Positions 1 to 64,000 of a stretch of DNA of 64,000 nucleotides are shown one piece after another. A program made the position numbers and the translations under genes. The DNA lies in contig OZ244950.1 of NCBI GenBank assembly GCA_965222435.1, forward strand, positions 1,707,273 to 1,771,272, in the 5' to 3' direction. Source of the DNA: Candidatus Poribacteria bacterium. Its GTDB lineage: Bacteria; Poribacteria; WGA-4E; PCPOR2b. Every line of letters begins with the position of its first letter. Positions within the stretch are counted from its first letter, which is position 1. Under the pieces are notes generated by a model. That model did not search any database. It saw only the letters and a program-made list of their open reading frames with translations, and had not been told where the DNA came from.

Positions 1-16
1 AAATGTAGACCCTGAA

Positions 17-1603
17 ATGCTGATGAATATAGAGGGATCCGTCGCCAAGATGGGTGAAGCGAGTGATGAACTCTTTGCCATCAAGCCGAAAGAGGCACTT
101 CCACATGAACAGGACGCTCTCGAACTCCTCACCAAAGCCATGATGGAGCTAGACAAGGTCTTGACGCAAATGCGAGCGGGTGGCAACCAAGCAGCCGCCG
201 ATAATATGGAGATGGACATGGAAGATCTCCAAGATGCCATTGAGCAGGATGAAAACGAGCTGGACGAGCAGATGCAAGAGCAAACGCAAGAACTACTGGA
301 TCAAGCAAGAGACATGCTCGCCCAACAGGAACAACTCACGGAACAAAGCCAGCAGATGGCACGGGAGGGTCAGCCTTCACAGCGAGAGATGCAGCAAAAT
401 AGCCAACAAGAGGGACAGTTGGCAGGACAAGCCCAGCAGATGGCAGAGCAAGCCCAACAGATGGGACAGTCGTCCGGGCAGGGTGCCGGACAAGACAATA
501 CAGGACAACGCATGGCTCAAGCGGGCGAAGCGTTGGAACAGGCATCTGAGAATATGCAGGCAGCATCAGAGAACATGGGAGCTAGACAGCCGCAGATGGG
601 AGCTGCGAAAGGGCAAAAAGCCGAAGAAAACCTTCAGCAGGCGATCGAGGAACTTGAGAAGGTCGCCGCACAGTATACCGATCAAGCCCTCGAAGAAGCA
701 ACCGAAGCAATTGACCAACTTATGGCTGAACAGTCAGAGATACGAGAACAGACAGAAACCCTTGAGGAAGAAACCCGACAGGACGGGGTAGGTGTTGAGG
801 ATCTGCGAAATGCCTCTCAGTTGGCAAACGAGCAGCGAACCCTACGCCGAGACCTTGAACAGCTGCAACGCAGCCTCTCGAATCTGAGGGAGACACTTAA
901 CGAAAACGAACCCCAAGCGGCGCGAAATGTTGCCGACGCAAACCGTCGCCTCATTGAGGAGCAGGCATCTGAAAATATGGAGGATGCACAACGGGCATTG
1001 CAGTGGCGGAACTTCCAATCCTCAGAGCGGGAGCAACAGGAGGTACTCGACACCCTCTTGGAGGCACGAGATGATCTACAACAAGCACGGACAAATCTAG
1101 CGGAGACAGAGGAGGAACGACTCGACGCGGCGTTGGATCAGATCGAAAGTTGGGAATCCCAGATGCAGGACATCCAGCGTGAACTTGAGGCAATGGACAA
1201 TCAGGAAACGCCGCTAACCCCTGAACAGGAGGCACGGCAGCAACAGTTATCTGAGCAGCAGGAGGAGATACAGCAACGCGCCCAAGAAGCAATGGAAGCG
1301 CAGGCACAGGGAGATGCTCAGGGGGATGAAGGGGCACAAGTGGGAGGCGCAGAATCGGATCGCGAAATCAGAGAACTCTGGCTTGACGCAATCCGTGCAA
1401 TGAACAATCGTCCCGGGACACGGAGGGCACCGTTTCCTGTCTACGACCTCTCCCTGCGCGAACTCAGGAAACTTGAACGAGCCATTGAGGAACGCCTCAC
1501 CACAATTCAGGAAAAGAAGCAACTCGCACAGGTGCTTAAAGAAGATGTGCCACCTGAGTACCGGAGCCTAGTCGACCGGTACTATGAGTCTCTCGCAAAG
1601 TGA
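17..1603 (+). CDS. hypothetical Gln/Glu-rich coiled-coil protein
   Basis: 528-aa ORF, in-frame TAG at 5..7 just upstream of the ATG; low-complexity Q/E-rich sequence, no recognisable catalytic motif. Confidence 0.4.
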   Translation: MLMNIEGSVAKMGEASDELFAIKPKEALPHEQDALELLTKAMMELDKVLTQMRAGGNQAAADNMEMDMEDLQDAIEQDENELDEQMQEQTQELLDQARDMLAQQEQLTEQSQQMAREGQPSQREMQQNSQQEGQLAGQAQQMAEQAQQMGQSSGQGAGQDNTGQRMAQAGEALEQASENMQAASENMGARQPQMGAAKGQKAEENLQQAIEELEKVAAQYTDQALEEATEAIDQLMAEQSEIREQTETLEEETRQDGVGVEDLRNASQLANEQRTLRRDLEQLQRSLSNLRETLNENEPQAARNVADANRRLIEEQASENMEDAQRALQWRNFQSSEREQQEVLDTLLEARDDLQQARTNLAETEEERLDAALDQIESWESQMQDIQRELEAMDNQETPLTPEQEARQQQLSEQQEEIQQRAQEAMEAQAQGDAQGDEGAQVGGAESDREIRELWLDAIRAMNNRPGTRRAPFPVYDLSLRELRKLERAIEERLTTIQEKKQLAQVLKEDVPPEYRSLVDRYYESLAK

Positions 1604-1657
1604 AATATGATGCCCGAATTCAAAAGTCAAAACGAACGCATTTGTGGAGGTAATGTT

Positions 1658-2011
1658 ATGTCACTTTTAATTGAGTCTGAACCAACCCCACTAGAGGTAG
1701 ATGCTAACGGTGTTGTTCTTGTTGGCGGGACCCGTATAACGCTCGATACAATTGTAGCTGCGTTTAGCCAAGGTGCAACCGCTGAAGAGATTACCCATCA
1801 GTATCCCTCTCTCCATCTAGCGGATGTGTACGCTGTGATTGGATATTATCTACGGCGACGTGAGGCGGTCGAATCTTATTTGCAACACGGGCAAAAGAGT
1901 GCGGACAGCATACGAAAGCAGAACGAGTCTCGATTTGACTCGAACGGTGTGCGTGACCGTCTTTTAGCTCGGCGCACTAAGCGAGAGACTGATGTTGCGG
2001 CTAGCTGCTGA
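1658..2011 (+). CDS. DUF433 domain protein (antitoxin-like)
   Basis: Core VVLVGGTRITLDTIVAAFSQGATAEEITHQYPSLHLADVYAVIGYY matches the DUF433 pattern; start moved to internal Met (MSLLIESEP) of ORF 1607..2011. Confidence 0.55.
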   Translation: MSLLIESEPTPLEVDANGVVLVGGTRITLDTIVAAFSQGATAEEITHQYPSLHLADVYAVIGYYLRRREAVESYLQHGQKSADSIRKQNESRFDSNGVRDRLLARRTKRETDVAASC

Positions 2012-2177
2012 CGAGAATTCCAGTAATAAGATTTCCCAACTCTACGATGATTTTATACAAGATAGGATTTACGCAGTTGAATGCCCAAAGCCTTGTTGTT
2101 CGATGATACATCAACACACAGCACGGCTCGTAACACCCGATGAATCGGACAACTACAGTAAATCCGTAGGTTTGTAA
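1992..2177 (+). CDS. DUF5615-like fragment, possibly degraded partner of DUF433
   Basis: 61-aa ORF overlapping the DUF433 stop; N-terminus MLRLAADENSS resembles the DUF5615 LxDENLS start, rest atypical. Confidence 0.2.
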   Translation: MLRLAADENSSNKISQLYDDFIQDRIYAVECPKPCCSMIHQHTARLVTPDESDNYSKSVGL

Positions 2178-2265
2178 TGGGGCGATTTATCGCCTGTGGT
2201 AATGCGCAATGAATTGCGCTACTGCAAACTGAAGTGCGTAACTCCTACAAGAAAAGGATCTATAT

Positions 2266-3084
2266 ATGAAAGATACCGAAGCCGTTACCCTTACCCCCGC
2301 ACAACGGCTGCATTTCGACATCTACGGTTTTGTACTATTGGAAAACGTCTTGACCCCCGATGAAGTGGCTCGCATGAAGGACGCGCTCCATCGAATGAAA
2401 GCCGATCCGGACCTCGAGTCCAAGCGGGTCTACACCCATCAGCGTGGTGAACACCATGTCCTGCTGGGCAATCTGGTGGAGTATGACCCTGCCCTGCTGG
2501 AATATGCCGCCCATCCCAAACTGGTGCCGCTCGTTGAGGAGGTAGTCGGTGGCAAGGTGCGCCTTGAGGAGACTGAGGCGATTATCAACCGCAGAGATCC
2601 GGAAGCGGATATCGAGGAACTTCACAAACGACGCTATAACCCCACCGGATTGCATCGTGGGACACAGCACGGCTGGGGAACTTACATCGAACAGAGCAAA
2701 TTTCACTGTATCTTCGTTAAGACGCTGACCTATCTCACTGATGTGGGACCCGACGACGGGGGCACCTGCTTTATCCCCGGCAGCCACCGGCTCACTTGGG
2801 ATAGGGAAGAGATGATCGAAGCCGCCCTCTCTGATGACAACCTGATCTATCAGGTAGAGGCAACCGCTGGCTCGACCTTGCTCTTTCCGGAGTCACTCAT
2901 CCACAGCACGACCGCCATCCGCAGCGACAAGGAACGCACAATCCTAGTCGCTGGCTATACGCCGCCGATGGTGCGCGAATGGCCCGGAAACGAGATCAGC
3001 CCTGAGTTCGTCGAAACCCTACCCGAAGATATTAAGCCGCTTATCTCCGGAAGCGATAGCTGGCGTTGGGAAAGACGGTATTGA
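2266..3084 (+). CDS. phytanoyl-CoA dioxygenase (PhyH) family Fe(II)/2-oxoglutarate oxygenase
   Basis: 272 aa; LTDVGPDDGGTCFIPGSHRL and later HSTTA motifs typical of PhyH-like dioxygenases. Confidence 0.7.
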   Translation: MKDTEAVTLTPAQRLHFDIYGFVLLENVLTPDEVARMKDALHRMKADPDLESKRVYTHQRGEHHVLLGNLVEYDPALLEYAAHPKLVPLVEEVVGGKVRLEETEAIINRRDPEADIEELHKRRYNPTGLHRGTQHGWGTYIEQSKFHCIFVKTLTYLTDVGPDDGGTCFIPGSHRLTWDREEMIEAALSDDNLIYQVEATAGSTLLFPESLIHSTTAIRSDKERTILVAGYTPPMVREWPGNEISPEFVETLPEDIKPLISGSDSWRWERRY

Positions 3085-3125
3085 TAATCACTTAATCCGA
3101 AATGATACAAGAGAGGACTGAATAA

Positions 3126-3434
3126 ATGCCAAACGTTAAAATGTATACAACTGGTTTTTGCCCATACTGTTACAAGGCAAAAGATATCCTTGACAGTAAG
3201 GGAATCGAATTTGAAGAAATCAACATTCAGGGAAAGCCCGGGATGCGCGATGAAATCGAAAAGCTAACGGGGCGCCGCGATGTACCGCAAATCTTTATTG
3301 ACGACCAACACATCGGCGATGATGATGATTTAGCCGAACTCGCAGAATCGGGGAAACTGAATGAAATTTTCAACATAGAAGGAGAAACAGATGGCAGAGA
3401 TAAAAAACGGAAGCGATGGTTTGGAAGAGCGTAA
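3126..3434 (+). CDS. glutaredoxin
   Basis: 102 aa; CPYC active site near N-terminus (YTTGFCPYCYKAKDIL), RDVPQIFIDDQHIGD motif. Confidence 0.75.
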   Translation: MPNVKMYTTGFCPYCYKAKDILDSKGIEFEEINIQGKPGMRDEIEKLTGRRDVPQIFIDDQHIGDDDDLAELAESGKLNEIFNIEGETDGRDKKRKRWFGRA

Positions 3435-4359
3435 TATCGTCATTATCGGTGGCGGCACGGCGGGTTTCGCCGCAGGGGTCTACACCTCACGGGCAATGCT
3501 GGAGCCGCTGCTCATCACCGGAGACGCACTCGGTGGGCAACTCTCACTGACGCTTGATCTTGAGAATTATCCGGGCTTCTTCGGGACCGAGGCCGCAGAA
3601 TTTATCACAGGGATGCAGAAACAAGCCGAGCGTTTTGGGACAGAGGTAAAGTTTGACATGGTAACGGAAGTGGACTTCAATCGCCACCCGTTCTACCTGA
3701 AGACCTATGACCAAGAGTACCTCGCCAAATCGGTTATTATTTGTACCGGTGCCTCCCCACGGACACTCAATATCCCCGGCGAGGAAGGGTACGGCGGACG
3801 TGGCGTCTCCTACTGCGCTACCTGCGATGGATTCTTTTTCCAGAACCAACGCCTCATCGTTGTCGGTGGCGGCGACGCCGCCCTTGAGGAGGGGATATTT
3901 CTGACAAAGTATGCGTCGGAGGTCTATGTCGTTCACCGCCGAGATCAGCTTCGCGCCAGCCAAATTATGCAGGAACGTGCCTTCAAGAACGATAAAATCA
4001 AGTTCATCTGGGATACGGTTGTCGAAGAGATCCAAGGGGACGACGAAAAGGTTACCGGTGCGCTGCTCAGAAACGTGAAGACCGACGAAAAGCAGGTGTT
4101 TCCGATTGATGGTGTATTTATCTTTATCGGACATATCCCGAACACCGATCTATTCAAAGGTGTGATCGACATGGATGAACAGGAGTACATCGTGGTGGAC
4201 AAACTCCAACGCACCAATATCGACGGTGTTTTTGCAGCAGGTGATGTACATGACCATATCTTCCGTCAAGCGATCACAGCGGCGGGTGCCGGTGCCGCGG
4301 CGGCTATCTCATCGGAGAAGTTCATCGCTGAATTGGAGAACCGCGCCTATCCGGGATAG
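3391..4359 (+). CDS. trxB: thioredoxin-disulfide reductase
   Basis: IVIIGGGTAGFAAG FAD-binding motif and CATCDGFFF redox-active disulfide motif; start uncertain (overlaps glutaredoxin 3' end, a TTG at about 3421 is an alternative). Confidence 0.8.
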   Translation: MAEIKNGSDGLEERNIVIIGGGTAGFAAGVYTSRAMLEPLLITGDALGGQLSLTLDLENYPGFFGTEAAEFITGMQKQAERFGTEVKFDMVTEVDFNRHPFYLKTYDQEYLAKSVIICTGASPRTLNIPGEEGYGGRGVSYCATCDGFFFQNQRLIVVGGGDAALEEGIFLTKYASEVYVVHRRDQLRASQIMQERAFKNDKIKFIWDTVVEEIQGDDEKVTGALLRNVKTDEKQVFPIDGVFIFIGHIPNTDLFKGVIDMDEQEYIVVDKLQRTNIDGVFAAGDVHDHIFRQAITAAGAGAAAAISSEKFIAELENRAYPG

Positions 4360-4413
4360 TAGGCATTTTAACACAAATCGCCAAAAAGGCGTACTTTAGT
4401 TAAGGAAAAGATT

Positions 4414-5979
4414 ATGAAGGGAAAGAAAAAATCGTTACGGTTGGGGCGTGTCTTGTGCACTCTCCTTATGGCGTCGTTGATTCTCCTACTCTGCGGAATA
4501 CCGGTGGCAAATGCACAAACGTCCCAGCAAATCGCCAAAAAAGCACTAGCAGCGACGGTGCTCTTAGTCATGGAAGACGCTAATAGCCGGCCGCTTTCAA
4601 TCGGTAGTGGATTCTTCGTGCAACCCAACCAGATTGTAACCAACTTTGACGTTATCGAAGGTGCCGTTAAGGGCTACGCAAAACGCGTGGGTGAAAAAAC
4701 GAAACGCGACATTGAAGGTGTCACCGGATTTGACGAGCAAGGGACTCTGGTTATACTAAAGGTGTCGGGCTCTGATGTTCAGCCGCTTCCCCTAGGCGAT
4801 AGTAACAAGGTTGGGATTGGTGAGACCGTTTATGTCGCGAGCAATCCAAAAGGAGATTTGGAAGGCACATTCTCGAAGGGCCTTATTAGTGGACTTCAAG
4901 GGGATTCAACCAACAAACAACTCCAGATGACGGTTCTGATTTATCCAGCGAGTAGTGGAGGTCCCGTGCTAAACGGAATGGGTGAAGTGATAGGTGTTTC
5001 GGTGGCAACCTTCCGCAGAGGGCAGAATCTTAGTTTTGCCATTCCTTCAAACGATCTCACAGCACTCGCCGCTACAGTTGGCCCCGCGATACCGTTGTCG
5101 AAATGGCAACAACTTATGTCTTCCGCTATAGGCAATTTGAAGGGGATTTTTAGCGATTATAAGGGTGCTATCGCTGACTTGGACACTGCTATCCGACTTG
5201 ACCCTGATAATTTCTTTGCTTACTTTAACCGGGGAGTTGCCAAGGGTGAGTTGGGTGATTATAAGGGTGCCATCGTTGATTTTGATACCGCTATCCGACT
5301 CAAACCCGATTATGCCGCTGCCTACTTTAATCGGGGAACTATCAAAGTAAAATTAGGACAACACTTCGCCGCTATCGCCGACTATGATACTGCTATCCGA
5401 CTTAAACCCGATTATGCCAAAGCCTACGATAGTCGGGGGACTGCCAAGGCAGCATTAGGACAACATTTCGCCGCTATCACCGACTATGATACTGCTATCC
5501 GACTCAAACCCGATGGTGTCATTGCCTACTTTAATCGGGGAACTACCAAGGCAGAATTAGGACAACACTTCGCCGCCATCGCCGACTATGATACTGCCAT
5601 CCGACTCAAATCCGATTATGCCGCTGCCTACGGTAATCGGGGGATTGTCAAGGCAGAATTAGGACAACACTTCGCCGCTATCACCGACTATGATATTGCC
5701 ATCCGGCTTAAACCTGATAATGTCATTAACTACCTTAATCGAGGAAATGCGAAGGCAGAATTAGGACAATATTCCGATGCTATCACTGACTACGATACCG
5801 TCATCCGACTCAAATCCGATTTTGCCAAAGCCTATTATAATCGGGGATTGGCAAAGTACGGCTTGAGTCGGTCCATGGAGGCAAAGCAAGATTTTCAAAC
5901 GGCATTGAAACATGCGGATCAGGCTGGCGATGCGCTTCTCAAAACCCAAATTGAGTCGGCGATTCGAGACCTCCACTAG
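4414..5979 (+). CDS. secreted trypsin-like serine protease with C-terminal TPR repeats
   Basis: N-terminal signal peptide; S1-like motifs (GSGFFV, PASSGGPVLN); about seven consecutive 34-aa TPR units (AIADYDTAIRLKPDYAAAYFNRG...). Confidence 0.65.
   Translation: MKGKKKSLRLGRVLCTLLMASLILLLCGIPVANAQTSQQIAKKALAATVLLVMEDANSRPLSIGSGFFVQPNQIVTNFDVIEGAVKGYAKRVGEKTKRDIEGVTGFDEQGTLVILKVSGSDVQPLPLGDSNKVGIGETVYVASNPKGDLEGTFSKGLISGLQGDSTNKQLQMTVLIYPASSGGPVLNGMGEVIGVSVATFRRGQNLSFAIPSNDLTALAATVGPAIPLSKWQQLMSSAIGNLKGIFSDYKGAIADLDTAIRLDPDNFFAYFNRGVAKGELGDYKGAIVDFDTAIRLKPDYAAAYFNRGTIKVKLGQHFAAIADYDTAIRLKPDYAKAYDSRGTAKAALGQHFAAITDYDTAIRLKPDGVIAYFNRGTTKAELGQHFAAIADYDTAIRLKSDYAAAYGNRGIVKAELGQHFAAITDYDIAIRLKPDNVINYLNRGNAKAELGQYSDAITDYDTVIRLKSDFAKAYYNRGLAKYGLSRSMEAKQDFQTALKHADQAGDALLKTQIESAIRDLH
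5150..5870 (+). repeat. tandem ~102-bp repeats encoding TPR units
   Basis: Near-identical 102-nt units visible at nucleotide level (gctatccgactcaaacccgat... recurring), in-frame within the protease gene. Confidence 0.6.
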
Positions 5980-6084
5980 CGAGGCAGTAATACCACACAA
6001 AAGGGGAACTTGGAATTCTTGACTTTGAGATAGTGGAATGATGTTGTCTAACAAGCCATTGGAAAGTGAAACAACGATGGAACA

Positions 6085-6963
6085 GTGTTTGATGAAGGGA
6101 GCGCGTTGATTGTGATTTTCTATAAATACGTTACCGCAGAACGAATTGATATTCTTCAAAATCGCCTAATCCGGTTCACGCAACCTGACGCGTTGAATGA
6201 TCCCTTTGAAGCTAAACCGCATTTCCACGCATTCGCAACAAAGGCGGGGCTTGCAAGTGCCTTTGCAGATATGATTAGGCAGGCTCCTACTGTTGTATGG
6301 GAAGACTTCCGGAGAGTAACACAAACCAACTTAGATCGACGAGCGTTCGCTGATAAACTTGAGGGAGATCCCGATTATGCTGATTGGCTATATAAGAATG
6401 TTGGTTTGCCGGACCCCCTTCCTAAGGAACGGAAAAAAGTGAGGAAATGGTTTAAGGTTGTAGGCATCCTATCCCTTTCCGAAACATGGGATAATCTGCT
6501 CATGTGGGCACACTATGCCGAAGAACACACCGGTTTTGTTCTTATGCTTGACGGTTCCCATGATTTCTTCAAAGGAGATAATTCTTTACTTGGGTTTGCA
6601 AAACCTGAACGTGTTGAATACAAATCGGAGCGTCCGAGTACAACAATTGAAGAGGTAACCGTGCCAGAGATCTTCCTGACTAAAGGTTTCGATTGGAAAT
6701 ATGAGAAAGAGTGGCGGTATTTGAAGTACCTCAACGGTGCGGACGAGCGACGCGAGGAACCCAATACTTATCCTGTGGAGCTCTTCAGGTTGCCCCTCAA
6801 GTGCATAAGGGGTGTAATCCTTGGGTGTCGCAGATCTAAAGAATTAGAAAATAACATCGTTGCCTTACGACGCGATGATCCGGAGTTTGGGCACTTGCAA
6901 ATCCTACAAGCACGTGCATCTACAAGGCGTTACCGGCTAGGGATAGAGGAAATAAAAACCTAA
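6085..6963 (+). CDS. DUF2971 family protein
   Basis: N-terminal FYKY...LNDPFE motif followed by LSLSETWDNLLMWAHYAEEHTGFVLMLD, characteristic of DUF2971. Confidence 0.5.
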   Translation: MFDEGSALIVIFYKYVTAERIDILQNRLIRFTQPDALNDPFEAKPHFHAFATKAGLASAFADMIRQAPTVVWEDFRRVTQTNLDRRAFADKLEGDPDYADWLYKNVGLPDPLPKERKKVRKWFKVVGILSLSETWDNLLMWAHYAEEHTGFVLMLDGSHDFFKGDNSLLGFAKPERVEYKSERPSTTIEEVTVPEIFLTKGFDWKYEKEWRYLKYLNGADERREEPNTYPVELFRLPLKCIRGVILGCRRSKELENNIVALRRDDPEFGHLQILQARASTRRYRLGIEEIKT

Positions 6964-7112
6964 CCTGCCCTTGCACCTCCCTGCTTTAATACTTTATCAC
7001 GATAGAAGGAGATCAAAACGATGATAGATTATATGGTTCCAATCCTTCGCATCGCTCAGTCTGAGGATGAAGATCCAATCTTTTTCAAGCATACCAGACA
7101 AGGAAAAAAAAG

Positions 7113-8246
7113 ATGTTAAAAATTATTGACAACGGCATCATTTCCCACCAGAAAGAGCGGGGAGCGTACATGCCCGTGATCACCCCCCTCACAGACGGTA
7201 GTTTCATCGCCTGTCAGCATGTCGGGCAGGGGCTAGGCACACCGGACAATCATATCGAGATACTTCGTTCAATGGATGGGGGCGCAACATGGGTCAATGA
7301 AGGGAGCATCCATCCCGGCGGCACGCCTATTGCTTTGAATCCCGATGAAATCGGGGCGGACGGATGGTCTTATCGGGGTCCAAAGATTAGCGAGGTTCCA
7401 GACGGTCGCTTGGTGATGAACGCTACCCGTTTCGAGAACGAGGGCGGCACGCTCTTTGACACGGAATCGGAAGCCTTGCAGCGTCCGGAGATTCTGCTGT
7501 TCTGGTCAGAAGATCAAGGCAAAACGTGGTCAGAACCGCAGGTCGTGCCGGTAGACCTACCGCCCGAAAAATACACATGGAACGGGGCTGGACCTCTCTT
7601 GCAACTCGTGCCGGATCGGTGGATGTACCCCCTCGAAACGTGGAAGCCCGAAGGCTATGAAGGTCCTCCCGATCAGAAGGCAGCGGCTGTATTCTCCGCA
7701 GATCAGGGAGAAACGTGGGGAGAGTTCACCGTCGTCGCAGATGACCTCACAGGCGCGTTGCTCTGGTGGGATCAGATGTGCGCCTTGTTACCGGATGGAC
7801 GCATCTATACCCTAATCTGGACGCACCAGTACGGAACCTCCGAGGACTTGACGAACCACTGGGTGATCTCTGAAGACGGTGGACGTACTTGGTCCGAACC
7901 CCGACCGACAAATCTGCGCGGTCAGGTCTGCACCCCCATCCCGCTGCCCGACGGTCGCGTGGCGGCAATCTACAATTTCCGACACGAACCCCAAGGCATC
8001 CATGTGGCACTGACCGAAGACCTTGAGAATTTCGACGTAGAGAACGAGGTCGTGGTCTTTGATGCAGGAAAAGAGGCAACCCTCGGCGAACCTGAGAACG
8101 AGAACTTCCTCGCTGAACACATGCAGATCGCTTTTGGCAAGCCCGGTGGGACAACCCTGCCGGACGGGGATGTGATGACCTATTTCTGGTGTACTGTGGC
8201 GGGAGTCACCCATACGCGCTGGGTGAAATTGCGATTGGAAGGCTAA
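7113..8246 (+). CDS. BNR/Asp-box repeat protein (sialidase-like glycosidase)
   Basis: Four Asp-box motifs S/D-x-D-x-G-x-T-W (MDGGATW, DQGKTWSEP, DQGETWGEF, DGGRTWSEP). Confidence 0.65.
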   Translation: MLKIIDNGIISHQKERGAYMPVITPLTDGSFIACQHVGQGLGTPDNHIEILRSMDGGATWVNEGSIHPGGTPIALNPDEIGADGWSYRGPKISEVPDGRLVMNATRFENEGGTLFDTESEALQRPEILLFWSEDQGKTWSEPQVVPVDLPPEKYTWNGAGPLLQLVPDRWMYPLETWKPEGYEGPPDQKAAAVFSADQGETWGEFTVVADDLTGALLWWDQMCALLPDGRIYTLIWTHQYGTSEDLTNHWVISEDGGRTWSEPRPTNLRGQVCTPIPLPDGRVAAIYNFRHEPQGIHVALTEDLENFDVENEVVVFDAGKEATLGEPENENFLAEHMQIAFGKPGGTTLPDGDVMTYFWCTVAGVTHTRWVKLRLEG

Positions 8247-8253
8247 TAAAAGG

Positions 8254-8309
8254 GAAACCGAGTTTTTTCCCCGGTCACGGGATCCTCTCGGACTTGAAAA
8301 CTCGGTTTC
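8254..8309. terminator. palindromic hairpin (gaaaccgagtttt...aaaactcggtttc) followed by T-rich run
   Basis: 13-bp inverted repeat with extended loop, 8 nt after the BNR gene stop, then tttctttctt; member of a recurrent hairpin family (see 12439, 33510). Confidence 0.4.
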
Positions 8310-8381
8310 TTTCTTCCGCTATCGGTTTTTGTTGTATGCTTTCTTAACACGAGCTAGCAATGATAGAAAGGAACAGTTCAG

Positions 8382-9143
8382 ATGGATTGGCAAAAGGATT
8401 CACAACAACTCAAAGATGCCTTTGACCGAGATGGATTTGTGGTCATTCCCGGTTTCTACACCCCGGAAGAGACAGCGGCGTTAAACGCTCATATTGATCG
8501 GTTCATTGCGGAGACGTTGCCCGGATTGCCGTCGGACGCAGCCTTTTACGAAGCCAAGGGGCAGACCGAAAGCATTATGCGGTTACAGGGCATGGCGTCT
8601 TACGACAGCCATTTCAAGGAACTTACCGAGAGCGATCGGTTTGCCAAGCTGGCGGAATTGCTGCTAGACGATGGGGTTATAAGTAAAAATATGGAGTGGT
8701 TCACGAAACCCGCCCGCAGCGGTGCAGAGACGCCACCCCATCAAGATGGGTTCTACTTCATGCTCGAACCAAACGAGGCACTGACGTTGTGGCTGGCATT
8801 GGATACGGTGAATGATGAGAACGGCTGTATCCACTATGCACGGGGTTCTCACCGCCGAGGCATGAGACCCCACCGACAGACAGCCGTGTTCGGGTTCTCC
8901 CTAGGAGTTACGGACTACGACGAAGCGGATTATCAAGAGGAAGCAGCCATCCATGCCGCGCCGGGCGATATGATCGTGCATCACTGCATGACGATTCATC
9001 GCGCAGGTTCCAACCCCACCACGAACCCGCGCCGGGCACTGGGGCTTGTCTATTATGCTCAACGTGCTAAGGCGGATGCAGAACGTCAGGCGGCGTACAA
9101 GAAAGAGCTAATGGAACTATGGGAAAAAGAGGGGAAACTTTAG
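8382..9143 (+). CDS. phytanoyl-CoA dioxygenase family protein
   Basis: 253 aa; PhyH-like pattern (FVVIPGFYTPEE, HQDGFYF, IHYARGSHR, HHCMTIHRAGSN). Confidence 0.7.
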   Translation: MDWQKDSQQLKDAFDRDGFVVIPGFYTPEETAALNAHIDRFIAETLPGLPSDAAFYEAKGQTESIMRLQGMASYDSHFKELTESDRFAKLAELLLDDGVISKNMEWFTKPARSGAETPPHQDGFYFMLEPNEALTLWLALDTVNDENGCIHYARGSHRRGMRPHRQTAVFGFSLGVTDYDEADYQEEAAIHAAPGDMIVHHCMTIHRAGSNPTTNPRRALGLVYYAQRAKADAERQAAYKKELMELWEKEGKL

Positions 9144-9199
9144 AGGTTAGGGCTTGTGCATTTCAGTTCCAAAAGTGAGGTCGGACGCAGACTTCGCTG

Positions 9200-9343
9200 A
9201 TTTTCGCAGATTGCTTTGAACCCCGATCTCATCGGGGAAAAACAGAAAGGCTCATATAAAAAGAAAGTGCAAAATGCGAAGCGAAATTGTAGGGGCGGGG
9301 TCTCCCCGCCCGTAGTACGGGTTGGGGGACCCAACCCCTACAA
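9200..9343. repeat. composite intergenic repeat block (hairpin repeat + GTAG-flanked palindromes, REP/BIME-like)
   Basis: ttgctttgaaccccgatctcatcgggg at 9200..9226; gtagg-ggcgggg...ccccgcc-cgtag followed by gggttggg-gga-cccaaccc-ctac; homologous copies elsewhere in window. Confidence 0.5.
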
Positions 9344-9401
9344 AAACTCGGTTTCTGTTGCACGATTTCTTAACACGAGCGACCATTAATAGGAGTGAGC
9401 G

Positions 9402-10178
9402 ATGCTGACCGATGCACAACTCTACCATTTCGCTGTTCACGGTTGGGTACTCCAAGAGGACGTATTCAGTCCTGAAGAGGTCGATGCCTTCAAGTGCGGA
9501 CTTGATCAACTCTATGAAAGAAAAGTCTCGACAATGAAGGACTCCGAAGACATCAAGAACATCAACAACATGGTGAACTACGACCCAATCTATCGGGATT
9601 GGATGATGTCGCCGAAAATCCTCCCCGTTCTGAAGCAGCTCTTGGGAACACCACCCCGTTTTGAGTGCTGTCACGCGATGATAAAATCCCCACACCCCGA
9701 CCGGACGAAACGGCGCGATGAACTTCGGGATACGGAAAAGATGGGGTGGCATCGCGGCATTCGACCAAAATATGGTATCGTGCCGGCGAACAACCATCCC
9801 TACATCAACACAACCTTCCTCAACAACGCCACCTACCTGACGGACGTTGATCCTGAACATGGCGGCACAATGATCCTAGACGGCTCACACCGAATCGAGG
9901 CGAAGGATTGGAAAGAAATTTTCGATCCCGCGATGGTCGTTCAGATTGAAGCAAAGGCGGGATCGGTGATGCACTTCACGGAGGCGTTGGTTCATACCGG
10001 TGTCCCGATCCTCTCCGAGCAAACTCGCTATACGATGTTCTACGGTTTCACTCCGCCGTGGATGCAGTGTTGGCCCGGATGTAGCCCGACACAGGAAGTC
10101 ATTGACGCCAGCGAAGGGGAACTCAAGGAAATCCTCGGAGGACGCACGGGATATATGGGACAGTACGGACCTGAGTGA
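9402..10178 (+). CDS. phytanoyl-CoA dioxygenase family protein
   Basis: 258 aa; LTDVDPEHGGTMILDGSHR and FTEALVHTG motifs. Confidence 0.7.
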   Translation: MLTDAQLYHFAVHGWVLQEDVFSPEEVDAFKCGLDQLYERKVSTMKDSEDIKNINNMVNYDPIYRDWMMSPKILPVLKQLLGTPPRFECCHAMIKSPHPDRTKRRDELRDTEKMGWHRGIRPKYGIVPANNHPYINTTFLNNATYLTDVDPEHGGTMILDGSHRIEAKDWKEIFDPAMVVQIEAKAGSVMHFTEALVHTGVPILSEQTRYTMFYGFTPPWMQCWPGCSPTQEVIDASEGELKEILGGRTGYMGQYGPE

Positions 10179-10233
10179 GTAGAACCCTACGAACCCAAAA
10201 TCTGAATCCCTTGTGAGAAGGAGGGTATATTCA

Positions 10234-11040
10234 ATGCTATCCGATTTGGAAGTTGGACAATTTTGGACATTCGGGTTCACTGTCTTGAGAGGCTGCCTGA
10301 GCGAAAAAGAGGTAGACCGTCTACAGGAAACACACAATCGCGTCATTGCAGACGCACCGGTCTACAACTATTTCGCCGAGAACGGCACCCGGATGCTGAG
10401 CCCTTTCGTCCAAGCGGACGATGAATTCGCAGAGTTAATCGAGCATCCCGGTGTGATGGAAGCCATGCGCGATATCTGGGGGACAGAGTGTCTCTATATT
10501 GCCGGCAGCGATATGTGGGCGAACCGAGATGACACCCCTTGGCACACCGACGGTCAGCCGGGGCGACAGAACGTCACGCTCAAGACCGCCATATACCTCG
10601 ATGAGCAGTCCAAAGATCTGGGATCGTTGAACCTGATTCCCGGCAGCCACCATCCTGAATACTCTGCAGCACTCTTCCGATCCTGCGGTTACTGGGATAG
10701 GGGAAGACCCCGCCTGCGCCTCGATCCCCATGCAATTCCGGGAGTTCTCTCCGTCCAGACCTGTCCCGGAGATGTTGTGTTGTGGGACAATCGCCTGTGG
10801 CACTCCGCCTTCAAACGCAAGGACGGTCGTCCCCGGCGGACGATGTTTATCGGCTATATACCGGACCCCCAAGATGACCTGCTCGCGATCAAAGACCTTC
10901 GTACGACGATTGAAACTCAATCAACTGAGCAGCAGCCGTTCGTCTATAGCAAGGAGATGATGGAAAAGGGTTGTCCTAGGCGCGAGAAGATGGCGGTACG
11001 GCTAGAGGAATTGGGCGTGGAAAAGGTGAGAGAAACATAA
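10234..11040 (+). CDS. phytanoyl-CoA dioxygenase family protein
   Basis: PhyH-like (LNLIPGSHH, VVLWDNRLWHSAF); start set at internal ATG preceded by aggagg. Confidence 0.65.
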   Translation: MLSDLEVGQFWTFGFTVLRGCLSEKEVDRLQETHNRVIADAPVYNYFAENGTRMLSPFVQADDEFAELIEHPGVMEAMRDIWGTECLYIAGSDMWANRDDTPWHTDGQPGRQNVTLKTAIYLDEQSKDLGSLNLIPGSHHPEYSAALFRSCGYWDRGRPRLRLDPHAIPGVLSVQTCPGDVVLWDNRLWHSAFKRKDGRPRRTMFIGYIPDPQDDLLAIKDLRTTIETQSTEQQPFVYSKEMMEKGCPRREKMAVRLEELGVEKVRET

Positions 11041-11089
11041 CTCTCCGGCAAGAAAACCCACGGAAACATGCGAAAGAAGGAAAAAGACG

Positions 11090-12166
11090 ATGACGGATAG
11101 ATCTCATCCGCTGCGCGTCGGCGTTGTTGGTTGTGGTGGTTTTGGACGCAATGCCTATGTGAACAATGTCGTTGAAAACCCTGACGCCAGCTTGGTCGCA
11201 CTCTGCGACGTCGATCTGGCACAGGCGGAAGCCGCCGCACGTGAAGTCTTTGATGAGGGTGGCAGAGAACCGCGTCCGGCACTTTACGCAGACTATCAAG
11301 CGATGATCGACCAAGAATCTCTTGATGTCGTCATGGTTGGAACGATGGCAGGTGTCCGTCCGCGTGTGGCAATCTATGCGTTGAATGCCGGTGCGCACGT
11401 CCTCGCTGCCAAGCCGATGGCACCGTCCTTGGCAGAGGCGGAGGAGATGCTCCAGAAGGCAAAGGAAGCGGACAGGATTCTGATGGTCGGCTATAACTTC
11501 CGATTCCGCGATGATGCACAGGTCGTGCACCGCTTTATCCGTGACGGTGGCATCGGGACACCCCGCTTTGCCCGTGCTTGGTCATTTGCCCCTAGCGTAC
11601 CAATCCGCGGATCCCACTACAAAGCAAGGTCAGGGGGCGGCTCACTCGCCAGAACTGGGGTTCACGCGATGGACTTGGCAATCTGGTTCCTTGGCAATCC
11701 ACCGCTCATCTCCGTGCATGGCCGGGCGGTCTCACGCTTTGCCACCCTTCCTGCACTGCCCTCCGAATTGGAACCCCTCCGAGGTGACTACGACGATCCA
11801 GATCTGGTCAGCGGCTATGTCCACTTCGCCGATGGCGTCACGCTGTCCGTCGAGAGTATGTGGATGGCACCGCCGCAGATCGGCGATAACGGTGTCGAGG
11901 TGTGGGGAACGCAAGGCTACGTTTCGGTGACACCGTTACAATTGCTGACTTGGCAGGATGGCGATTACGCCGATGTGACCGAGCAGGTTGCTCCGGGCGT
12001 TGCCAATTCCTTCCATGACCACTCGAGCAACCGGCTATGCCGCGAGGTCTTTCATTTCATCGACTGCGTTCTCGGCAGAGCGACACCGCTTATAACGCCG
12101 CAAGAGATGTGGACGGATCAGGCAATCGTCGATGGAATCTACGCCGGCACGAAAGTAGTGAAATAA
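11090..12166 (+). CDS. Gfo/Idh/MocA family oxidoreductase
   Basis: N-terminal Rossmann motif LRVGVVGCGGFGRNAYV and family-typical length (358 aa). Confidence 0.75.
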   Translation: MTDRSHPLRVGVVGCGGFGRNAYVNNVVENPDASLVALCDVDLAQAEAAAREVFDEGGREPRPALYADYQAMIDQESLDVVMVGTMAGVRPRVAIYALNAGAHVLAAKPMAPSLAEAEEMLQKAKEADRILMVGYNFRFRDDAQVVHRFIRDGGIGTPRFARAWSFAPSVPIRGSHYKARSGGGSLARTGVHAMDLAIWFLGNPPLISVHGRAVSRFATLPALPSELEPLRGDYDDPDLVSGYVHFADGVTLSVESMWMAPPQIGDNGVEVWGTQGYVSVTPLQLLTWQDGDYADVTEQVAPGVANSFHDHSSNRLCREVFHFIDCVLGRATPLITPQEMWTDQAIVDGIYAGTKVVK

Positions 12167-12198
12167 GTTGCTAGTTCCGTTGAATCTGACAGCACGTA

Positions 12199-12423
12199 GG
12201 TTGGGTTGAACGACATTCATAAAACATACTTAAATCGCTCCTCTTGGATTGCGGAAATCTATTCAACTTGAAATCTCACAAATTCTAGTGAAACCCAACT
12301 CTTGATACATGGATTAGATGTTGGGTTTCACTGTATCTATTTATAAAACAGTGTTATCGAAAGACTAAACCACGATCGTCATTGATAGCGATGCGCTTTG
12401 AACAGTTCAACCCAACCTACAGC
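12199..12423. repeat. MITE-like element with 16-bp terminal inverted repeats
   Basis: gtaggttgggttgaac at 12199..12214 and its reverse complement gttcaacccaacctac at 12408..12423 flank an AT-rich core with an inner inverted repeat (agtgaaacccaac / gttgggtttcact). Confidence 0.35.
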
Positions 12424-12438
12424 CAACACTGTGCGGAA

Positions 12439-12470
12439 GAAACCGAGTTTTGAAGAAAAAACTCGGTTTC
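12439..12470. terminator. palindromic hairpin gaaaccgagtttt-gaag-aaaaaactcggtttc between convergent genes
   Basis: Perfect 13-bp stem; lies between the 3' ends of the + strand oxidoreductase and the - strand redoxin gene; same family as 8254 and 33510. Confidence 0.45.
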
Positions 12471-12512
12471 AGGGCAAATAACTTTACCCAAAATGGCTTT
12501 TCAAACAGGTTC

Positions 12513-13070
12513 TTAGAGAAACGCTTTCTCTCTCGATTCCTCCGAGACATCCCACGCACGGTCATATTCATAGTCGTCCCGACGCGCTAACAGTGCCCGC
12601 AGATCGTGTCGCAGTTCCTCCACGGTGGGTCTTCCAACAAACCACCAACCGTTGTAAATCTTGTAGATCTCCCGGTCCGCGTTAAGGACGAAAGTATAGG
12701 GGATAGGAATCGGCGAGTGGCGGGCGTCCGTGTTGTCTACAATGTCCAATTCATTGATCAATGCCCGGTCAAGGTCAATCAGGAAGGGCCACGTCGCGCC
12801 GATACGTTCACGAAGCGCCCTCGTTGTTTCCTGATCATCAACTGAGACAGCAATTAGCCTACAGTAGTTGACTTCTAGTTCGGGCTGCAAATCTTTTGCG
12901 TAATTCTCCAACTGGAGAACATCCTTCGGTCAATATGCCCCACGCCAGAAGACCAAGACCGTGGGCCAACCACGCATCAAATCCTCCAGCGTTCTGACCA
13001 TGCCATCTTGATCGGGACGTTCAAAGTTCGGGAATATGTTGCCCGGTATCAAATCTTCACGGATCTTCAT
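12513..13070 (-). CDS. thioredoxin-fold redoxin (peroxiredoxin-like) with in-frame TGA: candidate selenoprotein
   Basis: ATG at 13070..13068 preceded by aggagg (5-nt spacer); reading frame is continuous with listed ORF 12513..12911 except for one TGA at 12932..12930; translation ...TVLVFWRGAY-U-PKDVLQLENYAKDLQ... places TGA at the expected redox-Cys position. Confidence 0.6.
12904..12919 (-). promoter_or_regulatory. candidate bacterial SECIS hairpin
   Basis: uucucc-AGUU-ggagaa hairpin beginning 14 nt after the in-frame UGA, apical loop contains GU. Confidence 0.4.
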
Positions 13071-13146
13071 TGTAACCTCCTGCCTTACGAAACCACATGT
13101 ATAGGACTTATCAGTTCACCCAACCAATGAACTCATAATGAACTTC

Positions 13147-13170
13147 TCACGCATTACGTATCACGTTTTA
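13147..13170 (-). repeat. 7-nt-periodic stop-codon motif at gene end (TAA-TGA-TAA-TGA)
   Basis: Minus-strand stops at 13170, 13163, 13156, 13149, covering all three frames. Confidence 0.4.
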
Positions 13171-14346
13171 CGAGGCTTGTACCTCTTCCCATCGCTCCGT
13201 CTCCCATGAGCGTTCAATCGCGCCCAACACCTTAGCCACAGCCAACGCCTCACGAAAAGCAGGCTCACCTTGGTGTCCATCTCGGATCGACTTCAAGAAT
13301 TGATAGGCTTCGATCATCTTCAAATCTTCGTAGCCTAAACCGACACCGGGGCCGGGATTGAAATGTGCATGAAACGGGTGTTCGGGACCACTCACGATGC
13401 GAGTGTAACCATTAGGCGCACCATCGTTGTCAGAAAGAAACAGATGGAGTTCATTCATACGCTCAAAGTCCCAGTGTACCGCGCCGCGCGTACCGTGCAC
13501 CTCAAACGCCATCTGACACTCGGGACCATTTATGACACGGCACCCTTCCAGTGTGCCATGCGCCCCATTAGAAAATTGCACCAATGCACCGACATAATCT
13601 TCGTTGGTGACTTCGCCTATTGGACCATCTGTGCGGACAGAAAAATGCGTACCTTCGCCGGGGGTAGCAAGCGGACGTTCTGAGAAGAAAGTCTCGCGGT
13701 TGCCCACCAAACGGTTGATCGGACCGGCTATCATCTGCGCCATATCAACGACATGCGACATCAGATCGCCCAAAGTACCTAGACCCGCCACCTCACGCTG
13801 AAAACGCCACGACAGCACAGCGTGCGGATTGCTAGCGTAACCCGCAAAGAAACGCCCTCGATAGTGTGTGAGCCTGCCGAGACACCCTTCCTCAATCAGC
13901 TGCCGGGCGTACTGCACAAGCGGTGTCCATCGGTAATTATAGCCCACACAGGTCAAAACGCCAGCCCGTCGAGCGGCATCTTCGATCGCAGCGGTCTCTT
14001 GTGGATTTCGACCAACAGGTTTCTCACAGAAGATATGCTTCCCCGCTTCGGCAGCCGCTCTCGCAATTTCGAGGTGCATATTGTTTGGCGCGGTGATGTT
14101 GACGAGCTCCACCTCCGGATCAGCAATAACCTGTCTCCAATCCGTAGCGTATCTTTCAAAGCCTAAAAACGTCTGTGCTTCACGGGCACGGGCTTCCACC
14201 TCATCGGCGCAGATGACCAAGCGCGGCTGAATGTCACAGTCCTGAAAGCGGATCGGAATCTGTCGGTAGGAGCGGCTGTGCACAGTTCCCATCCACCCCA
14301 TACCGATAACACCGATGCCTATCGTTCGTGCCATAGCTGACCTCAA
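13168..14346 (-). CDS. Gfo/Idh/MocA family oxidoreductase
   Basis: N-terminal [16 protein letters not shown] Rossmann motif; 392 aa. Confidence 0.75.
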
Positions 14347-14362
14347 AGTTTAGGGGCTTCCG

Positions 14363-14986
14363 CTAAGTGCGTTCTAATGCGATCTTGCATATCGTCTTTT
14401 CTGCGTCATCGCCGTACCAGAGATGGGTGCCATCCCACGTCAACCCATGTGGTTCGCCGGGACACTCAAAGGAATCGAGCACCTCCCCGGAATTCGGGTC
14501 AATTTGGGAGATAATGTGCGTGTCGGTGTCTGCGCTCCACAGCGTCGCTCCATCCCAAGCAATCCCGTGAGGCCGTGTGCCGGGTGAAGGAAATTCTGCT
14601 AGTATCTCCCCTGTTTCAGGAGACACCTTATAGTGCCGATCTGACTGCACATCAGCGCTCCACAGAGATTCGCCATCCCAAGCGAGACCGTGCGGACTTG
14701 GTCCCGGTGGTGGAAATGAGGTGACAACTTTCAAATCCGACACAGTTAATTTGTATAGGATCTTTTCCCTGATATCAGTATACCAGAAATAGGTGCCGTC
14801 ACATTCGAGCCCGCTGGACCCGGCTGTAGGCGGGTTTACGGTAAGGATAACCTCACCGGTCTGCGGATTAATTTTATGTAACGTCCCGCCACCTTCGACA
14901 CTCCAAATGGCTCCGCCTTGCCAAGCCAGCCCGTTGGTGCCAGGTCCCGGACAGTTAAAGCTAGTTGCGATTGATGCTTTTAACAT
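14363..14986 (-). CDS. beta-propeller-like repeat protein (glutaminyl-cyclase-like blades)
   Basis: Four repeats of P-x-G-x-x-PHGLAWDG-x-x-LW; start set at internal ATG 14986 preceded by aggaga. Confidence 0.45.
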   Translation of the reverse strand: MLKASIATSFNCPGPGTNGLAWQGGAIWSVEGGGTLHKINPQTGEVILTVNPPTAGSSGLECDGTYFWYTDIREKILYKLTVSDLKVVTSFPPPGPSPHGLAWDGESLWSADVQSDRHYKVSPETGEILAEFPSPGTRPHGIAWDGATLWSADTDTHIISQIDPNSGEVLDSFECPGEPHGLTWDGTHLWYGDDAEKTICKIALERT

Positions 14987-15184
14987 TGTTAATCTCCTTC
15001 CCATGATTGAGGGACTAAATTTTACCCTCAGTCCTGATTTATGGTAGATTTTAGAATTACTTAGATTCTCCCAATGCACAGCCAACCCCCTAAATCCCCC
15101 TTATCAGGGGGACTTTGGAAACTTCCTGAAGGTCGGAGTTATTGTAGATGCCTACTTATTTCTCTAATTCACCATAGTTGTTGA

Positions 15185-16402
15185 TTACGGTCGTACCACC
15201 GATCCATCTGCCTTCCGATCTTCGGCGGCGTAATTGGGTCTTTTGGCTTGTTCCGCGTTCAGCATTTGCGCCGCCTTCGCCTCGTCAATGTCAATCCCCA
15301 GTCCCGGTTGGTCATTGGCGTAAAGGTATCCGCCTTCAAGAATCGCGTGACCGGGGAAGATGTCGAGTTCCTCTTGACCGAAGTGATTCTCCTCCTGAAT
15401 ACCGAAACTCCAACTCGCCAGATCTAAGTGCATCGCCGCCACTTGATTTACGGGGTCATTGTCTCCCCCCTCCTGCCATGCGGTATTGACCCCGAACCAT
15501 TCACAGAGGGTGGCAATCTTACGACACGGGGTGATGCCGCCGGCCTTTGATACCCGGACCCGGACGAAGTCAATCAGCCGCTCGGTGATGAGGGCTGTCC
15601 ATTCATGAGGATTGATAAATAGTTCGCCCATCGCCTGCGGAGTGGTGCACTGCTGCCGAATGAGACGAAACCAATCAATCTGCTCAGGTGAGAGGACATC
15701 CTCAAGAAAGTAGAGCCGGTAAGGCTCTAGGAGCTTCGACAACGTCACCGCGCATTGAGGGCGGAGGTGCTCGTGGACATCGTGCGTGAGTTTCGGTCCG
15801 AACCCCAACTTCGATCGCAGATATTCAAACATTTTCGGGATGCTTTCAAGGTATGCTTCATCATCGAAGGCAGGCGCATTGGACCAAGCATTCCTCGGCT
15901 GCCCGGCTTTATCAGCTTCAATGAATCCACCGCCCCCATACCCACCAAGCTGACATCGAATGACCGAGTACCCCTCTTCCATGTAGCGACGGATATCGTC
16001 CTCAAGTTCGACGAAATCGCCGCCACCGGCATGGGCATAGCACGGCACGGCAGAACGACAGGGACCACCGAGAAGTTGATAGACCGGCATCCCCGCCTCT
16101 TTCCCCTTGATGTCCCAAAGTGCCATGTCAATGCCGCCCAATGCAGTGTTCGAGATTGCCCCATTCCGCCAGTAACCACTGGTAAGGGTGGACTGCCAGA
16201 TATCTTCAATATGCCCAACCTCCCGACCAATCAGGCGGGGGGCGATGCACTCCTCAATCGCTGTGACGACGGTTTGTGCATGGTAATGGTCGCTGGCAGA
16301 ACCGATGCCGTAGAGCCCCGGCTGGTCGGTGGTGATTTTCACAATAACCCAAGTTCCATTTACCCGTGTACGAATACATCGAATTTCTTTGATTTTTGCC
16401 AT
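15185..16402 (-). CDS. enolase-superfamily dehydratase (mandelate racemase / muconate lactonizing enzyme family)
   Basis: 405 aa; N-terminal capping domain pattern (IKEIRCIRTRV...WVIVKITTDQPGLYGIGSAS) and barrel-domain acidic residues typical of sugar-acid dehydratases. Confidence 0.65.
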   Translation of the reverse strand: MAKIKEIRCIRTRVNGTWVIVKITTDQPGLYGIGSASDHYHAQTVVTAIEECIAPRLIGREVGHIEDIWQSTLTSGYWRNGAISNTALGGIDMALWDIKGKEAGMPVYQLLGGPCRSAVPCYAHAGGGDFVELEDDIRRYMEEGYSVIRCQLGGYGGGGFIEADKAGQPRNAWSNAPAFDDEAYLESIPKMFEYLRSKLGFGPKLTHDVHEHLRPQCAVTLSKLLEPYRLYFLEDVLSPEQIDWFRLIRQQCTTPQAMGELFINPHEWTALITERLIDFVRVRVSKAGGITPCRKIATLCEWFGVNTAWQEGGDNDPVNQVAAMHLDLASWSFGIQEENHFGQEELDIFPGHAILEGGYLYANDQPGLGIDIDEAKAAQMLNAEQAKRPNYAAEDRKADGSVVRP

Positions 16403-16761
16403 AGAAAGTTTCTCTTTTTGTCGTACCCATAATTCTCTTGAAAAAGTGCTGCGCTCTCCACGTCCCCCGATGAAGCATCGGGACTAAGAAGTCCGCGGTT
16501 GATTCTAATCTATAAGTTCTCATCTACTTATTTTGATTGTTGACCGATACATAAACCATCACAATTTTCTCTAACATAACCCACTTGGAGTGCGTTGTCA
16601 ACAAGAAATTGCTCTTATGCTTACAAAACCATCCCGCATTTTTTTCTTGATTATTTTCTCAGAATCGCCTATCATTTCCTTGTTTTACCCCTGTTTTTAC
16701 GAGGGCAAACTCGGGCAGACCTGAAGATCCAACAACCAAACACAAAAGGAGACACAAGCAA

Positions 16762-17193
16762 ATGATCTTGACATTTTTGGATAAACATCGACACATCGGT
16801 TTATTAATCCTTCGGATCGGACTTGGGTGTATGTTCCTCTTTCACGGGTTCCCGAAACTGTTTGGCGGTCCCGAGAAATGGGAAAAGGTCGGTGGAGCGA
16901 TGGCAGCCTTCGGTATTACGTTCATACCGGCGTTTTGGGGATTCATGGCTGCGATTTCGGAGTCTTTAGGAGGTATCTGTCTCATCCTCGGTCTCTTTCT
17001 TAGACCCGCCTGTATCCTTATGACAATAACGATGTTGGTCGCTACCGTTTCCCATCTAAGTCGCGGGGATGGGTTGGGGGGTGCCTCGCATGCGATCGAA
17101 GTTGGCATCGTTTTTCTGAGCTTGATTCTGATTGGACCCGGTAAGTACAGCCTTGATGAAAAATTAAACTCGGCTCGCGGCGATGACACATAA
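16762..17193 (+). CDS. DoxX family membrane protein
   Basis: 143 aa, four predicted TM helices, LLILRIGLGCMFLFHGFPKLFGG motif. Confidence 0.65.
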   Translation: MILTFLDKHRHIGLLILRIGLGCMFLFHGFPKLFGGPEKWEKVGGAMAAFGITFIPAFWGFMAAISESLGGICLILGLFLRPACILMTITMLVATVSHLSRGDGLGGASHAIEVGIVFLSLILIGPGKYSLDEKLNSARGDDT

Positions 17194-17220
17194 TACCGTT
17201 TGACACACAGGGAAAATTAA

Positions 17221-18087
17221 ATGGCAGAAAGAGATTACTACGAAGTCCTTGGAGTCAATCGAAACGCATCTCCAGAGGAGATTAAACGCGCTTACCGCAA
17301 GGTCGCGCTGAAGCATCATCCCGATAAAAATCCGGGAGATAAGACGGCGGAAGAGAAATTCAAAGAAGCCTCAAATGCTTACGACGTGCTATCGGATCCC
17401 GAGAAGCGGAAGATCTACGACATACGCGGACATGCGGGAGTCCATAACGCTGGATTTCAGGGATACACAAACTTTGAGGATATTTTCACCAATTTTGGAG
17501 ACATCTTTGGGCGTGAGGTCTTTGGGAATTTCGGTGATGTATTCGGAGATGTATTCAGTAGGGAAAATCCCACCGGCTTCGGACCACAACGCCGCGGCAA
17601 TTTGCGAACAAGACTGACAATCCCATTTGGGGAATCTATATTGGGTGCCGAAAAGCGGATTCAGGTGAACGACAGAACCCTTACCATTAAGATTCCGCCG
17701 GGCATTAAAGACGGTCAATCATTACGGCTTGCCGGTCAAGGAGACCTGAATGCGAGTGGACAGCGCGGTTCACTGATTGTGAAAATCGCTGTTCAACCGC
17801 ACCCAAATTTTAAGCGGGAGAATATAGATCTCGTGACCCAAACTACGGTGCCTTTCACGACCGCAGCTTTAGGCGGGAAAGTGCGTGTGCCAACCCTGAA
17901 GGGACATATTGATCTGAAGATTCCTGCGGGGACGCAGCCGGAGCAACAGTTGAGGGTTCGTGGGGGTGGTGTTGTCGATTCGTCGAAGCGCAAAGGCGAT
18001 TTGCGCGTCCAGATCAAGATTGAAATTCCACGTTCCTTGACAAGAAAACAGAAGGAATTACTAAAAGAGCTGGAAAAAACCTTATAA
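17221..18087 (+). CDS. DnaJ-domain protein (CbpA-like co-chaperone)
   Basis: J domain with HPD motif (DYYEVLGV...[17 protein letters not shown]); no Cys-rich zinc finger. Confidence 0.7.
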
Positions 18088-18166
18088 TCCAGTAACTGAT
18101 GAGCGGTAGCACCGTGCAAGGTGTGTCTGTGCCACTTATTACACATTACGACAAATAGGCGGTTAA

Positions 18167-18631
18167 ATGAACCCAGAGAAAACCTTAGTTTTGATTAAAC
18201 CGGACGGCGTTCAACGCGGACTAATTGGCGAAATCATCGCCCGCTTTGAGCGAAAAGGACTCAAAATAGTAGGACTGAAATTACTCAACCTCCCAAAAGA
18301 TCGAGCAGATCAACTTTACGTGCCACATCAGGGGAAGTTTTTTTACGACTACCTCATCCAATTTATGACCTCAACGCCGATCGTAGCGATCGCCCTTGAG
18401 GGTCAAAATGCCATTGAACTGGTACGTCTAGTAAACGGGGCAACAAGGCCCAACGAATCCCAACCCGGCAGTATTCGTGGAGATTTCTCGATTGACATCA
18501 CTCACAACGTTGTCCACGCTTCAGATTCTCCTGAGAACGCGGAACGTGAGTTAAACATTCTATTTGATCCAAGCGAACTTGTTGACTATCCACGAATTGA
18601 TGATGTGATTCTCTATAGCCCGGAACTGTAG
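18167..18631 (+). CDS. ndk: nucleoside-diphosphate kinase
   Basis: TLVLIKPDGVQRGLIGEIIARFERKGLKIVGLK and NVVHASDSPENAERE active-site His region. Confidence 0.85.
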   Translation: MNPEKTLVLIKPDGVQRGLIGEIIARFERKGLKIVGLKLLNLPKDRADQLYVPHQGKFFYDYLIQFMTSTPIVAIALEGQNAIELVRLVNGATRPNESQPGSIRGDFSIDITHNVVHASDSPENAERELNILFDPSELVDYPRIDDVILYSPEL

Positions 18632-18688
18632 TCCACCGTACAACAAGTTGCGTCAAGTGTAACGAAGCAGCATCGCAGAGGGAAAATC

Positions 18689-19705
18689 GTGGCTCAAAAC
18701 AACGACCTACTTTTCAGTACTGACGATTGGGTTGAAATCTGCCGCACAACAGATGAGTGGGAATCAAACCTAATTCAGACGATGCTCGGCAATAAACAGA
18801 TTCGTTGCCGCCCTGAATACATACGAAACGCTGATAGGCAACGTCAGATTATCCTTTTCGTTGACCCCGAGGACCTAGTTGATGCTTTAGAAGTTGTTAG
18901 TCAAACCGGTCTAGCAATAACGAATGAGGAATATGAAAATCAGCATACGGATGGTGAAAGCGACCCCGATCTGGAACGCGATTCAAGGACTTCGGAAAGC
19001 GATCTTCCACAACCAACGCCGACAGCGGGACCGGCAACCATAATCGCGGCACGTGAGGGGATCGGCAAAATCGCCCATCACGTCGGACGGGGATATGAAT
19101 TGCAAGTTGGACCAGCACCCTATTATATGGTTGAAGAAGCCCGATGGGAAGAGTTTACCGATTTTAGTGCCCAACGCCAAGAGTTCTCAATTCTCATCAG
19201 GCACGAGTATCCGAACCTGTCCCAATGGCTTAGACAAGAGAAGTTATTCGCAGAATTTACCCATTTAGTCGAAGCCACCTACCGTGATGTGCCGCCCACC
19301 CGTCCGGACAACCGGCAACAAACCGAATCTGCGTCTGATAATGCCGGCGCAGCGGAGGTTCAAGTCAACCGTCTTGCCAAGTTCGGTCTGTGGGTATCGT
19401 TGGTTTCTCTCCTAGGCGTGATTGTCCAACTACCCTGGTATGCCTGTCTGATTCTCGCCCTACTTGCTGCCGTCACCGGCTGCATTGCAAAATATCAGAT
19501 TGATCGCAGCAATGGAACACTCAAAGGAAATCTAATCGCTTTTCTAGCAATTATTATCGCTTGCATTGTGATTGCCATAGCTTGGACACAACGCCAGCCG
19601 AGTCTACCAGAATCATCGGATTTGCAATCCGCCTTCCTTCCCCATCAAGCAGACACCCGTTACCATACGCAACTGGGGGTCAAAATATGGATGCTTGTGT
19701 CATAG
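18689..19705 (+). CDS. hypothetical membrane protein (DUF2007-like N-terminus)
   Basis: 338 aa; C-terminal TM helices; GTG start. Confidence 0.35.
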   Translation: MAQNNDLLFSTDDWVEICRTTDEWESNLIQTMLGNKQIRCRPEYIRNADRQRQIILFVDPEDLVDALEVVSQTGLAITNEEYENQHTDGESDPDLERDSRTSESDLPQPTPTAGPATIIAAREGIGKIAHHVGRGYELQVGPAPYYMVEEARWEEFTDFSAQRQEFSILIRHEYPNLSQWLRQEKLFAEFTHLVEATYRDVPPTRPDNRQQTESASDNAGAAEVQVNRLAKFGLWVSLVSLLGVIVQLPWYACLILALLAAVTGCIAKYQIDRSNGTLKGNLIAFLAIIIACIVIAIAWTQRQPSLPESSDLQSAFLPHQADTRYHTQLGVKIWMLVS

Positions 19706-20373
19706 TCTTTGTCAAAAATCCTGTTCCCGGTCAAGTTAAAACCCGCCTCATACCTTATCTTTCGCCAGAGCAGGCTGCGTCACTATATCAGGCGTTCCTC
19801 GTCGATTGGTGCAATGCCCTTTCCACAATCTCTACAGTTCACCGCATAATTGCCTATACACCGCCCGAAGGCTTAAACGCCTTGCAAACCCTAATCGGTG
19901 AAGATCCGGTTTATATCCCTCAAGTGGGTGCATCGCTTGGGGAACGCTTAATTGCTGCTGCGCGGTGGGCGCACGATCAGGGGTATACCAAATTCCTATT
20001 CGTGGGATCAGATAGCCCAACACTACCAACTCAGTATGTCGAACGCGCGTCCGATTTACTAGAATCACGTGATGTCGTCATCGGTCCCAGTGTGGACGGC
20101 GGCTACTACCTGATCGGCTTTTCAAAACACGGGGCATCTTTGTCGATTCCCACCGTCTTTGAGGAAATCACATGGAGCACCGACGTTGTCTTCCGCCAGA
20201 CACTTGGAAAAATTCAGGCGATTAACGCGCGATTGGGATTGCTGCCGCCATGGTACGATGTGGATACCCCCGCAGGATTGCAGCTATTACGGGATCACCT
20301 GTTTGGGATGGATCTTGCGGGGGAAAGCAGCCTTGCACCTCAAACATATAACAAGCTGACAGAGTGGTTCTGA
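19687..20373 (+). CDS. DUF2064 family glycosyltransferase-like protein
   Basis: N-terminal VIVFVKNPVPGQVKTRL motif characteristic of DUF2064; start set to internal ATG 19687. Confidence 0.5.
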   Translation: MDACVIVFVKNPVPGQVKTRLIPYLSPEQAASLYQAFLVDWCNALSTISTVHRIIAYTPPEGLNALQTLIGEDPVYIPQVGASLGERLIAAARWAHDQGYTKFLFVGSDSPTLPTQYVERASDLLESRDVVIGPSVDGGYYLIGFSKHGASLSIPTVFEEITWSTDVVFRQTLGKIQAINARLGLLPPWYDVDTPAGLQLLRDHLFGMDLAGESSLAPQTYNKLTEWF

Positions 20374-20546
20374 ATCATTGAAACAAAGAAGTTTTGATAG
20401 TAACTTTATACCCTAACTATCGTTCTACATACTACGATTAGCATTTTGGTGGTGCGGACTGCAGCGATTAGAATTGGTCGCTTATGTGGGCTTAATTTAT
20501 GCCGAATACATCTTGCCTTGCAAGGTTTATCGCACCATTTTTCGGC

Positions 20547-20575
20547 TTGACGAAGGTTGAGAGATCGGGTATCAT
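20547..20575 (+). promoter_or_regulatory. sigma-70-like promoter upstream of yqeY-like gene
   Basis: TTGACG - 17 nt - TATCAT. Confidence 0.35.
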
Positions 20576-20621
20576 TTCATCCTACCTACAACGGATTATG
20601 TAGCAAAATAAAGGATTTTTT

Positions 20622-21065
20622 ATGGGACTCAAAGAACAGTTAAATGAAGATATGAAGCAGGCGATGAGGGCAAAAGACAAAAATCGTCTGTCTGCGATTC
20701 GCATGGTGCGTGGTGCCGTTCGGGATAAGGAAATCAATAGTCGGATTGAGTTAGATGATGACGGCGTTTTAGAGGTAATCGCCAGCCAGATTAAGAAACG
20801 GAAGGATGCACTGGAGCAGTTGCGTAAATCCAATCGCGATGACCTCGTTGAAGCCGAAATGGAACAGATTAATATATTGCAAGAATTTCTTCCTGCCCAA
20901 CTTTCGATGGTAGAAATCGAAGCCGCCATCGCGGGTGCGATTGAGGAATTAGGCGCGACATCAATGCGAGATATGGGCAAAGTTATGGGTAAACTCGTTC
21001 CACAGTTGAGAGGCAAAGCAGACAATTCGGTTGTTAGCCAAATTGTCAGGCAGAAACTGGGCTAG
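20622..21065 (+). CDS. GatB/YqeY domain protein
   Basis: 147 aa; LKEQLNEDMKQAMRAKDK...RLSAIRMV pattern. Confidence 0.7.
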   Translation: MGLKEQLNEDMKQAMRAKDKNRLSAIRMVRGAVRDKEINSRIELDDDGVLEVIASQIKKRKDALEQLRKSNRDDLVEAEMEQINILQEFLPAQLSMVEIEAAIAGAIEELGATSMRDMGKVMGKLVPQLRGKADNSVVSQIVRQKLG

Positions 21066-21069
21066 CGCG

Positions 21070-22497
21070 ATGAACGACCAAACCACTATCCTCGTTGTTG
21101 ATCCGGACCAACGACAGCGTGAAACGATTTGTCTCACACTTGAGCGCGAAGGGCTGCGTGTGCTTGCGACTCGCACGATGTATGAGGCGTTAGACCGCAT
21201 CGAACGCTTGGATATTGATGTGTTGATAGCCCCACTTATAGGGGAGCGCGTTGATGGACTCAAACTCCTTGAAGCATCCTACGATCGGAACCCCAATGTC
21301 GGCGTGATCTTCATCACAGCACCAAACGTTCTAGAAACCGATGTTGGTATCAAAGCCACAATTCATACGGGGGCAAGCTATTTTCTGCCTAAACCCCTCA
21401 AACCAGCCCAACTGAAAGCCCTCCTTCACAAGATACTCGAAAATCAACGGCTCACCCTAGAAAATCGGCAATTACAGTCCCAAATTGATGAGCGGGTCGG
21501 ACTCATCCAATTAACAGGACATTCACCGAAAATTCAAGAGATTCGAGATCTCATTGCACAGATTGCCCCGACAAAAGCCACTGTCATGATCCGTGGGGAA
21601 CGCGGCACCGGAAAAGAACTGGTCGCCCGCGCTATGCACCACCGAAGCTTACGGCGAGGTCCGCTCGTTATATTCAACTGTGCAGCCCTGAACGAAGGCC
21701 TTGCAGAATCCGAACTCTTCGGACATGAACGAGGTGCGTTTACAGGCGCGTATCAGACGCGGAAAGGGCGATTTGAAGCGGCGCATGGGGGAACGTTATT
21801 TCTCGATGAAGTGGGACAATTAAGTTTGTCAAACCAAGCAAGGCTCTTGCGAGTGGTTGCCGAGAGGGAGTTTGAGCGCGTCGGTGGGAATGAATCAATA
21901 CCGGTGGATGTTCGCGTTATTTGTGCAACGAATCGCAATCTTGAAAAGGCGGTAGAGCAGGAAAAGTTTCTACCGGATCTCTACGATCGCCTGAACGTGA
22001 TCCGGATCTCCCTACCACCGCTTCGTGAGCGAAGGGAGGATATCCCACTCCTAGTCAAAGCCTTTACAGAAGAATTTTGCCGGGAAAACCGGATGATGAC
22101 CAAAGGCATGACTTCCCGCGCAATGCGAGTGTTGATGCAGTATGATTGGCAGGGAAATGTGCGAGAACTGAGAAACTGTATTGAAGGTATGGTTATCATG
22201 TCGAATCAGCCAGATCTCGACATTGATGATATTCCGGAGCATATTCTCAAATCCGCCGGAGTCAGTTCTCCCGTTATCCTCTCCGCTCCCACCGTTATAG
22301 ATACCGGTGCAGCAGCCTTGCCTTCATCGGGACTACACGTTGAAGTGGGGATGTCAATGGCAGAAATTGAGAAGGAAGCTATTCAATCAACACTCCAATA
22401 TGCTGGCAATAACAGAGCGAAAGCTGCAAAAATCTTAGGAGTCTCAAAACGAACAATCTTCAGGAAAATCAAGGAACATGATTTGTGCGACGAATAA
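21070..22497 (+). CDS. sigma-54-dependent Fis-family transcriptional regulator
   Basis: Receiver-like N-terminus, AAA+ sigma-54 interaction domain ([21 protein letters not shown]), C-terminal Fis-type HTH. Confidence 0.8.
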
Positions 22498-23270
22498 TTA
22501 ATTCAACCTCTATTTTAATTTGTGTCCAATTTGCTCTGGGTGCTACCCACCTCTTTGCAGCGAGTAACGATCCCAATAGCAATAGTGGAAATCCGGGCAT
22601 TTTTGGCGCGATTCTTGGCGTTGTGGTCCCGGTACTGCTCGTCATTGCCATCGGAGGCGGTATCTATGTCTGGTTGCGCCGGAACAAACCCTCGTTGACT
22701 GACTTATTTCCACGGCGACGGACATTAAAAAACTGGGATATATCACCACCGACATATACATCATCTCCGCCATCTCCGATGTCTCCTCGTGGCACCGTTC
22801 ACCCCGACAGATCTGATCCATTGACAGAACCGGACAGGCAATTAGAACGCGATGCGTATACCCTTGAGTCTATGACACTTACAGAGCTAGACGAAGTGCT
22901 ATCTTTGCGCGAATCAAACCGTATCCACGAATACTACGAAGCAATTGCAATAATTATCAAGCAGTATGTGGGAGAAAAATACCAAATCAAGAGCCTAGAT
23001 GCTACCACGGGACAAATCCTATCCGCACTACCCAACAGTTTGACCGATAGCGTTACAGATCATGTTGGCGAGATTCTCCGATCCTGCGACATGATTCAAT
23101 TTTCTAAGCATCGCCCCTCCCGTTCGGACCAAGATCGAATCTATCAGACAGCACGGGAGTTTCTTGAAAGCCAAATTGTTGCGGCACCCATTGAAACGGA
23201 TGAATTTGAAGCGGATGACGAAGCGGATGAAAACGACGGGATCGACAAACATTACAGGAGGGGGAGTTAA
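22485..23270 (+). CDS. hypothetical membrane-anchored protein
   Basis: Signal peptide plus one TM helix, acidic C-terminus; immediately upstream of MoxR ATPase. Confidence 0.4.
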   Translation: MRRIINSTSILICVQFALGATHLFAASNDPNSNSGNPGIFGAILGVVVPVLLVIAIGGGIYVWLRRNKPSLTDLFPRRRTLKNWDISPPTYTSSPPSPMSPRGTVHPDRSDPLTEPDRQLERDAYTLESMTLTELDEVLSLRESNRIHEYYEAIAIIIKQYVGEKYQIKSLDATTGQILSALPNSLTDSVTDHVGEILRSCDMIQFSKHRPSRSDQDRIYQTAREFLESQIVAAPIETDEFEADDEADENDGIDKHYRRGS

Positions 23271-23373
23271 GGCTGAACCTCGGTGTTCGCCCTAATCGAG
23301 GAGTCAGTTCCGATTGCGTTGTCCCGATCTGATGGGGACTTGCACAATCGTGAATCCACGATGGAATAGGGAC

Positions 23374-24366
23374 ATGAAAGAATCTGATCTGACGGCGTTG
23401 AACGAAAAGATTCAGGAGGCAAGTGCCTTCGTTGAAGAAATCTTTGAAGAGATTCGGAAGGTTATCATCGGGCAGAAGTATATGATTGAGCGGATGATTA
23501 TCGGATTGCTCTGCAACGGTCATGTCCTGTTAGAGGGCGTTCCCGGTCTCGCCAAGACAACCGCTGTCCAAGCACTTTCCGGCACAATTGCCGTCTCTTT
23601 CAAACGCCTGCAATTTACCCCTGACCTTCTGCCTGCCGATCTAATCGGCACCCAGATTTATAACCAACGTTCGGGCGATTTTTATGTTAAAAAGGGTCCT
23701 ATTTTCGCGAACCTTGTTCTCGCCGACGAGATTAACCGTGCACCCGCCAAAGTTCAAAGCGCGCTCCTTGAAGCAATGCAAGAACGTCAGGTCACAATCG
23801 GTGATGAAACCTATCCCCTTGACCCACCATTCCTCGTCCTAGCAACCCAAAACCCAATCGAGCAAGAGGGAACTTACCCCCTGCCAGAAGCACAAGTAGA
23901 CCGGTTCATGCTCAAATTGCATGTAACCTATCCCTCGCGGACAGAAGAACTTTCGATTTTACGGCAACTCACACGCGAAGAACCTCAACCGATTCAACAG
24001 GTCATATCCCCTCAAGAAATTCTCCAACTCCGCACAACAGTCCGTGAAATCTACATGGACGAGAAGATCGAAAACTATATTGTCGATCTCGTCTACGCCA
24101 CACGTGAGCCAGCGAAGTACCAATTAGACCAACTTACAGACCTCATCGAATACGGCGCATCGCCGCGGGCGACGATCTTTCTCGCCATGGCTGCCAAAGC
24201 CCACGCCTTCCTCCGCCATCGCGGGTATGTCACGCCAGAAGATGTCTACGCAGTCGGTATGGATGTCCTCAGACACCGCGTTATCGTCAGCTACGAAGCG
24301 GAGGCGGAAGAGATCTCTTCCGAACAGATTATCAAACAGGTTTTTGAAGGGGTCGAAGTGCCTTAG
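23374..24366 (+). CDS. MoxR-family AAA+ ATPase
   Basis: Walker A GVPGLAKTT, Walker B LADEINRA, typical MoxR length. Confidence 0.8.
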   Translation: MKESDLTALNEKIQEASAFVEEIFEEIRKVIIGQKYMIERMIIGLLCNGHVLLEGVPGLAKTTAVQALSGTIAVSFKRLQFTPDLLPADLIGTQIYNQRSGDFYVKKGPIFANLVLADEINRAPAKVQSALLEAMQERQVTIGDETYPLDPPFLVLATQNPIEQEGTYPLPEAQVDRFMLKLHVTYPSRTEELSILRQLTREEPQPIQQVISPQEILQLRTTVREIYMDEKIENYIVDLVYATREPAKYQLDQLTDLIEYGASPRATIFLAMAAKAHAFLRHRGYVTPEDVYAVGMDVLRHRVIVSYEAEAEEISSEQIIKQVFEGVEVP

Positions 24367-24755
24367 CAGGAGGAGGACTAATACTTTAACGTGAGCTGCT
24401 AGACTCTATTGACATTTAACAGGAGTGTAAGTCGAAGATTCTCGGAACGGGGTTGAGTTGAACGGGAATCTGAAACCCAACACCATAACCGTAGGTCGAG
24501 CAGCTTGTCCGACTTAAAACCCCAGTTGCTTTGAATCCCGATCTTATTGGGGCGGGGCAGCAAGTGTATAGAAAATCAGACGCTGCATACCTAAAACTTC
24601 AGTTGGTTTGAAACTCGATCGCAGCATCGGGCCGAGGCAACATGTGTTTAGTCATTTCTAGCAGTTGTTGAGCATGGAAACTCAACCTCAGCAGGTCGTG
24701 GTGGAAATCATTTGACATGATGGCTCGACTTGGATTGACAAATCCACAGAGGAGG

Positions 24756-25087
24756 TTAATTATCTTCAGGACAATTATATACCCAGTAGTACAAAAAGGC
24801 GTCAGCGCCAATATCAGCCATCCAACCGTCAGTAAAACCACGTTGGTACTCAAGGGGTTCAGCCTGAATTTTCTTCTGCTCCTTGTCAGGCAGCTTTGAT
24901 GGCATGTAATAACTGTAACCAATCATCCCAGCAAAAATCCCTTGAGTAGAATTGGATGAAGCCCGTAGGCCATCTTTATATCCCAACTTGTAGTTTTCTT
25001 CGCGCCTTTAGGATACAATATTGCCGTGCATCCTGATAGGAACACAACGGTTAAAAGACAAAAGAGTACAACCCAATTTCTTTGCAT
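24756..25087 (-). pseudogene. small lipoprotein gene with apparent frameshift
   Basis: ATG at 25087 encodes lipoprotein signal MQRNWVVLFCLLTVVFLSGC (lipobox LSGC) in one frame; the listed 76-aa ORF 24756..24986 continues in a different frame. Confidence 0.25.
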
Positions 25088-25202
25088 TGTTGACCCCCTT
25101 TAATCTTGTGCACCACCTAGCTAATTTGCATGGTAAATCTATTTTAACCCCCGCCACCAAAACCGTGCCAAGTGGGTTTCACATCTTCGAGGTCATCTGA
25201 TA

Positions 25203-27143
25203 CTATTTTAGAATGACCATCTTGCGCATTGCATAAAAATGGTCTGCTTGTAACTGGTAAAAATAAACGCCACTTGCGACTGATTCCCCGCTTTCGTTGT
25301 GCCCATCCCAATACGCTGCGCTTGTCCTATCTGTGTAGTAGCCCGGCTGCTGATACCCAAAATCTAACTGACGCACCACTACGCCTTGAGGGTCGTAAAT
25401 GGTCAGCGTCACATCGGCAGCGTGGGCAAGGTGATAGGGAATCCATGTCTCTGGGTTGAATGGATTGGGATAGTTTGCAAGCAGTACAGTTTTGTGGGGT
25501 ATAAAGGGCAGAGAAACGTCCTGTAAGGCAGCGCGCAGTTGGTTGAGATTGGCAATACCTTGCCGGAAAGCGAACGAACCATCATCTGCGGCGTGCGCCA
25601 TATCAATCCACTTTTGAATCGTTGCGGGGTCAATCCCGAACGTTTGCCATGCAAGCCCGCCGGGAGCCAAGGGGGTCGTTGCGCCCCCCAAGTGTTGAGC
25701 AACGGTGATGAGGTCAAAAATATTAACTATTCCATCGTTGTTGACATCCGCTTGGGGGTGGGCTTGACCAAAGTTTTGGCCCACCAGAACCAGATCCAAG
25801 ATATTTACCAGCCCATCCCCATTGAGATCATAATCCGATTCAACGACAATCTCAAGGGCGTGAATCCCGATATCAATCTCCTGATCGAAAAGTGTACGGA
25901 AGTCGACGTTGTGGAGGCTTAACTCCCCTTTTCCAGCCGCCCTTGCTTGAAAGGTTACTGACAGCAGTACATCACTGATCTGGAAGCAGTCCGCACCCAA
26001 CTCCATATTAACGCCGGTGATTCTGCCTGCCGCGTTGTCAATAATGCCCTCTTGAAAGACAGATTGGCTGCATCCATTATCGAGAGAAATATAGGTGCCT
26101 TCATCGACTTGAAGCGCGACAAGTACGCCGGGTGTGAACGCAATATCAAGTTCCCAACCCTCTAAAAGCAGAAAACCATCCAGATGGAGATTGAGTTTAA
26201 ATATCTCCCCAACACGAACTTGATCGATCAAGGGAAAGAAAAGGTGTGTACTTCCCACCCGAACCCCTCGATCCGAAAGGGCTGGAATATGTGTGTTGAT
26301 GGAGATGTCGCTTAGCGGGTTATCATCTACAACAACCTTATCTCCACGATCAAGCCCCATGTTTGCTACCAAGGGTGACAGATCCGATATTCCGTTGTTT
26401 TCAAGCCATAGCTCTTTCAGATTGGTCAAGCCCACCAAAGTCGATATATCCGCGAGACCATTGTGATTAAGATTCAAATCTGTCAAGTTCGTTAAAGCTG
26501 CTAAAGGCGATATATCTGTGATCGCATTATAGCCAAGATATAGGTCTTTCAGATTGGTCAAGTCCGCTAAAGGTGATATATCCGTGATGGCGTTGAAGCC
26601 GAGACTCAGATTTGTCAGGTTTGTCAAGCCTGCCAATACCGATATGTCAGTGAGCGCATTGTCAATAAGATATAAGTATGTTAGGTTTGTCAAGCCCATC
26701 AACGCTGATATGTCTGCGATAGGGTTGGAGCCAAGCCATAGGTCTGTTAGATTGGTCAAGCCCGCCAAAGGCGATATATCTGTAATGGTGTTGGAACCAA
26801 GATGTAGATCTGTCAGGCTCGTTAAGGTTGCCAAAGGCGCGATGTCCGATATCGCATTATCAGAAAGAAACAGCGTGTCTAGGTTGGTTGCGGACTCAAG
26901 TCCGGTCAAATTGCGGATTTGAGAGTTAAACCCGAAGATATAGGTCAAACTCTCCATCTCCGCCACAGTAATTGTAGCACCGGATGCCTTGCCAAGTTCT
27001 TCCTCCACCAAAGCGCGGAGGTTGGGGTCGGGTATATCAACGATTTGGGCAGATACCAAGTCCACTCCTATTATTGTAACGGAACAGACTATTGATATTG
27101 CTATTATAATGATTCTCATTTGAAATTTTCTGATCCTATTCAC
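25203..27143 (-). CDS. secreted leucine-rich-repeat protein with dockerin-like repeats and T9SS-type C-terminal sorting domain
   Basis: Signal peptide; at least 8 LRR units of 22 aa (LxxLTNLTxLxLxxNxIxDISPLA); two dockerin-like DxNxDGxVN repeats; C-terminal YPNPFNPET...GVYFYQL...KMVILK tail. Confidence 0.65.
   Translation of the reverse strand: MNRIRKFQMRIIIIAISIVCSVTIIGVDLVSAQIVDIPDPNLRALVEEELGKASGATITVAEMESLTYIFGFNSQIRNLTGLESATNLDTLFLSDNAISDIAPLATLTSLTDLHLGSNTITDISPLAGLTNLTDLWLGSNPIADISALMGLTNLTYLYLIDNALTDISVLAGLTNLTNLSLGFNAITDISPLADLTNLKDLYLGYNAITDISPLAALTNLTDLNLNHNGLADISTLVGLTNLKELWLENNGISDLSPLVANMGLDRGDKVVVDDNPLSDISINTHIPALSDRGVRVGSTHLFFPLIDQVRVGEIFKLNLHLDGFLLLEGWELDIAFTPGVLVALQVDEGTYISLDNGCSQSVFQEGIIDNAAGRITGVNMELGADCFQISDVLLSVTFQARAAGKGELSLHNVDFRTLFDQEIDIGIHALEIVVESDYDLNGDGLVNILDLVLVGQNFGQAHPQADVNNDGIVNIFDLITVAQHLGGATTPLAPGGLAWQTFGIDPATIQKWIDMAHAADDGSFAFRQGIANLNQLRAALQDVSLPFIPHKTVLLANYPNPFNPETWIPYHLAHAADVTLTIYDPQGVVVRQLDFGYQQPGYYTDRTSAAYWDGHNESGESVASGVYFYQLQADHFYAMRKMVILK
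26380..26900 (-). repeat. tandem 66-bp LRR-coding repeats
   Basis: Repeated units visible at nucleotide level within the LRR gene. Confidence 0.5.
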
Positions 27144-27484
27144 TTTTGTCCCCCTTCATTTTTCATCAACTATAATGATGCAACATTTGTCAAGCCTATC
27201 ACAAGAAAAACGTGGTATTCCACAGGGTATGTTGACATTTTACTGTCGCTAATTCGGGAGATGCTAGAATCATCCCTCTATCTGTCAAAAACCGAGGCGG
27301 TTATCCGAAATTACCTCAAGTTGCTTTAAATCCCGATCTTATCGGGGGTGTATTAGGTCAAAGACTCTCGGAACGGAGATTGATTCAATCTGTCAAATGT
27401 CAATAGAACTGAGTAAAAAAATGAAATCACAGATACCACCAATCTGCCATCTTAATTAGTAAGCCAACCGATACAAGCAAAAAC

Positions 27485-28273
27485 TTAACTCCTGTTCTCC
27501 TCATCCAAAAGTTCTTCCAACTCCTCTAGGAAATCCACCGCATCGTCCTCATCTTCGTGGCTCCCTTGTTCTCCTTCTAGCCCCTCTTCCACCGACTCCA
27601 GATCTGATCGAAACTCAATCAGGTTACTCAAATAACGTTCACGGGTAACGTTTTCCGCATCGCCATAGTTCTCGCGCAAACACTCACCACAAAATTTCCC
27701 AATGCGCTGAATTCCTAAATTGACCTGACCCAATGCGCCTGGGTGGTCGTCCTCCATCAGGCAAAGTTCAGCATTCGCCATGCTGTTCATCATGAGCATA
27801 TAGCCTTTATATTGGTAACTCTCCCACGCAATGTCGGGAGGGGCATATTTCTTTGCCATATCCGTAGTAGCAAGGTTCATGTCGGTGTCTCGCTTGACAT
27901 CCGCCCACCGTTTAATCCCCGCGAACAGCAGATAACGGGTATATCTATCGTAAGACTCTCGGAATAAGACATGCCAATCCTCCGGTGTTAAACCAAACCC
28001 TTCATCGCTACCATGCTGCTGTTTATAATCCTCAAGTTGTTCGCAGAAGTACTCATGATAAGACTCTCGCCCATGAGGTCTTTTGCCATCGGGACGCCCG
28101 GACGTATAGATACGTGAAATCGTGAACTCATTTGATTGCACAACAACAACTTCTTTGCCTTCGGCTAACTTCAAGACCTTTATTGGGTGAGCAACATCAA
28201 ACGATAAACTGTCCAAAATCTCATCAAGTGCACGCACCAGACGCGTGTTTCTTTCGACCTGATTAGTTGCCAT
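27485..28273 (-). CDS. hypothetical protein with acidic C-terminal tail
   Basis: 262-aa ORF with aggaga SD; no recognisable domain. Confidence 0.4.
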   Translation of the reverse strand: MATNQVERNTRLVRALDEILDSLSFDVAHPIKVLKLAEGKEVVVVQSNEFTISRIYTSGRPDGKRPHGRESYHEYFCEQLEDYKQQHGSDEGFGLTPEDWHVLFRESYDRYTRYLLFAGIKRWADVKRDTDMNLATTDMAKKYAPPDIAWESYQYKGYMLMMNSMANAELCLMEDDHPGALGQVNLGIQRIGKFCGECLRENYGDAENVTRERYLSNLIEFRSDLESVEEGLEGEQGSHEDEDDAVDFLEELEELLDEENRS

Positions 28274-28308
28274 TTTTATCTCCTTTCCATAAATATAGGA
28301 CGCACTGT

Positions 28309-28348
28309 ATTATTTCGGTTAATTCAAAATTATTTCGGTTAATTCAAA
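28309..28348. promoter_or_regulatory. perfect 20-bp tandem direct repeat upstream of hypothetical gene
   Basis: tatttcggttaattcaaaRR x2, about 40 to 75 nt upstream of the minus-strand ATG at 28273. Confidence 0.3.
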
Positions 28349-28391
28349 GATGTGTTGAAAAATTTCCTAAGAATCATCTCCTCCCATTTCT

Positions 28392-28415
28392 TCACGTTTC
28401 ACGTTTTATATTTCA
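28392..28415 (-). repeat. 7-nt-periodic ACGTGAA heptamers at carB stop
   Basis: Minus-strand TGA at 28401 (stop) and 28394, with a third CGTGAA unit 14 nt upstream inside the coding region. Confidence 0.35.
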
Positions 28416-31400
28416 CGTAATAATCTTGTAACGGGGTCACAGTAATCTCGCCACGGCGGAGCGCATCAATGCCATTGATTGCCGCTGATGCACCGGCGAT
28501 CGTAGAAAATAGGGTAATTCCGTAATCAATTGCCATCTGCCGAATTAATTCCTCATTTGGACGATGCGCATACCCGGTAGGTGTATTGATAATCAGATCG
28601 ACGGCATTGTTTTTGACGTAATCGTGGATGGTCGGGCGCCCTTTGCCGATACTATGAACCAGCGTCACCTCCATGCCGTTACGACGAAGGACCTTCGCTG
28701 TACCGTGCGTGGCGATCAGTTGAAATCCCAGATCAACTAGCTTTTTGGCGATAAAGATAATTGCGCGCTTATCCTTATTTTTTACGCTGATGAACGCATG
28801 ACCACCGAGAGGTAGTCCATAACCGACCGCCTGTTGCGCCTTGGCAAAAGCGATACTCAGGTCAGCATCAATCCCCATCACCTCGCCTGTTGATTTCATC
28901 TCAGGACCGAGTTGGGAATTTGCCCCCGGGAAGCGATTGAACGGAAACACCGGTGCTTTCACCGAAAAATAATCCGGCTCAATCTGCCTCGTAAATCCAA
29001 GTTCTTCAAGAGTCCTTCCCGTCATGATGCGGGCGGCGAGTTTTGCCAACGGCACTCCTATCGTCTTGCTCACAAACGGCACGGTGCGCGACGCACGCGG
29101 GTTGACCTCCAACACATAAATCTCATCGTTCTTTATCGCATACTGTATATTCATCAACCCGCGCACGTTGAGTGCCTTTGCCAGCGCGTCAGTATACTCC
29201 TTGAGCGTATCGATCTGCTCCTCAACAAGCGTGTAAGGCGGCAGCACACAATCGCTATCTCCAGAGTGGATACCTGCCTCCTCGATATGTTCCATGATCC
29301 CGCCGACGACGGTGAGGTGCCCGTCGGAAATCGCATCAACATCAACTTCGATGGCATCCTCCAAATACTTGTCGATTAACACGGGATGTTCGGGTGAGGC
29401 TGCGACCGCCGAATCCATATATGCTTCCAGATCATCTTGGTCATAGACAATCCGCATTGCCCGTCCCCCCAAAACGTACGAAGGACGCACCATAACCGGG
29501 TATCCAAGTGCCGCGGCAATCGGCGTGGCTTCCTTGAGCGAAGTTGCCGTGCCATTTGGGGGCTGCATTAAGCCAAGTCCGTCGAGCAACTCTGTAAACT
29601 GCTTCCGATCCTCCGATCTTGCAATGTCCTCTGGGCTTGTCCCTATAATTGGAACACCCGCCTTCTGGAGTCCAAGCGCGAGATTCAAGGGTGTCTGTCC
29701 ACCAAGCTGCACGATAACCCCGTTCGGTTTCTCCCGATCAACGATGTTCAACACATTTTCGTGCGTGAGCGGTTCAAAGTAGAGCCGATCTGAGGTATCG
29801 TAATCCGTGCTCACAGTTTCGGGATTGCTATTGACCATAATGGTCTCATAGTTATCCTCTTTAAGTGCGAGTGCCGCGTGAACACAACAGTAATCGAACT
29901 CAATGCCTTGACCTATCCGATTCGGACCGCTACCTAAAATCAAGATTTTCCTCTTCTCGCTAGGTCTGACCTCATCCTCCATGCCGTAGGTAGAATAGTA
30001 GTAAGGCGTCTCCGCTTCAAACTCCGCAGCACAGGTATCCACCGTCTTAAACGTGGCTTCAATTCCGTGCTCCTTCCGCAGCGCTCGGATACTTGCCTCA
30101 GAAGCGTTCCAAAGTTCCCCTATCTGAGGGTCTGAGAAGCCATACTGCTTTGCTTTACGGAGCAGGGAAACAGACGAATCAGGCAGCTGAGAAATATCCA
30201 GCGTGTCTAGTTTACTTTCGTTTCCGACTTTCCGAATTTCTTCCTCAAAATCGACAATCTCCTTTATATTATACAGGAAAAATGGATCGATGTGTGTATA
30301 TCCGTGAATCTGATCTATATTCATTCCGCTTTGGAAAGCTTGTTTTATATAAAGGACGCGCTCCATATTGGGAATGGTCAACTTCTGTGGAAGTTCCGAG
30401 ACAGGCAATTTCTGGATGGAACGGCTGTCGAGTCCCATCCAACCGTTTTCTAAGGATCTCAACCCCTTCTGCAAGGATTCCTTGAACGTCCGTCCGATTG
30501 CCATCGCCTCACCCACGGACTTCATCATCGTCGTTAGCGTCTCATCGGTGCCGGCGAATTTCTCAAATGCCCAACGCGGAATCTTTGTCACAACGTAATC
30601 AATGGTCGGTTCAAACGACGCAGGGGTTTTGCGCGTAATATCATTGGGAAGCTCGTCGAGGGTGTATCCGACAGCTAGCTTCGCTGCGATCTTTGCTATC
30701 GGAAATCCTGTCGCTTTCGAGGCGAGTGCAGAACTCCGAGAGACCCGCGGGTTCATTTCAATCACAACCTGTTTCCCTGTATCGGGATCGACCGCAAACT
30801 GGATATTTGAACCGCCGGTGTCCACACCAATTTCACGAATAATCTTAATCGCTGCATCCCGCATCTGTTGATACTCTTTGTCCGTCAAGGTCTGGGCGGG
30901 CGCAACCGTAATACTGTCGCCGGTGTGAACCCCCATCGGATCGAAATTCTCAATGGAACAGATAATCACGACGTTATCTGTTCTATCCCGCATTACCTCA
31001 AGCTCAAATTCTTTCCAGCCAATCACCGACTCCTCAATTAGCACCTCGTTGACCGGACTCAACCCCAATCCGTACTCGACCATCTCCCGGAATTCTTCGA
31101 TATTGTAAGCAATGCCTCCGCCGGTGCCACCGAGTGTGAACGCGGGCCGAATAATCGCTGGATAACCGATCTCCTCAACGATAGCAATCGCATCGTCATA
31201 CGAATGGGCAATGCCGCTTTTTGGCACCGCCAAGCCAATCCGCTCCATCGCCTTCTTGAATAGGCCTCGATCCTCCGCTTTTTGGATAGCGGGAAGTTTC
31301 GCGCCAATCAACTCAACCTCGTACTTATCCAACACACCCGATTCAGCAAGCTCAACAGAGACATTCAACCCTGTCTGTCCACCCAAAGTTGGGAGTAGGG

Positions 31401-31653
31401 CTTGGGGACGTTCCTGAGCAATAATTCGTTCGGCGATATCCGCATTAATCGGTTCAACATAGGTGCGGTCTGCAAGCTCCGTGTCCGTCATAATTGTTGC
31501 CGGATTGCTGTTGACAAGGACAACCTCATACCCCTCCTCCTTCAAGGATTTACACGCCTGAGTGCCCGAATAGTCAAACTCGCAGGCTTGACCGATAATA
31601 ATCGGGCCGGAGCCGATAATTAGGATCTTTTTGATGTCAGTTCGCTTTGGCAT
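28399..31653 (-). CDS. carB: carbamoyl-phosphate synthase large subunit
   Basis: [36 protein letters not shown]-terminus, duplicated ATP-grasp halves, C-terminal MGS-like domain; start set to internal ATG 31653. Confidence 0.9.
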
Positions 31654-31770
31654 GGTAAATAACCTTATCGTATTGTTATCGGGACAGAATTTAACGCAAA
31701 GGCGCGAAGGTACAAGGATTTTTCTCTTCTTTTCCCTGCACCTCATTACGGCATTGCGTTGTTTTCTTTC

Positions 31771-31787
31771 TCACGTTTCACGCATCA
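31771..31787 (-). repeat. three tandem heptamers giving TGA in all three frames at carA stop
   Basis: Minus-strand acgtgat-gcgtgaa-acgtgag; TGA at 31787, 31780, 31773. Confidence 0.4.
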
Positions 31788-32963
31788 CGTCTTACTCATC
31801 AGATCCGTGAACCTCTTAAAAAGATACCTTGCGTCATGGGGACCGGGAGACGCCTCCGGATGATACTGCACAGCAAAGATCGGATATTCTCTGTGCTCCA
31901 TCCCTTCAAGGGTTTGATCGTTCAAGTTGATATGCGTCACCTTTACATTGTTTGGCAGTGAGTCAATGTCCACGCAGAAACCGTGATTTTGTGAGGTAAT
32001 TTCGACCTGATCTGTGTCGAATCGTTTAACAGGCTGATTTGCGCCGCGATGCCCGAATTTGAGTTTGAAAGTCTTTCCGCCAAATGCAAGTCCCAACAGT
32101 TGATGCCCCAAACAGATACCAAAGATTGGCTTCACCCCAATCAACTGCTGAATCGTCTTGATGCCGTATTCAATCGGTTCCGGATCGCCGGGACCGTTGG
32201 ATAAGAAGATACCATCTGGGTTCGCGGCAAGAATATCTTCTGCAGAAGTGTGTGCTGGCACCACTTGAACCTGACAACCGTGTTGGGTAAGCTGGCGTAA
32301 GATATTATATTTAACCCCGAAATCCACTGCAATAACTCGGAACTGGGGAGTTGACGGTGCCTCAATCCCTGTTGTGTCAAAGTCGATCGTGAGTTGGGAA
32401 TCTTTAGCATCGGCGGTGGGGCTCAACTCAGAGAGAGCGTCTGATTCGGGGTCGCGTGTCTCCCATAAGTACGGATTCGGGCATGTCACGTACTGAACCA
32501 TATCTACACCAACCAACCCGTGCCACGCCTGCGCTTTGGCAACCAAGCTTTGGGGGTCAAGATCTTCCGTCGAAAGTATTCCATTCATGACGCCATGTAC
32601 TCTGAGCCGTTTGGTCAATGCGCGTGTGTCAATACCGTGGATGCCGATCATCCCATTTTCTTCGAGGTAGCGGCTGAGATTGGACTGTGAACGCCAGTTG
32701 CTCTCGTATGCACTATATTCACGCACAACAAATCCTTCGGCTTGCGGTCGAATTGATTCGACATCGATTTCGTTGCAGCCGTAGTTTCCGATTAGCGGGT
32801 AGGTCATCGTGACGATCTGCCCCTTGTAGGATGGATCGGTGAGAATCTCTTGGTAGCCGGTCATACTGGTGTTGAAAACCACCTCACCGGAGGTTTCCCC
32901 GGTCGCGCCGAAATGTTCGCCTTCAAAGATTGTTCCATCCGCTAATGCGAGAATTGCTTTCAT
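31785..32963 (-). CDS. carA: carbamoyl-phosphate synthase small subunit
   Basis: MKAILALADGTIFEGEHFGA N-terminus and glutamine amidotransferase domain (GICLGHQLL, catalytic Cys). Confidence 0.9.
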   Translation of the reverse strand: MKAILALADGTIFEGEHFGATGETSGEVVFNTSMTGYQEILTDPSYKGQIVTMTYPLIGNYGCNEIDVESIRPQAEGFVVREYSAYESNWRSQSNLSRYLEENGMIGIHGIDTRALTKRLRVHGVMNGILSTEDLDPQSLVAKAQAWHGLVGVDMVQYVTCPNPYLWETRDPESDALSELSPTADAKDSQLTIDFDTTGIEAPSTPQFRVIAVDFGVKYNILRQLTQHGCQVQVVPAHTSAEDILAANPDGIFLSNGPGDPEPIEYGIKTIQQLIGVKPIFGICLGHQLLGLAFGGKTFKLKFGHRGANQPVKRFDTDQVEITSQNHGFCVDIDSLPNNVKVTHINLNDQTLEGMEHREYPIFAVQYHPEASPGPHDARYLFKRFTDLMSKT

Positions 32964-33133
32964 TGGGCTAGTTGTCCTTATTCTCAACAGGTTTGAATAT
33001 TATTCGTCTCTCGCTCTGCCTGAACTCGAAGTCAAACGTGATGGGTAAATGGTCAGGGGTTCATTGGTGCATTGGCTCACTAGTACATTAATGAACTTAT
33101 GAACTCAATATCCTCACCAACTCGCACCAAAGA

Positions 33134-33424
33134 TTATACAGGTTCCCACAGATCTTCTCTGAGGCTTCGTAGACGTAACGTGCGAATACGCACCTGCTTG
33201 ACCTGCCGAGGAACAAGAAAAAGCGTCATCTTTCCGTCATGAGTTGATGGAGAGGAAGCAGCTAGCTCTTCTCGTTTACGCTTCGCCGCTGTAAAGTCTT
33301 CTGCTACGCCTACAATCTGGGTATCGTTCAAAATGATAACTACCTTGCCCTCATACCGCTTGGGACGCTTATAGATTTTTTGGAGCCATTGTTGTGTTTG
33401 CCGTTTTTTCATGTGTCGCATCAC
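33134..33424 (-). CDS. hypothetical small protein
   Basis: 96-aa basic ORF downstream of the methyltransferase gene. Confidence 0.3.
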   Translation of the reverse strand: MMRHMKKRQTQQWLQKIYKRPKRYEGKVVIILNDTQIVGVAEDFTAAKRKREELAASSPSTHDGKMTLFLVPRQVKQVRIRTLRLRSLREDLWEPV

Positions 33425-33490
33425 CCTCTCAAGGAATAAACGGTTTTGCTATATGGGATATATCTCTCGCCCTTAATCAAGTTGGCTAAT

Positions 33491-33541
33491 GTTAAGAAAT
33501 CGTGCAACAGAAACCGAGTTTTCAAGAAAAAACTCGGTTTC
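33491..33541 (-). terminator. palindromic hairpin plus conserved flanking motif
   Basis: gaaaccgagtttt-caag-aaaaaactcggtttc at 33510..33541 preceded by gttaagaaatcgtgcaacag, the reverse complement of the motif upstream of the PhyH gene at 9402. Confidence 0.4.
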
Positions 33542-33564
33542 TTTTATAGATAGCAACTAGGTCA

Positions 33565-35187
33565 TCATGCCTCTATTTCAAGTTGCTGGCTTTGGGGGGC
33601 TGCCCGTTCTGCCCTGCGGAATGTGACATCAATAGGCGTCTGTGGATATTCAATACCGTGTCCCGCAAGCAGTTCCTCAATCGTCCGAATCTGAATCTTT
33701 GGATATGTCGTGTGAGTGACGTGAAGCCATTGAAAACGCCCTGCTGTCGCTGCTTCCTTGAGCATCGGTTGGGTCGGCGGATTCAGCGTGATAAAGACAC
33801 CAATCACAGCGTCTTGGGTTTCAACAACCGATTTCAGTTCCCGTATGTCCCTAACAGAAACCTTCCCACTTTTAACCTGAACGACAATCTTCCGGGTCAG
33901 CGTCTTTTTCGGCTTATCTGGATCAACATCCTGATAATAGATCATCCCGTCCACACCCTCGTCTGCCCCCTTCTTTTTCCCCTGATACGGTCTCGCCCGA
34001 ATCAGGCTTAACGCCCACCACTGGAATTGATACCGATCTTGAACCGCTAAAGCCTTCGCGCTCTCTGCATCTTTCGGCTCACCGATAACTTCGTATTTCA
34101 CACCGTCACCAAAGGCATCGGCAAGGCGGTACTTCAATAAAGCGATGGCAAGATGTGTGATGTCAACCCCAATCCACCGGCGGTTAAACTGTTGAGCAAC
34201 AGCGACAGCCGTCCCACAACCACAAAACGCGTCCAATACAACATCGCCTTCGTTACTACTCGCTTTGATAATCCGCTCAAGCAATGCTTCAGGCTTTTGG
34301 GTGGGATATCTGAGACGCTCTTTCGCTTGAGAGTTTATAGGTGGTATATCAACCCAAACATCCTGCATAGGAACACCGGGCATCTCATCTAAAAATTGTT
34401 TCAATCTAGGTGTACCATAGCGAGTATAGTATAGTTTGCCGGATTCATGGTATTCCTGCATAGTGCTATACGGACAGCGCCAAATCTTAGTTATTCCATT
34501 CCACTCATACTCATATCCTCCTCCACTCAAAGAGCCTGCCGTTAAATCCCTGTCTAAAAATCTTCTGCCATTTTCATCAGTATGTTTATAATACTTCTCA
34601 ATGTACCCATCAGAATATGGTAGATACTGTTCATTATGAGTGAAAGAATTACTTATTGAATAGTAAAGTATAATGTCATGTACGTTCCCATATACGGCAG
34701 AATCATTATGGGCTGCGGTTCGTCTCCAAGTAATCTCATTCCTGAAATTTTTAACGCCAAAAATCTGATCCAAGATAATCTTCAGATAATGCGACGCCGT
34801 CGGATCACAATGGAGATAAAAGCTCCCTGTCGGTTTCAGGACACGGTGGAGTTCCACCAATCGCAACCCCATCATCACGAGGTACGCCATCAGATTGTTT
34901 TCACCGAGGATTCCGCGAAAACTCTTGATTGTCTCAACCAGAAGGGGTGGCGCGGTCTCGACCAGCTCATAATATGCCTGCTCAGTGGTTTCGACCCAAT
35001 GCCATGTATCCTCAAAGGCTTGGATCTGTGCCTGCGACGATGAGCCATCCCTTTCGCTGAAAATCACGTTGTACGCTTGATTCGAGTTAAATGGCGGATC
35101 GATGTAAATGAGATCGACGCTTTCGTCGGGGATGTGGGCCCGCAAAATGTCTAGATTGTCACCATAGTAGAGTTGATTCATATCCAT
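33565..35187 (-). CDS. DNA methyltransferase (N6-adenine/N4-cytosine type) fused to a C-terminal Mrr-like PD-(D/E)xK nuclease domain
   Basis: Motif IV DPPF (LIYIDPPFNS) before motif I (VVLDAFCGCGTAVAVA), i.e. beta-class order; C-terminal GADEGVDGMIYY...VVQVKSGK...GVFITL resembles the Mrr catalytic domain. Confidence 0.6.
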   Translation of the reverse strand: MDMNQLYYGDNLDILRAHIPDESVDLIYIDPPFNSNQAYNVIFSERDGSSSQAQIQAFEDTWHWVETTEQAYYELVETAPPLLVETIKSFRGILGENNLMAYLVMMGLRLVELHRVLKPTGSFYLHCDPTASHYLKIILDQIFGVKNFRNEITWRRTAAHNDSAVYGNVHDIILYYSISNSFTHNEQYLPYSDGYIEKYYKHTDENGRRFLDRDLTAGSLSGGGYEYEWNGITKIWRCPYSTMQEYHESGKLYYTRYGTPRLKQFLDEMPGVPMQDVWVDIPPINSQAKERLRYPTQKPEALLERIIKASSNEGDVVLDAFCGCGTAVAVAQQFNRRWIGVDITHLAIALLKYRLADAFGDGVKYEVIGEPKDAESAKALAVQDRYQFQWWALSLIRARPYQGKKKGADEGVDGMIYYQDVDPDKPKKTLTRKIVVQVKSGKVSVRDIRELKSVVETQDAVIGVFITLNPPTQPMLKEAATAGRFQWLHVTHTTYPKIQIRTIEELLAGHGIEYPQTPIDVTFRRAERAAPQSQQLEIEA

Positions 35188-35190
35188 CGG

Positions 35191-35751
35191 CTATCTCTTT
35201 ATCTGTTGCGATTCGGACTTCAGAACCGAGTACAACTTCATATCGTGAAACTGCCCTCTAACGTAGACATACTTCCGCAAGACACCCTCAAGACTCATGC
35301 CAGCTTTCTCCATCACGCGGGCGGAGGCACAGTTCTCAACCATGCAGGTTCCCTCAATTCGATTAAGCCGCCAACGTTCAAAGCCGAATTGGATGATTGC
35401 TTGAGCGGTCTCAGTCGCATATCCTCTCCCCCAATACTTCCGACCAATATTGAAAGCGATCTCCGCCCTTTTGTGTTCAAAGTTCACATTGTGCAAGAAG
35501 CAGTTTCCGATGACCTTACCGTTCTCGGTCAGGACAACTCCCCAACACGCGAAATCATCGGTTGTTACCCATGAAATAAAGTCTCTGCTGTCCTCTATCG
35601 ATTGGTGTGCCCGCCAAAACAGGTACATTGTCACCTGTGGGTCTGAAACCCACTCAAATATATCTTCTGCATCCGCCATCTCTAATGGTCTTAAAAGCAG
35701 CTTTTCAGTCTCTATCACAGGCAAATCGCTGAAGCGTTCGTCCTTAGCCAT
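35191..35751 (-). CDS. GNAT family N-acetyltransferase
   Basis: 186 aa, RimJ/RimL-like pattern (LLLRPLEMADAEDIFEWVSDPQV, acetyl-CoA-binding-like GRKYWGRGYATE). Confidence 0.7.
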   Translation of the reverse strand: MAKDERFSDLPVIETEKLLLRPLEMADAEDIFEWVSDPQVTMYLFWRAHQSIEDSRDFISWVTTDDFACWGVVLTENGKVIGNCFLHNVNFEHKRAEIAFNIGRKYWGRGYATETAQAIIQFGFERWRLNRIEGTCMVENCASARVMEKAGMSLEGVLRKYVYVRGQFHDMKLYSVLKSESQQIKR

Positions 35752-36029
35752 CCCCTACCCCATTTGCAAAATTAGTAGGTCGTGATTTTATTTTTTTATA
35801 GGACTTACACAGTTGAACACTGAGGTTTTGTAGTTCGATGCTTCAGTGCCAACGCGGGGCAAGTCCGAGAGGATTTCCGAAGAATCGAGAGCAGGCCCGT
35901 GACCGGGGAGGCCCCGCCTACGATGGGTATGGATTCTGACCATACCCCGAAACGCCCGATGAATCGGGCAACTACAAGCCGATGAATCGGGGAACTACGA
36001 TATGAGGTGCGTAAGTCCTGTTTTATTTA

Positions 36030-36046
36030 TCACGTTTCACGCTTCA
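36030..36046 (-). repeat. three tandem heptamers giving TGA in all three frames at pyrC stop
   Basis: Minus-strand acgtgaa-gcgtgaa-acgtgat; TGA at 36046, 36039, 36032. Confidence 0.4.
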
Positions 36047-37318
36047 CGTTCGGGTAACAACACCGTCCCGGATAGTCATCACAGACCATCCCTTCAATTC
36101 CCAACCGTCAAAGGGGGTATTACGGCTTTTGGAGGGAGACTGCGTCACATCCACCGTCGCAACCTTCTCCGGATCTATCAACGTCACGTCAGCAGCTGCA
36201 CCGATTGAGAGTGTTCCGCGATCAATTTGCAGAATCTTAGCAGGGACACAAGTCATTTTCGCTATCGCCTCCGATAACGTGAACTGACCCGTGTGGATAA
36301 GTCGATCAAATACAAGCGGTACGCAGGTCTCTGATCCGATGATGCCCGGCGGGGCGTCAAGCAGACCCTGCGCCTTTTCAAACGGGGCATGTGGCGCGTG
36401 GTCTGTCGCAATCGCATCGAGCGTACCGTCTTTGATCCCTTCGATGACGGCATCAACGTCAGCCTGTGTACGCAAGGGCGGATGCATCTTGGCATTCGTA
36501 CCCTGTTCTTCGACCGCTTTATCGGTGAGCGTAAAGTGGTGTGGCATCGCTTCGGCGGTCACATTGACACCCCTGCGTTTGCCCCAACGGACAAGATCAA
36601 CGGATCCCGCGGTACTAACATGGAGGACATGGAGGTGCCCGCCGGTCAGTTCAGCGAGCATGATGTCGCGGGCAACGATAATATCTTCCGCAGCGTTGGG
36701 GCTTCCTATCAGGTTCAACCGCCGCGATGTTTCGCCGAGGTTCATGACCGCTCCCACGTCAAGGTTATGTTCTTGGCAATGAACCATAACGGGAAAAGCG
36801 TGTTTCGCACTCAACGCCAGCACATCGCGCATCAACCCCGCATCCATGACCGTTTTGCCATCGTCTGATAGTCCGACAGCACCGGCTGCTATCAACGCTG
36901 GCACATCCGTCAATACTTCGCCATCAAGATTTTTCGTGATGCTGCCGATTGGAAACACATTTGTTGCACCATTTTTCCGCGCTTGTGACTGTATCAATTC
37001 GATAACATCGGGTGAATCTGCCACCGGATTGGTATTCGCCATGCACACAACAGAAGTAAATCCGCCAGCCGCTGCCGCCCGGGTGCCTGATGCGATTGTC
37101 TCCTTGTGCTCAAATCCGGGTTCGCGGAGATGAACGTGCATATCAATCAAGCCCGGCGTAACGATTAGCCCTGTCGCATCAACGGTTTGAGACGCCTCAA
37201 TTTCAATTCGGTCATCAATTCGATCGATTTTCCCATCACGAATCAGGAGATCTCCGGTGGTGTCAGTCTCGTTGGCAGGGTCAATAATCCGACCGTTTCG
37301 GATGAGTATCCGACTCAT
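36044..37318 (-). CDS. pyrC: dihydroorotase
   Basis: DMHVHLREPG metal-binding motif, amidohydrolase-superfamily fold, 424 aa; adjacent to pyrR. Confidence 0.85.
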   Translation of the reverse strand: MSRILIRNGRIIDPANETDTTGDLLIRDGKIDRIDDRIEIEASQTVDATGLIVTPGLIDMHVHLREPGFEHKETIASGTRAAAAGGFTSVVCMANTNPVADSPDVIELIQSQARKNGATNVFPIGSITKNLDGEVLTDVPALIAAGAVGLSDDGKTVMDAGLMRDVLALSAKHAFPVMVHCQEHNLDVGAVMNLGETSRRLNLIGSPNAAEDIIVARDIMLAELTGGHLHVLHVSTAGSVDLVRWGKRRGVNVTAEAMPHHFTLTDKAVEEQGTNAKMHPPLRTQADVDAVIEGIKDGTLDAIATDHAPHAPFEKAQGLLDAPPGIIGSETCVPLVFDRLIHTGQFTLSEAIAKMTCVPAKILQIDRGTLSIGAAADVTLIDPEKVATVDVTQSPSKSRNTPFDGWELKGWSVMTIRDGVVTRT

Positions 37319-37869
37319 GGATTGTCCTCCTCGTAAATCACCGCCCGGTCAACCCCATCCTCCTCGACCAACTGAACGCGAACAATCTCCTTACGCGAAG
37401 TCGGAATATTCTTTCCGATGTAATCCGCCGCAATCGGGAGTTCACGATGACCTCGATCAATGAGAACCGCCAATTGAATTGCTGCAGGTCGTCCAAAATC
37501 CATGACTGCGTCCATGGCAGCACGAACAGTGCGTCCGGTGTAAAGCACCTCATCAACCAAGATGACACGCTTTCCTGTTGGATCAAACGGGATCTCTGTG
37601 CGATTCACTTTAATCGTCTCATCATACAGGTTCACGTCATCTCGATAGAGCCGCACATCAACGACGCCGACGGGAACTTTAATCCCCTCAGTCCGCTCCA
37701 GATTTTCAGCGATTCGACGTGCCAAGTGATCCCCCCGGCTTTTAACCCCAATGATTGCCAGATCCGCAATTTCTTGGTGGCTTCGCTCCAAAATCTCATG
37801 TGATATTCGGACCACCGCCCGCCGAATGTCCTCCGCTGTCATCACTTGTGTCTTTTCACGCATTTGCAT
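37315..37869 (-). CDS. pyrR: bifunctional pyrimidine operon regulator / uracil phosphoribosyltransferase PyrR
   Basis: Strong similarity to PyrR pattern (VILVDEVLYTGRTVRAAMDA, ADYIGKNIPTS); start among several in-frame Met, approximate. Confidence 0.8.
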   Translation of the reverse strand: MQMREKTQVMTAEDIRRAVVRISHEILERSHQEIADLAIIGVKSRGDHLARRIAENLERTEGIKVPVGVVDVRLYRDDVNLYDETIKVNRTEIPFDPTGKRVILVDEVLYTGRTVRAAMDAVMDFGRPAAIQLAVLIDRGHRELPIAADYIGKNIPTSRKEIVRVQLVEEDGVDRAVIYEEDNP

Positions 37870-37893
37870 AATCTTTCCTCGCACCAACACTCC

Positions 37894-38472
37894 TCAAGTT
37901 AAATCTTCCCGCCTCTGATACAAAAGGTCCATAATCTCCTGTAACAGGGGAGAATCGTCAAAACTTCGATAATTCCAAGGATTTGTCCAAAATTCGTCCA
38001 GCGATCGATAGCCAATCTTTTCGTATTCCAAGACCTGAATCATCAGTTCAAGTTTATCGGCAGCCCGTACCAATTTCCCTTCAACAGATGTACCTTCCTC
38101 AAACTCAGCCCAAAGTTGGATATATTTTTGTTGGAGTGGTCCAAAGCGTTCAAACATTGATTCAACAGCAGCCTGTTCCCCCGCTGCCTTGACTTCTTCG
38201 GGGATATATTTGAGGGTTGGAAAGGGCAGATCTCCAATCCGTGCTTCAGCGACCTCGTGCAACAATGCGAGGCGCATCACTTTTTCCACGTCCAGCGGAA
38301 CGCCCTGCTCCGTCAACACATCCGCCAGAATCATCGACAAAAGTGACACTCGATAGCAATGATCTGCGATACTCTCAGCATCTTTGATACCGCGAAAACG
38401 CCAGCCGGTGCGCGGCAGGTTCTTGAGAACGCCAATTTCTTCAATGAAATCTAATACAGCTTGTGCATTCAT
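37894..38472 (-). CDS. HD-domain phosphohydrolase (YfbR-like)
   Basis: HD motif region (DHCYRVSLL...HEVAEARIGD); first gene of the HD-pyrR-pyrC cluster. Confidence 0.6.
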   Translation of the reverse strand: MNAQAVLDFIEEIGVLKNLPRTGWRFRGIKDAESIADHCYRVSLLSMILADVLTEQGVPLDVEKVMRLALLHEVAEARIGDLPFPTLKYIPEEVKAAGEQAAVESMFERFGPLQQKYIQLWAEFEEGTSVEGKLVRAADKLELMIQVLEYEKIGYRSLDEFWTNPWNYRSFDDSPLLQEIMDLLYQRREDLT

Positions 38473-38492
38473 CAGTCACCAAATCAGGGCAT

Positions 38493-38524
38493 AAAAAAAG
38501 CCTCCCCTACAGAAAGAGGGAGGC
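38493..38524 (-). terminator. intrinsic-terminator-like hairpin plus U7 in the leader of the HD-pyrR-pyrC cluster
   Basis: Minus-strand gcctccc-loop-gggaggc followed by ttttttt, about 20 nt upstream of the HD-gene ATG. Confidence 0.4.
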
Positions 38525-38756
38525 ACTTAACCATTCAATAGTTTTTGAGATATGGGAGTAACCGTAAATCATGTGTGATACCCTTTCCTAACCTCGCGGG
38601 ATCAGATTAAAAGGGAAAATTCTTCCATGTACGCCGCTGCCATTAAAACCGTTTTAAGTGTAGCACAATTGATCTATTTTTGCAAGAGAAATGTTGACCA
38701 TTGACATCGTGCGAAAATTCTGCTAAACTTAATCCCATCATTAAAATCAGGACTTA

Positions 38757-38810
38757 CGCAGCGTGTAGGGGCGAGGTCACCTCGCCCGTAGGGAACAACG
38801 ATCGTTGTTC
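38757..38810. repeat. GTAG-flanked double palindrome (REP/BIME-like)
   Basis: gtagg-ggcgagg-tca-cctcgcc-cgtag then ggaacaacga/tcgttgttcc-ctac; same architecture as 9288..9343 with compensatory stem changes. Confidence 0.45.
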
Positions 38811-38894
38811 CCTACCGAAGTGTGTAACCCCTAAAATTGTTAGTCAGCCAGAAAGTACCATTCCAAATTTATTTAGATTGACGGGAGAACATCT

Positions 38895-48711: not shown

Positions 48712-50391
48712 ATGAGAAACGCACTCAAACGTCAAAGCTACGCGATTACTGATGGTCCGGATCGAGCAGCAGCACGCGCGATGTTGATGTTCGGCGACGA
48801 TGGACTTAAACCTGAAGATCTGGATAAGCCAATCGTAGGGGTTGCCAATACATGGATCGAGATTGGTCCCTGCAACTACCACCTCCGCAGCCTTGCTGCA
48901 AAAGTGAAGGAAGGTATCCGGGCAGCAGGCGGTACACCTCTCGAATTTAATACAGTCAGTATTTCAGATGGAATCACAATGGGCACCGAGGGAATGAAGG
49001 CATCGCTCATCAGTCGGGAAGTAATTGCGGATTCCATTGAACTCGTTTGTCGCGGCAATATGTTTGATGCAGTTATCACGCTTTGTGGCTGCGACAAAAC
49101 TGTGCCCGGAACAGTGATGGCACTTGCCCGTCTAGACATACCCTCACTGACGCTTTACGGCGGATCAATTATGCCCGGCCGTTTTCAGGAGGAAGATGTA
49201 ACAATCATGGAGGTTTTCGAGGCGGTGGGGGTGCACGCTGCAGGCAAAATCACTATCGAAGAACTTGATGACCTTATTAGCAAAGGCTGCCCCGGTCCGG
49301 GGGCTTGCGGCGGGCAATACACCGCCAACACAATGGCAACCGCTGTCGAGATTCTTGGGATGGCACCGATGGGTAGTGGCAGCGTCCCAGCAGTGGATAA
49401 AAATAAAGATGATGTCGCATTTGAAGCAGGTCAGTTGGTTATGGAGATGCTAGCCGCCGACCGGCGCCCCAGCCAAATCATCACCCAACGTTCACTCGAA
49501 AATGCGATATCCTCGGTGGCAACAACCGGCGGTTCAACGAATGGTGTCCTTCATCTGCTTGCAATCGCACACGAAGCCAACATCCCACTGACAATCGACG
49601 ACTTTGAAGAGATTCGATCAAAGACACCAATCTTTGTGGACCTCAGACCCGGTGGACGTTTTGTCGCCGCAGATCTGCATGAAGCGGGCGGCATTCAGCT
49701 TGTCGCCAAACGCCTCATGGAAGCCGGACGCCTTCATGCCGACGAACTCACCGTAACGGGACAGACCATCGGCGAGGCAGCTGCTAACGCTGTCGAAGCA
49801 GAAGGCCAGGAAGTGGTCCTCCCTGCGTCGAAGCCGATCAAACCGACCGGTGGGTTCGCAATACTCAAAGGTAACCTCGCTCCCGACGGCTGTGTCATTA
49901 AGCTAGCCGGTCACGATAGAACCCTCCATAGAGGTCCGGCGCGCATCTTTGAACGCGAGGAAGATACCTTTGCAGCGATTAAGGACGGAACTATTCAGCC
50001 GGGTGATGTGGTCGTCATCCGCTACGAAGGTCCCGCCGGTGGTCCGGGGATGCGAGAAATGCTCGGTGTTACCGCCGCAATTGTTGGGGCTGGATTGGGT
50101 GAAGATGTTGCCCTCATGACAGATGGCAGGTTCTCTGGCGCGACGCACGGCTTCATGGTTTGCCACATTGCGCCGGAAGCGGCACACGGTGGACCAATTG
50201 CAATATTACGTGATGGTGATACCGTTGTGATTGACGCCGAAACACTTCGGATCGACGTTGAACTTTCGGACGAAGAGATTCAAGCACGACTCGACGAATG
50301 GACGCCTCCAGCACCACGCTACACCCGCGGCGTAATGGCGAAATATGCACGCCTTGTATCCTCAGCGTCTGAAGGAGCCGTCACTGGATAG
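48712..50391 (+). CDS. ilvD: dihydroxy-acid dehydratase family protein (IlvD/EDD)
   Basis: IlvD/EDD signature region (CNYHLRSLA..., [19 protein letters not shown]); start either 48676 or 48712. Confidence 0.75.
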
Positions 50392-50399
50392 GGGTTATC

Positions 50400-50777
50400 A
50401 TGGGCAGGATTAGAAAAGATATAGACGTAGAAGGTCGTCATTGTTGGGCTTTATTTGATAGTGGCGCGAGAAATACTTACATTGTCAGAGATATAGCCGT
50501 TAATCTACCGATGTTTGAGTTAAGAAATCCTCAGTTGGTCAATTTAGGCGGTAGGTCCCATAATGTCCTGAATGATTGCAGACTTGAGTGCGTCATAGAA
50601 GAATTCAACATCTTAACCCATGCAAGGGTACTTGATGAAATAGGGACAAACGAGGCTAGAAATAGAATTGAAGTTTTAATAGGTGCATTGACGATGCAGG
50701 AATGGGGAATTCGACTCAATATGGAAGAAGAGCAATTAGATATGAGTCATTATCCGATGGAGTTTATTGAGTTTTAA
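50400..50777 (+). CDS. retropepsin-like (clan AA) aspartic protease
   Basis: 125 aa single domain with ALFDSGA catalytic motif; visibly AT-richer than neighbours. Confidence 0.5.
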   Translation: MGRIRKDIDVEGRHCWALFDSGARNTYIVRDIAVNLPMFELRNPQLVNLGGRSHNVLNDCRLECVIEEFNILTHARVLDEIGTNEARNRIEVLIGALTMQEWGIRLNMEEEQLDMSHYPMEFIEF

Positions 50778-50871
50778 TGCAGAGGTAACGCCTATTCATT
50801 GGATTGATGCACGATAAATCGAGAAAAATACTGATCCTCGTACAGCAACCCTGAGAATAGGAGACAAGCAG

Positions 50872-51099
50872 ATGCTGTGTGATATTTGCGGTAGAGAAGG
50901 AGCACGAACCCGCAGGGTTACAGAAACTTACGGCAAGGGAGAAAATTTGATAGTCATTGAAAATATCCCTATGATGAGTTGCTCTCATTGTGGAGAGAGC
51001 TACTTTACAGCGGATACACTTCATGAAATCGAGCGGATTAAACTCCACCAAAAGAGTTTTGCTGTTGAACGTCCGGTGCCGGTAGCCAAGTTTGCATAG
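50872..51099 (+). CDS. YgiT-type zinc-finger protein (MqsA N-terminal-like)
   Basis: 75 aa with CDIC...CSHC four-Cys arrangement. Confidence 0.5.
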   Translation: MLCDICGREGARTRRVTETYGKGENLIVIENIPMMSCSHCGESYFTADTLHEIERIKLHQKSFAVERPVPVAKFA

Positions 51100-51120
51100 G
51101 GAATTTTCGCGTGAAAAGAT

Positions 51121-51891
51121 ATGCAAGATAAAATTGTCGGTCGAAATTCAGTGCTGGAACTCCTACGCCGCGGCAACCGTGAAATTGAACGGATTCTAAT
51201 CGCACAAGGCAACAACCACCCGCGTCTCCGGCAAATTCGTGCTATCGCTGAGAAAAACGGTATCCGCTGTGATTCCACACCACGTCGGGAATTGGATCCC
51301 ATGGAAGCGGATGTTCCACATCAAGGGGTTATCGCCCTTGTCAGTCCTGCCAGTTATATCGACCTTCCAAGCCTCATCACAAACATACCAAACTCGAACC
51401 AACCGCCCTTATTCATCATGCTCGATCAGGTCCAGGATCCCCGGAATCTCGGCGCAATTATCCGCACAGTGGATGCCGTCAATGCTGATGGACTAATCCT
51501 GCCTAAGGATAGAGCCGCCGGTATCACAACCGCTGCGCACAAAGCCTCGGCGGGCAGCTCCGAATATGTACCAATCGCTCAAGTGACCAACCTTTCCCGA
51601 ACAATCGAGACCCTCAAGGACGCTGGCATCTGGGTAATCGGTGCGGATCAGACAGCACCAACCCCCTACACGCAGGCGGATTTGACGGGGCAGATTTGTC
51701 TTGTCCTCGGTAATGAAGCGGAGGGACTCCGTCGTCTCGTTAAGGAAAAATGTGATCTGCTGATCCATCTTCCGATGTTCGGTCATGTTCCATCGCTTAA
51801 TGTTTCAGTCGCCGCGGGCATTCTGCTGTACGAAGTCATCCGTCAGAGAGGGAATACCGATTCAGTATCAGAGGGTACGAAAACGGGTTAA
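51121..51891 (+). CDS. SpoU/TrmH-family RNA 2'-O-methyltransferase (RlmB-like)
   Basis: LDQVQDPRNLGAIIRT motif and family length. Confidence 0.7.
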   Translation: MQDKIVGRNSVLELLRRGNREIERILIAQGNNHPRLRQIRAIAEKNGIRCDSTPRRELDPMEADVPHQGVIALVSPASYIDLPSLITNIPNSNQPPLFIMLDQVQDPRNLGAIIRTVDAVNADGLILPKDRAAGITTAAHKASAGSSEYVPIAQVTNLSRTIETLKDAGIWVIGADQTAPTPYTQADLTGQICLVLGNEAEGLRRLVKEKCDLLIHLPMFGHVPSLNVSVAAGILLYEVIRQRGNTDSVSEGTKTG

Positions 51892-51938
51892 ACTTTTCAT
51901 CGGACTGCCCACACGTTCCTATAGGACACAAAATCATT

Positions 51939-53315
51939 ATGCAGATCAACGACTCAATTACCGTTGAACAACTCAGACCGAAACTTGACCATCTGTTTGA
52001 GCTTTCGGGAAAGAAAATTCTGGCAATCGAAGACACATGGCTCCCCTCAAAAGGAACGCCGGTGTTCACTGTCGCCGGTCAGTATACCACGCGAGGTTGG
52101 ACAGAATGGACGCAGGGATTCCAATTCGGCTCCGCACTGCTGCAATTCGATGCAACAGATGACGAGCAGTTCCTCGAAATCGGACGGAAGAACACGGTCC
52201 AAAAGATGGCACCCCATCTGACACATATCGGCGTACACGACCACGGATTCAACAATGTCTCAACCTATGGCAATTTACGGCGCATGATCCTTGAAGGGCG
52301 CATCTCACACAACGATTGGGAACTCCATTTCTACGAACTTGCGTTGAAGGTGTCGGCGGCGGTGCAGGCGAGTCGCTGGTCAAAGATCAAAGATGGAAAA
52401 GGCTACATCCCCTCTTTCAATGGACCTCACTCGCTTTTCGCCGATACCATCCGCTCACTCCGGGCGTTGGCGTTGGGACATAGCTTAGGGCATGTGCTGA
52501 TGGGCGAAAATGACCAGCCAATCGCTTTACTGGAGCGGTTGTTACACCACTCCGAGACGACCGCAGCTTATAATGTCTACTACGGCGAAGGACGTGATGC
52601 GTTCGACGTACGTGGGCGCGTTGCACACGAATCGATCTTTAACATGAATGATGGCAATTACCGCTGTCCAAGCACACAGCAGGGGTACTCACCGCTTACG
52701 ACATGGACGCGGGGACTCGCATGGCTTATCACCGGCTATGCCGAGCAGCTTGAGTTTTTTGAGACACTGGCAGACGACGATCTCACCCCTTATGGCGGGA
52801 AGGCAGGGGCAACCGCGCATATACTAAAAGCCGCCGAAGCAACCTGCGATTTTTATGTTGAGAACACAGCCACAGACGGTATCCCGTATTGGGACACCGG
52901 GGCACCGGGGCTGCCTCGGCTTGGATCGTATCTCCAACAACCCGCAGACCCATTCAACGAGGTTGAACCTGTTGATAGCTCCGCAGCCGCCATCGCCGCG
53001 CAAGGGTTAATCCGATTGGGAAATCATCTTAAAAAACAGGGGGAGCAGGCAACTGGGAAACGCTACTATCAGGCGGGATTAACGGTCGCTGCCACGCTCT
53101 TTTCCGAATCGTATCTTTCAGAATCTGACGAACATCAGGGCTTAATCCTGCATTCAATCTACCATCGTCCAAACGGTTGGGATTATATCCCCGAAGGCAG
53201 CGCGATCCCTTGTGGTGAATCGTCAATGTGGGGCGACTACCACGCACGAGAACTTGGACTGCTCTTGCTACGGGAATTGGAAGGTCAACCGTATCTGACT
53301 TTTTGGGGAAACTAG
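51939..53315 (+). CDS. hypothetical protein (possibly alpha/alpha-barrel glycoside-hydrolase-like)
   Basis: 458-aa ORF; function not recognisable with confidence. Confidence 0.35.
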   Translation: MQINDSITVEQLRPKLDHLFELSGKKILAIEDTWLPSKGTPVFTVAGQYTTRGWTEWTQGFQFGSALLQFDATDDEQFLEIGRKNTVQKMAPHLTHIGVHDHGFNNVSTYGNLRRMILEGRISHNDWELHFYELALKVSAAVQASRWSKIKDGKGYIPSFNGPHSLFADTIRSLRALALGHSLGHVLMGENDQPIALLERLLHHSETTAAYNVYYGEGRDAFDVRGRVAHESIFNMNDGNYRCPSTQQGYSPLTTWTRGLAWLITGYAEQLEFFETLADDDLTPYGGKAGATAHILKAAEATCDFYVENTATDGIPYWDTGAPGLPRLGSYLQQPADPFNEVEPVDSSAAAIAAQGLIRLGNHLKKQGEQATGKRYYQAGLTVAATLFSESYLSESDEHQGLILHSIYHRPNGWDYIPEGSAIPCGESSMWGDYHARELGLLLLRELEGQPYLTFWGN

Positions 53316-53363
53316 CAGAGGACAAAAATCTTCATCCCACAAAAGAATAGGGGGAATCTATCA

Positions 53364-54104
53364 ATGCAATTAACAGACAAACAGGTGCAACAGTTTCACG
53401 AAGAAGGCTACTTGATTTTTGAAAATCTAATCCACGGCGAAAAACTCAAAGCCTATCAGGATTTCTTTGATGAACTGGTTGAGCGCAGCCGCACCCTCCC
53501 AGTTAACCTTCCACACTGGACATTTGAATTTAGTGAAGACCACGAACCAATTCCGGGGTTTTTACACAAAATTCAAGGCGTGTGCGTCGTTGAGCCGAAG
53601 GTATTGGATCTCGCCCAAGAGGCGGAAATCCTTGACCGAGTCCAAGCACTCGTCGGTCCCGACATTGACGTATTCGGCACCAAGTTCTTTCCCAAGCTGC
53701 CGAATGGCGGCACCTCGGTAGACTGGCATCAGGACAACTTCTACTTCGGCACAAACACAAACCGAATTGTCAGTTGCGGTATTTACCTTCAAGACGCTGA
53801 TCGTGATAACGGCTGCCTGAGAATTGTTCCGAAAAGTCACCTGTCCCAAGCGATTGTAGAACATCATCGGAGGCAGGGGGCACACGGGAGTTGGACAGAG
53901 GTAGACGAATCGAAAGCCGTCGATGTGGAGGTGCCCGGTGGCACGGTAGTTTTTTTCTCATCGAACCTCCTTCACGGAACGTATGAAAATCGTAGTAATC
54001 GCCCTCGCTACAGCACTGCTTGGCACTATATCCCCGGCGATCTGTCCCTAGAACGGTTCCCACGTGACGGTTACGAGGATCGGCACATTGTTCGGGGGGA
54101 TTAA
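53364..54104 (+). CDS. phytanoyl-CoA dioxygenase family protein
   Basis: VDWHQDNFYF, IVPKSHL, LLHGT motifs. Confidence 0.7.
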   Translation: MQLTDKQVQQFHEEGYLIFENLIHGEKLKAYQDFFDELVERSRTLPVNLPHWTFEFSEDHEPIPGFLHKIQGVCVVEPKVLDLAQEAEILDRVQALVGPDIDVFGTKFFPKLPNGGTSVDWHQDNFYFGTNTNRIVSCGIYLQDADRDNGCLRIVPKSHLSQAIVEHHRRQGAHGSWTEVDESKAVDVEVPGGTVVFFSSNLLHGTYENRSNRPRYSTAWHYIPGDLSLERFPRDGYEDRHIVRGD

Positions 54105-54123
54105 CATACCAAAAGAGGACAAT

Positions 54124-54915
54124 ATGCTCAGTCACTCTGAAATAGAATCATTCCTTCAAGACGGCTATGTCATCCGTAGAGGTGTATTATCCCAAACGGA
54201 CATTGAGACATATCGCGCCGCTGTCGATTCCATCCTACACAAATGCCGCATCGAAAAGGTGCATCAATATTTGCGCTACGTTGATGGCGAACAAGATGAC
54301 ATCTGGGGCGTAAATAACGTCTTTCATCCAAGCATCAGAGAAGCAGCCCTCGTCGAATCGCTTGGGCATCCCCAGATTTTGGATGTCATCGAAAGCCTAA
54401 TCGGGACGCGGTTGCGCTATCATCTGTGCACACTGTTGGTCAGCCCAGAACGCAAGCCGTATCACATCAACTGGCATCGCGATTCAACAAGAGATGGCGA
54501 GGTGCCACGCGAACAACTGATAGCAAAACTCAGGAGCAGCGCTCAACTGAACGGCGCGTTATACGACGATGAAACCCTCTTCATCGTCCCCGGCAGTCAC
54601 CGACGGGAGATCACCGACACCGAGCGGCACATCCTACAAAATTCGCCCAAAGCCGACATGCCCAACCAGATGGCTGTCCAACTAAAGGCGGGCGATATTG
54701 TTTTCTACAATTCCAGCCTGCTCCACAAAGGGTATAACCGGTCTAGCGTGATCCGCCAAACACTACATTACGCGCTTGTGGTTGCACCCCCCGAAGGGGA
54801 ACCGCCAAACCCGGATAGCCCCACCGGTCAGGAGTGGCTGAACGATTCATCATTCCTTGAAAGTCTCAACCCGCGAATCAAACCGCTTTTCGATAATTGG
54901 TTAAAATACGGATAA
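54124..54915 (+). CDS. phytanoyl-CoA dioxygenase family protein
   Basis: INWHRDS, IVPGSHRRE, LLHKGYN motifs; start at internal ATG 54124. Confidence 0.65.
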   Translation: MLSHSEIESFLQDGYVIRRGVLSQTDIETYRAAVDSILHKCRIEKVHQYLRYVDGEQDDIWGVNNVFHPSIREAALVESLGHPQILDVIESLIGTRLRYHLCTLLVSPERKPYHINWHRDSTRDGEVPREQLIAKLRSSAQLNGALYDDETLFIVPGSHRREITDTERHILQNSPKADMPNQMAVQLKAGDIVFYNSSLLHKGYNRSSVIRQTLHYALVVAPPEGEPPNPDSPTGQEWLNDSSFLESLNPRIKPLFDNWLKYG

Positions 54916-54929
54916 CAGAGGAGGGATTT

Positions 54930-55865
54930 ATGGCAACACATCACTTTGAACCTAATATTTATTACACCGCAATCGGGACACACGAACCGGTGCTCCACAT
55001 CGACAGCGGTGATACCGTCGTGACAACAACCGTTGATGCCGGTGGCGTTGATGCTGCCGGAGAGGCAGTCACTGAAGGGGGAAACCCGCAGACCGGACCG
55101 TTTTATATCAACAATGCAGTGCCGGGCGATACACTTGTCGTTCACTTTGATCGCCTAGTCCCTAATCGCAAGATGGGTAGAACCTCAACGGTAATCGCTC
55201 CACACGTCCTAGACGCAGAATATGTAGCATCCAATCTGCCGGAGAACGGTCGCGGAGACTGGGAAATCGATCTGGACAAGTGGACAGCGACCCTCGTTTC
55301 GCCGGAAACGAGCCTCGGTAGGCTCACACTGCCGCTGGAACCGATGGCGGGATGTTTTGGTGTTGCCCCACCACGTGGGCAGGCAATCTCCACGGCGACC
55401 TCCTCAACGCACGGCGGGAACATGGACTACCGCGGTTTTTGTGAAGGAGCTACTGTTTATCTTCCCGTTTTTGTGGACGGTGCCCTGTTTCATATCGGGG
55501 ATGGACACGCTGTACAAGGCGACGGTGAGATTGTCGGAACCGGGATTGAGATCTCGTTTGACGTGCAGTTTACGGTCAACGTAATCAAAGGCAAAGAGAT
55601 CGGTTGGCCCCGAGCGGAAAACGACGACTATATCCTAACGGCTGGAAATGCACGTCCCTTGGATCAGTGTGTGCAGCACGCGACAACGGAAATGGTTCGT
55701 TGGCTTAACGAACTCGGCTTGGACGGGAACGCCCCCCACATCCTGCTCGGTCAGTGTGTGGAGTACGATATGGGCAATGTGTATGATCCGGCGTATACGA
55801 TGGTCTGCAAGGTGAAAAAGAGTATCTTGCGGGATATTGGTTTAACGCTGAATCCACTAATCTGA
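54930..55865 (+). CDS. acetamidase/formamidase family protein
   Basis: FmdA/AmdA-like pattern (HFEPNIYYTAIGTHEPVLHIDSGD, GDGHAVQGDGE). Confidence 0.7.
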   Translation: MATHHFEPNIYYTAIGTHEPVLHIDSGDTVVTTTVDAGGVDAAGEAVTEGGNPQTGPFYINNAVPGDTLVVHFDRLVPNRKMGRTSTVIAPHVLDAEYVASNLPENGRGDWEIDLDKWTATLVSPETSLGRLTLPLEPMAGCFGVAPPRGQAISTATSSTHGGNMDYRGFCEGATVYLPVFVDGALFHIGDGHAVQGDGEIVGTGIEISFDVQFTVNVIKGKEIGWPRAENDDYILTAGNARPLDQCVQHATTEMVRWLNELGLDGNAPHILLGQCVEYDMGNVYDPAYTMVCKVKKSILRDIGLTLNPLI

Positions 55866-55899
55866 AAACAGAAGTTGTGAAACGGAGTTACAATTTCTT

Positions 55900-56085
55900 T
55901 TACGGTACGGGAATACCCAGTTGCCGACAGATTTGCCTTGCTGTGTAATCAGGAATCTCTCTATGACGCGGTACAGAGGTTCGACGATTTGTAGTCGGGT
56001 TTCCCCAAATTGAATGGTCGCCACCTTCACGTACAAACTGGCAGTCATGCCGACGCAGATGGTTGAGAAGGTCTCTTCGTTTCAT
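55900..56085 (-). CDS. hicA: HicA-family mRNA interferase toxin
   Basis: 61 aa; FVREGGDHSIW...VPRHREI pattern. Confidence 0.7.
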   Translation of the reverse strand: MKRRDLLNHLRRHDCQFVREGGDHSIWGNPTTNRRTSVPRHREIPDYTARQICRQLGIPVP

Positions 56086-56366
56086 GGAACAGCATCCTGC
56101 GGAATCAAGGTCACACGAGATGTAGACTGAAGCAAGAGGTAAATTGGTTCTTCTAAATCCGCCTCTGGATCTGTACAGGTTGGATTAGGTTGTGGAAGGG
56201 ACTCGCCATGTAGTAAGTTCGTCTCTGCCATATCAACCAAGGCACTTGCTAACAGTCGTCGTGCTTCTTCTATATCTTTACCACAGGTGATGACACCCGG
56301 AAAATCAAGCACTTCCGCATGAACGCCTTCATCTAATAATTTGTACATCGCTTTATAAGTCAACAT
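56082..56366 (-). CDS. hicB: HicB-family antitoxin
   Basis: 94 aa, overlaps hicA start by 4 nt; UPF0150-like N-terminal fold pattern. Confidence 0.65.
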   Translation of the reverse strand: MLTYKAMYKLLDEGVHAEVLDFPGVITCGKDIEEARRLLASALVDMAETNLLHGESLPQPNPTCTDPEADLEEPIYLLLQSTSRVTLIPQDAVP

Positions 56367-56412
56367 AATCTATCTCTATTCATTAAATGGGATTGTTGAA
56401 TATTAGTCAAAT

Positions 56413-57051
56413 CTAGAATAGGGTCAACTTCGGGGAATCGGGGGCTTCTGATAGTTTACGCTTTGCCTCGGCGACATCATCAATTACGGCTTGCCGGGCA
56501 CGCGCATACGCTTCGCCTTCCTGTCTCAATACGAATGCCGGGTTATAGGTCGCCAAAACAAATGGGGCGTAAAGCGTATCTGTGAACCATTGACCTCGCT
56601 CCTCGGTCATGCGAAAACTTTTGTGGATGAGCGTATTGGCGGCAGGGCTTCCCATACAGACAATGACCGAGGGGCTAATCAACGTGAGTTCCCCGTCGAG
56701 CCATTTTGAGCACGCCCTAATCTCCCCGGCTTTCGGCGGGCGGTTTTTGACCACGCGTCCCACTCGGACAGCGGCACGACATCTGATAACGTTCGTTATC
56801 CAGATTTCATCACGGTCTAAGTCGTTCGCATGAAGTACTTCGTCGAGCAGCACTCCCGACGGACCCGAAAATGGAATCAACGTGTGTTCATCCGTCGCCG
56901 AGGGTCCTTCAGCGACAATAACGAGTTTGGAGGTGGGATCGCCGTTACCAAAAGCGACGTTCAACCGGGTTTCCGCCAAGCCGCAGTCGGTGCAGACGAT
57001 CGCTTGTGCTTTGAGTGCTTCCATTTTCTCAAAAACTTCGGTCATTTCCAT
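56413..57051 (-). CDS. uracil-DNA glycosylase, family 4
   Basis: VIVAEGPSATDE (family 4 GEGP-type motif) and N-terminal Cys cluster. Confidence 0.7.
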   Translation of the reverse strand: MEMTEVFEKMEALKAQAIVCTDCGLAETRLNVAFGNGDPTSKLVIVAEGPSATDEHTLIPFSGPSGVLLDEVLHANDLDRDEIWITNVIRCRAAVRVGRVVKNRPPKAGEIRACSKWLDGELTLISPSVIVCMGSPAANTLIHKSFRMTEERGQWFTDTLYAPFVLATYNPAFVLRQEGEAYARARQAVIDDVAEAKRKLSEAPDSPKLTLF

Positions 57052-58400
57052 CCCTCCTCAAGTCAGTTACCCCACCCTAAAGGGTGAGGGTTGTTGCCTT
57101 GTCCCTTGGGATTTATTGGGTTGCGCGCTTCCGTCCCTTTCGGGTGCTTCGGGGGTGTTAGTAACCACCGCACCTCCACGCAAGGCTACAGCAGCCTTTT
57201 TGATGTTTATAGCAGCGTTATGGTCTCTGTCTAAAATCAGACCACAATCGGTACAATCATGGACTCTTACAGAGAGCGCTTTCTTGACAATCGAACCGCA
57301 CCCGGCACATTTCTGGCTTGTATAGTGGGGGTTGACTTTCGTAAACTGCTTGCCGGCACTTTCAGCCTTGCTTTGCAGCTTCAATCGAAAGCGACCCCAC
57401 CCTGCGTCCGAGATGCTCTTAGCGAGGTAATGGTTCTTGACCATGTTCTTAATTTGGAGGGTCTCAACAGCTACTTCGTCGCACCGTTCAAGGATAGAAT
57501 GTGCCGCCTTAAACTGAAAGTCTTTCCGTTGGTTCGCAACGTGTTCGTGGCAACGGGCAACAGTATCACGTTGTTTCGATCTACGTTTGCTTCCTTTATT
57601 ACGTCGTGCGAGTATCTGTTGATGTCTAGCAAGTTTCTTTTCCGCTTTACGGAAATGGCGGGGGTTCGGGATTTGCTCGCCGTCCGAATCAACGACAAAG
57701 GCGTTAAGCCCCACATCAATGCCGAGTGTCGTTTGAACGGGGACTTCAATCGGGGCCGGAACCTCAACGACGATTGTGGCGTGCCAACCGGACGCCTTTT
57801 TGGAGAGGGTCAACGTCTTAATTTTACCATCGGGCAACGGGCGATGGTGTCGAATCTTCAGGTGGCCGACTTTCGGGACAACTATACGGGCAAACTTCCT
57901 ATGGACATTGCGAATCAAATTGTTAGACAGGTGACTAAAGGTCATCGACCTATACCGTCCTTCGCCTTTGAAGCGTGGGAACCCCGGTTCACCACCTGTT
58001 TTGATGCGGCGAAAGAATGCTTTGTATCCTTTATCCAAACGGCGAATCGTATCTTGGAGAACGTCGCTATGGAGACCGGCAAACGATGTCGATTCTTGTT
58101 TCAGGTCAGGCAAAGCGTTCGCTTGTGTCGTCCACTTTACCGACTCGCCGGTGTTTTTGTACGTCTCTATACGCCATGCAAGGGCTTGATTGTAAAGGTG
58201 TCTCAACAATGCCAACCAAACGGTAAAGGTGGTCCGTTGCTTGGTTGTAGGATACGCACGATATTCATAAGTCTTTTTCATTATTTTACCTGCAAAATCA
58301 ACCAAAAAAGGAACGCAGTTTCCTCCCCACGCTAAAGCATGGGGTTTCCACTGCGAAGATTTTGATGAATATAGGGCGAATGATAACACAGGGGATTAAA
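57052..58400 (-). mobile_element. IS200/IS605-family element remnant (tnpB only, no tnpA seen)
   Basis: Solo tnpB; ends not defined; tnpB stop lies 15 nt from the uracil-DNA glycosylase start. Confidence 0.4.
57067..58281 (-). CDS. tnpB: IS200/IS605-family TnpB (OrfB)
   Basis: RuvC-like core and C-terminal zinc finger CAGCG...CTDCG...NAAINI; start at internal ATG 58281. Confidence 0.75.
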   Translation of the reverse strand: MKKTYEYRAYPTTKQRTTFTVWLALLRHLYNQALAWRIETYKNTGESVKWTTQANALPDLKQESTSFAGLHSDVLQDTIRRLDKGYKAFFRRIKTGGEPGFPRFKGEGRYRSMTFSHLSNNLIRNVHRKFARIVVPKVGHLKIRHHRPLPDGKIKTLTLSKKASGWHATIVVEVPAPIEVPVQTTLGIDVGLNAFVVDSDGEQIPNPRHFRKAEKKLARHQQILARRNKGSKRRSKQRDTVARCHEHVANQRKDFQFKAAHSILERCDEVAVETLQIKNMVKNHYLAKSISDAGWGRFRLKLQSKAESAGKQFTKVNPHYTSQKCAGCGSIVKKALSVRVHDCTDCGLILDRDHNAAINIKKAAVALRGGAVVTNTPEAPERDGSAQPNKSQGTRQQPSPFRVG

Positions 58401-58493
58401 GGTTGTCAATTTCTATCCCCGGATGCGGTTGTGTATGGAAATTTACTTCCGTCGGAAAATAACTCAAACCACCAATCCGGCAAAACTTCCTAT

Positions 58494-58521
58494 TGACAAA
58501 AAGGCTCCAGATGTGTATCCT
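58494..58521 (+). promoter_or_regulatory. sigma-70-like promoter upstream of amidohydrolase gene
   Basis: TTGACA - 16 nt - TATCCT. Confidence 0.3.
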
Positions 58522-58555
58522 ATAAAAGACCCTACAATTGTATTAGGAGAAAACC

Positions 58556-64000: not shown

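Follow-up and report, generated by a model that had tools for sequence, protein, structure and literature searches.

A 27-nt hairpin repeat of Candidatus Poribacteria probably inserted recently, precisely and in frame into a sialidase-family gene

The window, i.e., the whole stretch of DNA analysed here, comprises 64,000 nt of contig OZ244950.1 and derives from Candidatus Poribacteria, a candidate phylum for which we know of no cultured representative. It harbors a gene of 377 codons whose product carries a Pfam BNR_2 domain (2.4e-14), and inside this gene lies a copy of a short hairpin-forming repeat, the only window copy that is not outside long ORFs. Scanning the window with a covariance model built exclusively from copies outside it, and from 27-nt units only, returned a total of five intact copies (40-48 bits) and one degenerate copy, with no further copies beyond these six. 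The gene and the copies are as follows.

7113..8246, plus strand: host gene, BNR_2 / sialidase-family, predicted six-bladed beta-propeller, 377 aa (orthologs 368 aa)
7330..7356, plus strand: 27-nt hairpin unit TTGCTTTGAATCCCGATGAAATCGGGG, occurring once in the window, in frame within ORF 7113..8246
9211..9237, plus strand: intergenic unit TTGCTTTGAACCCCGATCTCATCGGGG between two PhyH genes, 40.2 bits
24526..24552, plus strand: intergenic unit within a hairpin repeat of the "host b" type, CCCCAG-unit-CGGGGCAGC, folded, 48.1 bits
24601..24632, plus strand: degenerate unit GTTGGTTTGAAACTCGATCGCAGCATCGGG, 3 mismatches in the 18-mer, folded, 13 bits, 77 nt downstream of the 24526 copy
27321..27347, plus strand: intergenic unit TTGCTTTAAATCCCGATCTTATCGGGG between two minus-strand genes, 47.0 bits
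46722..46747, minus strand: intergenic 26-nt unit TTGCTTTGAATCCCGATTTATCGGGG in the spacer between an ankyrin-repeat gene and a dehydroquinase II gene, 41.9 bits

The original prediction, made from the letters of the window, had placed the gene copy at 7321..7347; the sequence it gave was right and its coordinates were nine bases too low, the true position being 7330..7356. Reading the ORF bears out that the copy is coding and is translated as IALNPDEIG, with codons 7329..7355 specifying I73-A-L-N-P-D-E-I-G81. The copy had also been said to share an exact 17-mer and the stem with intergenic copies by more than chance, and both statements hold: the 17-mer TTGCTTTGAATCCCGAT recurs at 24526..24542 on the plus strand and at 46731..46747 on the minus strand, and sequences within three mismatches of GTTGCTTTGAATCCCGAT are found at six window sites (7329, 9210, 24525, 24602, 27320 and, on the minus strand, 46748) against 0.13 expected from shuffles. 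The core-plus-hairpin pattern TTTGAANCCCGAT-N2-9-ATYGGGG occurs four times in the window against 0.00 expected, and not one match to the repeat was seen in the window shuffles. Scoring 45.8 bits under the covariance model, the coding copy falls within the range of the four intact intergenic copies (40-48 bits) and is therefore as intact as they are. Elsewhere in the window, the repeats of a TPR gene encode LKPD...NRG and give weak matches to the model (ca. 7 bits) at 5305 and 5509.

From the sequences examined we collected 70 non-redundant hairpin-bearing copies, which share the form TTGCTTTGAAT-CCCGAT-loop-ATCGGG-G, i.e., an 11-nt head followed by a 6-bp stem. The head TTGCTTTGAAT and the stem arms CCCGAT/ATCGGG are nearly invariant, the loop is variable, and it is loop length that sets the length of the unit (26 nt in 27/70 copies, 27 nt in 38/70). 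Searching a single genome from each species for TTGCTTTRAAYCCCGAT turned up at least 115 stretches; among the matches listed, most of those with the 3' stem arm come from genomes of Candidatus Poribacteria, many per genome, and the matches in other phyla are without the stem arm and encode ...ALNPD... motifs, e.g., in ABC ATPases. Two further loci (L117 and L118) hold copies that have diverged, so that besides its recent activity the family has a long history. Relative to flanking genes, the intergenic copies show no orientation bias (17 co-oriented, 15 anti-oriented). No copy matched Rfam at the gathering threshold, and relaxed thresholds gave only a spurious 13.7-bit hit near 24411, by which a known RNA family was rejected. 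We found no description of the unit family in Poribacteria in the searchable literature, and the unit is a new family of a known but rarely documented kind, the very small mobile hairpin repeats.

The history of the gene copy can be read from its relatives. A search of a large protein collection with the window protein gave 1198 matches, the best 120 of which were examined; the best match (P0001) has 368 aa against 377 aa in the query. IALNPDEIG is missing from all 19 homologs selected for alignment and from all 120 listed of the 1198, a set that reaches down to 67% identity and includes proteins named by their sources as Latescibacterota and Acidobacteria. The window protein belongs to a 90% identity cluster of 411 members, and among the 15 listed all other full-length proteins have 368 aa; the nearest of those listed (P0254, 97.3% identical) is empty and reads GGTP-TDGW at this place. 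The contigs that encode P0254 (L119) and P0001 (L001) show synteny with the window: DUF2971, BNR, three PhyH genes and GFO/IDH/MocA follow one another in this order. In their DNA, these syntenic orthologs (97% and 94% protein identity) hold the empty site ACCCA^CGGACGG, and the window differs from them by a clean indel of exactly 27 nt, TTGCTTTGAATCCCGATGAAATCGGGG, at that junction, the DNA alignment against L001 and L119 showing no target duplication around the insertion at 7330..7356. The bases on either side bar any shift of the gap, so that its placement is unambiguous and the ends of the unit are exact: the inserted DNA starts with TTGC and ends with GGGG. The insertion broke up an ACG codon (Thr) of the ancestral gene, leaving A^TT ... 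GGG G^CG, and added nine codons that read IALNPDEIG(A).

This comparison supports a recent insertion of the 27-nt segment into the sialidase-family gene in the lineage of the window. In-frame insertion was one of the readings put forward in the original prediction, and it is borne out by the uninterrupted orthologs, the difference being exactly the 27 nt of the unit. Aligning homologs and orthologs, the test suggested there, returns the IALNPDEIG stretch as an insertion absent from relatives; conservation of the segment in distant relatives, which had been named as the observation that would speak against it, is clearly not what is found, given its absence down to homologs of 67% identity. Another suggestion, that the repeat family derives from coding sequence, is refuted for this gene, which is not the source of the family because its orthologs are without the segment.

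What the insertion does to the protein was approached by modelling. A confident AlphaFold2 model computed with the homolog alignment (mean pLDDT 83, pTM 0.84) finds its best fold matches by Foldseek in 5hx0 and in bacterial and human sialidases (TM up to 0.74), and the protein, having both the BNR_2 domain and the predicted six-bladed propeller of GH33-type sialidase / BNR_2 proteins, is a sialidase-like protein. The insert is modelled as a loop between strands 61-65 and 85-94 of the propeller. Values of pLDDT below 50 occur only at residues 71-81, i.e., the insert, and the 120 listed homologs differ in loop length at this position in their alignment. Being the sole stretch of low pLDDT, in a loop of variable length, the nine-residue insert looks like a tolerated surface loop.

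Beyond the gene, the same close relatives reveal a lineage-specific expansion of the unit. Neither L001 nor L119 has a strong unit copy in the syntenic 21 kb, where the window has two, and spacers are much shorter in these relatives than in the window (e.g., 47 nt vs 258 nt). Genomes like that of L119 seem to have few units, the genome of the window many. The copy at 9211..9237, in particular, sits in window-specific DNA, the orthologous spacer of L119 and L001 being far shorter. The genes neighbouring the window copies include neither a transposase nor any other candidate for the mobilising enzyme.

The unit has also entered other genes. In a second contig of Poribacteria (OZ244825.1, L043), a GFO/IDH/MocA gene carries VALNPDTIG in its Rossmann domain; the peptide is missing in 119/120 homologs, including orthologs that are 85-88% identical, and the DNA of the empty site reads CTCAAG^CGGAAG. 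In an alignment of this oxidoreductase with solved structures from the PDB, loop length is highly variable among distant homologs. An acetyl-xylan-esterase-like gene (L065) carries VALNPDLIG at about residue 335 of 426, missing in 30/30 homologs, one of them 93% identical, with the empty site TTCAAG^CGGATG. Together with the window gene, these make three in-frame gene insertions that are proven by comparison with the DNA and proteins of close orthologs. Six more loci with recognisable domains or long ORFs (L061, L077, L050, L090, L089 and L003) are candidates; in L003, which encodes an LRR protein, homology to an LRR protein of the window begins right after the putative insert, which is suggestive only, and this case is not counted among the proven ones. 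An antisense in-ORF copy (L053) was set aside as a chance match outside Poribacteria, and the remaining antisense "in-ORF" copies sit among the opening 8-33 codons of ORFs that were guessed, and so probably precede the true start codon.

All of the 8-9 credible in-gene copies have a 3-nt loop, hence 27 nt, are in sense orientation and in one phase (base 1 of the unit at codon position 2), and read (Q)(V/I)ALNPDxIG. Given that intergenic copies have no orientation bias, this bias toward 27-nt, sense, phase-1 copies is best explained by purifying selection: an insert in a gene has to be divisible by three in length, and it appears that only the turn-like NPD...G reading is tolerated in genes. 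The sense phase-0 reading of the unit contains TGA; about 4/6 frames are stop-free. Avoidance of stop codons alone would predict a looser pattern than this confinement to one phase, and selection explains it only partly, because so many frames are open.

Outside genes, the TTGC...GGGG unit is found within hairpin repeats of at least five different host types, usually in the apical loop; each of these host repeats is also present in many uninterrupted copies in the same loci. These are, with ^ marking the place of the unit:

GTAGTAGGCATA^CTCCGTATGCCGTAAC, GTAG-headed and REP-like
AAAGCCCCAG^CGGGGCGACATGT, "host b", with ca. 40 uninterrupted copies in other Poribacteria loci
GGGCGGGGCAAG^ATGCCCCGCC
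CGCTACTACAAA^CTGAAGTGCGTAAC
CTTTCGCTCCAG^AGGAGCGCAATGT

Hairpins of the GTAG-headed, REP-like kind (host a) are present in the same Poribacteria genomes, and the window holds a doublet at 9293-9347. Among copies of the unit, the two flanks tend to be complementary to each other: 26% of the pairs reach a duplex energy of at most -10 kcal/mol, vs 6% for shuffled partners. The left flank of the 70 copies has C at -4 in 58/70, then A/C and A/G, and G at -1 in 52/70; the right flank is CGG in 17/70 copies vs about one by chance. The gene targets can be summarised as CA(A)G^CGGA, with CAAG^CGGA in L043 and L065 and CCCA^CGGA in the window. Since the empty sites have these flanking bases before any unit arrives, C(A/C)(A/G)G^CGG is a target preference that lies outside the mobile unit and is not part of it. 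Folded as single-stranded DNA, the three empty gene sites have no significant structure (z -0.2 to -1.6), and targeting of a hairpin loop was consequently rejected for the gene sites.

Taken as a whole, we consider it likely (a probability of roughly 0.85) that the segment at 7330..7356 is a recent, precise insertion of a Poribacteria-wide hairpin element of 26-27 nt that behaves as non-autonomous mobile DNA. The unit entered CCCA^CGGA within the Thr codon, precisely and without target-site duplication. With a length of 27 nt and a stop-free frame in this orientation and phase, it is read through as nine residues, IALNPDEIG, in a predicted surface loop; the gene thereby stays intact and the allele has persisted. 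The fixed ends, the target preference and a copy number that differs between close relatives fit a non-autonomous element, whose intergenic targets are often the apical loops of other hairpin repeats. Of all this, the sequence comparisons show directly the insertion, where it begins and ends, its recurrence in further genes and repeats, and the target motif. Such a unit may be moved in trans by an enzyme acting on hairpin-forming single-stranded DNA, and by analogy with the REP/RAYT or IS200/IS605 kind we infer that an HUH-type transposase could be the mover. Against an IS200/IS605-like or REP reading stands the unit itself, a single hairpin of 27 nt without two distinct ends and without a GTAG tag.

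The main rival dispenses with a dedicated transposase: the unit could have been copied by template switching during replication or repair, or by short-patch gene conversion, from a copy already present, through microhomology of CAAG on the left and CGG on the right. Hairpins do provoke template switching, the three empty gene sites already hold the common flanking nucleotides CA(A)G and CGGA, the commonest context (host b, CCCCAG-unit-CGGGGC) supplies plentiful donors with such flanks, and no transposase was found near any window copy. However, with only 3-4 nt of microhomology it would be hard to guide two coordinated switches to a donor that lies far away, the left flank in the window is CCCA and not CAAG, and the same ends TTGC...GGGG occur in flanks that do not match (GGCATA^CTCCG in host a, GCAAG^ATGCC in host f, ACAAA^CTGAAG in host d). 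The rival is weakened by this, and we regard it as unlikely.

A quite different account, exaptation, was also contained in the original prediction; it holds that through its new loop the sialidase-family protein has gained a selected property, e.g., in binding or regulation. The frame is intact, the preservation of the copy equals that of the intergenic copies, and the peptide (V/I)ALNPDxIG recurs in unrelated proteins. This recurrence, however, concerns unrelated enzymes and unrelated positions, which speaks against a function and in favour of a passenger that the proteins tolerate. Moreover, the insert is found in one genome only among the cluster members read (15 of 411), is missing even from the relative at 97.3% identity, and has a pLDDT below 50 in a loop that varies in length among homologs. 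The exaptation reading thus fails on an insert that is lineage-specific, recent and the sole low-confidence segment of the model; nothing points to a selected function of the insert, and we hold exaptation to be very improbable.

Coincidence or ordinary coding sequence is next to impossible: ALNPD is a common motif (TPR proteins, ABC ATPases) from which the family might have been derived, the 17-mer matches outside Poribacteria are nearly all coding ...ALNPD... in conserved genes, and the window TPR gene with its LKPD...NRG repeats gives weak matches, but the matches outside Poribacteria are without the 3' stem arm, window shuffles yield none, every ortholog is without the segment, and intergenic copies stand in both orientations and within other repeats; that the family descends, long ago, from a fragment of a TPR-like gene is conceivable, with no result here in its favour. 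Equally negligible is the notion that a precise deletion or excision removed the 27 nt from the relatives, or that the 27 nt are an assembly artefact: presence/absence data by themselves give no direction and precise excision occurs in some hairpin-ended elements, but with 120/120 listed homologs (of 1198) empty down to 67% identity, Latescibacterota and Acidobacteria included, gain in a single lineage is far more parsimonious, and against an artefact stand the exact 377-aa protein, on record in NCBI and ENA, and the insert itself, a perfect family member in frame, unlike a random assembly error.

A non-autonomous mobile hairpin, as preferred here, invites comparison with several known kinds of elements. 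In behaviour, the closest appear to be the small dispersed repeats SDR4/5/6 of Nostoc and related cyanobacteria, as these are cited in PMC4390886 and PMC3116915. Like them, the Poribacteria unit is very small (21-27 nt there, 26-27 nt here), dispersed and mostly intergenic, differs in presence and absence between related genomes, and has no known enzyme. It has what marks an SDR-type element, i.e., a length below 30 nt, precise insertion (three genes) and nesting (five host repeats). Elhai and colleagues are said to have described, in 2008 in Genome Research (18:1484), SDRs that measure 21-27 nt and insert precisely within HIP1. The Poribacteria unit differs in belonging to another phylum and in an apparently unrelated sequence, and it adds the motif C(A/C)(A/G)G^CGG, derived from genuinely empty sites, and the repeated entry into protein-coding genes in frame.

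Insertion into genes brings to mind the RPE of Rickettsia, which PMC10969869 presents as palindromic, in frame within protein genes and translated into a peptide compatible with the fold. In-frame insertion and translation as an extra peptide are common to both; the RPE, however, are about 100-150 bp long, encode ca. 30-50 residues and are Rickettsia-specific, as opposed to 27 nt and nine residues in Candidatus Poribacteria, and the Poribacteria unit lies mainly between genes and can be nested within the loop of another repeat. Differing in size and taxon, it works like an RPE without being a member of that class.

More extensive is the likeness to REP and REPIN sequences (RAYT, Y1 HUH-mobilised), which are likewise 20-40 nt long, form hairpins, reach high copy number, are mostly extragenic and lack target duplication. 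As a short dispersed palindrome, the Poribacteria unit conforms to a REP, with 26-27 nt, a 6-bp stem and 5 intact copies per 64 kb. The REP families as characterised in PMC3733652 have a GTAG or CGTC tetranucleotide tag adjoining the palindrome, and the replicative unit of REPINs as given in PMC3116915 is an inverted doublet. By contrast, the Poribacteria unit begins with the head TTGCTTTGAAT and has no GTAG/CGTC tag, the GTAG heads belonging to the separate host repeats, in which REP-like hairpins it occurs as a guest; its copies are mostly singletons, and the sole adjacent pair in the window (24526/24601) is direct, 77 nt apart. With tag and inverted doublets absent, membership in REP/REPIN was rejected.

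HUH elements of the IS200/IS605 and IS91 groups insert beside a short, specific sequence, do not duplicate the target and have a hairpin in the element end. The left flank CAAG reads CTTG on the other strand, which we take to be one of the target tetranucleotides of IS91 and treat as a lead only. These elements have two different structured ends and measure at least ca. 100 bp even as miniatures, whereas the Poribacteria unit is a single 6-bp hairpin with an 11-nt head, and no transposase was found near the window copies. A MITE (about 50-500 bp) was rejected for a unit of 27 nt whose TTGC/GGGG ends are not inverted repeats and which shows no duplication at the three filled/empty comparisons. 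A CRISPR array or mini-array at 24526/24601 was likewise discarded: Tandem Repeats Finder and a direct-repeat scan gave no array, the second copy is degenerate, and copies are dispersed on both strands. An integron attC-like site was rejected as well, G^TT being present at the left junction only and the right junction reading G^CGG. Fungal mitochondria carry double-hairpin and GC-cluster elements. Repetitive hairpin-forming elements are also described for sponge mitochondria in PMC2800124. Such mitochondrial elements resemble the Poribacteria unit in being tiny, in proliferating between genes and in occurring occasionally in coding regions without breaking the frame; they differ in being organellar and in having unrelated sequences.

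Going further, and tentatively, we suggest that Poribacteria may harbour an active, site-preferring insertion system for the single-hairpin unit of 26-27 nt, one that would recognise C(A/C)(A/G)G^CGG and hairpin loops, insert without duplication, be driven by an enzyme and repeatedly add a standard (V/I)ALNPDxIG loop of nine residues to proteins, a proposal we find possible and somewhat short of even odds. If it is true, few known mobile DNAs would be as small as this unit. The locus itself offers a clean comparison of a filled with an empty site for one of the smallest self-inserting repeat units, inside a functional gene, and, taken with the proven insertions in two other genes and the copies nested in repeats, it defines exact ends and a target motif, providing a basis for the search for the enzyme. 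Units of this kind make the spacers between genes longer in one close relative than in another and can lead gene-based comparison and annotation of these genomes astray. They also represent a route by which proteins may gain short loops from selfish DNA, as with the RPEs in Rickettsia, here at the scale of nine residues.

A candidate fourth in-frame insertion of the 27-nt hairpin unit was found in another Poribacteria genome (locus L003, 5879-5905), where an LRR protein reads ...AFAQ[VALNPDPIG]VVDIPDPNLR and its homolog in the window, the minus-strand LRR/dockerin protein, reads ...VSAQ|IVDIPDPNLR. The unit was probably inserted directly after the signal peptide, but homology between the two proteins starts only past VALNPDPIG. 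Diverged copies (e.g., CAAG TTGTTTTTAGTCCCGATCCCATCGGGG), scoring 25-27 bits, were also recovered from two loci (L117 and L118) of relatives of the genome carrying the GFO/IDH/MocA gene insertion:

L117, 25-53, minus strand: diverged copy of the 27-nt unit
L117, 1600-1628, minus strand: diverged copy of the 27-nt unit
L118, 68-96, minus strand: diverged copy of the 27-nt unit

Given these diverged copies, the family includes older, decaying members.

Eukaryote-like repeat proteins are abundant in the window, and the ankyrin-repeat paralogs among them are encoded by ~1.3 kb units, three of which lie in tandem (43985-46606) with 81-96% identity:

4414..5979: TPR protein with 102-nt tandem repeats
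25203..27143, minus strand: LRR/dockerin protein
44061..45239 and 45337..46536: ankyrin-repeat paralogs

Upstream of minus-strand genes (37894..38472 and onward) lies a predicted PyrR binding site (38491-38618, minus strand; Rfam RF00515) that, at 54.5 bits, is barely over the gathering score of 54.

In the intergenic regions of the window, several repeat families form mosaics. Repeat elements of the window include the following:

2217-2242: host repeat d as an uninterrupted copy, CGCTACTGCAAACTGAAGTGCGTAAC
8257-8310: hairpin repeat GAAACCGAGTTTTTT...CTTGAAAACTCGGTTTC, distinct from the 27-nt unit (counterpart in the relative's syntenic locus L001, 11110-11143)
9239-9285 and 46623-46669: short module AAAACAGAAAGGCTCATATAAAAAGAAAGTGCAAA..., adjoining copies of the 27-nt unit
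9293-9347: GTAG-headed GC-rich hairpins as an inverted doublet, GTAGGGGCGGGGTCTCCCCGCCC ... GGGTTGGGGGACCCAACCCCTAC
24429-24453, 27355-27379 and 46766-46790: short module AAGTCGAAGATTCTCGGAACGG..., adjoining copies of the 27-nt unit

Host repeat d, whole in the window, is interrupted by the 27-nt unit in two other loci (L063 and L114). TTGACA-like promoter hexamers adjoin one of the two short modules.

The hairpin at 8257-8310, of which further window copies occur at 12431 and 33502, carries 24 extra nucleotides in its loop (CCCCGGTCACGGGATCCTCTCGGA) that are missing from its L001 ortholog, while the whole hairpin is missing at the orthologous place in L119, the other syntenic relative. This 24-nt segment seems to represent a tiny nested hairpin insertion of a second kind, besides the 27-nt unit. 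The inverted doublet at 9293-9347 resembles a REPIN, and the orthologous spacer holds a similar doublet in L001 and none in L119, a pattern that suggests activity of REP/RAYT-type elements in these genomes as well.

Two window spacers are far longer than their L119 counterparts, i.e., 135 nt (8247-8381) versus 26 nt (11108-11133) and 258 nt (9144-9401) versus 47 nt (11896-11942), and the excess consists entirely of repeat elements. As the BNR proteins of the two genomes are 97.3% identical, this difference points to fast spacer growth via repeat accretion in the window lineage.

Follow-up and report, generated by a model that had tools for sequence, protein, structure and literature searches.

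Six predicted PhyH-family oxygenase genes in a 64,000-nucleotide stretch of a Candidatus Poribacteria chromosome, two of them with a putative HygX-type metal site

Few symbionts of sponges are as abundant as Poribacteria. No Pfam family is commoner in this phylum than phytanoyl-CoA dioxygenase (PhyH, pfam05721), which makes up more than 1.9% of poribacterial genes versus less than 0.049% elsewhere (Kamke et al. 2014, PLoS One 9:e87353; PMC3909097). The 305 poribacterial PhyH sequences fall into 193 clusters at 60% identity and their functions are mostly unknown; phosphonate use has been proposed for one phnY/phnZ pair among them (PMC3909097), and poribacterial PhyH transcripts are abundant (PMC5087111). 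The largest poribacterial family has stayed almost wholly unexplained in function since 2014. Among poribacterial PhyH proteins, an activity has been tested for one alone, which demethylates 2'-O-methylcytidine (NAR 2025, PMC12709175): it belongs to the same Pfam family as the genes described here, stands with the PHYHD1/FJS 2'-O-methyl-nucleoside demethylases, and acts on a ribose O-methyl group. The nearest solved relatives of the proteins described here include EvdO2, AviO1, and SnoK, sugar-directed PhyH-fold oxygenases from everninomicin, avilamycin, and nogalamycin biosynthesis, respectively, all of which have a canonical HxD...H site. They also include HygX, the Fe/2-oxoglutarate (2OG) oxygenase that forms the orthoester of hygromycin B (PDB 4XC9/4XCA/4XCB/4ZPI) and whose motif is given as H-X-G...E-X3-H in the wording quoted in PMC13374393.

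The DNA analyzed here, which we refer to as the window, is a stretch of 64,000 nucleotides from the chromosome of a Candidatus Poribacteria sponge symbiont. The original prediction placed six PhyH paralogs in it, and a Pfam profile search, named beforehand as the check that could overturn this family assignment, confirmed it: the ORFs beginning at 2266, 8382, 9402, 10234, 53364, and 54124 match PF05721 with 73.7, 118, 55.7, 60.1, 114.9, and 54.2 bits, all above the gathering score of 22 bits. All six ORFs are intact and lie on the + strand, and those at 8382, 9402, and 10234 do follow one another, separated by 258 and 55 bp. An HMM built from the six and run against the 215 stop-to-stop ORFs in the window that reach 80 amino acids revealed no seventh member. 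The AF2 models of the 9402 and 2266 proteins match structures with the PhyH fold, a double-stranded β-helix, with Foldseek E-values of 1e-13 to 1e-15. The first His, the distal His, and the 2OG-binding Arg occupy the same alignment columns and are invariant in all six proteins; this Arg, which is expected to bind the C5-carboxylate of 2OG, follows the distal His by about 10 residues and is likewise invariant in the homologue alignments (R224 in 2266 numbering). The six ORFs are therefore predicted to encode PhyH-family oxygenases that depend on Fe(II) and 2-oxoglutarate.

With background frequencies taken from PMC3909097, six PhyH genes among approximately 61 window ORFs represent a local excess even over the poribacterial background of 1.9% (Poisson P ~1e-3); against the background of ordinary genomes (<0.049%), P is ~1e-12. 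Since the dominance of PhyH in Poribacteria has already been published, the expansion itself is known, and the six genes are a locally dense sample of it: phylum and family are the same, and the published description fits. However, that description includes neither metal-site variants nor a HygX-type subclade nor a recurrent pairing with Gfo/Idh/MocA genes, and its phnY/phnZ pair has no counterpart in the window. What is new is only that two of these proteins appear to carry a rare rearrangement of the metal site, known from HygX, an enzyme that modifies sugars.

This emerged when the active sites were compared for the His-x-Asp...His triad, as the original prediction had proposed. The triad is present in the proteins starting at 8382 (HQD), 10234 (HTD), 53364 (HQD), and 54124 (HRD), whereas those starting at 2266 and 9402 have H-R-G instead; judged from the alignments, this failure in two of six is the most informative result of the analysis. 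In the protein encoded at 2266..3084 (+; PF05721) the predicted site consists of H130-R-G132, K152, E209-x3-H213, and R224, and in that encoded at 9402..10178 (+; PF05721) of H117-R-G119, N141-N142, E194-x3-H198, and R209. The H-R-G columns coincide with the H-x-D columns of the canonical paralogs in both alignment directions, so that the glycine, invariant in homologues, replaces the carboxylate. Both proteins possess an invariant Glu four residues ahead of the distal His, at a position taken by C, N, S, and S in the four canonical paralogs, and this E-x3-H segment aligns with E202-x3-H206 of HygX in MAFFT, HMMER, and hhalign alike. The motif residues of the 2266 protein are invariant in 17 homologues (67–97% identity), including K152, which aligns to K137 of HygX. 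The 9402 protein lacks a Lys at this position and has a nearly invariant Asn141/Asn142 pair.

Whether sequences, profiles, profile pairs, or folds are compared, HygX ranks first among the solved relatives of both proteins. For the 2266 protein, phmmer finds HygX first (4xc9/4xcb, E 2e-12), and HygX chains account for all of the best 15 Foldseek matches of its AF2 model (pLDDT 74.8). The family profile of the 9402 protein matches HygX with E 1.6e-14, and the first Foldseek match of its AF2 model (pLDDT 84.4) is HygX 4xca (E 2.9e-15), although other PhyH folds nearly equal it, so that the fold alone does not discriminate. Profile–profile alignment to HygX with hhalign gave 99% probability and E 4.8e-18. 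Accordingly, both proteins are placed in a widespread clade that has HygX as its nearest solved relative. This clade comprises 95 clusters at E<=1e-30; among 98 fully aligned representatives, 43 combine HxG, K, Ex3H, and R, while 9 combine HxG, N, Ex3H, and R. K137, E202-x3-H206, and R217 of HygX align robustly to the H-R-G clade. The likeness extends to the 2OG-binding Arg and to the H-X-G...E-X3-H motif in its quoted form, but where HygX's first His falls relative to the H-R-G of the family is not fixed: HygX carries both H102-G-G and H127-D-G, and the loop alignments slide relative to H130/H117, whether made with MAFFT, with and without bridging sequences, or with hhalign. No fixed residue match between the first His of HygX and H130/H117 came from a canonical HMM or from a PDB self-search either. 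The 2266 and 9402 proteins further differ from HygX in that their identity to it is only 18–24%, in a conserved insertion after H-x-G, in the Asn-Asn that replaces the Lys in the 9402 type, and in belonging to a clade that is conserved across many phyla in a catabolic gene context; aminoglycoside or orthosomycin biosynthetic genes were found neither in the window nor in related loci. By analogy with HygX, for which this is reported, the relocated Glu would act as the third ligand to the metal. Its relocation would open space beside the iron, which Lys152 may fill in the 2266 protein and Asn141/Asn142 may flank in the 9402 protein, and a conserved basic/aromatic loop of 12–15 residues directly after H-x-G probably shapes the substrate pocket.

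The four canonical paralogs, all matching PF05721 on the + strand, have other nearest solved relatives. The protein encoded at 8382..9143 (H120-Q-D122, H206, R217; motif invariant in 17 homologues) is closest to EvdO2 (4xab, E 5e-23) and then to PHYHD1 (1e-16), and that encoded at 53364..54104 (H122-Q-D124, H204, R215) to human PhyH (2a1x, E 3e-14). AviO1 (4xaa, E 1.4e-3) is the sole solved relative of the protein encoded at 10234..11040 (H-T-D, H, R), as is SnoK (5epa, E 2e-9) of that encoded at 54124..54915 (H118-R-D120, H201, R211). The 8382, 10234, and 54124 proteins share the canonical site with EvdO2, AviO1, and SnoK, but similarity is low and the three genes are not part of a biosynthetic cluster.

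Around these genes the window holds several sugar-related ones, namely those of a BNR_2 protein, two Gfo/Idh/MocA proteins, an MR_MLE protein, and a GH88-like protein. The neighbours named in the original prediction were recovered at the Pfam level, whereas its terms "BNR glycosidase" and "formamidase" hold as family labels only. A sialidase-like β-propeller protein without a signal peptide (BNR_2, PF13088, 53.8 bits) is encoded at 7113..8246 (+). A Gfo/Idh/MocA NAD(P) oxidoreductase gene (11090..12166, +; PF01408, PF22725) starts 49 bp 3' of the 10234 gene, and a second one lies at 13168..14346 (−; PF22725, PF01408, PF02894). An enolase-superfamily (MR_MLE) protein that is probably an acid-sugar dehydratase is encoded at 15185..16402 (−; PF13378, 121 bits; PF02746, 70.5 bits). 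The distant pair at 53364 and 54124 is flanked on one side by the gene of a protein resembling unsaturated glucuronyl hydrolases (51939..53315, +), which ends 48 bp upstream of the 53364 gene; its GH88 likeness rests on PDB 1vd5/2ahf (E 8e-10), the Pfam GH88 match being below the family cut-off (E 0.018). On the other side lies the gene of an acetamidase/formamidase-family protein (FmdA_AmdA; 54897..55865, +; PF03069, 84 bits, partial match).

The assignment of the DNA to Poribacteria is supported by 94–97% identity to chromosomes of that phylum and by the gene order from 2266 to 16402, which approximately 17 Poribacteria species representatives share, the Gfo gene at 13168 and the MR_MLE gene at 15185 included. 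A poribacterium with only 86% identity (L021) still retains the core of the BNR gene, 8382, and 9402, and the genes at 10234 and 11090 are absent together in two further loci (L014 and L020), that is, their presence and absence track each other. Synteny of the 8382/9402/10234 trio is lost at 85% identity or less, and a conserved trio operon was not found outside close Poribacteria. Homologues of the individual types reach much further: the 2266 type occurs with 67–70% identity in Dictyobacter, Chthonomonadaceae, and Latescibacterota, the 8382 type with 50–60% in Latescibacterota and Gemmatimonadetes, the 9402 type with 49–54% in approximately 33 Caldilineaceae genomes, and the 53364 type with 53–71% in 80 metagenome loci, its family being widespread in marine metagenomes. 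In the Caldilineaceae, the cluster consists of a sugar ABC transporter, GNATs, a PhyH, a Gfo, a HygX-type PhyH, a hydrolase, and a GH109-like Gfo gene. The Dictyobacter cluster contains GntR, PhyH, MR_MLE, and GH127 genes; its MR_MLE gene lies directly 3' of the 2266-type gene, but the encoded protein is merely 23% identical to that of 15185. A sugar-related context is likewise seen in Gemmatimonadaceae, with UxuA-like TIM barrels, and in Actinophytocola, with EryCIII-type glycosyltransferases. In Latescibacterota a PMT_2 glycosyltransferase gene and an SDR gene lie alongside, and some 2266-type genes sit amid housekeeping genes. Orthology of partner genes between phyla was not found; they match at the family level, with 23–26% identity. 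Neither the pairing of 53364 with 54124 nor the GH88-like and FmdA genes next to it were found in the 80 metagenome loci, and in the search for synteny of this pair the exact protein had no database record.

The recurrence of these oxygenases beside Gfo/Idh/MocA, enolase-family, glycosidase, and sugar-transporter genes suggests a cytoplasmic oxidation of sugar-derived substrates, although some chance co-occurrence is expected because Gfo/Idh/MocA genes are common in these genomes. No signal peptides were found. For five of the six, the nearest solved relatives act on sugars (HygX, EvdO2, AviO1, SnoK), which may partly reflect sampling since the PDB is biased toward natural-product enzymes. We consider it probable, at roughly 60%, that the overall reading holds, in which the relocated Glu ligates the metal in the HygX-type pair, the six PhyH oxygenases oxidize sugars or sugar-derived metabolites, and their products go to neighbouring enzymes. 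In such a scheme all six would be cytoplasmic and would oxidize C–H (or O–H) positions of sugars derived from host or marine glycans, and the oxidized products would pass to the adjoining Gfo/Idh/MocA dehydrogenases, the enolase-family dehydratase, and hydrolases. A bolder extension is tentative and less likely than not: the HygX-type site, with Lys or Asn beside the iron, may mark out a large clade spanning phyla, whose cytoplasmic 2OG oxygenases act on sugars in the glycan catabolism of sponge symbionts and other bacteria. Oxidation by such enzymes may fall on an acetal/anomeric C–H or an adjacent O–H and thereby strip off glycosidic, ether, or ester decorations, and keto or lactone products would then go to partnered Gfo/Idh/MocA dehydrogenases. 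If this were true, recalcitrant host or marine glycans would have a non-hydrolytic route of breakdown, the poribacterial PhyH expansion would gain its first functional clue, and the HygX site would not be the curiosity of one antibiotic pathway. Part of the expansion is now tied to the relocated-carboxylate site of HygX and to clusters for sugar uptake and oxidation in several phyla, which makes the 2266 and 9402 types concrete targets with a testable substrate class.

The sugar context would be coincidental, in a genome rich in such genes, if the substrates were instead small non-carbohydrates abundant in sponges, such as phosphonates, 2'-O-methyl nucleosides, ectoine-like solutes, or lipids. 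Such substrates have precedents in the phylum, in the proposed phnY/phnZ pair (PMC3909097) and in the demethylase acting on 2'-O-methylcytidine (PMC12709175); moreover, the best NCBIfam match of the 8382 protein is methylphosphonate hydroxylase, its second PDB match is PHYHD1, and several homologues occur in uninformative contexts. Yet this match (NF052437) reaches 53.7 bits versus a cut-off of 500, which excludes an identity as PhnY, and a PhnZ-type HD phosphohydrolase was not found in the window. Ectoine hydroxylase (TIGR02408) is rejected likewise, as all six score 20–45 bits versus 336.5. Identity to the tested demethylase is 25% for the 53364 protein and 28%, over a partial alignment, for the 8382 protein; at <=25–28% none of the six is an orthologue. 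As sugar contexts also recur across four unrelated phyla, we regard non-carbohydrate substrates as unlikely, if still a serious contender. It is improbable that the six serve as tailoring enzymes in a secondary-metabolite pathway of the oligosaccharide or aminoglycoside type rather than in catabolism. The natural-product origin of HygX, EvdO2, AviO1, and SnoK speaks for such a function, as do the two EryCIII-type glycosyltransferases, the SDR, and the MFS exporter encoded next to an Actinophytocola homologue, and transcriptome annotations that name mitomycin and fumonisin biosynthesis (PMC5087111). However, PKS, NRPS, NDP-sugar, and glycosyltransferase genes were not found in the window, where the neighbours are hydrolases, dehydrogenases, and one dehydratase; the Caldilineaceae cluster opens with a sugar uptake ABC transporter; and the 2266 type is 67–97% identical over at least four phyla, unlike pathway-specific tailoring enzymes.

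The H-x-G motif itself invites another interpretation, namely that in the 2266 and 9402 proteins loss of the carboxylate would open a halide site and both would act as Fe(II)/2OG halogenases. Sponges are rich in halogenated metabolites, H-x-G/A is a halogenase hallmark, and SyrB2, CytC3, WelO5, and BesD share with the two proteins, in which H-R-G is invariant, a Gly or Ala in place of the H-x-D carboxylate. The two proteins differ from these halogenases in their conserved compensating Glu, invariant where HygX, in the motif quoted in PMC13374393, has its carboxylate. Weak matches to a chlorinating-enzyme model (TIGR01762, E 1.6e-5) and to HalD (PF23169, E 0.007) amount to 24.4 versus 226 and 16.2 versus 26 bits, respectively, and on the first of these models the 53364 paralog, with its canonical H-Q-D, reaches a higher score (61 bits). 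With SyrB2 and CytC3 ranking well under HygX for the 9402 family profile, and no carrier protein or NRPS found nearby, halogenase identity is rejected as very improbable on account of the compensating Glu and the model scores far under cut-off. Even less credible is that recent local tandem duplication followed by fast divergence made the cluster. The PhyH genes are adjacent and co-oriented, but adjacent pairs are merely 18–23% identical, gene order is shared and each gene 89–99% conserved in the approximately 17 species, and every tested type has orthologues of ~50–70% identity in other phyla; synteny and paralog identities together rule such an origin out.

The original prediction of a divergent, old expansion is borne out: pairwise identity among the six is 18–33%, orthologues elsewhere are far closer, which for each tested paralog places the divergence in ancient times rather than in a local duplication, and adjacent genes are not mutual closest relatives, which excludes recent tandem duplication. 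The six genes hence represent, by these comparisons, six anciently separated subfamilies; these data do not separate duplication from accretion by horizontal transfer in their history. The further proposal of substrate diversification receives indirect support from the two metal-site architectures and the differing nearest solved relatives. A scan for promoters and terminators between 6900 and 16600 gave sites no commoner than in shuffled sequences. As to gene boundaries, the ORFs listed at 10234 and 54124 are counted from their first ATG, GTG codons at 10213 and 54064 offer possible earlier starts, and the TTG start listed for the FmdA_AmdA gene at 54897 overlaps the end of the 54124 gene.

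All six genes that the original prediction had assigned to the phytanoyl-CoA dioxygenase (PhyH) family pass the Pfam profile search: The forward-strand ORFs at 2266–3084, 8382–9143, 9402–10178, 10213/10234–11040 (alternative starts), 53364–54104 and 54064/54124–54915 (alternative starts), hereafter named by start coordinate, match PF05721 with 54–118 bits versus a gathering score of 22 bits. An HMM built from the six was run on every stop-to-stop ORF of 80 or more amino acids in the window (215 in total) and retrieved the same six and no seventh PhyH gene. The predicted neighbours were likewise borne out by Pfam at the family level, namely a BNR_2 gene (7113–8246), two GFO_IDH_MocA oxidoreductase (Gfo) genes (11090–12166 and, on the reverse strand, 13168–14346), a reverse-strand MR_MLE enolase-superfamily gene (15185–16402) and an FmdA_AmdA gene (54897–55865). 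Candidatus Poribacteria is a phylum of sponge symbionts, and in a scan of species-representative genomes the window is 94–97% identical to many of its complete MAG chromosomes. Gene order between 2266 and the enolase-family gene is kept throughout in about 17 species representatives of the phylum, with 89–99% conservation of each paralog. The first Gfo gene begins 49 bp downstream of the 10234 gene; both are absent from two representatives (L014 and L020), and in locus L010 they lie about 5 kb apart. Their joint absence suggests that the pair (10234–12166) forms a presence/absence unit within an otherwise syntenic locus.

The expansion as such is not new but a published hallmark of Poribacteria: pfam05721 is the commonest Pfam family on poribacterial genomes, accounting for >1.9% of genes versus <0.049% in all other genomes then available, clustering of its 305 sequences at 60% identity gives 193 groups, and most functions are unknown (Kamke et al. 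2014, PMC3909097). PhyH transcripts are, moreover, abundant in situ (PMC5087111). Six of the window's roughly 61 ORFs belong to PhyH, which locally exceeds even the published poribacterial background (Poisson P about 1e-3).

The view that these paralogs are old and diversified holds. Their pairwise identities are 18–33%, the closest pair being 2266 and 9402 (33%), and every type tested (2266, 9402, 8382, 53364) is much more similar to proteins from outside the phylum than to the other paralogs of the window: The 2266 type reaches 67–70% identity in Dictyobacter, Chthonomonadaceae and Latescibacterota, the 9402 type 77–78% in Latescibacterota and 49–54% in about 33 Caldilineaceae genomes, the 8382 type 50–60% in Latescibacterota and Gemmatimonadetes, and the 53364 type 53–71% in 80 metagenome loci. 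At the level of sequence, this indicates that the six genes are separate ancient subfamilies assembled in one region, which may have arisen by ancient duplication or transfer. Recent tandem duplication is excluded by the same outside relatives and by the identity of only 18–23% between physically adjacent genes. Elsewhere, the 53364 subfamily does duplicate locally, since two metagenome contigs (L089, L096) carry it as a tandem pair with 61–65% identity to the window protein.

The most informative result came from the active-site comparison. In a six-way alignment, the first histidine, the distal histidine and the 2OG-binding arginine are invariant, whereas the expected His-x-Asp is found in only four proteins (HQD, HTD, HQD, HRD); in the 2266 and 9402 proteins the carboxylate position is occupied by glycine (H-R-G). 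This H-R-G lies in the canonical H-x-D column upon alignment in both directions and does not vary among homologues as distant as 44% identity. Both families instead possess an invariant glutamate four residues ahead of the distal histidine (FPE-SLI-H and FTE-ALV-H), a position held by Cys, Asn, Ser and Ser in the canonical paralogs, and we infer that this relocated glutamate serves as metal ligand. A conserved insertion of 12–15 residues directly follows the H-x-G in both proteins (HRG-xxxx-W/Y-G); it coincides with the low-confidence segment of the AF2 models and, in the 9402 type, has a basic character. The same arrangement, with the motif H-X-G...E-X3-H, is described (PMC13374393) for HygX, an orthoester-forming oxygenase of hygromycin B biosynthesis in which the acidic ligand is relocated and the gap filled by Lys137. 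K137 corresponds to an invariant K152 in the 2266 family but to a nearly invariant Asn-Asn in the 9402 family. The alignment is stable for K137, E202-x3-H206, R217 and the "GSH" histidine; HygX holds two H-x-G strings (H102-G-G and H127-D-G), between which the loop alignment slides from run to run.

Four methods agree on HygX as the closest relative of solved structure for both proteins: phmmer (2266 protein, E 2e-12), the family profile (E 1.6e-14), hhalign (213 aligned columns at 99% probability and E 4.8e-18) and Foldseek, where the 9402 AF2 model (pLDDT 84.4) finds HygX first (E 2.9e-15, TM about 0.68–0.70) with other PhyH folds close behind, and the top 15 matches of the 2266 model (pLDDT 74.8) are all HygX chains. 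A profile of both families searched against 1.84 billion representative proteins matched 4050 at E<=1e-3, 663 at E<=1e-10 and 95 at E<=1e-30. Among the 98 best representatives aligning at all seven key positions, 43 carry the 2266/HygX signature (HxG, Lys, Ex3H, Arg) and nine the 9402 signature with Asn in place of Lys; judged by these motifs, the relocated-carboxylate site extends beyond a single antibiotic enzyme and characterizes an environmental clade of considerable size. About a dozen combine both carboxylates (HxD and Ex3H). H-R-D and E-x3-H occur together in P0163, P0166, P0182, P0198, P0208, P0209, P0223 and P0226, which may represent intermediate stages in the evolutionary shift of the carboxylate ligand.

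To the known expansion the window adds two members, both uncharacterised, of a HygX-type clade that is widespread; they are embedded in sugar-related clusters, a useful lead rather than a demonstrated function. In Poribacteria the HygX-type genes accompany BNR_2, two Gfo genes and the enolase-family dehydratase. In about 33 Caldilineaceae genomes the order is Gfo, sugar-binding protein, two permeases, two GNATs, canonical PhyH, Gfo, HygX-type PhyH, alpha/beta-hydrolase and GH109-like Gfo; cultured Dictyobacter has GntR, 2266-type PhyH, MR_MLE and GH127 with Gfo upstream. UxuA-like TIM barrels and another PhyH are found in Gemmatimonadaceae, and EryCIII-type glycosyltransferases in Actinophytocola. 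These contexts in several independent lineages point to sugars as substrates, with partner genes related between phyla at the family level only (23–26% identity) and uninformative surroundings for some homologues. For five of the six proteins the nearest solved relatives also target sugar moieties (HygX for 2266 and 9402, EvdO2 for 8382 at 5e-23, AviO1 for 10234 and SnoK for 54124), in a PDB that over-represents natural-product enzymes. The PhyH, BNR and Gfo proteins of the window lack signal peptides, which places the chemistry in the cytoplasm. We propose that the PhyH enzymes would oxidise glycan-derived substrates in a 2OG-dependent manner and that the products would feed the adjacent Gfo dehydrogenases and the dehydratase; what the data show directly are family, fold, conserved ligands and gene contexts. 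Latescibacterota loci with the 9402-type gene (L001–L003, L025, L027, L028) include at least two (L001, L002) in which a PMT_2 membrane glycosyltransferase follows 5 bp on, a context unlike those in Poribacteria and Caldilineaceae. Directly upstream of the 53364/54124 pair, whose neighbours are not conserved in the 80 metagenome loci, lies a forward-strand gene (51939–53315) for a 458-aa, distantly GH88-like protein (PDB 1vd5, E 8e-10; no Pfam match above threshold), possibly a divergent glycosaminoglycan-processing relative of unsaturated glucuronyl hydrolases.

Other chemistries were weighed against this model. That the substrates are non-carbohydrate small molecules such as phosphonates, methylated nucleosides or osmolytes is plausible but less likely, as equivalog scores fall far below cut-off, a PhnZ neighbour is missing and identity to the assayed poribacterial demethylase is at most 25–28%. 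A biosynthetic tailoring role would be in line with the nearest solved relatives, but it conflicts with the gene content of the window and the conservation across phyla and seems less probable still. Halogenase activity of the H-x-G proteins is highly improbable, being contradicted by the conserved glutamate and the model scores.

Several further features were observed. Between the convergent Gfo genes, a 1-kb gap contains two reverse-strand ORFs in different frames (12513–13070; 46 and 132 aa) whose translations, by eye, read like a thioredoxin-fold redoxin/AhpC-type protein and may be what is left of a frameshifted gene or reflect an error in sequencing. A reverse-strand run with an amidohydrolase/dihydroorotase-like gene (36044–37318) and carA/carB (28399–32987) has upstream of it a PyrR-binding RNA element (RF00515; 38491–38618, reverse strand) that scores 54.5 bits, barely over the gathering threshold of 54. 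Eukaryote-like repeat proteins, which are typical of sponge symbionts, comprise a trypsin-TPR fusion (4414–5979), an LRR protein with dockerin and FlgD-Ig domains (25203–27143) and two tandem ankyrin-repeat paralogs (44061–45239, 45337–46536). A reverse-strand TnpB/IS605 OrfB-type gene (57067–58389; OrfB_IS605 and Cas12f1-like TNB domains) separates the second PhyH cluster from tandem Amidohydro_2 genes (58556–59638, 59731–60792). One 540-aa protein (33565–35187, reverse strand) joins an N6/N4 DNA methylase domain to an Mrr-type endonuclease domain and may be a fused restriction-modification enzyme. Finally, behind a NucS_C/DUF7669 nuclease-like gene (61419–62345), the final 2 kb have a G+C of 0.43 versus about 0.50 elsewhere, and this end (61419–64000) may be acquired DNA.

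Follow-up and report, generated by a model that had tools for sequence, protein, structure and literature searches.

Head-to-head GTAG-tagged REP dimers in Candidatus Poribacteria and their probable RAYT-type transposase partner

The window, i.e., the whole 64-kb stretch of Candidatus Poribacteria DNA analyzed here, encodes proteins whose best homologues are poribacterial and carries, between some of its genes, short hairpins preceded by the tetranucleotide GTAG (Table 1). Two of these loci, copy 1 (9289-9341) and copy 2 (38765-38815), are both intergenic and were read directly from the sequence. They share a common plan made of a GTAG, an 8-bp GC-rich hairpin, another GTAG and a second hairpin with a closing CTAC. 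This is the architecture given for both copies in the preliminary description of this DNA, and the G to A substitution noticed there in the first stem, with its matching C to T on the opposite arm, is real. The extent proposed for copy 2 (38757-38810) pointed to the right locus but dropped the closing CTAC, the true end being located 5 nt further, at 38815.

Table 1. Coordinates of the REP units, dimers and associated elements in the window.
Feature	Position	Strand	Description
Copy 1, MITE shell	9249-9380	+	132 bp around the dimer; imperfect terminal inverted repeats GGCTCATATAAAAAGAAAGTGCAA ... TTGCACGATTTCTTAACACGAGC
Copy 1, first GTAG	9289-9292	+	
Copy 1, first stem	9293-9311	+	GGGCGGGG / CCCCGCCC, loop TCT
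Copy 1, second GTAG	9312-9315	+	followed by TAC
Copy 1, second stem	9319-9337		GGGTTGGG / CCCAACCC, loop GGA
Copy 1, closing CTAC	9338-9341		
Copy 1, REP unit 1	9289-9315	+	GTAG + GGGCGGGG tct CCCCGCCC + GTAG; canonical, three G-C pairs at the stem foot
Copy 1, REP unit 2	9312-9341	-	GTAG + GGGTTGGG tcc CCCAACCC; double foot (GTAG...CTAC) with 9312-9315
225-bp element	12199-12423		perfect 16-bp GTAG-tagged terminal inverted repeats GTAGGTTGGGTTGAAC / GTTCAACCCAACCTAC
Copy 2, surrounding segment	38736-38826	+	about 91 bp with the dimer; no counterpart in the orthologous intergenic region of L100
Copy 2, first GTAG	38765-38768	+	
Copy 2, first stem	38769-38787	+	GGGCGAGG / CCTCGCCC, loop TCA
Copy 2, REP unit	38765-38791	+	GTAG + GGGCGAGG tca CCTCGCCC + GTAG
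Copy 2, double-foot REP	38788-38815		GTAGGGAACAAC gatc GTTGTTCCCTAC; perfect palindrome, same reading on both strands
Third dimer, first unit	43209-43231	+	GTAG + GCACTGTT tcc AACTGTGC, 1 mismatch
Third dimer, second unit	43239-43261	-	GTAG + GTGCGGTT tcc AACCGCAC

The second unit of copy 1 is a near-inverted copy of the first, and the pair therefore forms a head-to-head, REPIN-like dimer: its arms (GTAGGGGCGGGG and the reverse complement GTAGGGGTTGGG) match at 10 of 12 positions and its predicted minimum-energy fold as single-stranded DNA is one long hairpin. The second hairpin of copy 2 is unrelated to the first, so that two separate hairpins fold and no long one, which makes copy 2 a heterodimer in the terms of Di Nocera et al. 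(PMC3733652). An identical 28-mer of this second hairpin is found in another Poribacteria genome (L048, 4250-4277). As single-stranded DNA, both copies are much more stably folded than shuffled sequences, each with a z-score of -5.9. The two copies do not belong to a larger duplicated segment, their resemblance being limited to a core of 27-28 nt.

Two further loci had been listed as related GTAG/CTAC palindromes. The one at 43160-43275 is indeed related and consists of a true head-to-head REP dimer plus a degenerate unit; the type of the second unit of this dimer was found again in 7 of the sequences examined. The head-to-head arrangement is common to the three window dimers. The other locus, at 12199-12423, is equally real but represents a different element type, akin to the REPs by its tag, i.e., a 225-bp element with inverted-repeat ends. 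These ends also occur in L020 and L048, and the region that contains the element (12167-12505) is wholly absent in L104, a close relative.

Such units are far more frequent than expected by chance. A unit was counted as strict when no nucleotide separated the GTAG from a stem of 8 bp or more with one mismatch at most, the loop measuring 2-5 nt. By this definition the window harbors nine units, whereas the number expected from 200 Markov shuffles is 0.4 ± 0.6, with 3 as the highest value. Eight of the nine are grouped in three intergenic clusters (9289-9341, 38765-38815 and 43209-43261), all with the GTAG at 0 nt from the stem. The window units measure 23-27 nt and exhibit perfect stems of 8-9 bp, save for one mismatch in the unit at 43209-43231, as well as loops of 2-3 nt, the three-base loops all being TCN when read on the GTAG strand. 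Similarly, the pattern describing the 27-nt core (GTAGGGGCNNGGNNNCCNNGCCCGTAG) occurs at two window sites, copies 1 and 2, and at none in 100 shuffles. Chance does not explain the window units.

The core is not restricted to the window. A search with the same pattern in one genome per species (596 Gb), where about one match would be expected by chance, retrieved 93 loci in species-representative genomes, mostly in metagenome-assembled genomes of Candidatus Poribacteria. Other hosts include cyanobacteria (Anabaena, Tolypothrix, Planktothrix), Chloroflexi, Deltaproteobacteria, Bacteroidota and Ignavibacteria, and no fewer than five unrelated contexts flank the core. The strict 27-mer, which leaves variant units uncounted, is present at no more than about 8 loci per complete poribacterial chromosome, well under the numbers of classic REPs. 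A phage origin was rejected, since the core had no match among 2.9 million viral contigs.

The search pattern left two stem positions free in each arm, and these are fully Watson-Crick paired in 90 of 97 core copies, where five stem types were encountered (GA/TC, GG/CC, TG/CA, GC/GC and CG/CG). RNAalifold, applied to 27 distinct dimers, recovered both hairpins, the second one closed by GTAG/CTAC, with compensatory pairs such as A-U 15 / G-C 10 and A-U 15 / G-C 11. These counts reflect a few subfamilies and not many independent events. In the same alignment, the halves of copy-1-type dimers co-vary between families A and B.

The preliminary description had raised the possibility of an accompanying RAYT gene. 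No such gene was detected by tblastn in the 64-kb window, but relatives do possess one: the same GTAG units accompany a Y1/HUH gene of RAYT type in all six poribacterial genomes examined (L030, L094, L095, L096, of which L097 is a duplicate, L098 and L099). The link between the window units and a RAYT is thus a probable one, drawn from related genomes. In L030, two core units immediately precede a 172-aa open reading frame that also contains one core-like match. This protein matches Pfam Y1_Tnp with 25.4 bits, for a cutoff of 23, and its best NCBIfam match is REP_Tyr_transpos ("REP-associated tyrosine transposase") with 63 bits, under the equivalog cutoff of 80. A profile built from eight RAYT homologues retrieved E. 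coli TnpA_REP (4ER8) as best PDB match, weakly (E = 0.014) and with the HUH and Y-motif stretches aligned, whereas a single RAYT had no match in the PDB by phmmer. The AlphaFold2 model obtained from the alignment of eight sequences, with a mean pLDDT of 38, was too poor for a fold search. The poribacterial RAYTs are 172-288 aa long and exhibit the motifs NHIH (PNHIHGI), WQ (IWQRNYHDH) and YIQ[DN]NP.

Five to ten strict units are present at each of the loci L094, L095, L096, L098 and L099. Units occupy both sides of the gene in L099 and, as read from the sequence, in L094-L096, on the gene strand upstream and inverted downstream (e.g., GGGCGGGGcaaCCCCGCCCCTAC), and at least one side in L030 and L098; a tandem array of about 15 units precedes the gene in L094. 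Strict units are also found in frame within the RAYT gene itself in L094, L095, L098 and L099. Moreover, the variable insert that directly follows the HUH motif is made of VGA[RG]SPRP and RRGEVSSP repeats, and VGARSPRP is the translation of GTAGGGGCGAGGTCTCCTCGCCC, so that this part of the enzyme is built of translated REP. Both unit types of copy 1 (GGGCGNGG and GGGTTGGG) adjoin RAYT genes, those with GGGTTGGG being found in L095 and L099, and the type of its first unit both flanks and invades these genes. Such a RAYT gene with flanking REPs is the REPtron arrangement of Di Nocera et al. (PMC3733652). The spacing led us to reject a CRISPR repeat array: the window has only two core copies, 29 kb apart, and tandem units beside RAYT genes are separated by 1-25 nt, as compared to about 30 nt or more in CRISPR arrays.

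Comparison with close relatives revealed occupied and empty sites. The site of copy 1 is empty in L104, where the neighboring protein is 97% identical and the spacer corresponding to 9143-9402 has 47 bp instead of 258 bp. The segment carrying copy 2 is bordered by weakly inverted ends, with TAAAAT as a possible duplication, and is missing from L100, in which the neighboring protein is 94% identical and the intergenic region otherwise alignable. Both copies are therefore recent gains or losses, as the same sites lack them in close relatives. Copy 2 also occupies a particular position, as the segment starts 7 nt downstream of a promoter-like site (TTGACA-17-TAAACT, 38701-38729, 10 of 12 matches). 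The mRNA of the DHDPS-family gene at 38895 would hence begin with copy 2, which likely lies in the 5′ UTR, where its hairpins could affect mRNA stability or translation.

This location between a promoter-like site and a start codon is what one would expect if the double hairpin served at the RNA level, as a small RNA or a cis-regulatory structure (for instance a 5′ UTR element, an mRNA stabilizer or a terminator). The maintenance of the stems by compensatory changes, the G-T stem variants (CCTCGTCC) that are common in units beside RAYT genes, and the RNA-level effects of REPs reported in the literature (PMC3733652) would also fit such a role. However, no Rfam family matches the REP loci, the only match in the window being a PyrR leader at 38491-38618, and the flanking genes vary from copy to copy, while units also form tandem arrays and occur inside coding sequence. 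Since the element is missing at the same sites in relatives with 94-97% identical flanking genes, it is dispensable for those genes. We therefore consider an RNA motif very unlikely as the nature of these hairpins. An intrinsic terminator was rejected separately because no T-run follows the hairpins.

Copy 1 is nested in a longer element (Table 1). Relatives of this element, about 132 bp long and 85-95% identical to 9249-9380, are present in many Poribacteria with non-homologous flanks, some loci having two copies. The family ends in imperfect 24-bp inverted repeats (GGCTCATGTAAAAAGAAAGTGCAA) and is bordered by target-site duplications of 8-9 bp in at least 6 of 12 copies (e.g., TAGATCGAT, TTCAAACTT, AATGTCAA, ATACTTTT). 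By its inverted ends, target duplications, multiple copies and empty site, this shell family is one of MITEs. The window copy itself shows no clear target duplication, and with a rearranged left boundary none could be delimited through the empty site of L104. IS1595 elements make 8-bp duplications. The terminal repeat of the family resembles the end adjoining an IS1595-family transposase gene in L103, which suggests that the autonomous partner of the MITE may be an IS1595-family element.

A second MITE of the window, at 46633-46828, has the same ends but a different cargo, so that shell and core are separable. A different shell family of other Poribacteria encloses the same dimer and generates 5-bp duplications, which indicates that REP dimers ride in MITEs repeatedly. 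As copy 1 is the cargo of an element with inverted ends whose family makes 8-9 bp duplications, the agent that brought it to its site was most likely a DDE transposase, perhaps one from the IS1595 family, and not a RAYT. For copy 1, as for families A and B in general, the MITE shell accounts for the spread better than a RAYT does.

One may go further and regard the hairpins as mere internal parts of MITEs moved by DDE transposases, unrelated to any RAYT, the GTAG being incidental. The inverted ends and duplications of both shell families, the likeness to an IS1595-family end and the weakly inverted ends and possible duplication around copy 2 would all be accounted for. Such a reading nevertheless leaves aside that the same core is found in unrelated contexts in several phyla and that other cargo can fill the same shell, and it does not predict the association of the core with RAYT genes in six of six genomes nor the strict units within their reading frames. 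We regard it as very unlikely.

On these grounds, it is highly likely that the three window loci are GTAG-tagged REPs arranged as head-to-head dimers and that they represent the DNA partners of a subclass 2.4 RAYT/TnpA_REP, a domesticated HUH-Y1 single-strand DNA transposase. The REP/BIME-like nature initially proposed is supported by the anatomy, abundance, dispersal and covariation of the units and by their association with RAYT in relatives. REPs and BIMEs of E. coli are bound by IHF, DNA polymerase I and gyrase (PMC6006769), and the present units, being palindromic and intergenic, might likewise be bound by a protein of the host (such as a regulator, gyrase or a nucleoid protein) and be kept for chromosome organization and not for mobility. 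Nothing here points to such a protein, however, while the presence or absence of the units in close relatives and their nesting in MITEs favor selfish spread. That host protein sites are the whole explanation appears extremely improbable, and such a role would come on top of the REP identity of the units instead of replacing it.

By analogy with TnpA_REP (PMC3479197; PMC8266576), a RAYT might act on these REPs as follows. A unit that becomes single-stranded, for instance at the replication fork, would fold into its 8-bp G-C-rich hairpin, which the RAYT would recognize together with the GTAG at its foot. The GTAG, whose guide role in TnpA_REP has been documented (PMC8266576), could then direct cleavage to a CT/CA site in its vicinity, for which the CTAC that ends the double foot is a candidate. 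Cutting and rejoining would allow the units to spread or to be rearranged. Stems would remain paired through compensatory changes because recognition depends on structure, and such changes may have given rise to subfamilies such as GGGCGGGG, GGGCGAGG, GGGCTGGG and GGGCGCGG.

In all six poribacterial genomes examined, the RAYT gene is located between cas5 and cas3 of a type I cas operon, which is complete in L098 and L099 (cas6-cas8-cas7-cas5-[RAYT]-cas3-cas4-cas1-cas2). Vertical inheritance of one old insertion most simply explains this position. The RAYT might instead be co-transcribed and work with the cas operon, for instance as a processor of single-stranded DNA in interference or in the acquisition of spacers, or with REP hairpins as regulatory or decoy substrates, in which case REPs throughout the genome would be the footprint of a Cas-linked HUH nuclease; we hold this to be improbable. 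Literature searches for a link between RAYT, cas3 and CRISPR, and for Poribacteria together with IS200, returned nothing relevant. The constant place of the gene in the cas operon is a lead for further study and not a result.

Few repeat systems of bacteria persist for long times and are inherited vertically; REP-RAYT systems are among them, and most of the knowledge on them derives from Proteobacteria. No earlier description of REPs in the phylum Poribacteria was found in the searchable literature. The present analysis documents in Candidatus Poribacteria a REP-RAYT system of probable subclass 2.4 type with several REP subfamilies, as well as REP dimers inside two different MITE families. The clean pairs of occupied and empty sites should be useful to study the spread of REPs and the change of promoter-proximal regions. 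For annotation purposes, the system accounts for conserved GC-rich intergenic hairpins of Poribacteria and for the odd low-complexity inserts (VGARSPRP / RRGEVSSP) of their "transposase" genes.

REPINs are defined with RAYT groups 2 and 3. Copy 1 is similar to the REPINs of Pseudomonas fluorescens (Bertels and Rainey, 2011; PMC3116915) by its near-inverted arms and its predicted fold into one long hairpin, whereas the unrelated hairpins of copy 2 fold separately. Spread as a unit is here confounded by the MITE carriers, and the RAYT group differs. The REPs and BIMEs of E. coli, with their TnpA_REP (4ER8; PMC3479197; PMC8266576), have in common with the poribacterial units a GTAG next to a hairpin, pairing in opposite orientation and an HUH-Y1 enzyme, but they are imperfect palindromes with a bulge, whereas the poribacterial units have perfect 8-bp stems. 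The enterobacterial frame of the preliminary description was right as to the kind of element, and the comparison with E. coli BIMEs has to be replaced by one with the REPs of TnpA_REP subclass 2.4 (PMC6006769).

The GTAG superfamily and its REPtrons (Di Nocera et al., 2013; PMC3733652) provide a closer parallel, with units of the same size (23-27 nt), stems of 6-13 bp, short loops starting with T, subfamilies differing by complementary changes, head-to-head dimers including heterodimers, and RAYT genes flanked by REPs. The accessible text and supplements of that work, which numbers 24 GTAG families, do not contain the stem sequences of the window. Its GTAG-15 dimers of A. variabilis, nested in long palindromes, are echoed by the MITE-borne dimers reported here, with the difference that the outer palindromes are in our case MITEs with target-site duplications.

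The closest system is TnpA_REP subclass 2.4 as described by Quentin et al. (2018; PMC6006769), which corresponds to RAYT group 4 of Bertels. Its enzymes, of about 194 aa, carry the motifs NH[IFV]H, WQ and YIxNNP, and its REPs have three G-C pairs at the stem foot and a "double foot" (5′ GT[AG]G ... 3′ C[TC]AC). The same GTAG foot, GGG/CCC stem feet (9293-9311 and 38769-38787), double-foot units (9312-9341 and 38788-38815) and enzyme motifs are found here, together with the same taxonomic scatter, including cyanobacteria and Bacteroidota. The variable insert of translated REP after the HUH motif and the units inside the RAYT genes agree with this subclass as well. Two differences concern the fusion of canonical and double-foot units into a fixed GTAG-hairpin-GTAG-hairpin-CTAC module and the presence of the poribacterial RAYT gene inside a cas operon; Candidatus Poribacteria is not mentioned among the hosts of this subclass (PMC6006769). 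As judged by sequence comparison, the poribacterial RAYT and its units match subclass 2.4 on all of the features listed for it.

The gene for RAYT, the REP-associated transposase, was found together with its REP arrays between cas5 and cas3 in all six poribacterial genomes examined, always on the same strand as these neighbors. L098 and L099, for which more flanking sequence is available than for the other loci, harbor an apparently complete type I operon in the order cas6, Cas_CXXC_CXXC (cas8-like), DevR/cas7, cas5, RAYT, cas3, cas4, cas1, and cas2, and have BatD and CopD genes in common upstream of it. The simplest reading is that RAYT was inserted once between cas5 and cas3 and was then inherited vertically. 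No paper reporting a link between RAYT and cas genes was found in our literature search.

At one of these loci, L094, a REP-derived unit of 28 bp, cgtaggggcgaggtcacctcgtccatat, is repeated in tandem about 15 times at positions 2560-2990, directly 5' of the RAYT start codon; small deletions are present in some of the copies.

Repeat modules are also present in the window. In the block at 7113-12166, three PhyH-family dioxygenase genes in tandem and a gene for a GFO_IDH_MocA oxidoreductase come after a BNR/sialidase-like gene. All the intergenic spacers checked in this block are longer than in the close relative L104 (97% identical protein) because repeat modules have been inserted. A hairpin with a 13-bp stem also recurs in the window (Table); it exhibits a 24-bp insertion in its loop at 8271-8294 when compared to L104 and exists as a half copy at 9345-9357. 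In many cases TGTTGCACGNTTTCTTAACA, which forms the right end of the 9249-9380 MITE, comes after the hairpin.

The interior of the second window MITE is unlike that of the 9249-9380 element, as it contains hairpins rich in C together with a CCCCCCGATaaATCGGG-TTCAAAGCAA module and lacks the GGGCGNGG REP. CCGATAAATCGAGAC pieces, which are related to the short repeated module of the window, interrupt REP dimers in two other loci (L018 and L069).

Another MITE family, encountered in other Poribacteria, has the ends AACGTGAGTTTGATA / TATCAAACTCACGTT, A/T-rich target duplications of 5 bp, and as cargo a dimer formed by a GTAG-GGGCGAGG-hairpin and a GTAG-GGGTTAGG-hairpin-CTAC; single chromosomes (OZ242381.1, OZ244616.1) carry 6-7 or more copies.

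Table. Location of repeats, ORFs, and RAYT loci.
Feature	Sequence	Positions	Strand	Remark
13-bp-stem hairpin	window	8254-8311; 12439-12470; 33509-33542		GAAACCGAGTTTT ... AAAACTCGGTTTC
Short repeated module	window	9200-9237	-	CCCCGAT-n2-3-ATCGGGG then TTCAAAGCAA
Short repeated module	window	46716-46750	+	same
Second MITE	window	46633-46828		terminal inverted repeats of 9249-9380
Tandem ORF	window	44061-45239		392 aa
Tandem ORF	window	45337-46536		399 aa
Third ORF	window	13168-14346	-	392 aa
RAYT-cas	L030	4713-7763
RAYT-cas	L094	1-6729
RAYT-cas	L095
RAYT-cas	L096/L097
RAYT-cas	L098	1978-11114
RAYT-cas	L099	1342-11797
Second MITE family	L008, L010, L014, L021, L032, L035, L053, L055, L060, and others

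The two tandem ORFs look like paralogues, since the same palindromic stretch occurs in both and its flanks, too, are identical (AAGGCCTTGAtcgTCAAGGCCTT at 44316 and 45622).

Finally, REP copy 2 lies in the same intergenic region as a match to the Rfam PyrR binding site (38491-38618, - strand; 54.5 bits, at the gathering score), which is located upstream of - strand genes encoding HD-domain, phosphoribosyltransferase (PyrR-like), and dihydroorotase-like proteins.

Follow-up and report, generated by a model that had tools for sequence, protein, structure and literature searches.

A 91-bp element at gene boundaries of Candidatus Poribacteria is very probably a MITE with the ends of an IS1595-family insertion sequence

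The MITEs of DDE insertion sequences that are known from bacteria, such as RUP of Streptococcus pneumoniae and the IS-family MITEs of ISfinder, are short and non-coding, and their terminal inverted repeats match those of an insertion sequence (IS). They duplicate a fixed length of target, lie dispersed between genes and differ in presence between relatives. The element of Candidatus Poribacteria described here resembles them in each of these respects. In contrast to RUP and the other known examples, it takes its ends from the IS1595 family and resides in an uncultivated phylum, and between those ends it carries no remnant left by internal deletion of the IS but a separate perfect palindrome that also occurs solo. 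Insertion sequences of the IS1595 family reportedly were the subject of work by Siguier, Gagnevin and Chandler in 2009. The family resembles the partner IS that we describe below in its DDE_Tnp_IS1595 domain, its length of about 1 kb, its single ORF and its A/T-rich 8-bp direct repeats, whereas the DNA studied here holds only a non-autonomous derivative, with ends GGCTCATGT..., and no transposase.

Two further systems bear comparison. The Correia elements (CREE) of Neisseria are MITEs of about 100-150 bp that lie beside genes, are co-transcribed with them and form a long hairpin; effects on termination, on processing and on promoter activity have been reported for them. Our element is likewise a gene-adjacent MITE with a long hairpin, and a terminator-promoter side effect as in Neisseria is the kind of function that the original prediction for this locus proposed. 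Correia elements duplicate TA, however, and their inverted repeats differ, so that the Poribacteria element is distinct in both ends and duplication. The REP/BIME and REPIN-RAYT systems also consist of short extragenic palindromes, often 3' of genes, which form mosaics with other repeat modules and show orientation bias. REP/BIME sequences lack target-site duplications, and the same is true of the solo cores described below. Unlike these systems, the Poribacteria element is composite, with DDE-type duplications and IS1595 ends, and its core has no GTAG.

The window, by which we mean the whole analysed stretch of 64,000 nucleotides from contig OZ244950.1, had been predicted to contain a recurrent hairpin coupled to a conserved motif at gene boundaries. 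All of the coordinates given in that prediction hold. The arms GAAACCGAGTTTT and AAAACTCGGTTTC form perfect 13-bp inverted repeats at three sites, namely 8254-8266/8297-8309 with a 30-nt loop, and 12439-12451/12458-12470 and 33510-33522/33529-33541 with loops of 6 nt. As stated in the original prediction, each of the three lies 3' of a gene: the first begins 8 nt past the stop codon of gene 7113-8246, the second lies 43 nt past that of the minus-strand gene 12513-12911, and the third 24 nt past that of the minus-strand gene 33565-35187, whose product is a fusion of a DNA methyltransferase and an Mrr-like domain. A half hairpin, the right arm alone, is found at 9343-9355. The 20-mer motif TGTTGCACGATTTCTTAACA occurs exactly at 9356-9375 (+) and 33490-33509 (-) and with three mismatches at 8330-8349 (+); no match arose in 100 shuffles of the sequence. 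The genes starting at 8382 and 9402 do belong to the PhyH family (Pfam PF05721). The coupling of hairpin and motif at gene boundaries is physically real, both being parts of what is very probably one mobile element. Two of its features had been overlooked. The first is another conserved arm, seen at 9249-9286 and 46633-46669, with the sequence GGCTCATrTAAAAAGAAAGTGCAAA; the motif itself runs on as far as ...ACAYGAGC[C/G] and forms the inverted partner of this arm. The second is a fifth copy of the element, at 46633-46828.

These parts compose a quasi-palindromic unit of about 91 bp in the order R2-core-R1, with 89-92 bp between its ends, as judged from a flank listing and an alignment of 141 hairpins among the matches listed. 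We refer to the left arm as R2 or IRL and to the right arm, which is the predicted motif, as R1 or IRR. The layout is that of an IRL (GGCTCATGTAAAAAGAAAGTGCAAAG…), a 34-nt palindromic core and an IRR (…TTGCACGATTTCTTAACATGAGC). In full, IRL reads GGCTCATGTAAAAAGAAAGTGCAAAGCACGAAG, the core is the perfect palindrome AGAAACCGAGTTTT-6 nt-AAAACTCGGTTTCT, and IRR reads (G)TTGCACGATTTCTTAACATGAGC[C/G]; the entire unit can be written as GGCTCATGTAAAAAGAAAGTGCAAAGCACGAAGAGA – AACCGAGTTTT-loop-AAAACTCGGTT – TCT(G)TTGCACGATTTCTTAACATGAGC[C/G]. Terminal inverted repeats, GGCTCATGT[A/T]AA.A..A.GTGCAA, stand at both ends in inverted orientation. The element is short and has no coding capacity. As RNA, the whole unit is predicted to form a single rod-like hairpin with a folding energy of -41.4 kcal/mol (z=-9); the prediction for DNA is -25.8 kcal/mol.

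By profile search with nhmmer the window has exactly five sites; truncation or nested inserts affect most of them. Copy A (8254-8355) consists of core and R1 and is missing the IRL arm. Its core (8254..8309) owes its 30-nt loop, instead of the usual 6, to about 24 nt that are extra relative to the ortholog; a 20-nt insertion at 8310..8329 (+), absent from the ortholog, separates the core from the R1 arm, a variant with TGTTGTATGC...CACGAGC at 8330..8355 (+). The next start codon, that of a PhyH gene, is at 8382. Copy B (9249-9381) precedes the PhyH start codon at 9402 and retains both arms, R2 and R1, around a foreign insert and half a core. The IRL arm GGCTCATATAAAAAGAAAGTGCAAAATGCGAAGCGAAA occupies 9249..9286 (+), followed by a nested GTAG-type double palindrome of an unrelated repeat family (9287..9343), which stands where the core would have its left half and its loop. 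The surviving right half (AAAACTCGGTTTC) lies at 9343..9355 (+), and the R1 arm spans 9356..9381 (+), the element ending at 9381. The 8-mer on the left flank, AACAGAAA at 9241..9248 (+), represents a degenerate target-site duplication that agrees with 9382-9389 at 5/8 positions. As a separate observation, the window thus also hosts a GTAG-type palindrome family distinct from our core (9287-9343).

Copy C is a solo, armless core between convergent genes (12439..12470). Copy D (33484-33541) is made up of R1 and the core, again with the IRL arm missing; its R1 arm at 33484..33509 (-) faces a 96-aa ORF at 33134-33424(-), and its core at 33510..33541 is the hairpin found 24 nt downstream of the stop codon of the methyltransferase gene 33565-35187(-). 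Copy E, at 46633..46828 (+), is a MITE of 196 bp with IRL at 46633-46669 and IRR at about 46802-46828, and the next gene starts at 46875. Other repeat modules have replaced its core. It is bounded on the left, at 46625..46632 (+), and on the right, at 46829..46836 (+), by the target-site duplication AACCAAAA, the two copies of which match at 8/8 positions. If inserted elements decay or receive nested insertions, as we suppose, the outcome would be the mixture seen in the window: core with R1, R2 and R1 around a foreign insert, and core alone.

Scanning 185,579 species genomes for AACCGAGTTTT-N(4-34)-AAAACTCGGTT located the core hairpin in at least 115 stretches among the matches listed, mostly in about 20 Candidatus Poribacteria assemblies. 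When the Poribacteria hairpins among these matches (n=102) were classified by profile search, 32 proved to be full elements, 31 one-armed and 39 core only, so that at least one arm is kept by 63 of the 102. The element is therefore spread across many Poribacteria species. Among the viral contigs scanned, a single one contained the hairpin. Our search of the literature found no paper on this sequence or on MITEs in Poribacteria.

The origin of the arms became apparent from a metagenome scan seeded by R1 alone, which returned 52 contigs. Five of these contigs show R1 as the terminus of an element of 983 bp whose copies are near-identical while their flanks differ. This IS is delimited by IRL GGCTCATGTAAAAACTAAGTGCAAAAG and IRR CTTGCACTTAGTCTTAACATGAGCC and holds a single ORF of 305 aa with a DDE_Tnp_IS1595 domain (PF12762, E=6.9e-16). 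It terminates in ...GCTTGCACTTAGTCTTAACATGAGCC, placing the stop codon of the transposase inside the R1-like end. The IRL of the IS is identical to R2 of the MITE at 27/36 positions, and its IRR to R1 at 23/27. In addition, the two ends of the IS are asymmetric (GTAAAAA versus GTTAAGA), and this asymmetry is mirrored in the arms of the MITE; therefore R2 corresponds to IRL and R1 to IRR. With its PF12762 domain, its single ORF of about 300 aa and a length within the range of about 0.7-1.1 kb, the partner fits the IS1595 family.

A similar transposase occurs under a Poribacteria label. MCZ6676462.1, assigned by NCBI to Candidatus Poribacteria, shares a 90%-identity cluster with P0002, a protein 76% identical to the query transposase. 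The MCZ6676462.1 contig terminates in TTGCACTAACTCTTAACATGAGCC, an IRR matching R1, and a full-length member of the same cluster starts with GGCTCATGTTAAAACAAAGTGCGAAACGCGGCG, which agrees with R2 even in the 'bulge' region of that arm. It is probable that a lineage of IS1595-family transposases has been active throughout the phylum. By tblastn, neither the window nor the sampled Poribacteria loci, about 0.9 Mb in all, showed a homolog of the IS1595 transposase, so that a partner in this particular genome is only putative. In ERZ26694896, a 6.75-Mb genome with three identical IS copies, about 63 kb of flanking DNA contained no MITE, no hairpin and no similarity to the Poribacteria loci; IS and MITE were thus not seen together in that genome. 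We also looked for a mobilising enzyme among recurrent neighbours of the element and found only expanded metabolic families (PhyH, GFO_IDH_MocA, PD40, LRR and others). A local Transposase_31 cluster was unrelated to the element.

Both the MITE and the IS are flanked by 8-bp duplications. With the element boundaries set at [G/C]GCTCATG...CATGAGC[C/G] and at least 7/8 identity required between the flanking 8-mers, target-site duplications were present at 22/47 arm pairs. Moving the boundaries by one base left 0/47 and 1/47. About half of the arm pairs have no recognisable duplication, which is expected for old copies or after recombination, yet weakens the case for a MITE. The duplicated 8-mers are 75% A+T, compared with 57% for intergenic DNA of the window and 50% overall. 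A/T-rich 8-bp direct repeats have been described for ISApl4, a member of the IS1595 family (PMC12561309).

Comparison between species revealed turnover at orthologous sites. Positions 2357-11040 of the window align with locus L020 of another Poribacteria chromosome, OZ242315.1, at 86-91% nucleotide identity. Copy A is present there in compact form at the orthologous site and with the same TGTTGTATGC variant, and was therefore inherited; the copy in the window has since gained about 24 nt in its loop and 20 nt beside its arm. Copy B, in contrast, is wholly absent from this closest relative, where a different repeat family fills the spacer, even though the flanking sequence, the ribosome-binding site and the start codon of the second PhyH gene are conserved. 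When three species were compared, one spacer was short in one, held the full MITE in another and other repeats in the third. A second spacer was empty in one species and filled in another. Such filled, empty or replaced orthologous sites fit a mobile element and speak against an operator needed by the PhyH genes.

The element thus has every sequence-level feature of a MITE: terminal inverted repeats, a duplication of fixed length, ends matching an IS, dispersed copies and insertion polymorphism. We conclude, with high though not complete confidence, that hairpin and motif are modules of a MITE of about 91 bp in Candidatus Poribacteria, the arms of which are both ends of an IS1595-family IS. 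It belongs to an ordinary class of mobile DNA and, as judged against the literature searched, is a new family in a little-studied phylum. An IS1595-family DDE transposase would move the MITE in trans, duplicating 8 bp of A/T-rich target. With A/T-rich 8-mers presumably most frequent between genes and near stop codons, such a target preference could place copies at gene boundaries, and a loss of insertions within genes would leave them there.

The origin of the core is a separate question. The palindrome is not part of the 983-bp IS. It occurs alone in 39/102 Poribacteria hairpins among the matches listed, and nearly all copies in other phyla are solo. No target-site duplication was found around the solo hairpins at offsets 0-11 and lengths 2-8. 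Relatives of the MITE have the same arms around other cores, one a variant AGAAACCGAGTTTCTC-NN-GAGAAACTCGGTTTCT and another an unrelated palindrome. The MITE model does not explain the spread of solo cores. We see a small but appreciable chance that the 34-nt palindrome AGAAACCGAGTTTT-loop-AAAACTCGGTTTCT is an independent module, devoid of duplications and spread or maintained separately, that was captured as cargo by the IS1595-derived MITE. In its favor are the compensatory changes in the stem and the freely flipping loop described below, together with the multiple copies in Poribacteria and perhaps also in Chloroflexota, Thiotrichaceae and Ca. Vecturithrix.

A related and somewhat less probable explanation, which we consider unlikely, reverses the emphasis. 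Here the core would be the real mobile or selected unit, in the manner of REP or REPIN sequences, either spread by an enzyme of the RAYT or IS200/IS605 type that recognises single-stranded hairpins or kept by a host factor, and the IS1595-type arms would have captured it secondarily. Besides the abundance of solo cores without target-site duplication, this explanation is favored by cores that recur with unrelated, non-conserved flanks, several per single MAG, in Chloroflexota, Thiotrichaceae and Ca. Vecturithrix. It is also consistent with preservation of the stem through compensatory changes: in copies chosen by R1 alone, three pairs and seven cells had changed on both sides, 97.8% of cells remained paired, and these values were reached by 0/500 shuffles. 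The loop flips freely, and the arms of the MITE enclose different cores in its relatives. Against it, the core lacks the GTAG-type signature of REP sequences, and the composite copies carry 8-bp duplications of the DDE type. Moreover, few copies were found outside Poribacteria beyond the seeded ones, and other A/T-flanked hairpins occur there at comparable density. Part of the cross-phylum signal may thus be convergent, reflecting low-complexity hairpins that resemble terminators.

The terminator-promoter cassette or shared operator of the original prediction fares less well, and we regard it as quite unlikely. Under this explanation the hairpin would end the upstream transcript, the motif would drive or control the downstream gene, and the unit would be kept for its function. 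Placement in the window agrees with it, as the hairpins follow stop codons at 8-43 nt and R1 lies 21-60 nt upstream of start codons in 4/4 armed copies, all four of which are co-directional with the genes. The coupling, however, is accounted for by both being parts of a single MITE, which has inverted repeats at its ends and target-site duplications of 8 bp. The supposed promoter or operator is the right end of an IS1595-family IS and contains the stop codon of its transposase. In addition, the related species lacks the copy that precedes the second PhyH gene, and the genes downstream of the copies are unrelated to one another (PhyH, the 96-aa ORF and others).

Promoter prediction points in the same direction. 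Using a sigma-70 consensus of -35 and -10 hexamers spaced by 16-18 nt, which may not be the promoter rules of Poribacteria, we obtained no promoter at any of the motifs: the interval 8000-12800 held no promoter-like sites, and 33000-34000 had none at the motif. A consensus scan for terminators made no call at either of the canonical hairpins (12439 and 33510). The core, preceded by AGAAA and followed by a U-rich TTTCT tail, is nonetheless a stable hairpin with a predicted energy of -18 to -19 kcal/mol, and it looks like a weak bidirectional terminator.

We took the same question to the genomic contexts of the element, with longest-ORF proxies serving as gene calls. Among the matches listed, Poribacteria hairpins were found in tandem, convergent and divergent contexts in 51, 18 and 13 cases, against a background of 412, 80 and 82. 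Convergent intergenic regions are mildly over-represented (18/82 versus 10-14% in the background), as a terminator would have it; there is no depletion between divergent genes, and the 13/82 hairpins found there among the matches listed argue against the cassette. The original prediction held that the motif always points toward the downstream gene. In Poribacteria this is a tendency, R1 facing gene starts in 31 and gene ends in 13 cases among the matches listed, and about 30% of copies point the opposite way. R2 correspondingly faces gene ends over starts by 37:19 (again among the matches listed). In tandem contexts among these matches, with orthologous duplicates removed, the IRL-to-IRR direction coincides with gene direction by 32:13 (p=0.007). 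All three ratios favor the cassette. The bias was not reproduced in the metagenome contigs seeded by the motif, in which the ratio was 17:16. Orientation of the loop is random with respect to transcription (15:15 and 12:17) and to the arms as well. The orientation bias could reflect selection on the co-transcribed RNA, insertion tied to the direction of replication, or sampling.

Finally, the element might be a structured RNA of about 90 nt, either the product of a multi-copy non-coding gene or a cis-regulatory RNA. This idea gains from the very stable predicted fold of the unit and from the compensatory changes in its central stem, but is very improbable. No Rfam covariance model matched at gathering or permissive thresholds beyond sub-threshold generic hairpins. 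The palindrome is a DNA-level feature that occurs in either orientation and has duplications and ends derived from an IS, the loop is unconserved and flips, and many copies are truncated or interrupted.

On the MITE reading, a regulatory role would come second to mobility. A transcribed element can, by its predicted structure, fold into one long hairpin, and the core between AGAAA and TTTCT resembles a weak bidirectional terminator or 3'-end stabiliser. The element may thus affect termination as a side effect, a by-product of its insertion next to genes. Should the core indeed end or stabilise transcripts, 3'-end signals would spread with the MITE in this uncultivated sponge symbiont, in a manner comparable to the Correia elements in Neisseria. 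If the palindrome is an independent module, a DDE-type MITE would serve to carry a hairpin that several phyla share, either a mobile bidirectional terminator or a REP-like sequence.

In conclusion, copies of this element should be masked as repeats in annotation; those that precede PhyH and other genes should not be taken for a promoter, an operator or a riboswitch. The copies can also be used as markers in comparisons of strains and species. The intergenic DNA of Poribacteria emerges as a patchwork of several families of short mobile repeats, which turn over between species.

In the core hairpin, which forms the palindromic centre of the MITE, the 6-nt loop occurs in either orientation, as GAAGAA/CAAGAA or as TTCTTC/TTCTTG, both across the genome loci that carry the hairpin (L002-L114, mostly from Candidatus Poribacteria; alignment A3) and in the window itself (12452-12457 and 33523-33528). 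Its orientation varies relative to the arms and also relative to transcription, a flip-flop that suggests inversion or templated repair inside the palindrome. In one Poribacteria genome, OZ240244.1 (loci L006, L013, L043, L069, and L105), the same core hairpin is set in another conserved repeat, AAGTTGCAGTTTT...GTTATCC..GAGA-core-TC..AAAGTTGCTTA, in place of the IS1595-type arms. Just one viral-collection contig, L168 (IMGVR_UViG_3300050331_000123), contains the hairpin, at 2750-2870 and 6946-6973; its partial copies lie in tandem, alternating with CCCGGTTTCTCCCCCTCTCGAA repeats, and the contig may be either a prophage or a piece of Poribacteria DNA that has been misclassified. Tandem clusters of YhgA-like genes (Transposase_31, PD-(D/E)XK) in one Poribacteria genome, four at 2544-7451 of locus L104 and two at 697-2860 of L065, are unrelated to the MITE.

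Immediately upstream of MITE copy E, a tandem pair of paralogous genes (44061-45239 and 45337-46536, within 44015-46633) displays about 81-96% identity, distributed in blocks, and each paralog is flanked by the 28-mer GTAACTGTTTAGTCCATCAATCTGTACT, found at 43985, 45282, and 46579.

The BNR-domain gene at 7113-8246 holds a 27-nt palindromic repeat, TTGCTTTGAATCCCGATGAAATCGGGG, at 7329-7355, an in-frame insertion of nine codons that is missing from the orthologous gene at L020, the related locus on Poribacteria chromosome OZ242315.1. Further members of this family reside at about 9210-9236, 24525-24551, and 27320-27346, and, in reverse orientation, at 46727-46750. The insertion recalls the Rickettsia palindromic elements, which likewise occur within coding sequences. 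Two other genes contain coding tandem repeats, with 102-nt units at 5167-5949 (gene 4414-5979) and, at 26393-27201 (gene 25203-27143), 66-nt units of leucine-rich-repeat-like periodicity; repeats of this kind typify the eukaryote-like repeat proteins found in sponge symbionts.

An Rfam PyrR-binding-site match on the minus strand (38491-38618), which scores 54.5 bits where the threshold is 54, lies upstream of a minus-strand block of pyrimidine-related genes that includes carA (31785-32987).

G+C-rich double palindromes of the GTAG type (TTGTAGGGGCGGGGTCTCCCCGCCCGTA / TACGGGTTGGGGGACCCAACCCCTACAA), resembling REP/REPIN sequences, are present at 9287-9343 and 38766-38815, the former nested in MITE copy B in place of half the core hairpin. 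The window contains at least three additional short intergenic repeat families: CCCGATGAATCGGGCAACTACA appears at 2129-2157 and 35948-35999, AAGTTGAAAACTCTCGGAACGG at 24429-24453, 27355-27379, and 46766-46790, and an ACGTGA-rich 31-mer at 13136-13166, 31760-31790, and 36019-36049, where minus-strand genes have their stop codons. The intergenic DNA of the window is a mosaic of repeat modules, one that differs among species (loci L016, L030, and L101).

Follow-up and report, generated by a model that had tools for sequence, protein, structure and literature searches.

A probable REPIN-like dimer of long-loop, GTAG-tagged REP units between convergent genes of Candidatus Poribacteria

The element described here lies between two genes in the window, by which we mean the whole 64,000-nucleotide stretch of Candidatus Poribacteria DNA that was analysed. 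To its left is a GFO/IDH/MocA oxidoreductase gene (11090–12166, + strand; 358 aa; Pfam PF01408, PF22725 and PF02894), the product of which has no exact match on record in an exact-protein look-up; to its right, and converging upon it, is a gene for an AhpC/TSA-type redoxin (12513–13070, − strand; Pfam PF00578). The convergent setting of the original prediction is therefore correct. In the redoxin gene, translation and a codon check place an in-frame TGA (12930–12932) at the position of the catalytic cysteine, making it a candidate selenocysteine codon; the gene is split likewise, into calls of 47 aa and 132 aa, in three of four relatives, the locus of the fourth ending at a contig edge. The intergenic region comprises a 29-nt junction running from the oxidoreductase stop codon (12167–12195), the element itself (12196–12420; 225 bp, GC 0.378) and a second dispersed repeat of ∼82 nt (12432–12513), unrelated to the first, that abuts the redoxin stop codon; none of the three is assigned a strand.

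The element is a head-to-head dimer of two long-loop units with their GTAG tags facing outward, as delimited by an oriented scan for the two unit ends (A and B). Unit 1 (12196–12299, + strand; 104 nt) begins with GTAG (12196–12199) and continues through arm A (GTTGGGTTGAAC, 12200–12211) and a loop (12212–12287) to arm B (GTGAAACCCAAC, 12288–12299); its stem of 8 bp, a tandem G.A/A.G mismatch and 2 bp matches the family consensus described below. Unit 2 (12320–12420, − strand; 101 nt) has the same composition when read on its own strand: GTAG (12420–12417), arm A (12416–12405), loop (12404–12332) and arm B (12331–12320). The untagged (B) ends are joined by a 20-nt spacer (TCTTGATACATGGATTAGAT, 12300–12319).

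This anatomy accounts for two nested inverted repeats that had been picked out beforehand and that are both present, each 3 nt to the left of where it had been placed. The outer arms, exactly as quoted (GTAGGTTGGGTTGAAC / GTTCAACCCAACCTAC, 12196–12211 and 12405–12420), are 16 nt long, 100% complementary and separated by 193 nt, where about 190 bp had been given. The inner arms (AGTGAAACCCAAC / GTTGGGTTTCACT, 12287–12299 and 12320–12332; 13 nt, 100% complementary, 20 nt apart) are the untagged ends of the two units brought face to face. The 64-kb window contains just five inverted repeats of 14 nt or longer within 600 bp, the outer repeat among them, and for perfect 16-nt repeats at such spacing the expectation is ∼0.01 (estimated as 64,000 × 600 / 4^16): the repeat exceeds chance. 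Within the window the 16-mer pair is single copy. The interior is AT-rich (12212–12404; GC 0.358 vs 0.498 across the window), and no ORF of 40 aa or more lies inside the element, two mechanical ORFs (12035–12220 and 12407–12571, both − strand) merely clipping its ends; on both points the prediction was accurate. Folding, which it had proposed as a check, shows both strands to be far more stable than shuffled sequences (z = −5.7 and −7.3), a consequence of the four conserved end-motifs. With an identity of 0.548, the interiors of the two halves are about as alike as random pairs (median 0.544), so the notion of one long palindrome can be set aside.

In four syntenic relatives, whose oxidoreductases are 89–96% identical in protein and 87–95% in DNA, the two convergent genes are separated by 0–17 bp, compared with 346 bp in the window; the window lineage has therefore gained ∼346 bp. 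This lineage-specific gain is not a clean insertion, and the window dimer has no twin in the sample. Oxidoreductase homologues measure 356–368 aa, and the C-terminus of the window protein, which diverges after ...KVVK, falls 5–10 residues short of that in three of the four relatives; homology to the relatives stops at ∼12161–12167. The left junction, which the four-relative alignment places within the extra DNA, ends in ...CAGCAC, and GCAC or CAGCAC precedes GTAG at five further loci (L074, L039, L041, L055 and L098). Also part of the extra DNA is the ∼82-nt repeat, which is 89–91% identical to sequences at two non-orthologous loci (L116 4302–4383 and L143 2891–2972). Inside it is a 13-bp hairpin (GAAACCGAGTTTT/AAAACTCGGTTTC, 12439–12470) that recurs at 33506–33545 of the window and that is not a canonical terminator by consensus scan. 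It would appear that the dimer and the unrelated 82-nt hairpin module were added between the convergent genes, replacing ∼30 bp that included the last oxidoreductase codons. At this locus the finding is an ordinary one, in which selfish DNA would fill an intergenic gap and remove a few codons of a gene.

The termini are by no means peculiar to the window. A collection containing one genome per species was scanned with the pattern GTTGGGTTNNAC-N60-90-GTNNAACCCAAC; long-loop units were found in at least 119 genome blocks, 116 of the 119 from Candidatus Poribacteria MAGs. Similar termini, the lack of which elsewhere would have told against the original prediction, are thus very abundant. The carriers of the family include complete Poribacteria chromosomes (among them OZ244829.1, OY764073.1, OY764061.1, OZ220722.1, OZ242349.1 and OZ244804.1). 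Because the scan demanded perfect ends, the apparent conservation of the ends is inflated. A relaxed re-scan of the 119 blocks and the window returned 189 units, and none in shuffled controls. The density calculated from additional elements in the blocks is roughly 19 per Mb, or some 100–110 per genome, a rough estimate which suggests that the units are found by the hundred in Poribacteria genomes. Both halves of the window dimer belong to this family: over its full length unit 1 is ∼73% identical to a unit at L129 4829–4936, and unit 2 is 72–76% identical to at least 17 units from other Poribacteria genomes (loci L033, L038, L039 (two units), L048, L049, L050, L052, L057, L079, L093, L094, L103, L113, L117 and L138).

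Units of the family read GTAG-GTTGGGTTGAAC, a loop of ∼75 nt, and GTGAAACCCAAC, with a total length of 100–104 nt in ∼90% of cases; rare short forms occur inside Poribacteria (L098, L057 and L066). GTAG is found at 99–100% in positions 1–4 (115 units), and the nucleotide just before the tag (position −1) is mostly C (58% of the 189 units) or T (32%). The stem (GTTGGGTT/AACCCAAC) consists of 8 bp, a tandem G.A/A.G mismatch and 2 further bp. The consensus structure of 101 units (RNAalifold) is this terminal stem alone; folding with DNA parameters gives the A/B stem for 68 of 70 units and no excess of structure in the loop (z = −0.3). Columns 15 and 104 are A-U in 79 units and G-C in 16, with 18 cells changed on both sides as against 3.0 ± 1.4 in shuffled data, where none of 500 shuffles reached 18. 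The covariation is probably due to a single inherited compensatory change. The pairing that covaries is that of end A with end B within the unit, and not that between the outer arms of a dimer. Loops are scarcely conserved, their identity being at the random level while the ends are near-invariant, and in 80% of units the loop shows an A/C-rich strand skew.

Head-to-head dimers hold 104 of the 189 units (55%); the other 85 are single. The 52 dimers, that of the window included, all consist of a + unit, a spacer of 19–44 nt and a − unit, and among the 189 units there were no tail-to-tail dimers (GTAG inward) and just three tandem pairs. Two stem types, GAAC/GTG and GAGC/GCG, are combined as heterodimers in 20 of 50 dimers, and the loops of the two halves are no more alike than random pairs (median identity 0.548 vs 0.544). 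Next to single units the re-scan commonly lists decayed partner units. In 13 pairs of dimers both halves are at least 0.70 identical and the spacers similar, and the outer flanks are unrelated; one such pair, L124/L145, is intrachromosomal, the two blocks belonging to one chromosome (OY764073.1). Among pairs of units with similar interiors, 108 share sequence only beyond the B end, that is, on the side of the dimer partner, and not beyond the GTAG end, and 58 share neither flank. Whole dimers thus recur between unrelated flanks, a signature of mobility that makes the doublet the replicating unit. Placement is intergenic, long ORFs holding only 4 of ∼137 elements. A search of the collected blocks for empty sites recovered just filled orthologues and an embedded MITE, and no clean insertion junction can therefore be defined for the family. 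A 16-mer scan of viral contigs gave 22 single scattered matches, about the number expected by chance and hence uninformative.

Outside Poribacteria the same GTAG-stem is linked to a transposase. It is found with a short loop at at least 120 metagenome loci, where 138 of 143 copies are 29–32 nt long with loops of 3–4 nt, and this form flanks REP-associated tyrosine transposase (RAYT) genes at two loci (L184 and L150). At a third (L269), the RAYT start codon is preceded, at 40 nt, by a 99-nt long-loop unit, and an inverted short REP follows the gene; according to the homologues of a neighbouring gene this locus is probably from Chloroflexota, not Poribacteria. RAYTs adjoining the stem score 177 and 172 bits against NCBIfam NF047646 ‘REP-associated tyrosine transposase’ (cut-off 80) and are ∼50% identical to cyanobacterial proteins annotated with the same name; the RAYT of L269 (P0094) has a match (E = 5e-32) to the structure of E. 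coli TnpA-REP, 4ER8. Neither the window nor 115 Poribacteria blocks (0.89 Mb, in 8-kb stretches around the scan matches) yielded a RAYT: an HMM of 24 published RAYT/TIRYT proteins gave a best E of 0.47, and a regular expression for the HUH/Y motif had no match in the Poribacteria blocks. A tblastn match of L100 to E. coli RayT (E = 0.039) is spurious, being antisense to an enolase-superfamily gene. The 120 best-ranking of 911 homologues of the L184 RAYT include none from a multi-megabase Poribacteria chromosome. Three RAYT homologues (P0147, P0139 and P0177) belong to REPtrons that carry other GTAG repeats and not this family.

These data make it likely that in the window element two GTAG-tagged REPs, from a family that is abundant in Candidatus Poribacteria, are joined as a REPIN-like head-to-head dimer. 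The family is a long-loop variant of the known GTAG REP/REPIN elements and not a classical miniature transposon; the link to REP-like families drawn in the original prediction from the GTAG...CTAC termini was correct. We infer that the Poribacteria copies are substrates of a RAYT. The REP-associated tyrosine (HUH/Y1) transposase, RAYT/TnpA-REP, would bind GTAG and the mismatched stem of one strand while the DNA is in single-stranded form, and would cut and rejoin beside the stem, so that copies of units or of whole dimers arise at other intergenic positions with no target-site duplication (TSD). The loop would correspond to the ‘upper half’ of the hairpin, which in E. coli-type REPs is of little weight for recognition, and we propose that it drifts for this reason. 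Neutral drift does not explain the tightly kept length of the loop.

That length is among the arguments for a host-maintained cis element, in which the ends would be sites for a host protein (gyrase, a nucleoid-associated protein or the like, following proposals made for E. coli BIMEs) or transcript 3′-end hairpins that stabilise or terminate mRNAs, with selection acting locus by locus and the fixed half-site spacing of ∼90 bp reflecting protein geometry. Near-invariant ends around loops of random-level identity would be expected of such sites, the A/C-rich skew hints at a degree of constraint, the window copy is placed beyond the 3′ ends of two convergent genes, and the literature credits REPs with such roles (PMC3733652). 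Yet the units show neither orientation bias relative to genes (20 vs 20) nor a tendency to lie at gene 3′ ends more than elsewhere between genes; the window copy carries no terminator- or promoter-like signal, and 187 units show no promoter enrichment. Moreover, four close relatives have no element at the locus, and decayed partner units are common. As a rival we consider this explanation unlikely. The units may have a host role, for example in stabilising transcript 3′ ends, but such a role explains maintenance and not dispersal and is therefore compatible with the REP/REPIN explanation rather than exclusive of it.

A second possibility, which we regard as rather improbable, is that the long-loop units are a distinct RAYT-dependent element: a GTAG-stem ‘clamp’ around a segment of ∼71–75 nt that is fixed in length and free in sequence. 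The fixed length would then arise from a ruler in the mechanism or from a function of the loop in the host, and clamp and transposase would have spread horizontally among unrelated sponge and mat symbionts (Cyanobacteria, Chloroflexota and Poribacteria), possibly starting from a long-loop unit directly upstream of a RAYT start codon, as in the REPtrons L269 and L184.

The original prediction spoke of a MITE-like element with terminal inverted repeats, and part of this description holds: the element is repeated and non-coding and behaves as mobile DNA. The label itself does not. A classical MITE would be a deletion derivative of a DDE-type IS, ∼225 bp long with 16-bp terminal repeats, moving by cut-and-paste with TSD. 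The perfect 16-bp repeats, the small, AT-rich and non-coding interior, the recurrence of the whole dimer between unrelated flanks and the occurrence of true MITEs in these genomes all suit such an origin. The flanking TSDs that the prediction had proposed to look for are nevertheless absent, at 51 dimers and 87 single units alike, length distributions equalling those of shuffled controls; a 237-bp MITE in three of the blocks (L090, L095 and L077), serving as positive control, has clear TSDs of 9–10 bp. Half-elements with a single ‘terminal repeat’ are as frequent as dimers, the supposed repeats being the GTAG-tagged ends of two ∼100-bp units, and stem pairing covaries within the unit. No transposase-carrying element with these termini was seen, nor was a transposase gene seen to be bracketed by the 18 orphan GTAG ends in 0.9 Mb; elsewhere the same ends flank genes for Y1 (RAYT), not DDE, transposases. 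The MITE reading is largely refuted, and we attach very little probability to it.

Least probable of all, to the point of being negligible, is that the units are small structured RNA genes of ∼100 nt, Y-RNA-like or guide-like, with a closing stem around a variable interior: the conserved stem with its one covarying pair, the constant length around a variable interior and the strongly negative fold z-scores in the window region would fit, but there is no Rfam match at gathering score (best sub-threshold E = 0.38), no conserved promoter or terminator was found, the interior has neither conserved nor excess structure, and hundreds of copies in both orientations, mostly as inverted dimers, with ends that also flank RAYT genes, argue against it. 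Other identities were rejected outright. The units are not coding, since their lengths are not multiples of three; in one subfamily an RBS and ATG-like sequence enters the unit, but its reading frames are broken and of unequal length and are therefore not genes. They are not integron attC sites, as on both strands they read 5′-GTTGGGT...ACCCAAC-3′, of opposite polarity to the 5′-RYYYAAC ... GTTRRRY-3′ of attC; nor are they mobile promoters, promoter-like sites being found in 16 and 6 units on the two strands compared with ∼12 ± 3 when shuffled.

REPs and REPINs are the classic case of selfish repeats that persist over long periods, pass on by vertical inheritance and are bound to a domesticated transposase. 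To our knowledge nearly all characterised examples come from Proteobacteria, and they are described as hairpins of 20–40 bp. Here the recognition module of GTAG and mismatched stem tolerates a loop of ∼75 nt, and that form dominates a candidate phylum of uncultured sponge symbionts, while the identical stem is common to several phyla. Conservation of loop length without conservation of loop sequence also sets the family apart. The family offers a naturally occurring test of what a transposase reads in its REP. The units may also serve as a marker for Poribacteria contigs, and they probably cause breaks in assemblies and false small ORFs, ‘...VGFHS...PFNPTY’ being an example. We found no paper tying Poribacteria to REP, RAYT, REPIN or MITE; exact sequences matched PCR primers only.

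Among known systems, MITEs and the PATEs of IS200-IS605 resemble the family in being small, non-coding and multicopy, with inverted ends and a transposase supplied in trans. DDE MITEs differ in having a TSD, and PATEs in possessing distinct left and right subterminal IS hairpins, whereas here the whole unit is one GTAG-tagged hairpin. Closer at hand are the cyanobacterial GTAG REPs, with identical GTAGGTTGGGTTGAAC-NNN-GTGAAACCCAAC in Scytonema (L067) and in a Cyanobacteriota MAG (L071); these copies are 29–32 nt long with loops of 3–4 nt, as against ∼75 nt in Poribacteria.

With the REPs and BIMEs of E. coli (group 2 RAYT, rayT/yafM, 4ER8; PMC8266576) the family shares the GTAG tag, a lower stem, a two-base mismatch ‘bulge’, a short upper stem and a loop sequence of little importance, as well as the pairing of two stem types in inverted dimers (Y/Z there; GAAC/GTG and GAGC/GCG here) and an intergenic, high-copy habit without TSDs. 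The E. coli loop is a few nt long and that of the Poribacteria family ∼75 nt, and the unit is therefore ∼101 nt compared with 29–37 nt in E. coli-type REPs. The mismatch is AA/GC there and a tandem G.A/A.G here, and the host is Poribacteria; E. coli has a RAYT, whereas the 115 Poribacteria blocks examined (0.89 Mb) showed none.

The REPINs of P. fluorescens (Bertels and Rainey 2011, PMC3116915) are alike in that inverted REPs surround a short spacer, in that dimer and spacer recur between unrelated flanks (the window dimer itself having no sampled twin), and in that single units look in part like remnants with decayed partners. The halves there are inverted copies of each other; here they are unrelated beyond the ends, each a 100-nt stem-loop, and the dimer is therefore not one long hairpin. 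Heterodimers of two stem types (20 of 50) also set the Poribacteria dimers apart. REPINs further go with a single-copy RAYT in their own genome.

The broadest comparison is with the GTAG REP superfamily of Di Nocera et al. 2013 (PMC3733652), the members of which have a stem of 5–13 bp, a loop of 2–20 nt (at most 27 nt) and a size of 20–40 bp, usually organised as dimers with GTAG outward and spacers of 20–100 bp. By that description the ∼75-nt loops and 100–104-nt units of the family fall outside the limits of loop and size, within which lie just the rare Poribacteria short forms and the copies from outside Poribacteria. As for the REPtron arrangement set out there, the same tag and stem flank a RAYT in L184, L150 and L269, with none in 115 Poribacteria blocks. 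This stem may be equivalent to that of GTAG-12, GTAG-15 or GTAG-16, cyanobacterial families of the same source. In the remaining features described the family agrees with the superfamily: an unpaired GTAG stands at the end of the stem-loop, in both window units as elsewhere; the stem of 8 bp, mismatch and 2 bp fits the 5–13 bp range; the habit is high-copy, dispersed and extragenic; and the units form inverted dimers with spacers of 19–44 nt, 20 nt in the window.

A GFO/IDH/MocA oxidoreductase gene (11090-12166, +) converges with an AhpC/TSA redoxin gene (−, ending at 12513), and the element between their stop codons, at 12196-12420, proves to be composite. Its outer arms, GTAGGTTGGGTTGAAC (12196-12211) and GTTCAACCCAACCTAC (12405-12420), are 16 nt long and 100% complementary, with 193 nt separating them; inside, a 13-nt inverted repeat occupies 12287-12299 and 12320-12332, and outer and inner repeats have a common core, AACCCAAC. 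The inverted repeats described in the original prediction are present, with coordinates shifted 3 nt to the left, and the AT-rich interior that it placed between convergent genes was borne out (GC 0.358 versus 0.498 for the window). The supposed MITE, however, is two back-to-back units: unit 1 (12196-12299, +, 104 nt) and unit 2 (12320-12420, −, 101 nt) are separated by a 20-nt spacer, with their untagged ends (end B) facing each other and their GTAG-tagged ends (end A) outward. The element is one of five inverted repeats of its size class in the whole window, in which its 16-mer has no other occurrence.

Further copies are abundant. A collection holding one genome per species was scanned with the pattern GTTGGGTTNNAC-N{60,90}-GTNNAACCCAAC, and similar ends were found in at least 119 genome blocks; of the matches listed, 116 were Poribacteria MAGs and the remaining three came from Scytonema, a Cyanobacteriota MAG and a 'Caldilineaceae' MAG. 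The repeat unit is asymmetric: end A reads GTAG-GTTGGGTTGAAC-G and end B (G)AGTGAAACCCAAC. When the blocks and the window were searched again with relaxed, oriented criteria, 189 units were recovered (0 in shuffled blocks); ∼90% of them measure 100-104 nt with GTAG included. Units occur most often as outward-GTAG dimers, which account for 104 of the 189 and have spacers of 19-44 nt; among the 189 there were no GTAG-inward dimers and only three tandem pairs. Outward-GTAG dimers correspond to the HH dimers of Di Nocera et al., which predominate in GTAG REP families (PMC3733652). Additional elements in the blocks suggest a density of ∼19 per Mb, or ∼110 per genome, consistent with the single dimer of the 64-kb window. 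Unit 2 falls in a subfamily with 72-76% identity and at least 17 members; for unit 1, a resemblance was seen to a Poribacteria-scan block, L129 (73%). No twin of the window's own dimer was found in the sampled blocks.

The ends of the units are near-invariant, also at positions left free by the search pattern (GTAG, 99-100%). The loops are barely conserved in sequence and still weakly homologous: median pairwise identity is 0.549 versus 0.535 when shuffled, 1.8% of pairs exceed 0.70, and there are preferences at individual positions (A at 28, 77%; A at 81, 80%; A at 83, 83%; C at 62, 61%) together with a strand skew (A>T in 80% of units, C>G in 80%). The consensus structure of 101 aligned units consists of the terminal stem only: eight invariant pairs (GTTGGGTT/AACCCAAC), a tandem G.A/A.G mismatch and two further pairs. 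At one of these two inner pairs, 79 units have A-U and 16 have G-C. Changes on both sides were counted in 18 cells, against 3.0 ± 1.4 in shuffled alignments, and 0 of 500 shuffles reached 18; this is probably a single inherited compensatory event, since the G-C units have their loop start in common. Such covariation argues for pairing of end A with end B within one unit.

With DNA parameters, 68 of 70 units form the stem, and no extra structure arises in the loop (z = −0.3). Neither are the halves of dimers related beyond their ends (0.548 versus 0.544; window, 0.548), so the strongly negative z-scores obtained when the window element was folded are attributable to its four end motifs. Tight loop length is accounted for by none of conserved loop sequence, loop structure and promoter enrichment.

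Elements are intergenic, long ORFs holding 4 of ∼137. They occur in convergent, divergent and tandem gene arrangements in proportions close to those of intergenic gaps in general; where the neighbouring genes run in the same direction, single units lie in both orientations alike (20 versus 20). GTAG is directly preceded by a pyrimidine in 90% of units, and the first position past end B is A in 60%. Target-site duplications, which the original prediction had proposed to look for, were absent at 51 dimers and 87 single units, and identity as a MITE fails on this point. Duplications are detectable in these data where present: a genuine 237-bp MITE of Poribacteria (block L090, 2100-2336; also in L095, L058, L125, L077, L040 and L066) has 20-bp terminal inverted repeats, CAGGGGAAACGCATCTAAtt / aaTTAGATGCGTTTCCCCTG, and clear 9-10-bp target-site duplications. 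Its terminal repeats start CAGGGGAAACGCATCTAA, and one long-loop REP unit, of one subfamily, is embedded inside; the window has no copy.

The mobility of the family is supported by recurring dimers and by the flanks of paired units. In 13 dimer pairs the halves and spacer are similar and both outer flanks unrelated; in one such pair (L124 and L145, both from OY764073.1) the two dimers come from the same chromosome. Of the unit pairs whose interiors are similar, 108 are similar only past end B – the side of the dimer partner – and not past the GTAG end, and 58 have no similarity in either flank.

At the window locus the element is lineage-specific selfish DNA. Homologues of the oxidoreductase, 85-96% identical, come from sponge-associated metagenome assemblies, where they lie on long contigs. 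The gap between the convergent genes measures 17 bp, 11 bp, 11 bp and a 4-bp overlap in four syntenic relatives, against 346 bp in the window; homology ends at ∼12161-12167 and restarts at ∼12509-12515, a break which indicates that the window lineage gained ∼346 bp. The local insertion is not clean: ∼30 bp were lost in the window lineage, the oxidoreductase's last codons among them, and the gained DNA is a mosaic of, in order, a 29-nt junction, the 225-bp element, 11 nt and an 82-nt module. The module (12432-12513), which adjoins a gene stop codon, is a second dispersed repeat built around a 13-bp hairpin, GAAACCGAGTTTT/AAAACTCGGTTTC, and is 89-91% identical to non-orthologous loci in two further blocks (L116, 4302-4383; L143, 2891-2972). 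The hairpin recurs at 33506-33545 (also delimited as 33502-33545) and stands alone in many Poribacteria blocks; a consensus scan did not call it as a terminator.

Short forms with the same tag and stem and a 3-7-nt loop are rare in Poribacteria (L098, L057, L066) and are present in both cyanobacterial matches. In metagenomes the short form occurs at no fewer than 120 loci, 138 of 143 copies among the matches listed being 29-32 nt long. With an HMM made from 24 published RAYT/TIRYT sequences (supplement 5 of PMC3733652), two genes for REP-associated tyrosine transposases (RAYTs) were identified among these loci. At one locus, L184, a 180-aa RAYT is preceded by a short REP and by a long-loop unit of 95 nt whose end lies 19 nt from the ATG, and followed by a short REP and an inverted variant. 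A homologue of this RAYT, P0094, is encoded in a REPtron on another contig (L269, 5862-6588; ENA ERZ21869602 ctg80572l, 28 kb; RAYT gene, 6001-6543): a 99-nt long-loop unit of the GAGC/GCG stem type stops 40 nt short of the RAYT ATG, and downstream of the stop codon lies a 32-nt short REP with the same stem, inverted. On NCBIfam NF047646, 'REP-associated tyrosine transposase' (cut-off 80), the scores of both proteins are 172-177 bits, and for P0094 the E. coli TnpA-REP crystal-structure sequence 4ER8 is a match at E = 5e-32. As the L269 contig is probably Chloroflexota, the same REP stem is present in at least three phyla.

Of 911 homologues of the L184 RAYT, the best 120 include none on a multi-megabase Poribacteria contig; the closest named among them are cyanobacterial RAYTs (∼50% identity). 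Neither the window nor 0.89 Mb of Poribacteria blocks yielded a RAYT; since the short-form sample (2 per 120 loci) leads one to expect ∼2, this absence is weak evidence. In E. coli-type REPs the upper part of the hairpin counts for little in recognition, in keeping with a family pattern of GTAG, lower stem and G.A/A.G mismatch fixed and loop free. Two other RAYT genes (L270, 6001-6552; L271, 6001-6522) are flanked by arrays of other GTAG repeats, GTAGGGTGCGCA... and GTAGGGTGGATTAGACGCGCC..., showing that every RAYT has a REP stem of its own.

The window holds other repeats. A mosaic cluster of small repeats at 24443-24560 comprises a degenerate short-loop copy of the element's family, GGGTTGAGTTGAAC-GGGAAT-CTGAAACCCAAC, lacking GTAG; a copy from a second GTAG family, GTAGGTCGAGCA-GCT-TGTCCGAC, found behind unit B ends in L039, L057 and L074 as well; and, last, a hairpin family copy, TTGCTTTGAATCCCGAT...ATCGGGG. 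A 37-nt hairpin repeat, TTGCTTTGAATCCCGATnnnATCGGGG, has four copies (7323-7359, 9204-9240, 24519-24555, 27314-27350), and a related hairpin, CCCGATGAATCGGG, is found at 2129, 35948 and 35971. A perfect 28-bp palindrome starting GTAG (GTAGGGAACAACGA/TCGTTGTTCCCTAC, 38788-38815) may be a further GTAG-tagged repeat type. Larger repeats are three tandem copies of a ∼1.3-kb unit (43985-46640; 81-100% identity between copies) and a 102-bp tandem repeat (5167-5949; at least six copies at 60-85% identity) that looks like a repeat within coding sequence, with a 34-residue period.

Three in-frame TGAs take the exact place of the catalytic cysteine in genes for AhpC/TSA-type redoxins or peroxiredoxins: 12930-12932 (−; ...FWRGAY*PKD...), 42324-42326 (+; ...FYPKDFTGG*TTEL...) and 42777-42779 (+; ...FYPKDFTDG*TAEV...). 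These genes are candidate selenocysteine enzymes; the redoxin gene adjoining the element has the same split point in relatives.

Of other known kinds, an Rfam family finds no match in the element (the window's only match at gathering score is a PyrR binding site, RF00515, at 38491-38618 (−), 54.5 bits against a cut-off of 54), and the element's polarity is wrong for an attC site. A literature search found no published account of these sequences, or of REP/RAYT elements in Poribacteria. We file the element as a long-loop GTAG REP family forming REPIN-like heterodimers, REPINs being inverted REP doublets. The tie to REP families first drawn from its GTAG termini holds in most respects that define the GTAG REP superfamily: the element has the tag, the stem and the copy number, is extragenic, forms HH dimers and lacks target-site duplication, whereas its loop of ∼75 nt contrasts with the 2-20 nt, at most 27 nt, reported for that superfamily (PMC3733652).

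Follow-up and report, generated by a model that had tools for sequence, protein, structure and literature searches.

Selenocysteine (Sec)-containing peroxiredoxin (Prx)-like and thioredoxin (Trx)-like proteins have been known since 2004-2008, and the Poribacteria are a major group of sponge symbionts. The 'Prx-like 1' selenoproteins were described from marine metagenomes as 225 GOS sequences of pfam00578 with a UxxC motif (Zhang & Gladyshev 2008, PMC2398784), and a 2026 review has an entry for a 'Prx-like thiol:disulfide oxidoreductase' of PF00578 with UxxC or UxxU as motif (PMC13188914). Here we describe a candidate member of this class, with a U-P-K-D site, which is encoded in a 64-kb stretch of DNA from Candidatus Poribacteria that was analysed as a whole and is referred to below as the window.

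Judged from the alignments, 'Prx-like 1' is the closest catalogued family, and the relationship appears to be remote. The two share pfam00578, and in both the redox motif begins with Sec, which follows R-G-x-[WY] and precedes a Pro, but the identity of 32% is confined to the N-terminal 91 residues of the protein (E = 7e-10). The flanks of the Sec in the 'Prx-like 1' GOS reads, F-I-R-G-A-W-U-P-K-C-S-L-Q-L-E-G-Y and F-Y-R-G-H-W-U-P-Y-C-R-R-Q-L, are nearly matched by the sequence F-Y-R-G-V-W-U-P-K-C-V-L-Q-L-E-N-Y in two relatives of the window gene (L008 and L019). Q-L-E, which is encoded by the codons of the loop and the 3' arm of the hairpin discussed below, is common to 'Prx-like 1' at the peptide level. 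Whereas 'Prx-like 1' is defined by UxxC, the window protein and most of its relatives have U-P-K-D, without a Cys at position +3. The GOS selenoprotein dataset, in the form searched, contained neither 'UPKD' nor the C-terminal motifs of the window family (PYTFVL, YKIYNGWW and GRPTVEELR).

A reading frame and a domain that span a TGA codon

The gene is located on the minus strand, from 13070 to 12513. A first-pass annotation of this DNA had proposed that a strong Shine-Dalgarno sequence precedes an ATG at 13070, and AGGAGG is indeed present at 13076..13081 (minus strand), with a 5-nt spacer to the ATG at 13070..13068. As was also proposed there, the frame opened by this ATG is that of the listed ORF 12513..12911, and the only in-frame stop codon ahead of the TAA at 12515..12513 is a TGA at 12930..12932 (minus strand), which forms codon 47 and is the candidate Sec codon (U47) in the motif R-G-A-Y-U-P-K-D. 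Re-translation of the frame reproduced the earlier read-through protein exactly. The ORF listing cuts this frame into a 46-aa ORF (12930..13070) and a 132-aa ORF with a TTG start (12513..12911), both of which are superseded by a single coding sequence of 185 codons (12513..13070, minus strand).

When the TGA was read as Cys, the Pfam family AhpC-TSA matched residues 10-136 (E = 1.3e-18), and the same read-through protein also matched Redoxin (E = 5e-12). Since the AhpC-TSA match lies on both sides of the TGA, the domain spans the stop codon, and this match, together with the continuous Cys homologs, bears out the proposal that a thioredoxin-fold redoxin had been missed by ORF calling. A search of ~5.8 billion proteins with the read-through protein gave 715 homologs. 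Those of 55-62% identity are full length (~175-190 aa) and have a Cys in the column of the TGA, as part of the motif R-G-[HY]-[FY]-C-P-K-D, and this Cys is nearly invariant among 88 full-length homologs. The homologs of 73-98% identity are nearly all recorded as "132-aa" proteins that begin just past the TGA, which would suggest that the TTG/Leu position is a natural N-terminus. This N-terminus is only apparent: the DNA of the 132-aa entries has 46 upstream codons followed by TGA, and these database entries are best explained as an artefact of ORF calling.

The fold was modelled with AlphaFold2 (AF2) on P0017, a Cys homolog of full length with 58% identity, as a stand-in for the window protein. 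The model is a single Trx/Prx-fold domain (pLDDT 91.2, pTM 0.85) in which an N-terminal β-hairpin (residues 15-25) and a central strand (35-40), three strands in all, precede the redox residue, which caps helix 46-66. According to this model, the 132-aa product would be devoid of the β-hairpin, the central strand and the catalytic residue. This bears on the possibility that the locus consists of two genes, one for a 46-aa peptide that ends at the TGA and one for a 132-aa protein that starts at TTG 12911, which would agree with the many 132-aa entries in public databases and with the 46-aa upstream ORF that is called in five related loci (L001-L005). However, both the Pfam domain and the AF2 model require the two pieces, the Cys homologs are continuous, there is no Shine-Dalgarno sequence before the TTG, which is situated within the region of the 3' arm of the putative SECIS, and every 132-aa product begins at the first start codon that is available past the TGA. 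We consider an arrangement of two genes very improbable, and the locus is treated below as one gene.

The gene looks monocistronic. Forty-three nt past the stop codon begins a 13-bp inverted repeat, GAAACCGAGUUUU / AAAACUCGGUUUC, with a 6-nt loop (12439..12470, minus strand), at which the transcript possibly ends. The repeat lacks a T-run and received no terminator call, and nothing was found when 12300..13300 was scanned for promoter and terminator consensus sequences. The 64-kb window otherwise contains genes for ankyrin, LRR and TPR proteins and many PhyH and GFO/IDH/MocA genes. No conserved partner gene was common to the neighbourhoods in the window and in L001-L006, so the gene context does not provide a functional clue.

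Conservation of the TGA and of the downstream hairpin

A scan of GTDB r220, with one genome per species, yielded 78 loci, and the set used for the comparison of hairpins comprised 52 distinct loci, 28 with TGA and 24 with TGT or TGC at the site. The 28 distinct TGA loci, all with the TGA at the position of codon 47, come from ~10 phyla and include all Poribacteria copies; the other genome labels are SAR324, Gemmatimonadetes, Chloroflexi/Anaerolineae/Ardenticatenia, Acidobacteria, Phycisphaera, KSB1, Neomarinimicrobiota, Rokuibacteriota and Nitrospirae. The TGA follows 46 conserved codons in three ENA contigs of 5.3-6.4 Mb (L001-L003), in a Candidatus Poribacteria MAG (L004/L005) and in two Logan contigs (L007 and L008). 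Relatives of 92% identity occur in Poribacteria MAGs, and the complete Poribacteria chromosome OY282444.1 (L015) also carries a gene of 92% identity; these relatives and the gene content described above place the window in Poribacteria. Two apparently full-length database proteins, P0006 and P0007, have a Trp at the site, their DNA has TGA, and the Trp evidently stems from a gene caller that used genetic code 4. U-P-K-D is present in 24 of the 28 Sec forms, including that of the window, and U-P-K-C only in L007, L008, L019 and L079; nearly all Cys forms have the Asp at +3 as well. In a rough neighbour-joining tree the Sec and Cys forms are intermixed, which points to repeated exchange of Sec and Cys. 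In one of the relatives (L006) an IS630-type insertion is located 2 nt past the TGA codon, and another (L056) has an additional in-frame TAG.

The dN/dS of the 46 upstream codons, calculated from alignments without indels, was 0.09-0.2, compared to 0.05-0.08 downstream of the TGA. The upstream value indicates that these 46 codons are translated in this frame, and both halves of the gene are under purifying selection. A TGA is one base away from TGT and TGC, and given damaged relatives such as L006 and L056, it could be argued that the window gene is a pseudogene, or an ordinary Cys redoxin gene with a TGA that arose from a sequencing or assembly error. Against this stand the recurrence of the TGA in independent assemblies and ~10 phyla (28 distinct sequences), the purifying selection on both halves, and a covarying hairpin that is found mainly in TGA forms (see below). 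The conservation data effectively refute a pseudogene or an error, the probability of which we consider negligible.

Downstream of the UGA, the segments G-UUCUCC (12920..12914), AGUU (12913..12910) and GGAGAA-U (12909..12903) form a SECIS-type hairpin (12903..12920, minus strand) with a 7-bp stem, composed of six Watson-Crick pairs and one G-U pair, and an AGUU tetraloop. The first-pass annotation had described a hairpin uucucc-AGUU-ggagaa with GU in its loop, starting 14 nt after the UGA. The hairpin and the GU are present, but the distance needed correction, as nt 14 results from numbering the U of UGA as 1; the gap between the UGA and UUCUCC is 10 nt, and that between the UGA and the AGUU loop is 16 nt. 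When the window hairpin was folded alone, it was not significant (z = -1.68; 14 of 200 shuffles were equally stable), and the support for it consequently comes from the comparison of loci only.

The AGUU loop, at nt 20-23 counted from the U of UGA, is present in all 28 TGA forms, compared to 4 of the 24 Cys forms. The mean stem length is 6 bp in the TGA forms and 1.7 bp in the Cys forms, with mean MFE values of -9.4 and -3.4 kcal/mol, respectively, and 20 of the 24 Cys forms lack the hairpin. In the 28-sequence alignment of TGA forms, 139 of the 140 cells of the 5-bp core are paired, and three of the core pairs show compensatory double changes (U-A to G-C, n = 13; C-G to U-A, n = 8; U-A to G-C, n = 1). 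Pairing extends to 86.7% of the cells of the 7-bp stem and falls to 31-66% if the 3' partner is shifted by 1-3 columns; the observed covariation score was reached by none of 500 shuffles. RNAalifold independently recovered the same 5-bp stem. The compensatory changes recode the peptide, from Val-Leu-Gln-Leu-Glu (GUU CUC CAG UUG GAG) to Arg-Arg-Gln-Leu-Ala (CGU CGC CAG UUG GCG) or to Arg-Arg-Gln-Leu-Thr (CGU CGU CAG UUG ACG). Since the peptide is altered by these changes, the pairing is not a side effect of amino acid conservation. As a control at synonymous sites, we compared forms with the same peptide, RRQLT, which is encoded by CGT CGT CAG TTG ACG in 7 of 7 Sec forms, compared to 1 of 6 Cys forms. 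The single exception is L032, labelled Betaproteobacteria, which has TGC at the site and has kept the entire hairpin; it adjoins a Sec form on the tree and looks like a recent Sec-to-Cys conversion.

The bacterial SECIS (bSECIS) consensus comprises a loop of 3-9 nt with a G within the first two positions, an upper stem of 4-16 bp, a UGA-loop spacing of 16-37 nt and an MFE of at most -7.5 kcal/mol (bSECISearch, per PMC13188914). The window hairpin agrees with this consensus in its loop of 4 nt with G at position 2, followed by U, in its stem of 7 bp (5 bp of which are conserved), in its MFE of -8.4 kcal/mol, and in its UGA-loop spacing of 16 nt, which is at the lower limit of the range. Thus, a check for a SECIS downstream of the TGA, which had been suggested for this locus, turned out positive, with a hairpin that agrees with the bSECIS consensus, is conserved and covarying, and occurs mainly in TGA forms. 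Like the SECIS of Escherichia coli fdhF, it is a stem-loop directly 3' of the UGA within the coding region, with G and then U in a small apical loop. The G23/U24 of the fdhF loop is only 2 nt farther from the UGA than G21/U22 of the window hairpin. It differs from the fdhF element in being much shorter (5-7 bp), without a lower stem and without a bulged U, and in its AGUU tetraloop, which is invariant over ~10 phyla; no Rfam model matched it. Rfam searches of the entire 64-kb window at the gathering threshold, and of 12800..13000 at E <= 10, gave chance matches only and no SECIS family.

Probable selenocysteine use and a second candidate gene

The window contains a second candidate selenoprotein gene (42096..43091, plus strand), which encodes two tandem PrxQ/BCP domains behind a signal-peptide-like N-terminus (AhpC-TSA, two stretches, E = 5e-71). 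Both domains have a TGA in place of the codon for the peroxidatic Cys, at 42324..42326 in domain 1 (P-K-D-F-T-G-G-U) and at 42777..42779 in domain 2 (P-K-D-F-T-D-G-U), on the plus strand. In the database records of its relatives (57-72% identity) both sites are W, and the one whose DNA was checked (L088) has a TGA at each of them. A bulged hairpin, GCUC[A/G]CUC-CG[G/U]GAU-GAG-U-[U/C]GAG, is conserved after both TGAs of 42096..43091, and the two copies show a compensatory difference, A-U versus G-C.

SelA and SelB are present in most sponge-symbiont bins (Slaby et al. 2017, PMC5649159), and COG1921 (SelA), COG3276 (SelB) and COG0709 (SelD) are listed for the Poribacteria bins bin44 and bin70 and for the single-cell genome of Ca. 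Poribacteria WGA-3G (Table S4, PMC5649159). In the 64-kb window itself, ARAGORN found no tRNA, including tRNA-Sec, and Pfam scans of 39 ORFs revealed no SelA, SelB or SelD. The second TGA gene and the phylum-level COG table are indirect indications that the organism uses Sec.

It could also be that the UGA is read through without Sec, either by a near-cognate tRNA (Trp or Cys) or owing to a lineage-wide reassignment, with the hairpin acting as a generic stimulator. UGA-C is a weak context for termination, and several relatives have been called with Trp under code 4. These 'W' calls, however, come from short contigs in which the code 4 model lengthens the ORF, and TGA is the terminator of 9 of the 40 long ORFs in the 64-kb window, which excludes a global reassignment of TGA. 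Furthermore, the recoded site is that of a catalytic Cys in each case, both here and in the second candidate gene of the window with its two TGAs, the hairpin with the G-U of its loop conforms to the SelB-type SECIS consensus, and the phylum has SelA, SelB and SelD. A read-through without Sec is therefore highly unlikely in our view. Taken together, the UGA at codon 47 very probably encodes Sec, and we are similarly confident that the locus is one gene for a 185-residue AhpC/TSA (PrxQ-like) thioredoxin-fold selenoprotein that would be decoded at UGA47 by means of its SECIS. From the features of the mRNA we infer that the downstream hairpin would recruit SelB with Sec-tRNA(Sec), and that selenocysteine would be inserted at codon 47 in place of termination.

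Active site and place among the redoxins

In a profile alignment to ResA the Sec column coincides with the first Cys of W-C-P-H-C, so that the TGA occupies the N-terminal redox Cys position at which the first-pass annotation had expected it. The alignment to the BCP 2cx3 (F-S-P-V-C-T-K-E) places the Sec column on a Ser, three residues before the peroxidatic Cys, with Asp50 on the position of the peroxidatic Cys itself and the invariant Pro124 (I-P-Y-T-F-V-L-D) on that of the catalytic Arg. With Asp50 and Pro124 at these positions, both residues that define Prx catalysis are missing. The earlier description of the protein as peroxiredoxin-like thus holds for the fold, which is AhpC/TSA, but not for the register of the active site, which is a Trx-type U-x-x-D and not the T-x-x-C of a Prx. 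On this evidence, we regard the protein as a Prx-like redoxin on a PrxQ-like scaffold and not as a canonical peroxidase.

PrxQ/BCP proteins, including the Sec-containing Prx (PxxxTxxU), have the same AhpC/TSA thioredoxin fold, but the register of the window protein is shifted by three residues. The peroxidatic Cys/Sec at T-x-x-C and the catalytic Arg (R-x-x-F-I-x-D) of canonical Prx are both absent from it, whereas the canonical motif P-K-D-F-T-x-G-U is present in the other candidate of the window, 42096..43091. Compared to ResA/TlpA/DsbE (W-C-x-x-C), the protein has Sec instead of the first Cys and Asp instead of the second, and an identity of ~20%. It has neither a signal peptide nor a membrane anchor, and its C-terminus carries a long additional helical extension. 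None of the NCBIfam models reached its cut-off for the window protein (ResA NF002854, 25.3 bits versus a cut-off of 170; SelL-related redox protein NF040769, 19.9 versus 120; WAxxUGC NF041054, 13.2 versus 300).

Based on fold and motif, the most likely activity would be that of a single-selenol (monothiol-type) thiol/disulfide or hydroperoxide reductase. The N-terminus of helix α-1 would hold Sec47 at the nucleophilic first Cys position of a Trx-type CxxC, and Asp would fill the position of the second Cys in U-P-K-D. In such a mechanism, an oxidised substrate, be it a disulfide, a sulfenate or a hydroperoxide, would be attacked by Sec47. An external thiol would then resolve the selenenylsulfide or selenenic acid so formed, with the nearly invariant Cys70 as a possible alternative. 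The latter role is speculative, since Cys70 is at the start of the strand that follows helix α-1 and probably far from Sec47.

The gene appears to be a genuine selenoprotein gene that has been overlooked by ORF calling and public annotation. A Poribacteria copy carries the NCBI label "redoxin domain-containing protein" with a length of 132 aa, and the family as a whole is mis-annotated in three ways in public records: as 132-aa fragments, as pairs of a 46-aa and a 132-aa ORF, and as proteins with Trp under code 4. Once corrected, these records would give the catalogue a further, widespread selenoprotein family and reveal the use of selenium by Poribacteria in several antioxidant-type proteins. 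The protein belongs to the known class of Prx-like selenoproteins with standard bacterial decoding, and arguably forms a subfamily with a UxxD site. In the literature searched, we found no paper on a UxxD selenocysteine motif and none that brings together Poribacteria and selenoproteins. Sec recoding and Prx-like selenoproteins are already well established; current understanding is unchanged, and because selenoproteins of the same general kind are already known, the result will not surprise a specialist. The short hairpin with its invariant AGUU and its clean compensatory changes may represent a compact, natural minimal bacterial SECIS that could aid SECIS prediction and engineered Sec insertion.

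More tentatively, and in our judgement rather doubtful, the C/U-P-K-D proteins with the YKIYNGWW...GRPTVEELR C-terminal half could constitute a distinct, uncatalogued family of redox enzymes. Such a family would combine a PrxQ scaffold with a single nucleophile in the Trx register and an invariant Asp instead of the second Cys, its chemistry and substrate would be unlike those of peroxiredoxins and CxxC oxidoreductases, and it would have undergone many Sec/Cys switches over at least 10 phyla, with a single minimal AGUU-tetraloop SECIS retained throughout. If true, this protein and the secreted tandem PrxQ with two Sec would be part of an undescribed selenoproteome of Poribacteria symbionts, concerned with oxidative stress inside sponges.

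Relatives of the redoxin gene

In a Poribacteria-type relative of the AhpC/TSA redoxin gene, found on an ENA contig (ERZ24945681, L006:1..1665), homology to that gene breaks off at a TA dinucleotide, 2 nt past the TGA codon. On the upstream side of this point is an IS630-like transposase gene, represented by its 3' end and bearing HTH_23/29/32 and an 'APWLNPSE' motif. There are two explanations: either the selenoprotein gene was destroyed when an IS inserted into it, or the assembly is chimeric. A Sec form labelled Chloroflexi (L056) contains an extra in-frame TAG at codon +105 after the TGA, which falls on a nearly invariant Glu (G-R-P-T-V-E-*-I-R), and here the choice is between a pseudogene and a sequencing error. 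The copy on L009 (JAAXHR010000175.1, 2.6 kb), labelled Dehalococcoidia, is 92% identical to that of the window and clusters among the Poribacteria copies on the rough neighbour-joining tree; this contig was probably misbinned.

A Cys form with TGC at the Sec column, in a genome bin labelled Betaproteobacteria (RIFCSPLOWO2_12_FULL_62_13, L032:3042..3090), adjoins a Sec form on the tree and retains a complete SECIS hairpin (UCGUC-AGUU-GACGA), which looks like a fossil SECIS left after a recent Sec-to-Cys conversion. At another locus (L087:2848..3963, protein P0002), two copies of the domain are fused in frame, the first of which contains Sec, in the context V-R-G-Y-Y-TGA-P-K-D-R-R-Q-L. The second copy reads H-S-P-Q-C, with Ser at the Sec position and Cys at +3, a Prx-like register. 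The database entry for P0002 begins downstream of the TGA, and another protein, P0001, resembles this two-domain form.

Other genes in the window

A PyrR binding site at 38491..38618 (minus strand) scored just above the Rfam gathering threshold (54.5 versus 54 bits). Downstream of it, at 28399..38472, are genes for an HD-domain protein, a phosphoribosyltransferase that is probably PyrR itself, a dihydroorotase-like amidohydrolase, and the small and large subunits of carbamoyl-phosphate synthase, a set that looks like a pyrimidine operon. Eukaryote-like repeats are present in two adjacent ankyrin-repeat paralogs (44061..46536, plus strand), in an LRR protein that also has dockerin and FlgD-Ig domains (25203..27143, minus strand), and in a trypsin-TPR protein (4414..5979, plus strand). 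The window further carries two GFO/IDH/MocA genes and four PhyH dioxygenase genes (2266..3084 and 8382..11040); such a combination is what sponge-symbiont Poribacteria typically have. A gene for a predicted thioredoxin-reductase-like protein of 322 aa (3391..4359, plus strand; Pyr_redox_2, E = 4.9e-56) could provide part of the reducing system for the redoxins of the window.

A second candidate selenoprotein gene and Trp calls at Sec codons

The window contains a second candidate selenoprotein gene at 42096..43091 (plus strand), across which no ORF of at least 150 aa had been listed. In its product, a signal-peptide-like N-terminus precedes a tandem pair of PrxQ/BCP domains (AhpC-TSA, E = 5e-71). 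Both domains have an in-frame TGA (42324..42326 and 42777..42779) at the canonical peroxidatic Cys position, in the motif P-K-D-F-T-x-G-U, and a conserved bulged hairpin is located 3' of both TGA codons. It is uncommon for a secreted Prx to contain two Sec residues, one in each of two tandem domains. Database relatives of this protein carry W/W at the two sites as a result of code-4 calling; L088, the only relative examined as DNA, has TGA at both.

The same rendering of Sec-TGA as Trp was found in public gene calls on short contigs (proteins P0006, P0007 and P0121-P0134; loci L007, L008 and L088), apparently because a code-4 model yields a longer ORF. This calling is a systematic artefact, and results in 'full-length' database proteins bearing W at catalytic Cys positions, which could serve as a mine for finding selenoproteins.
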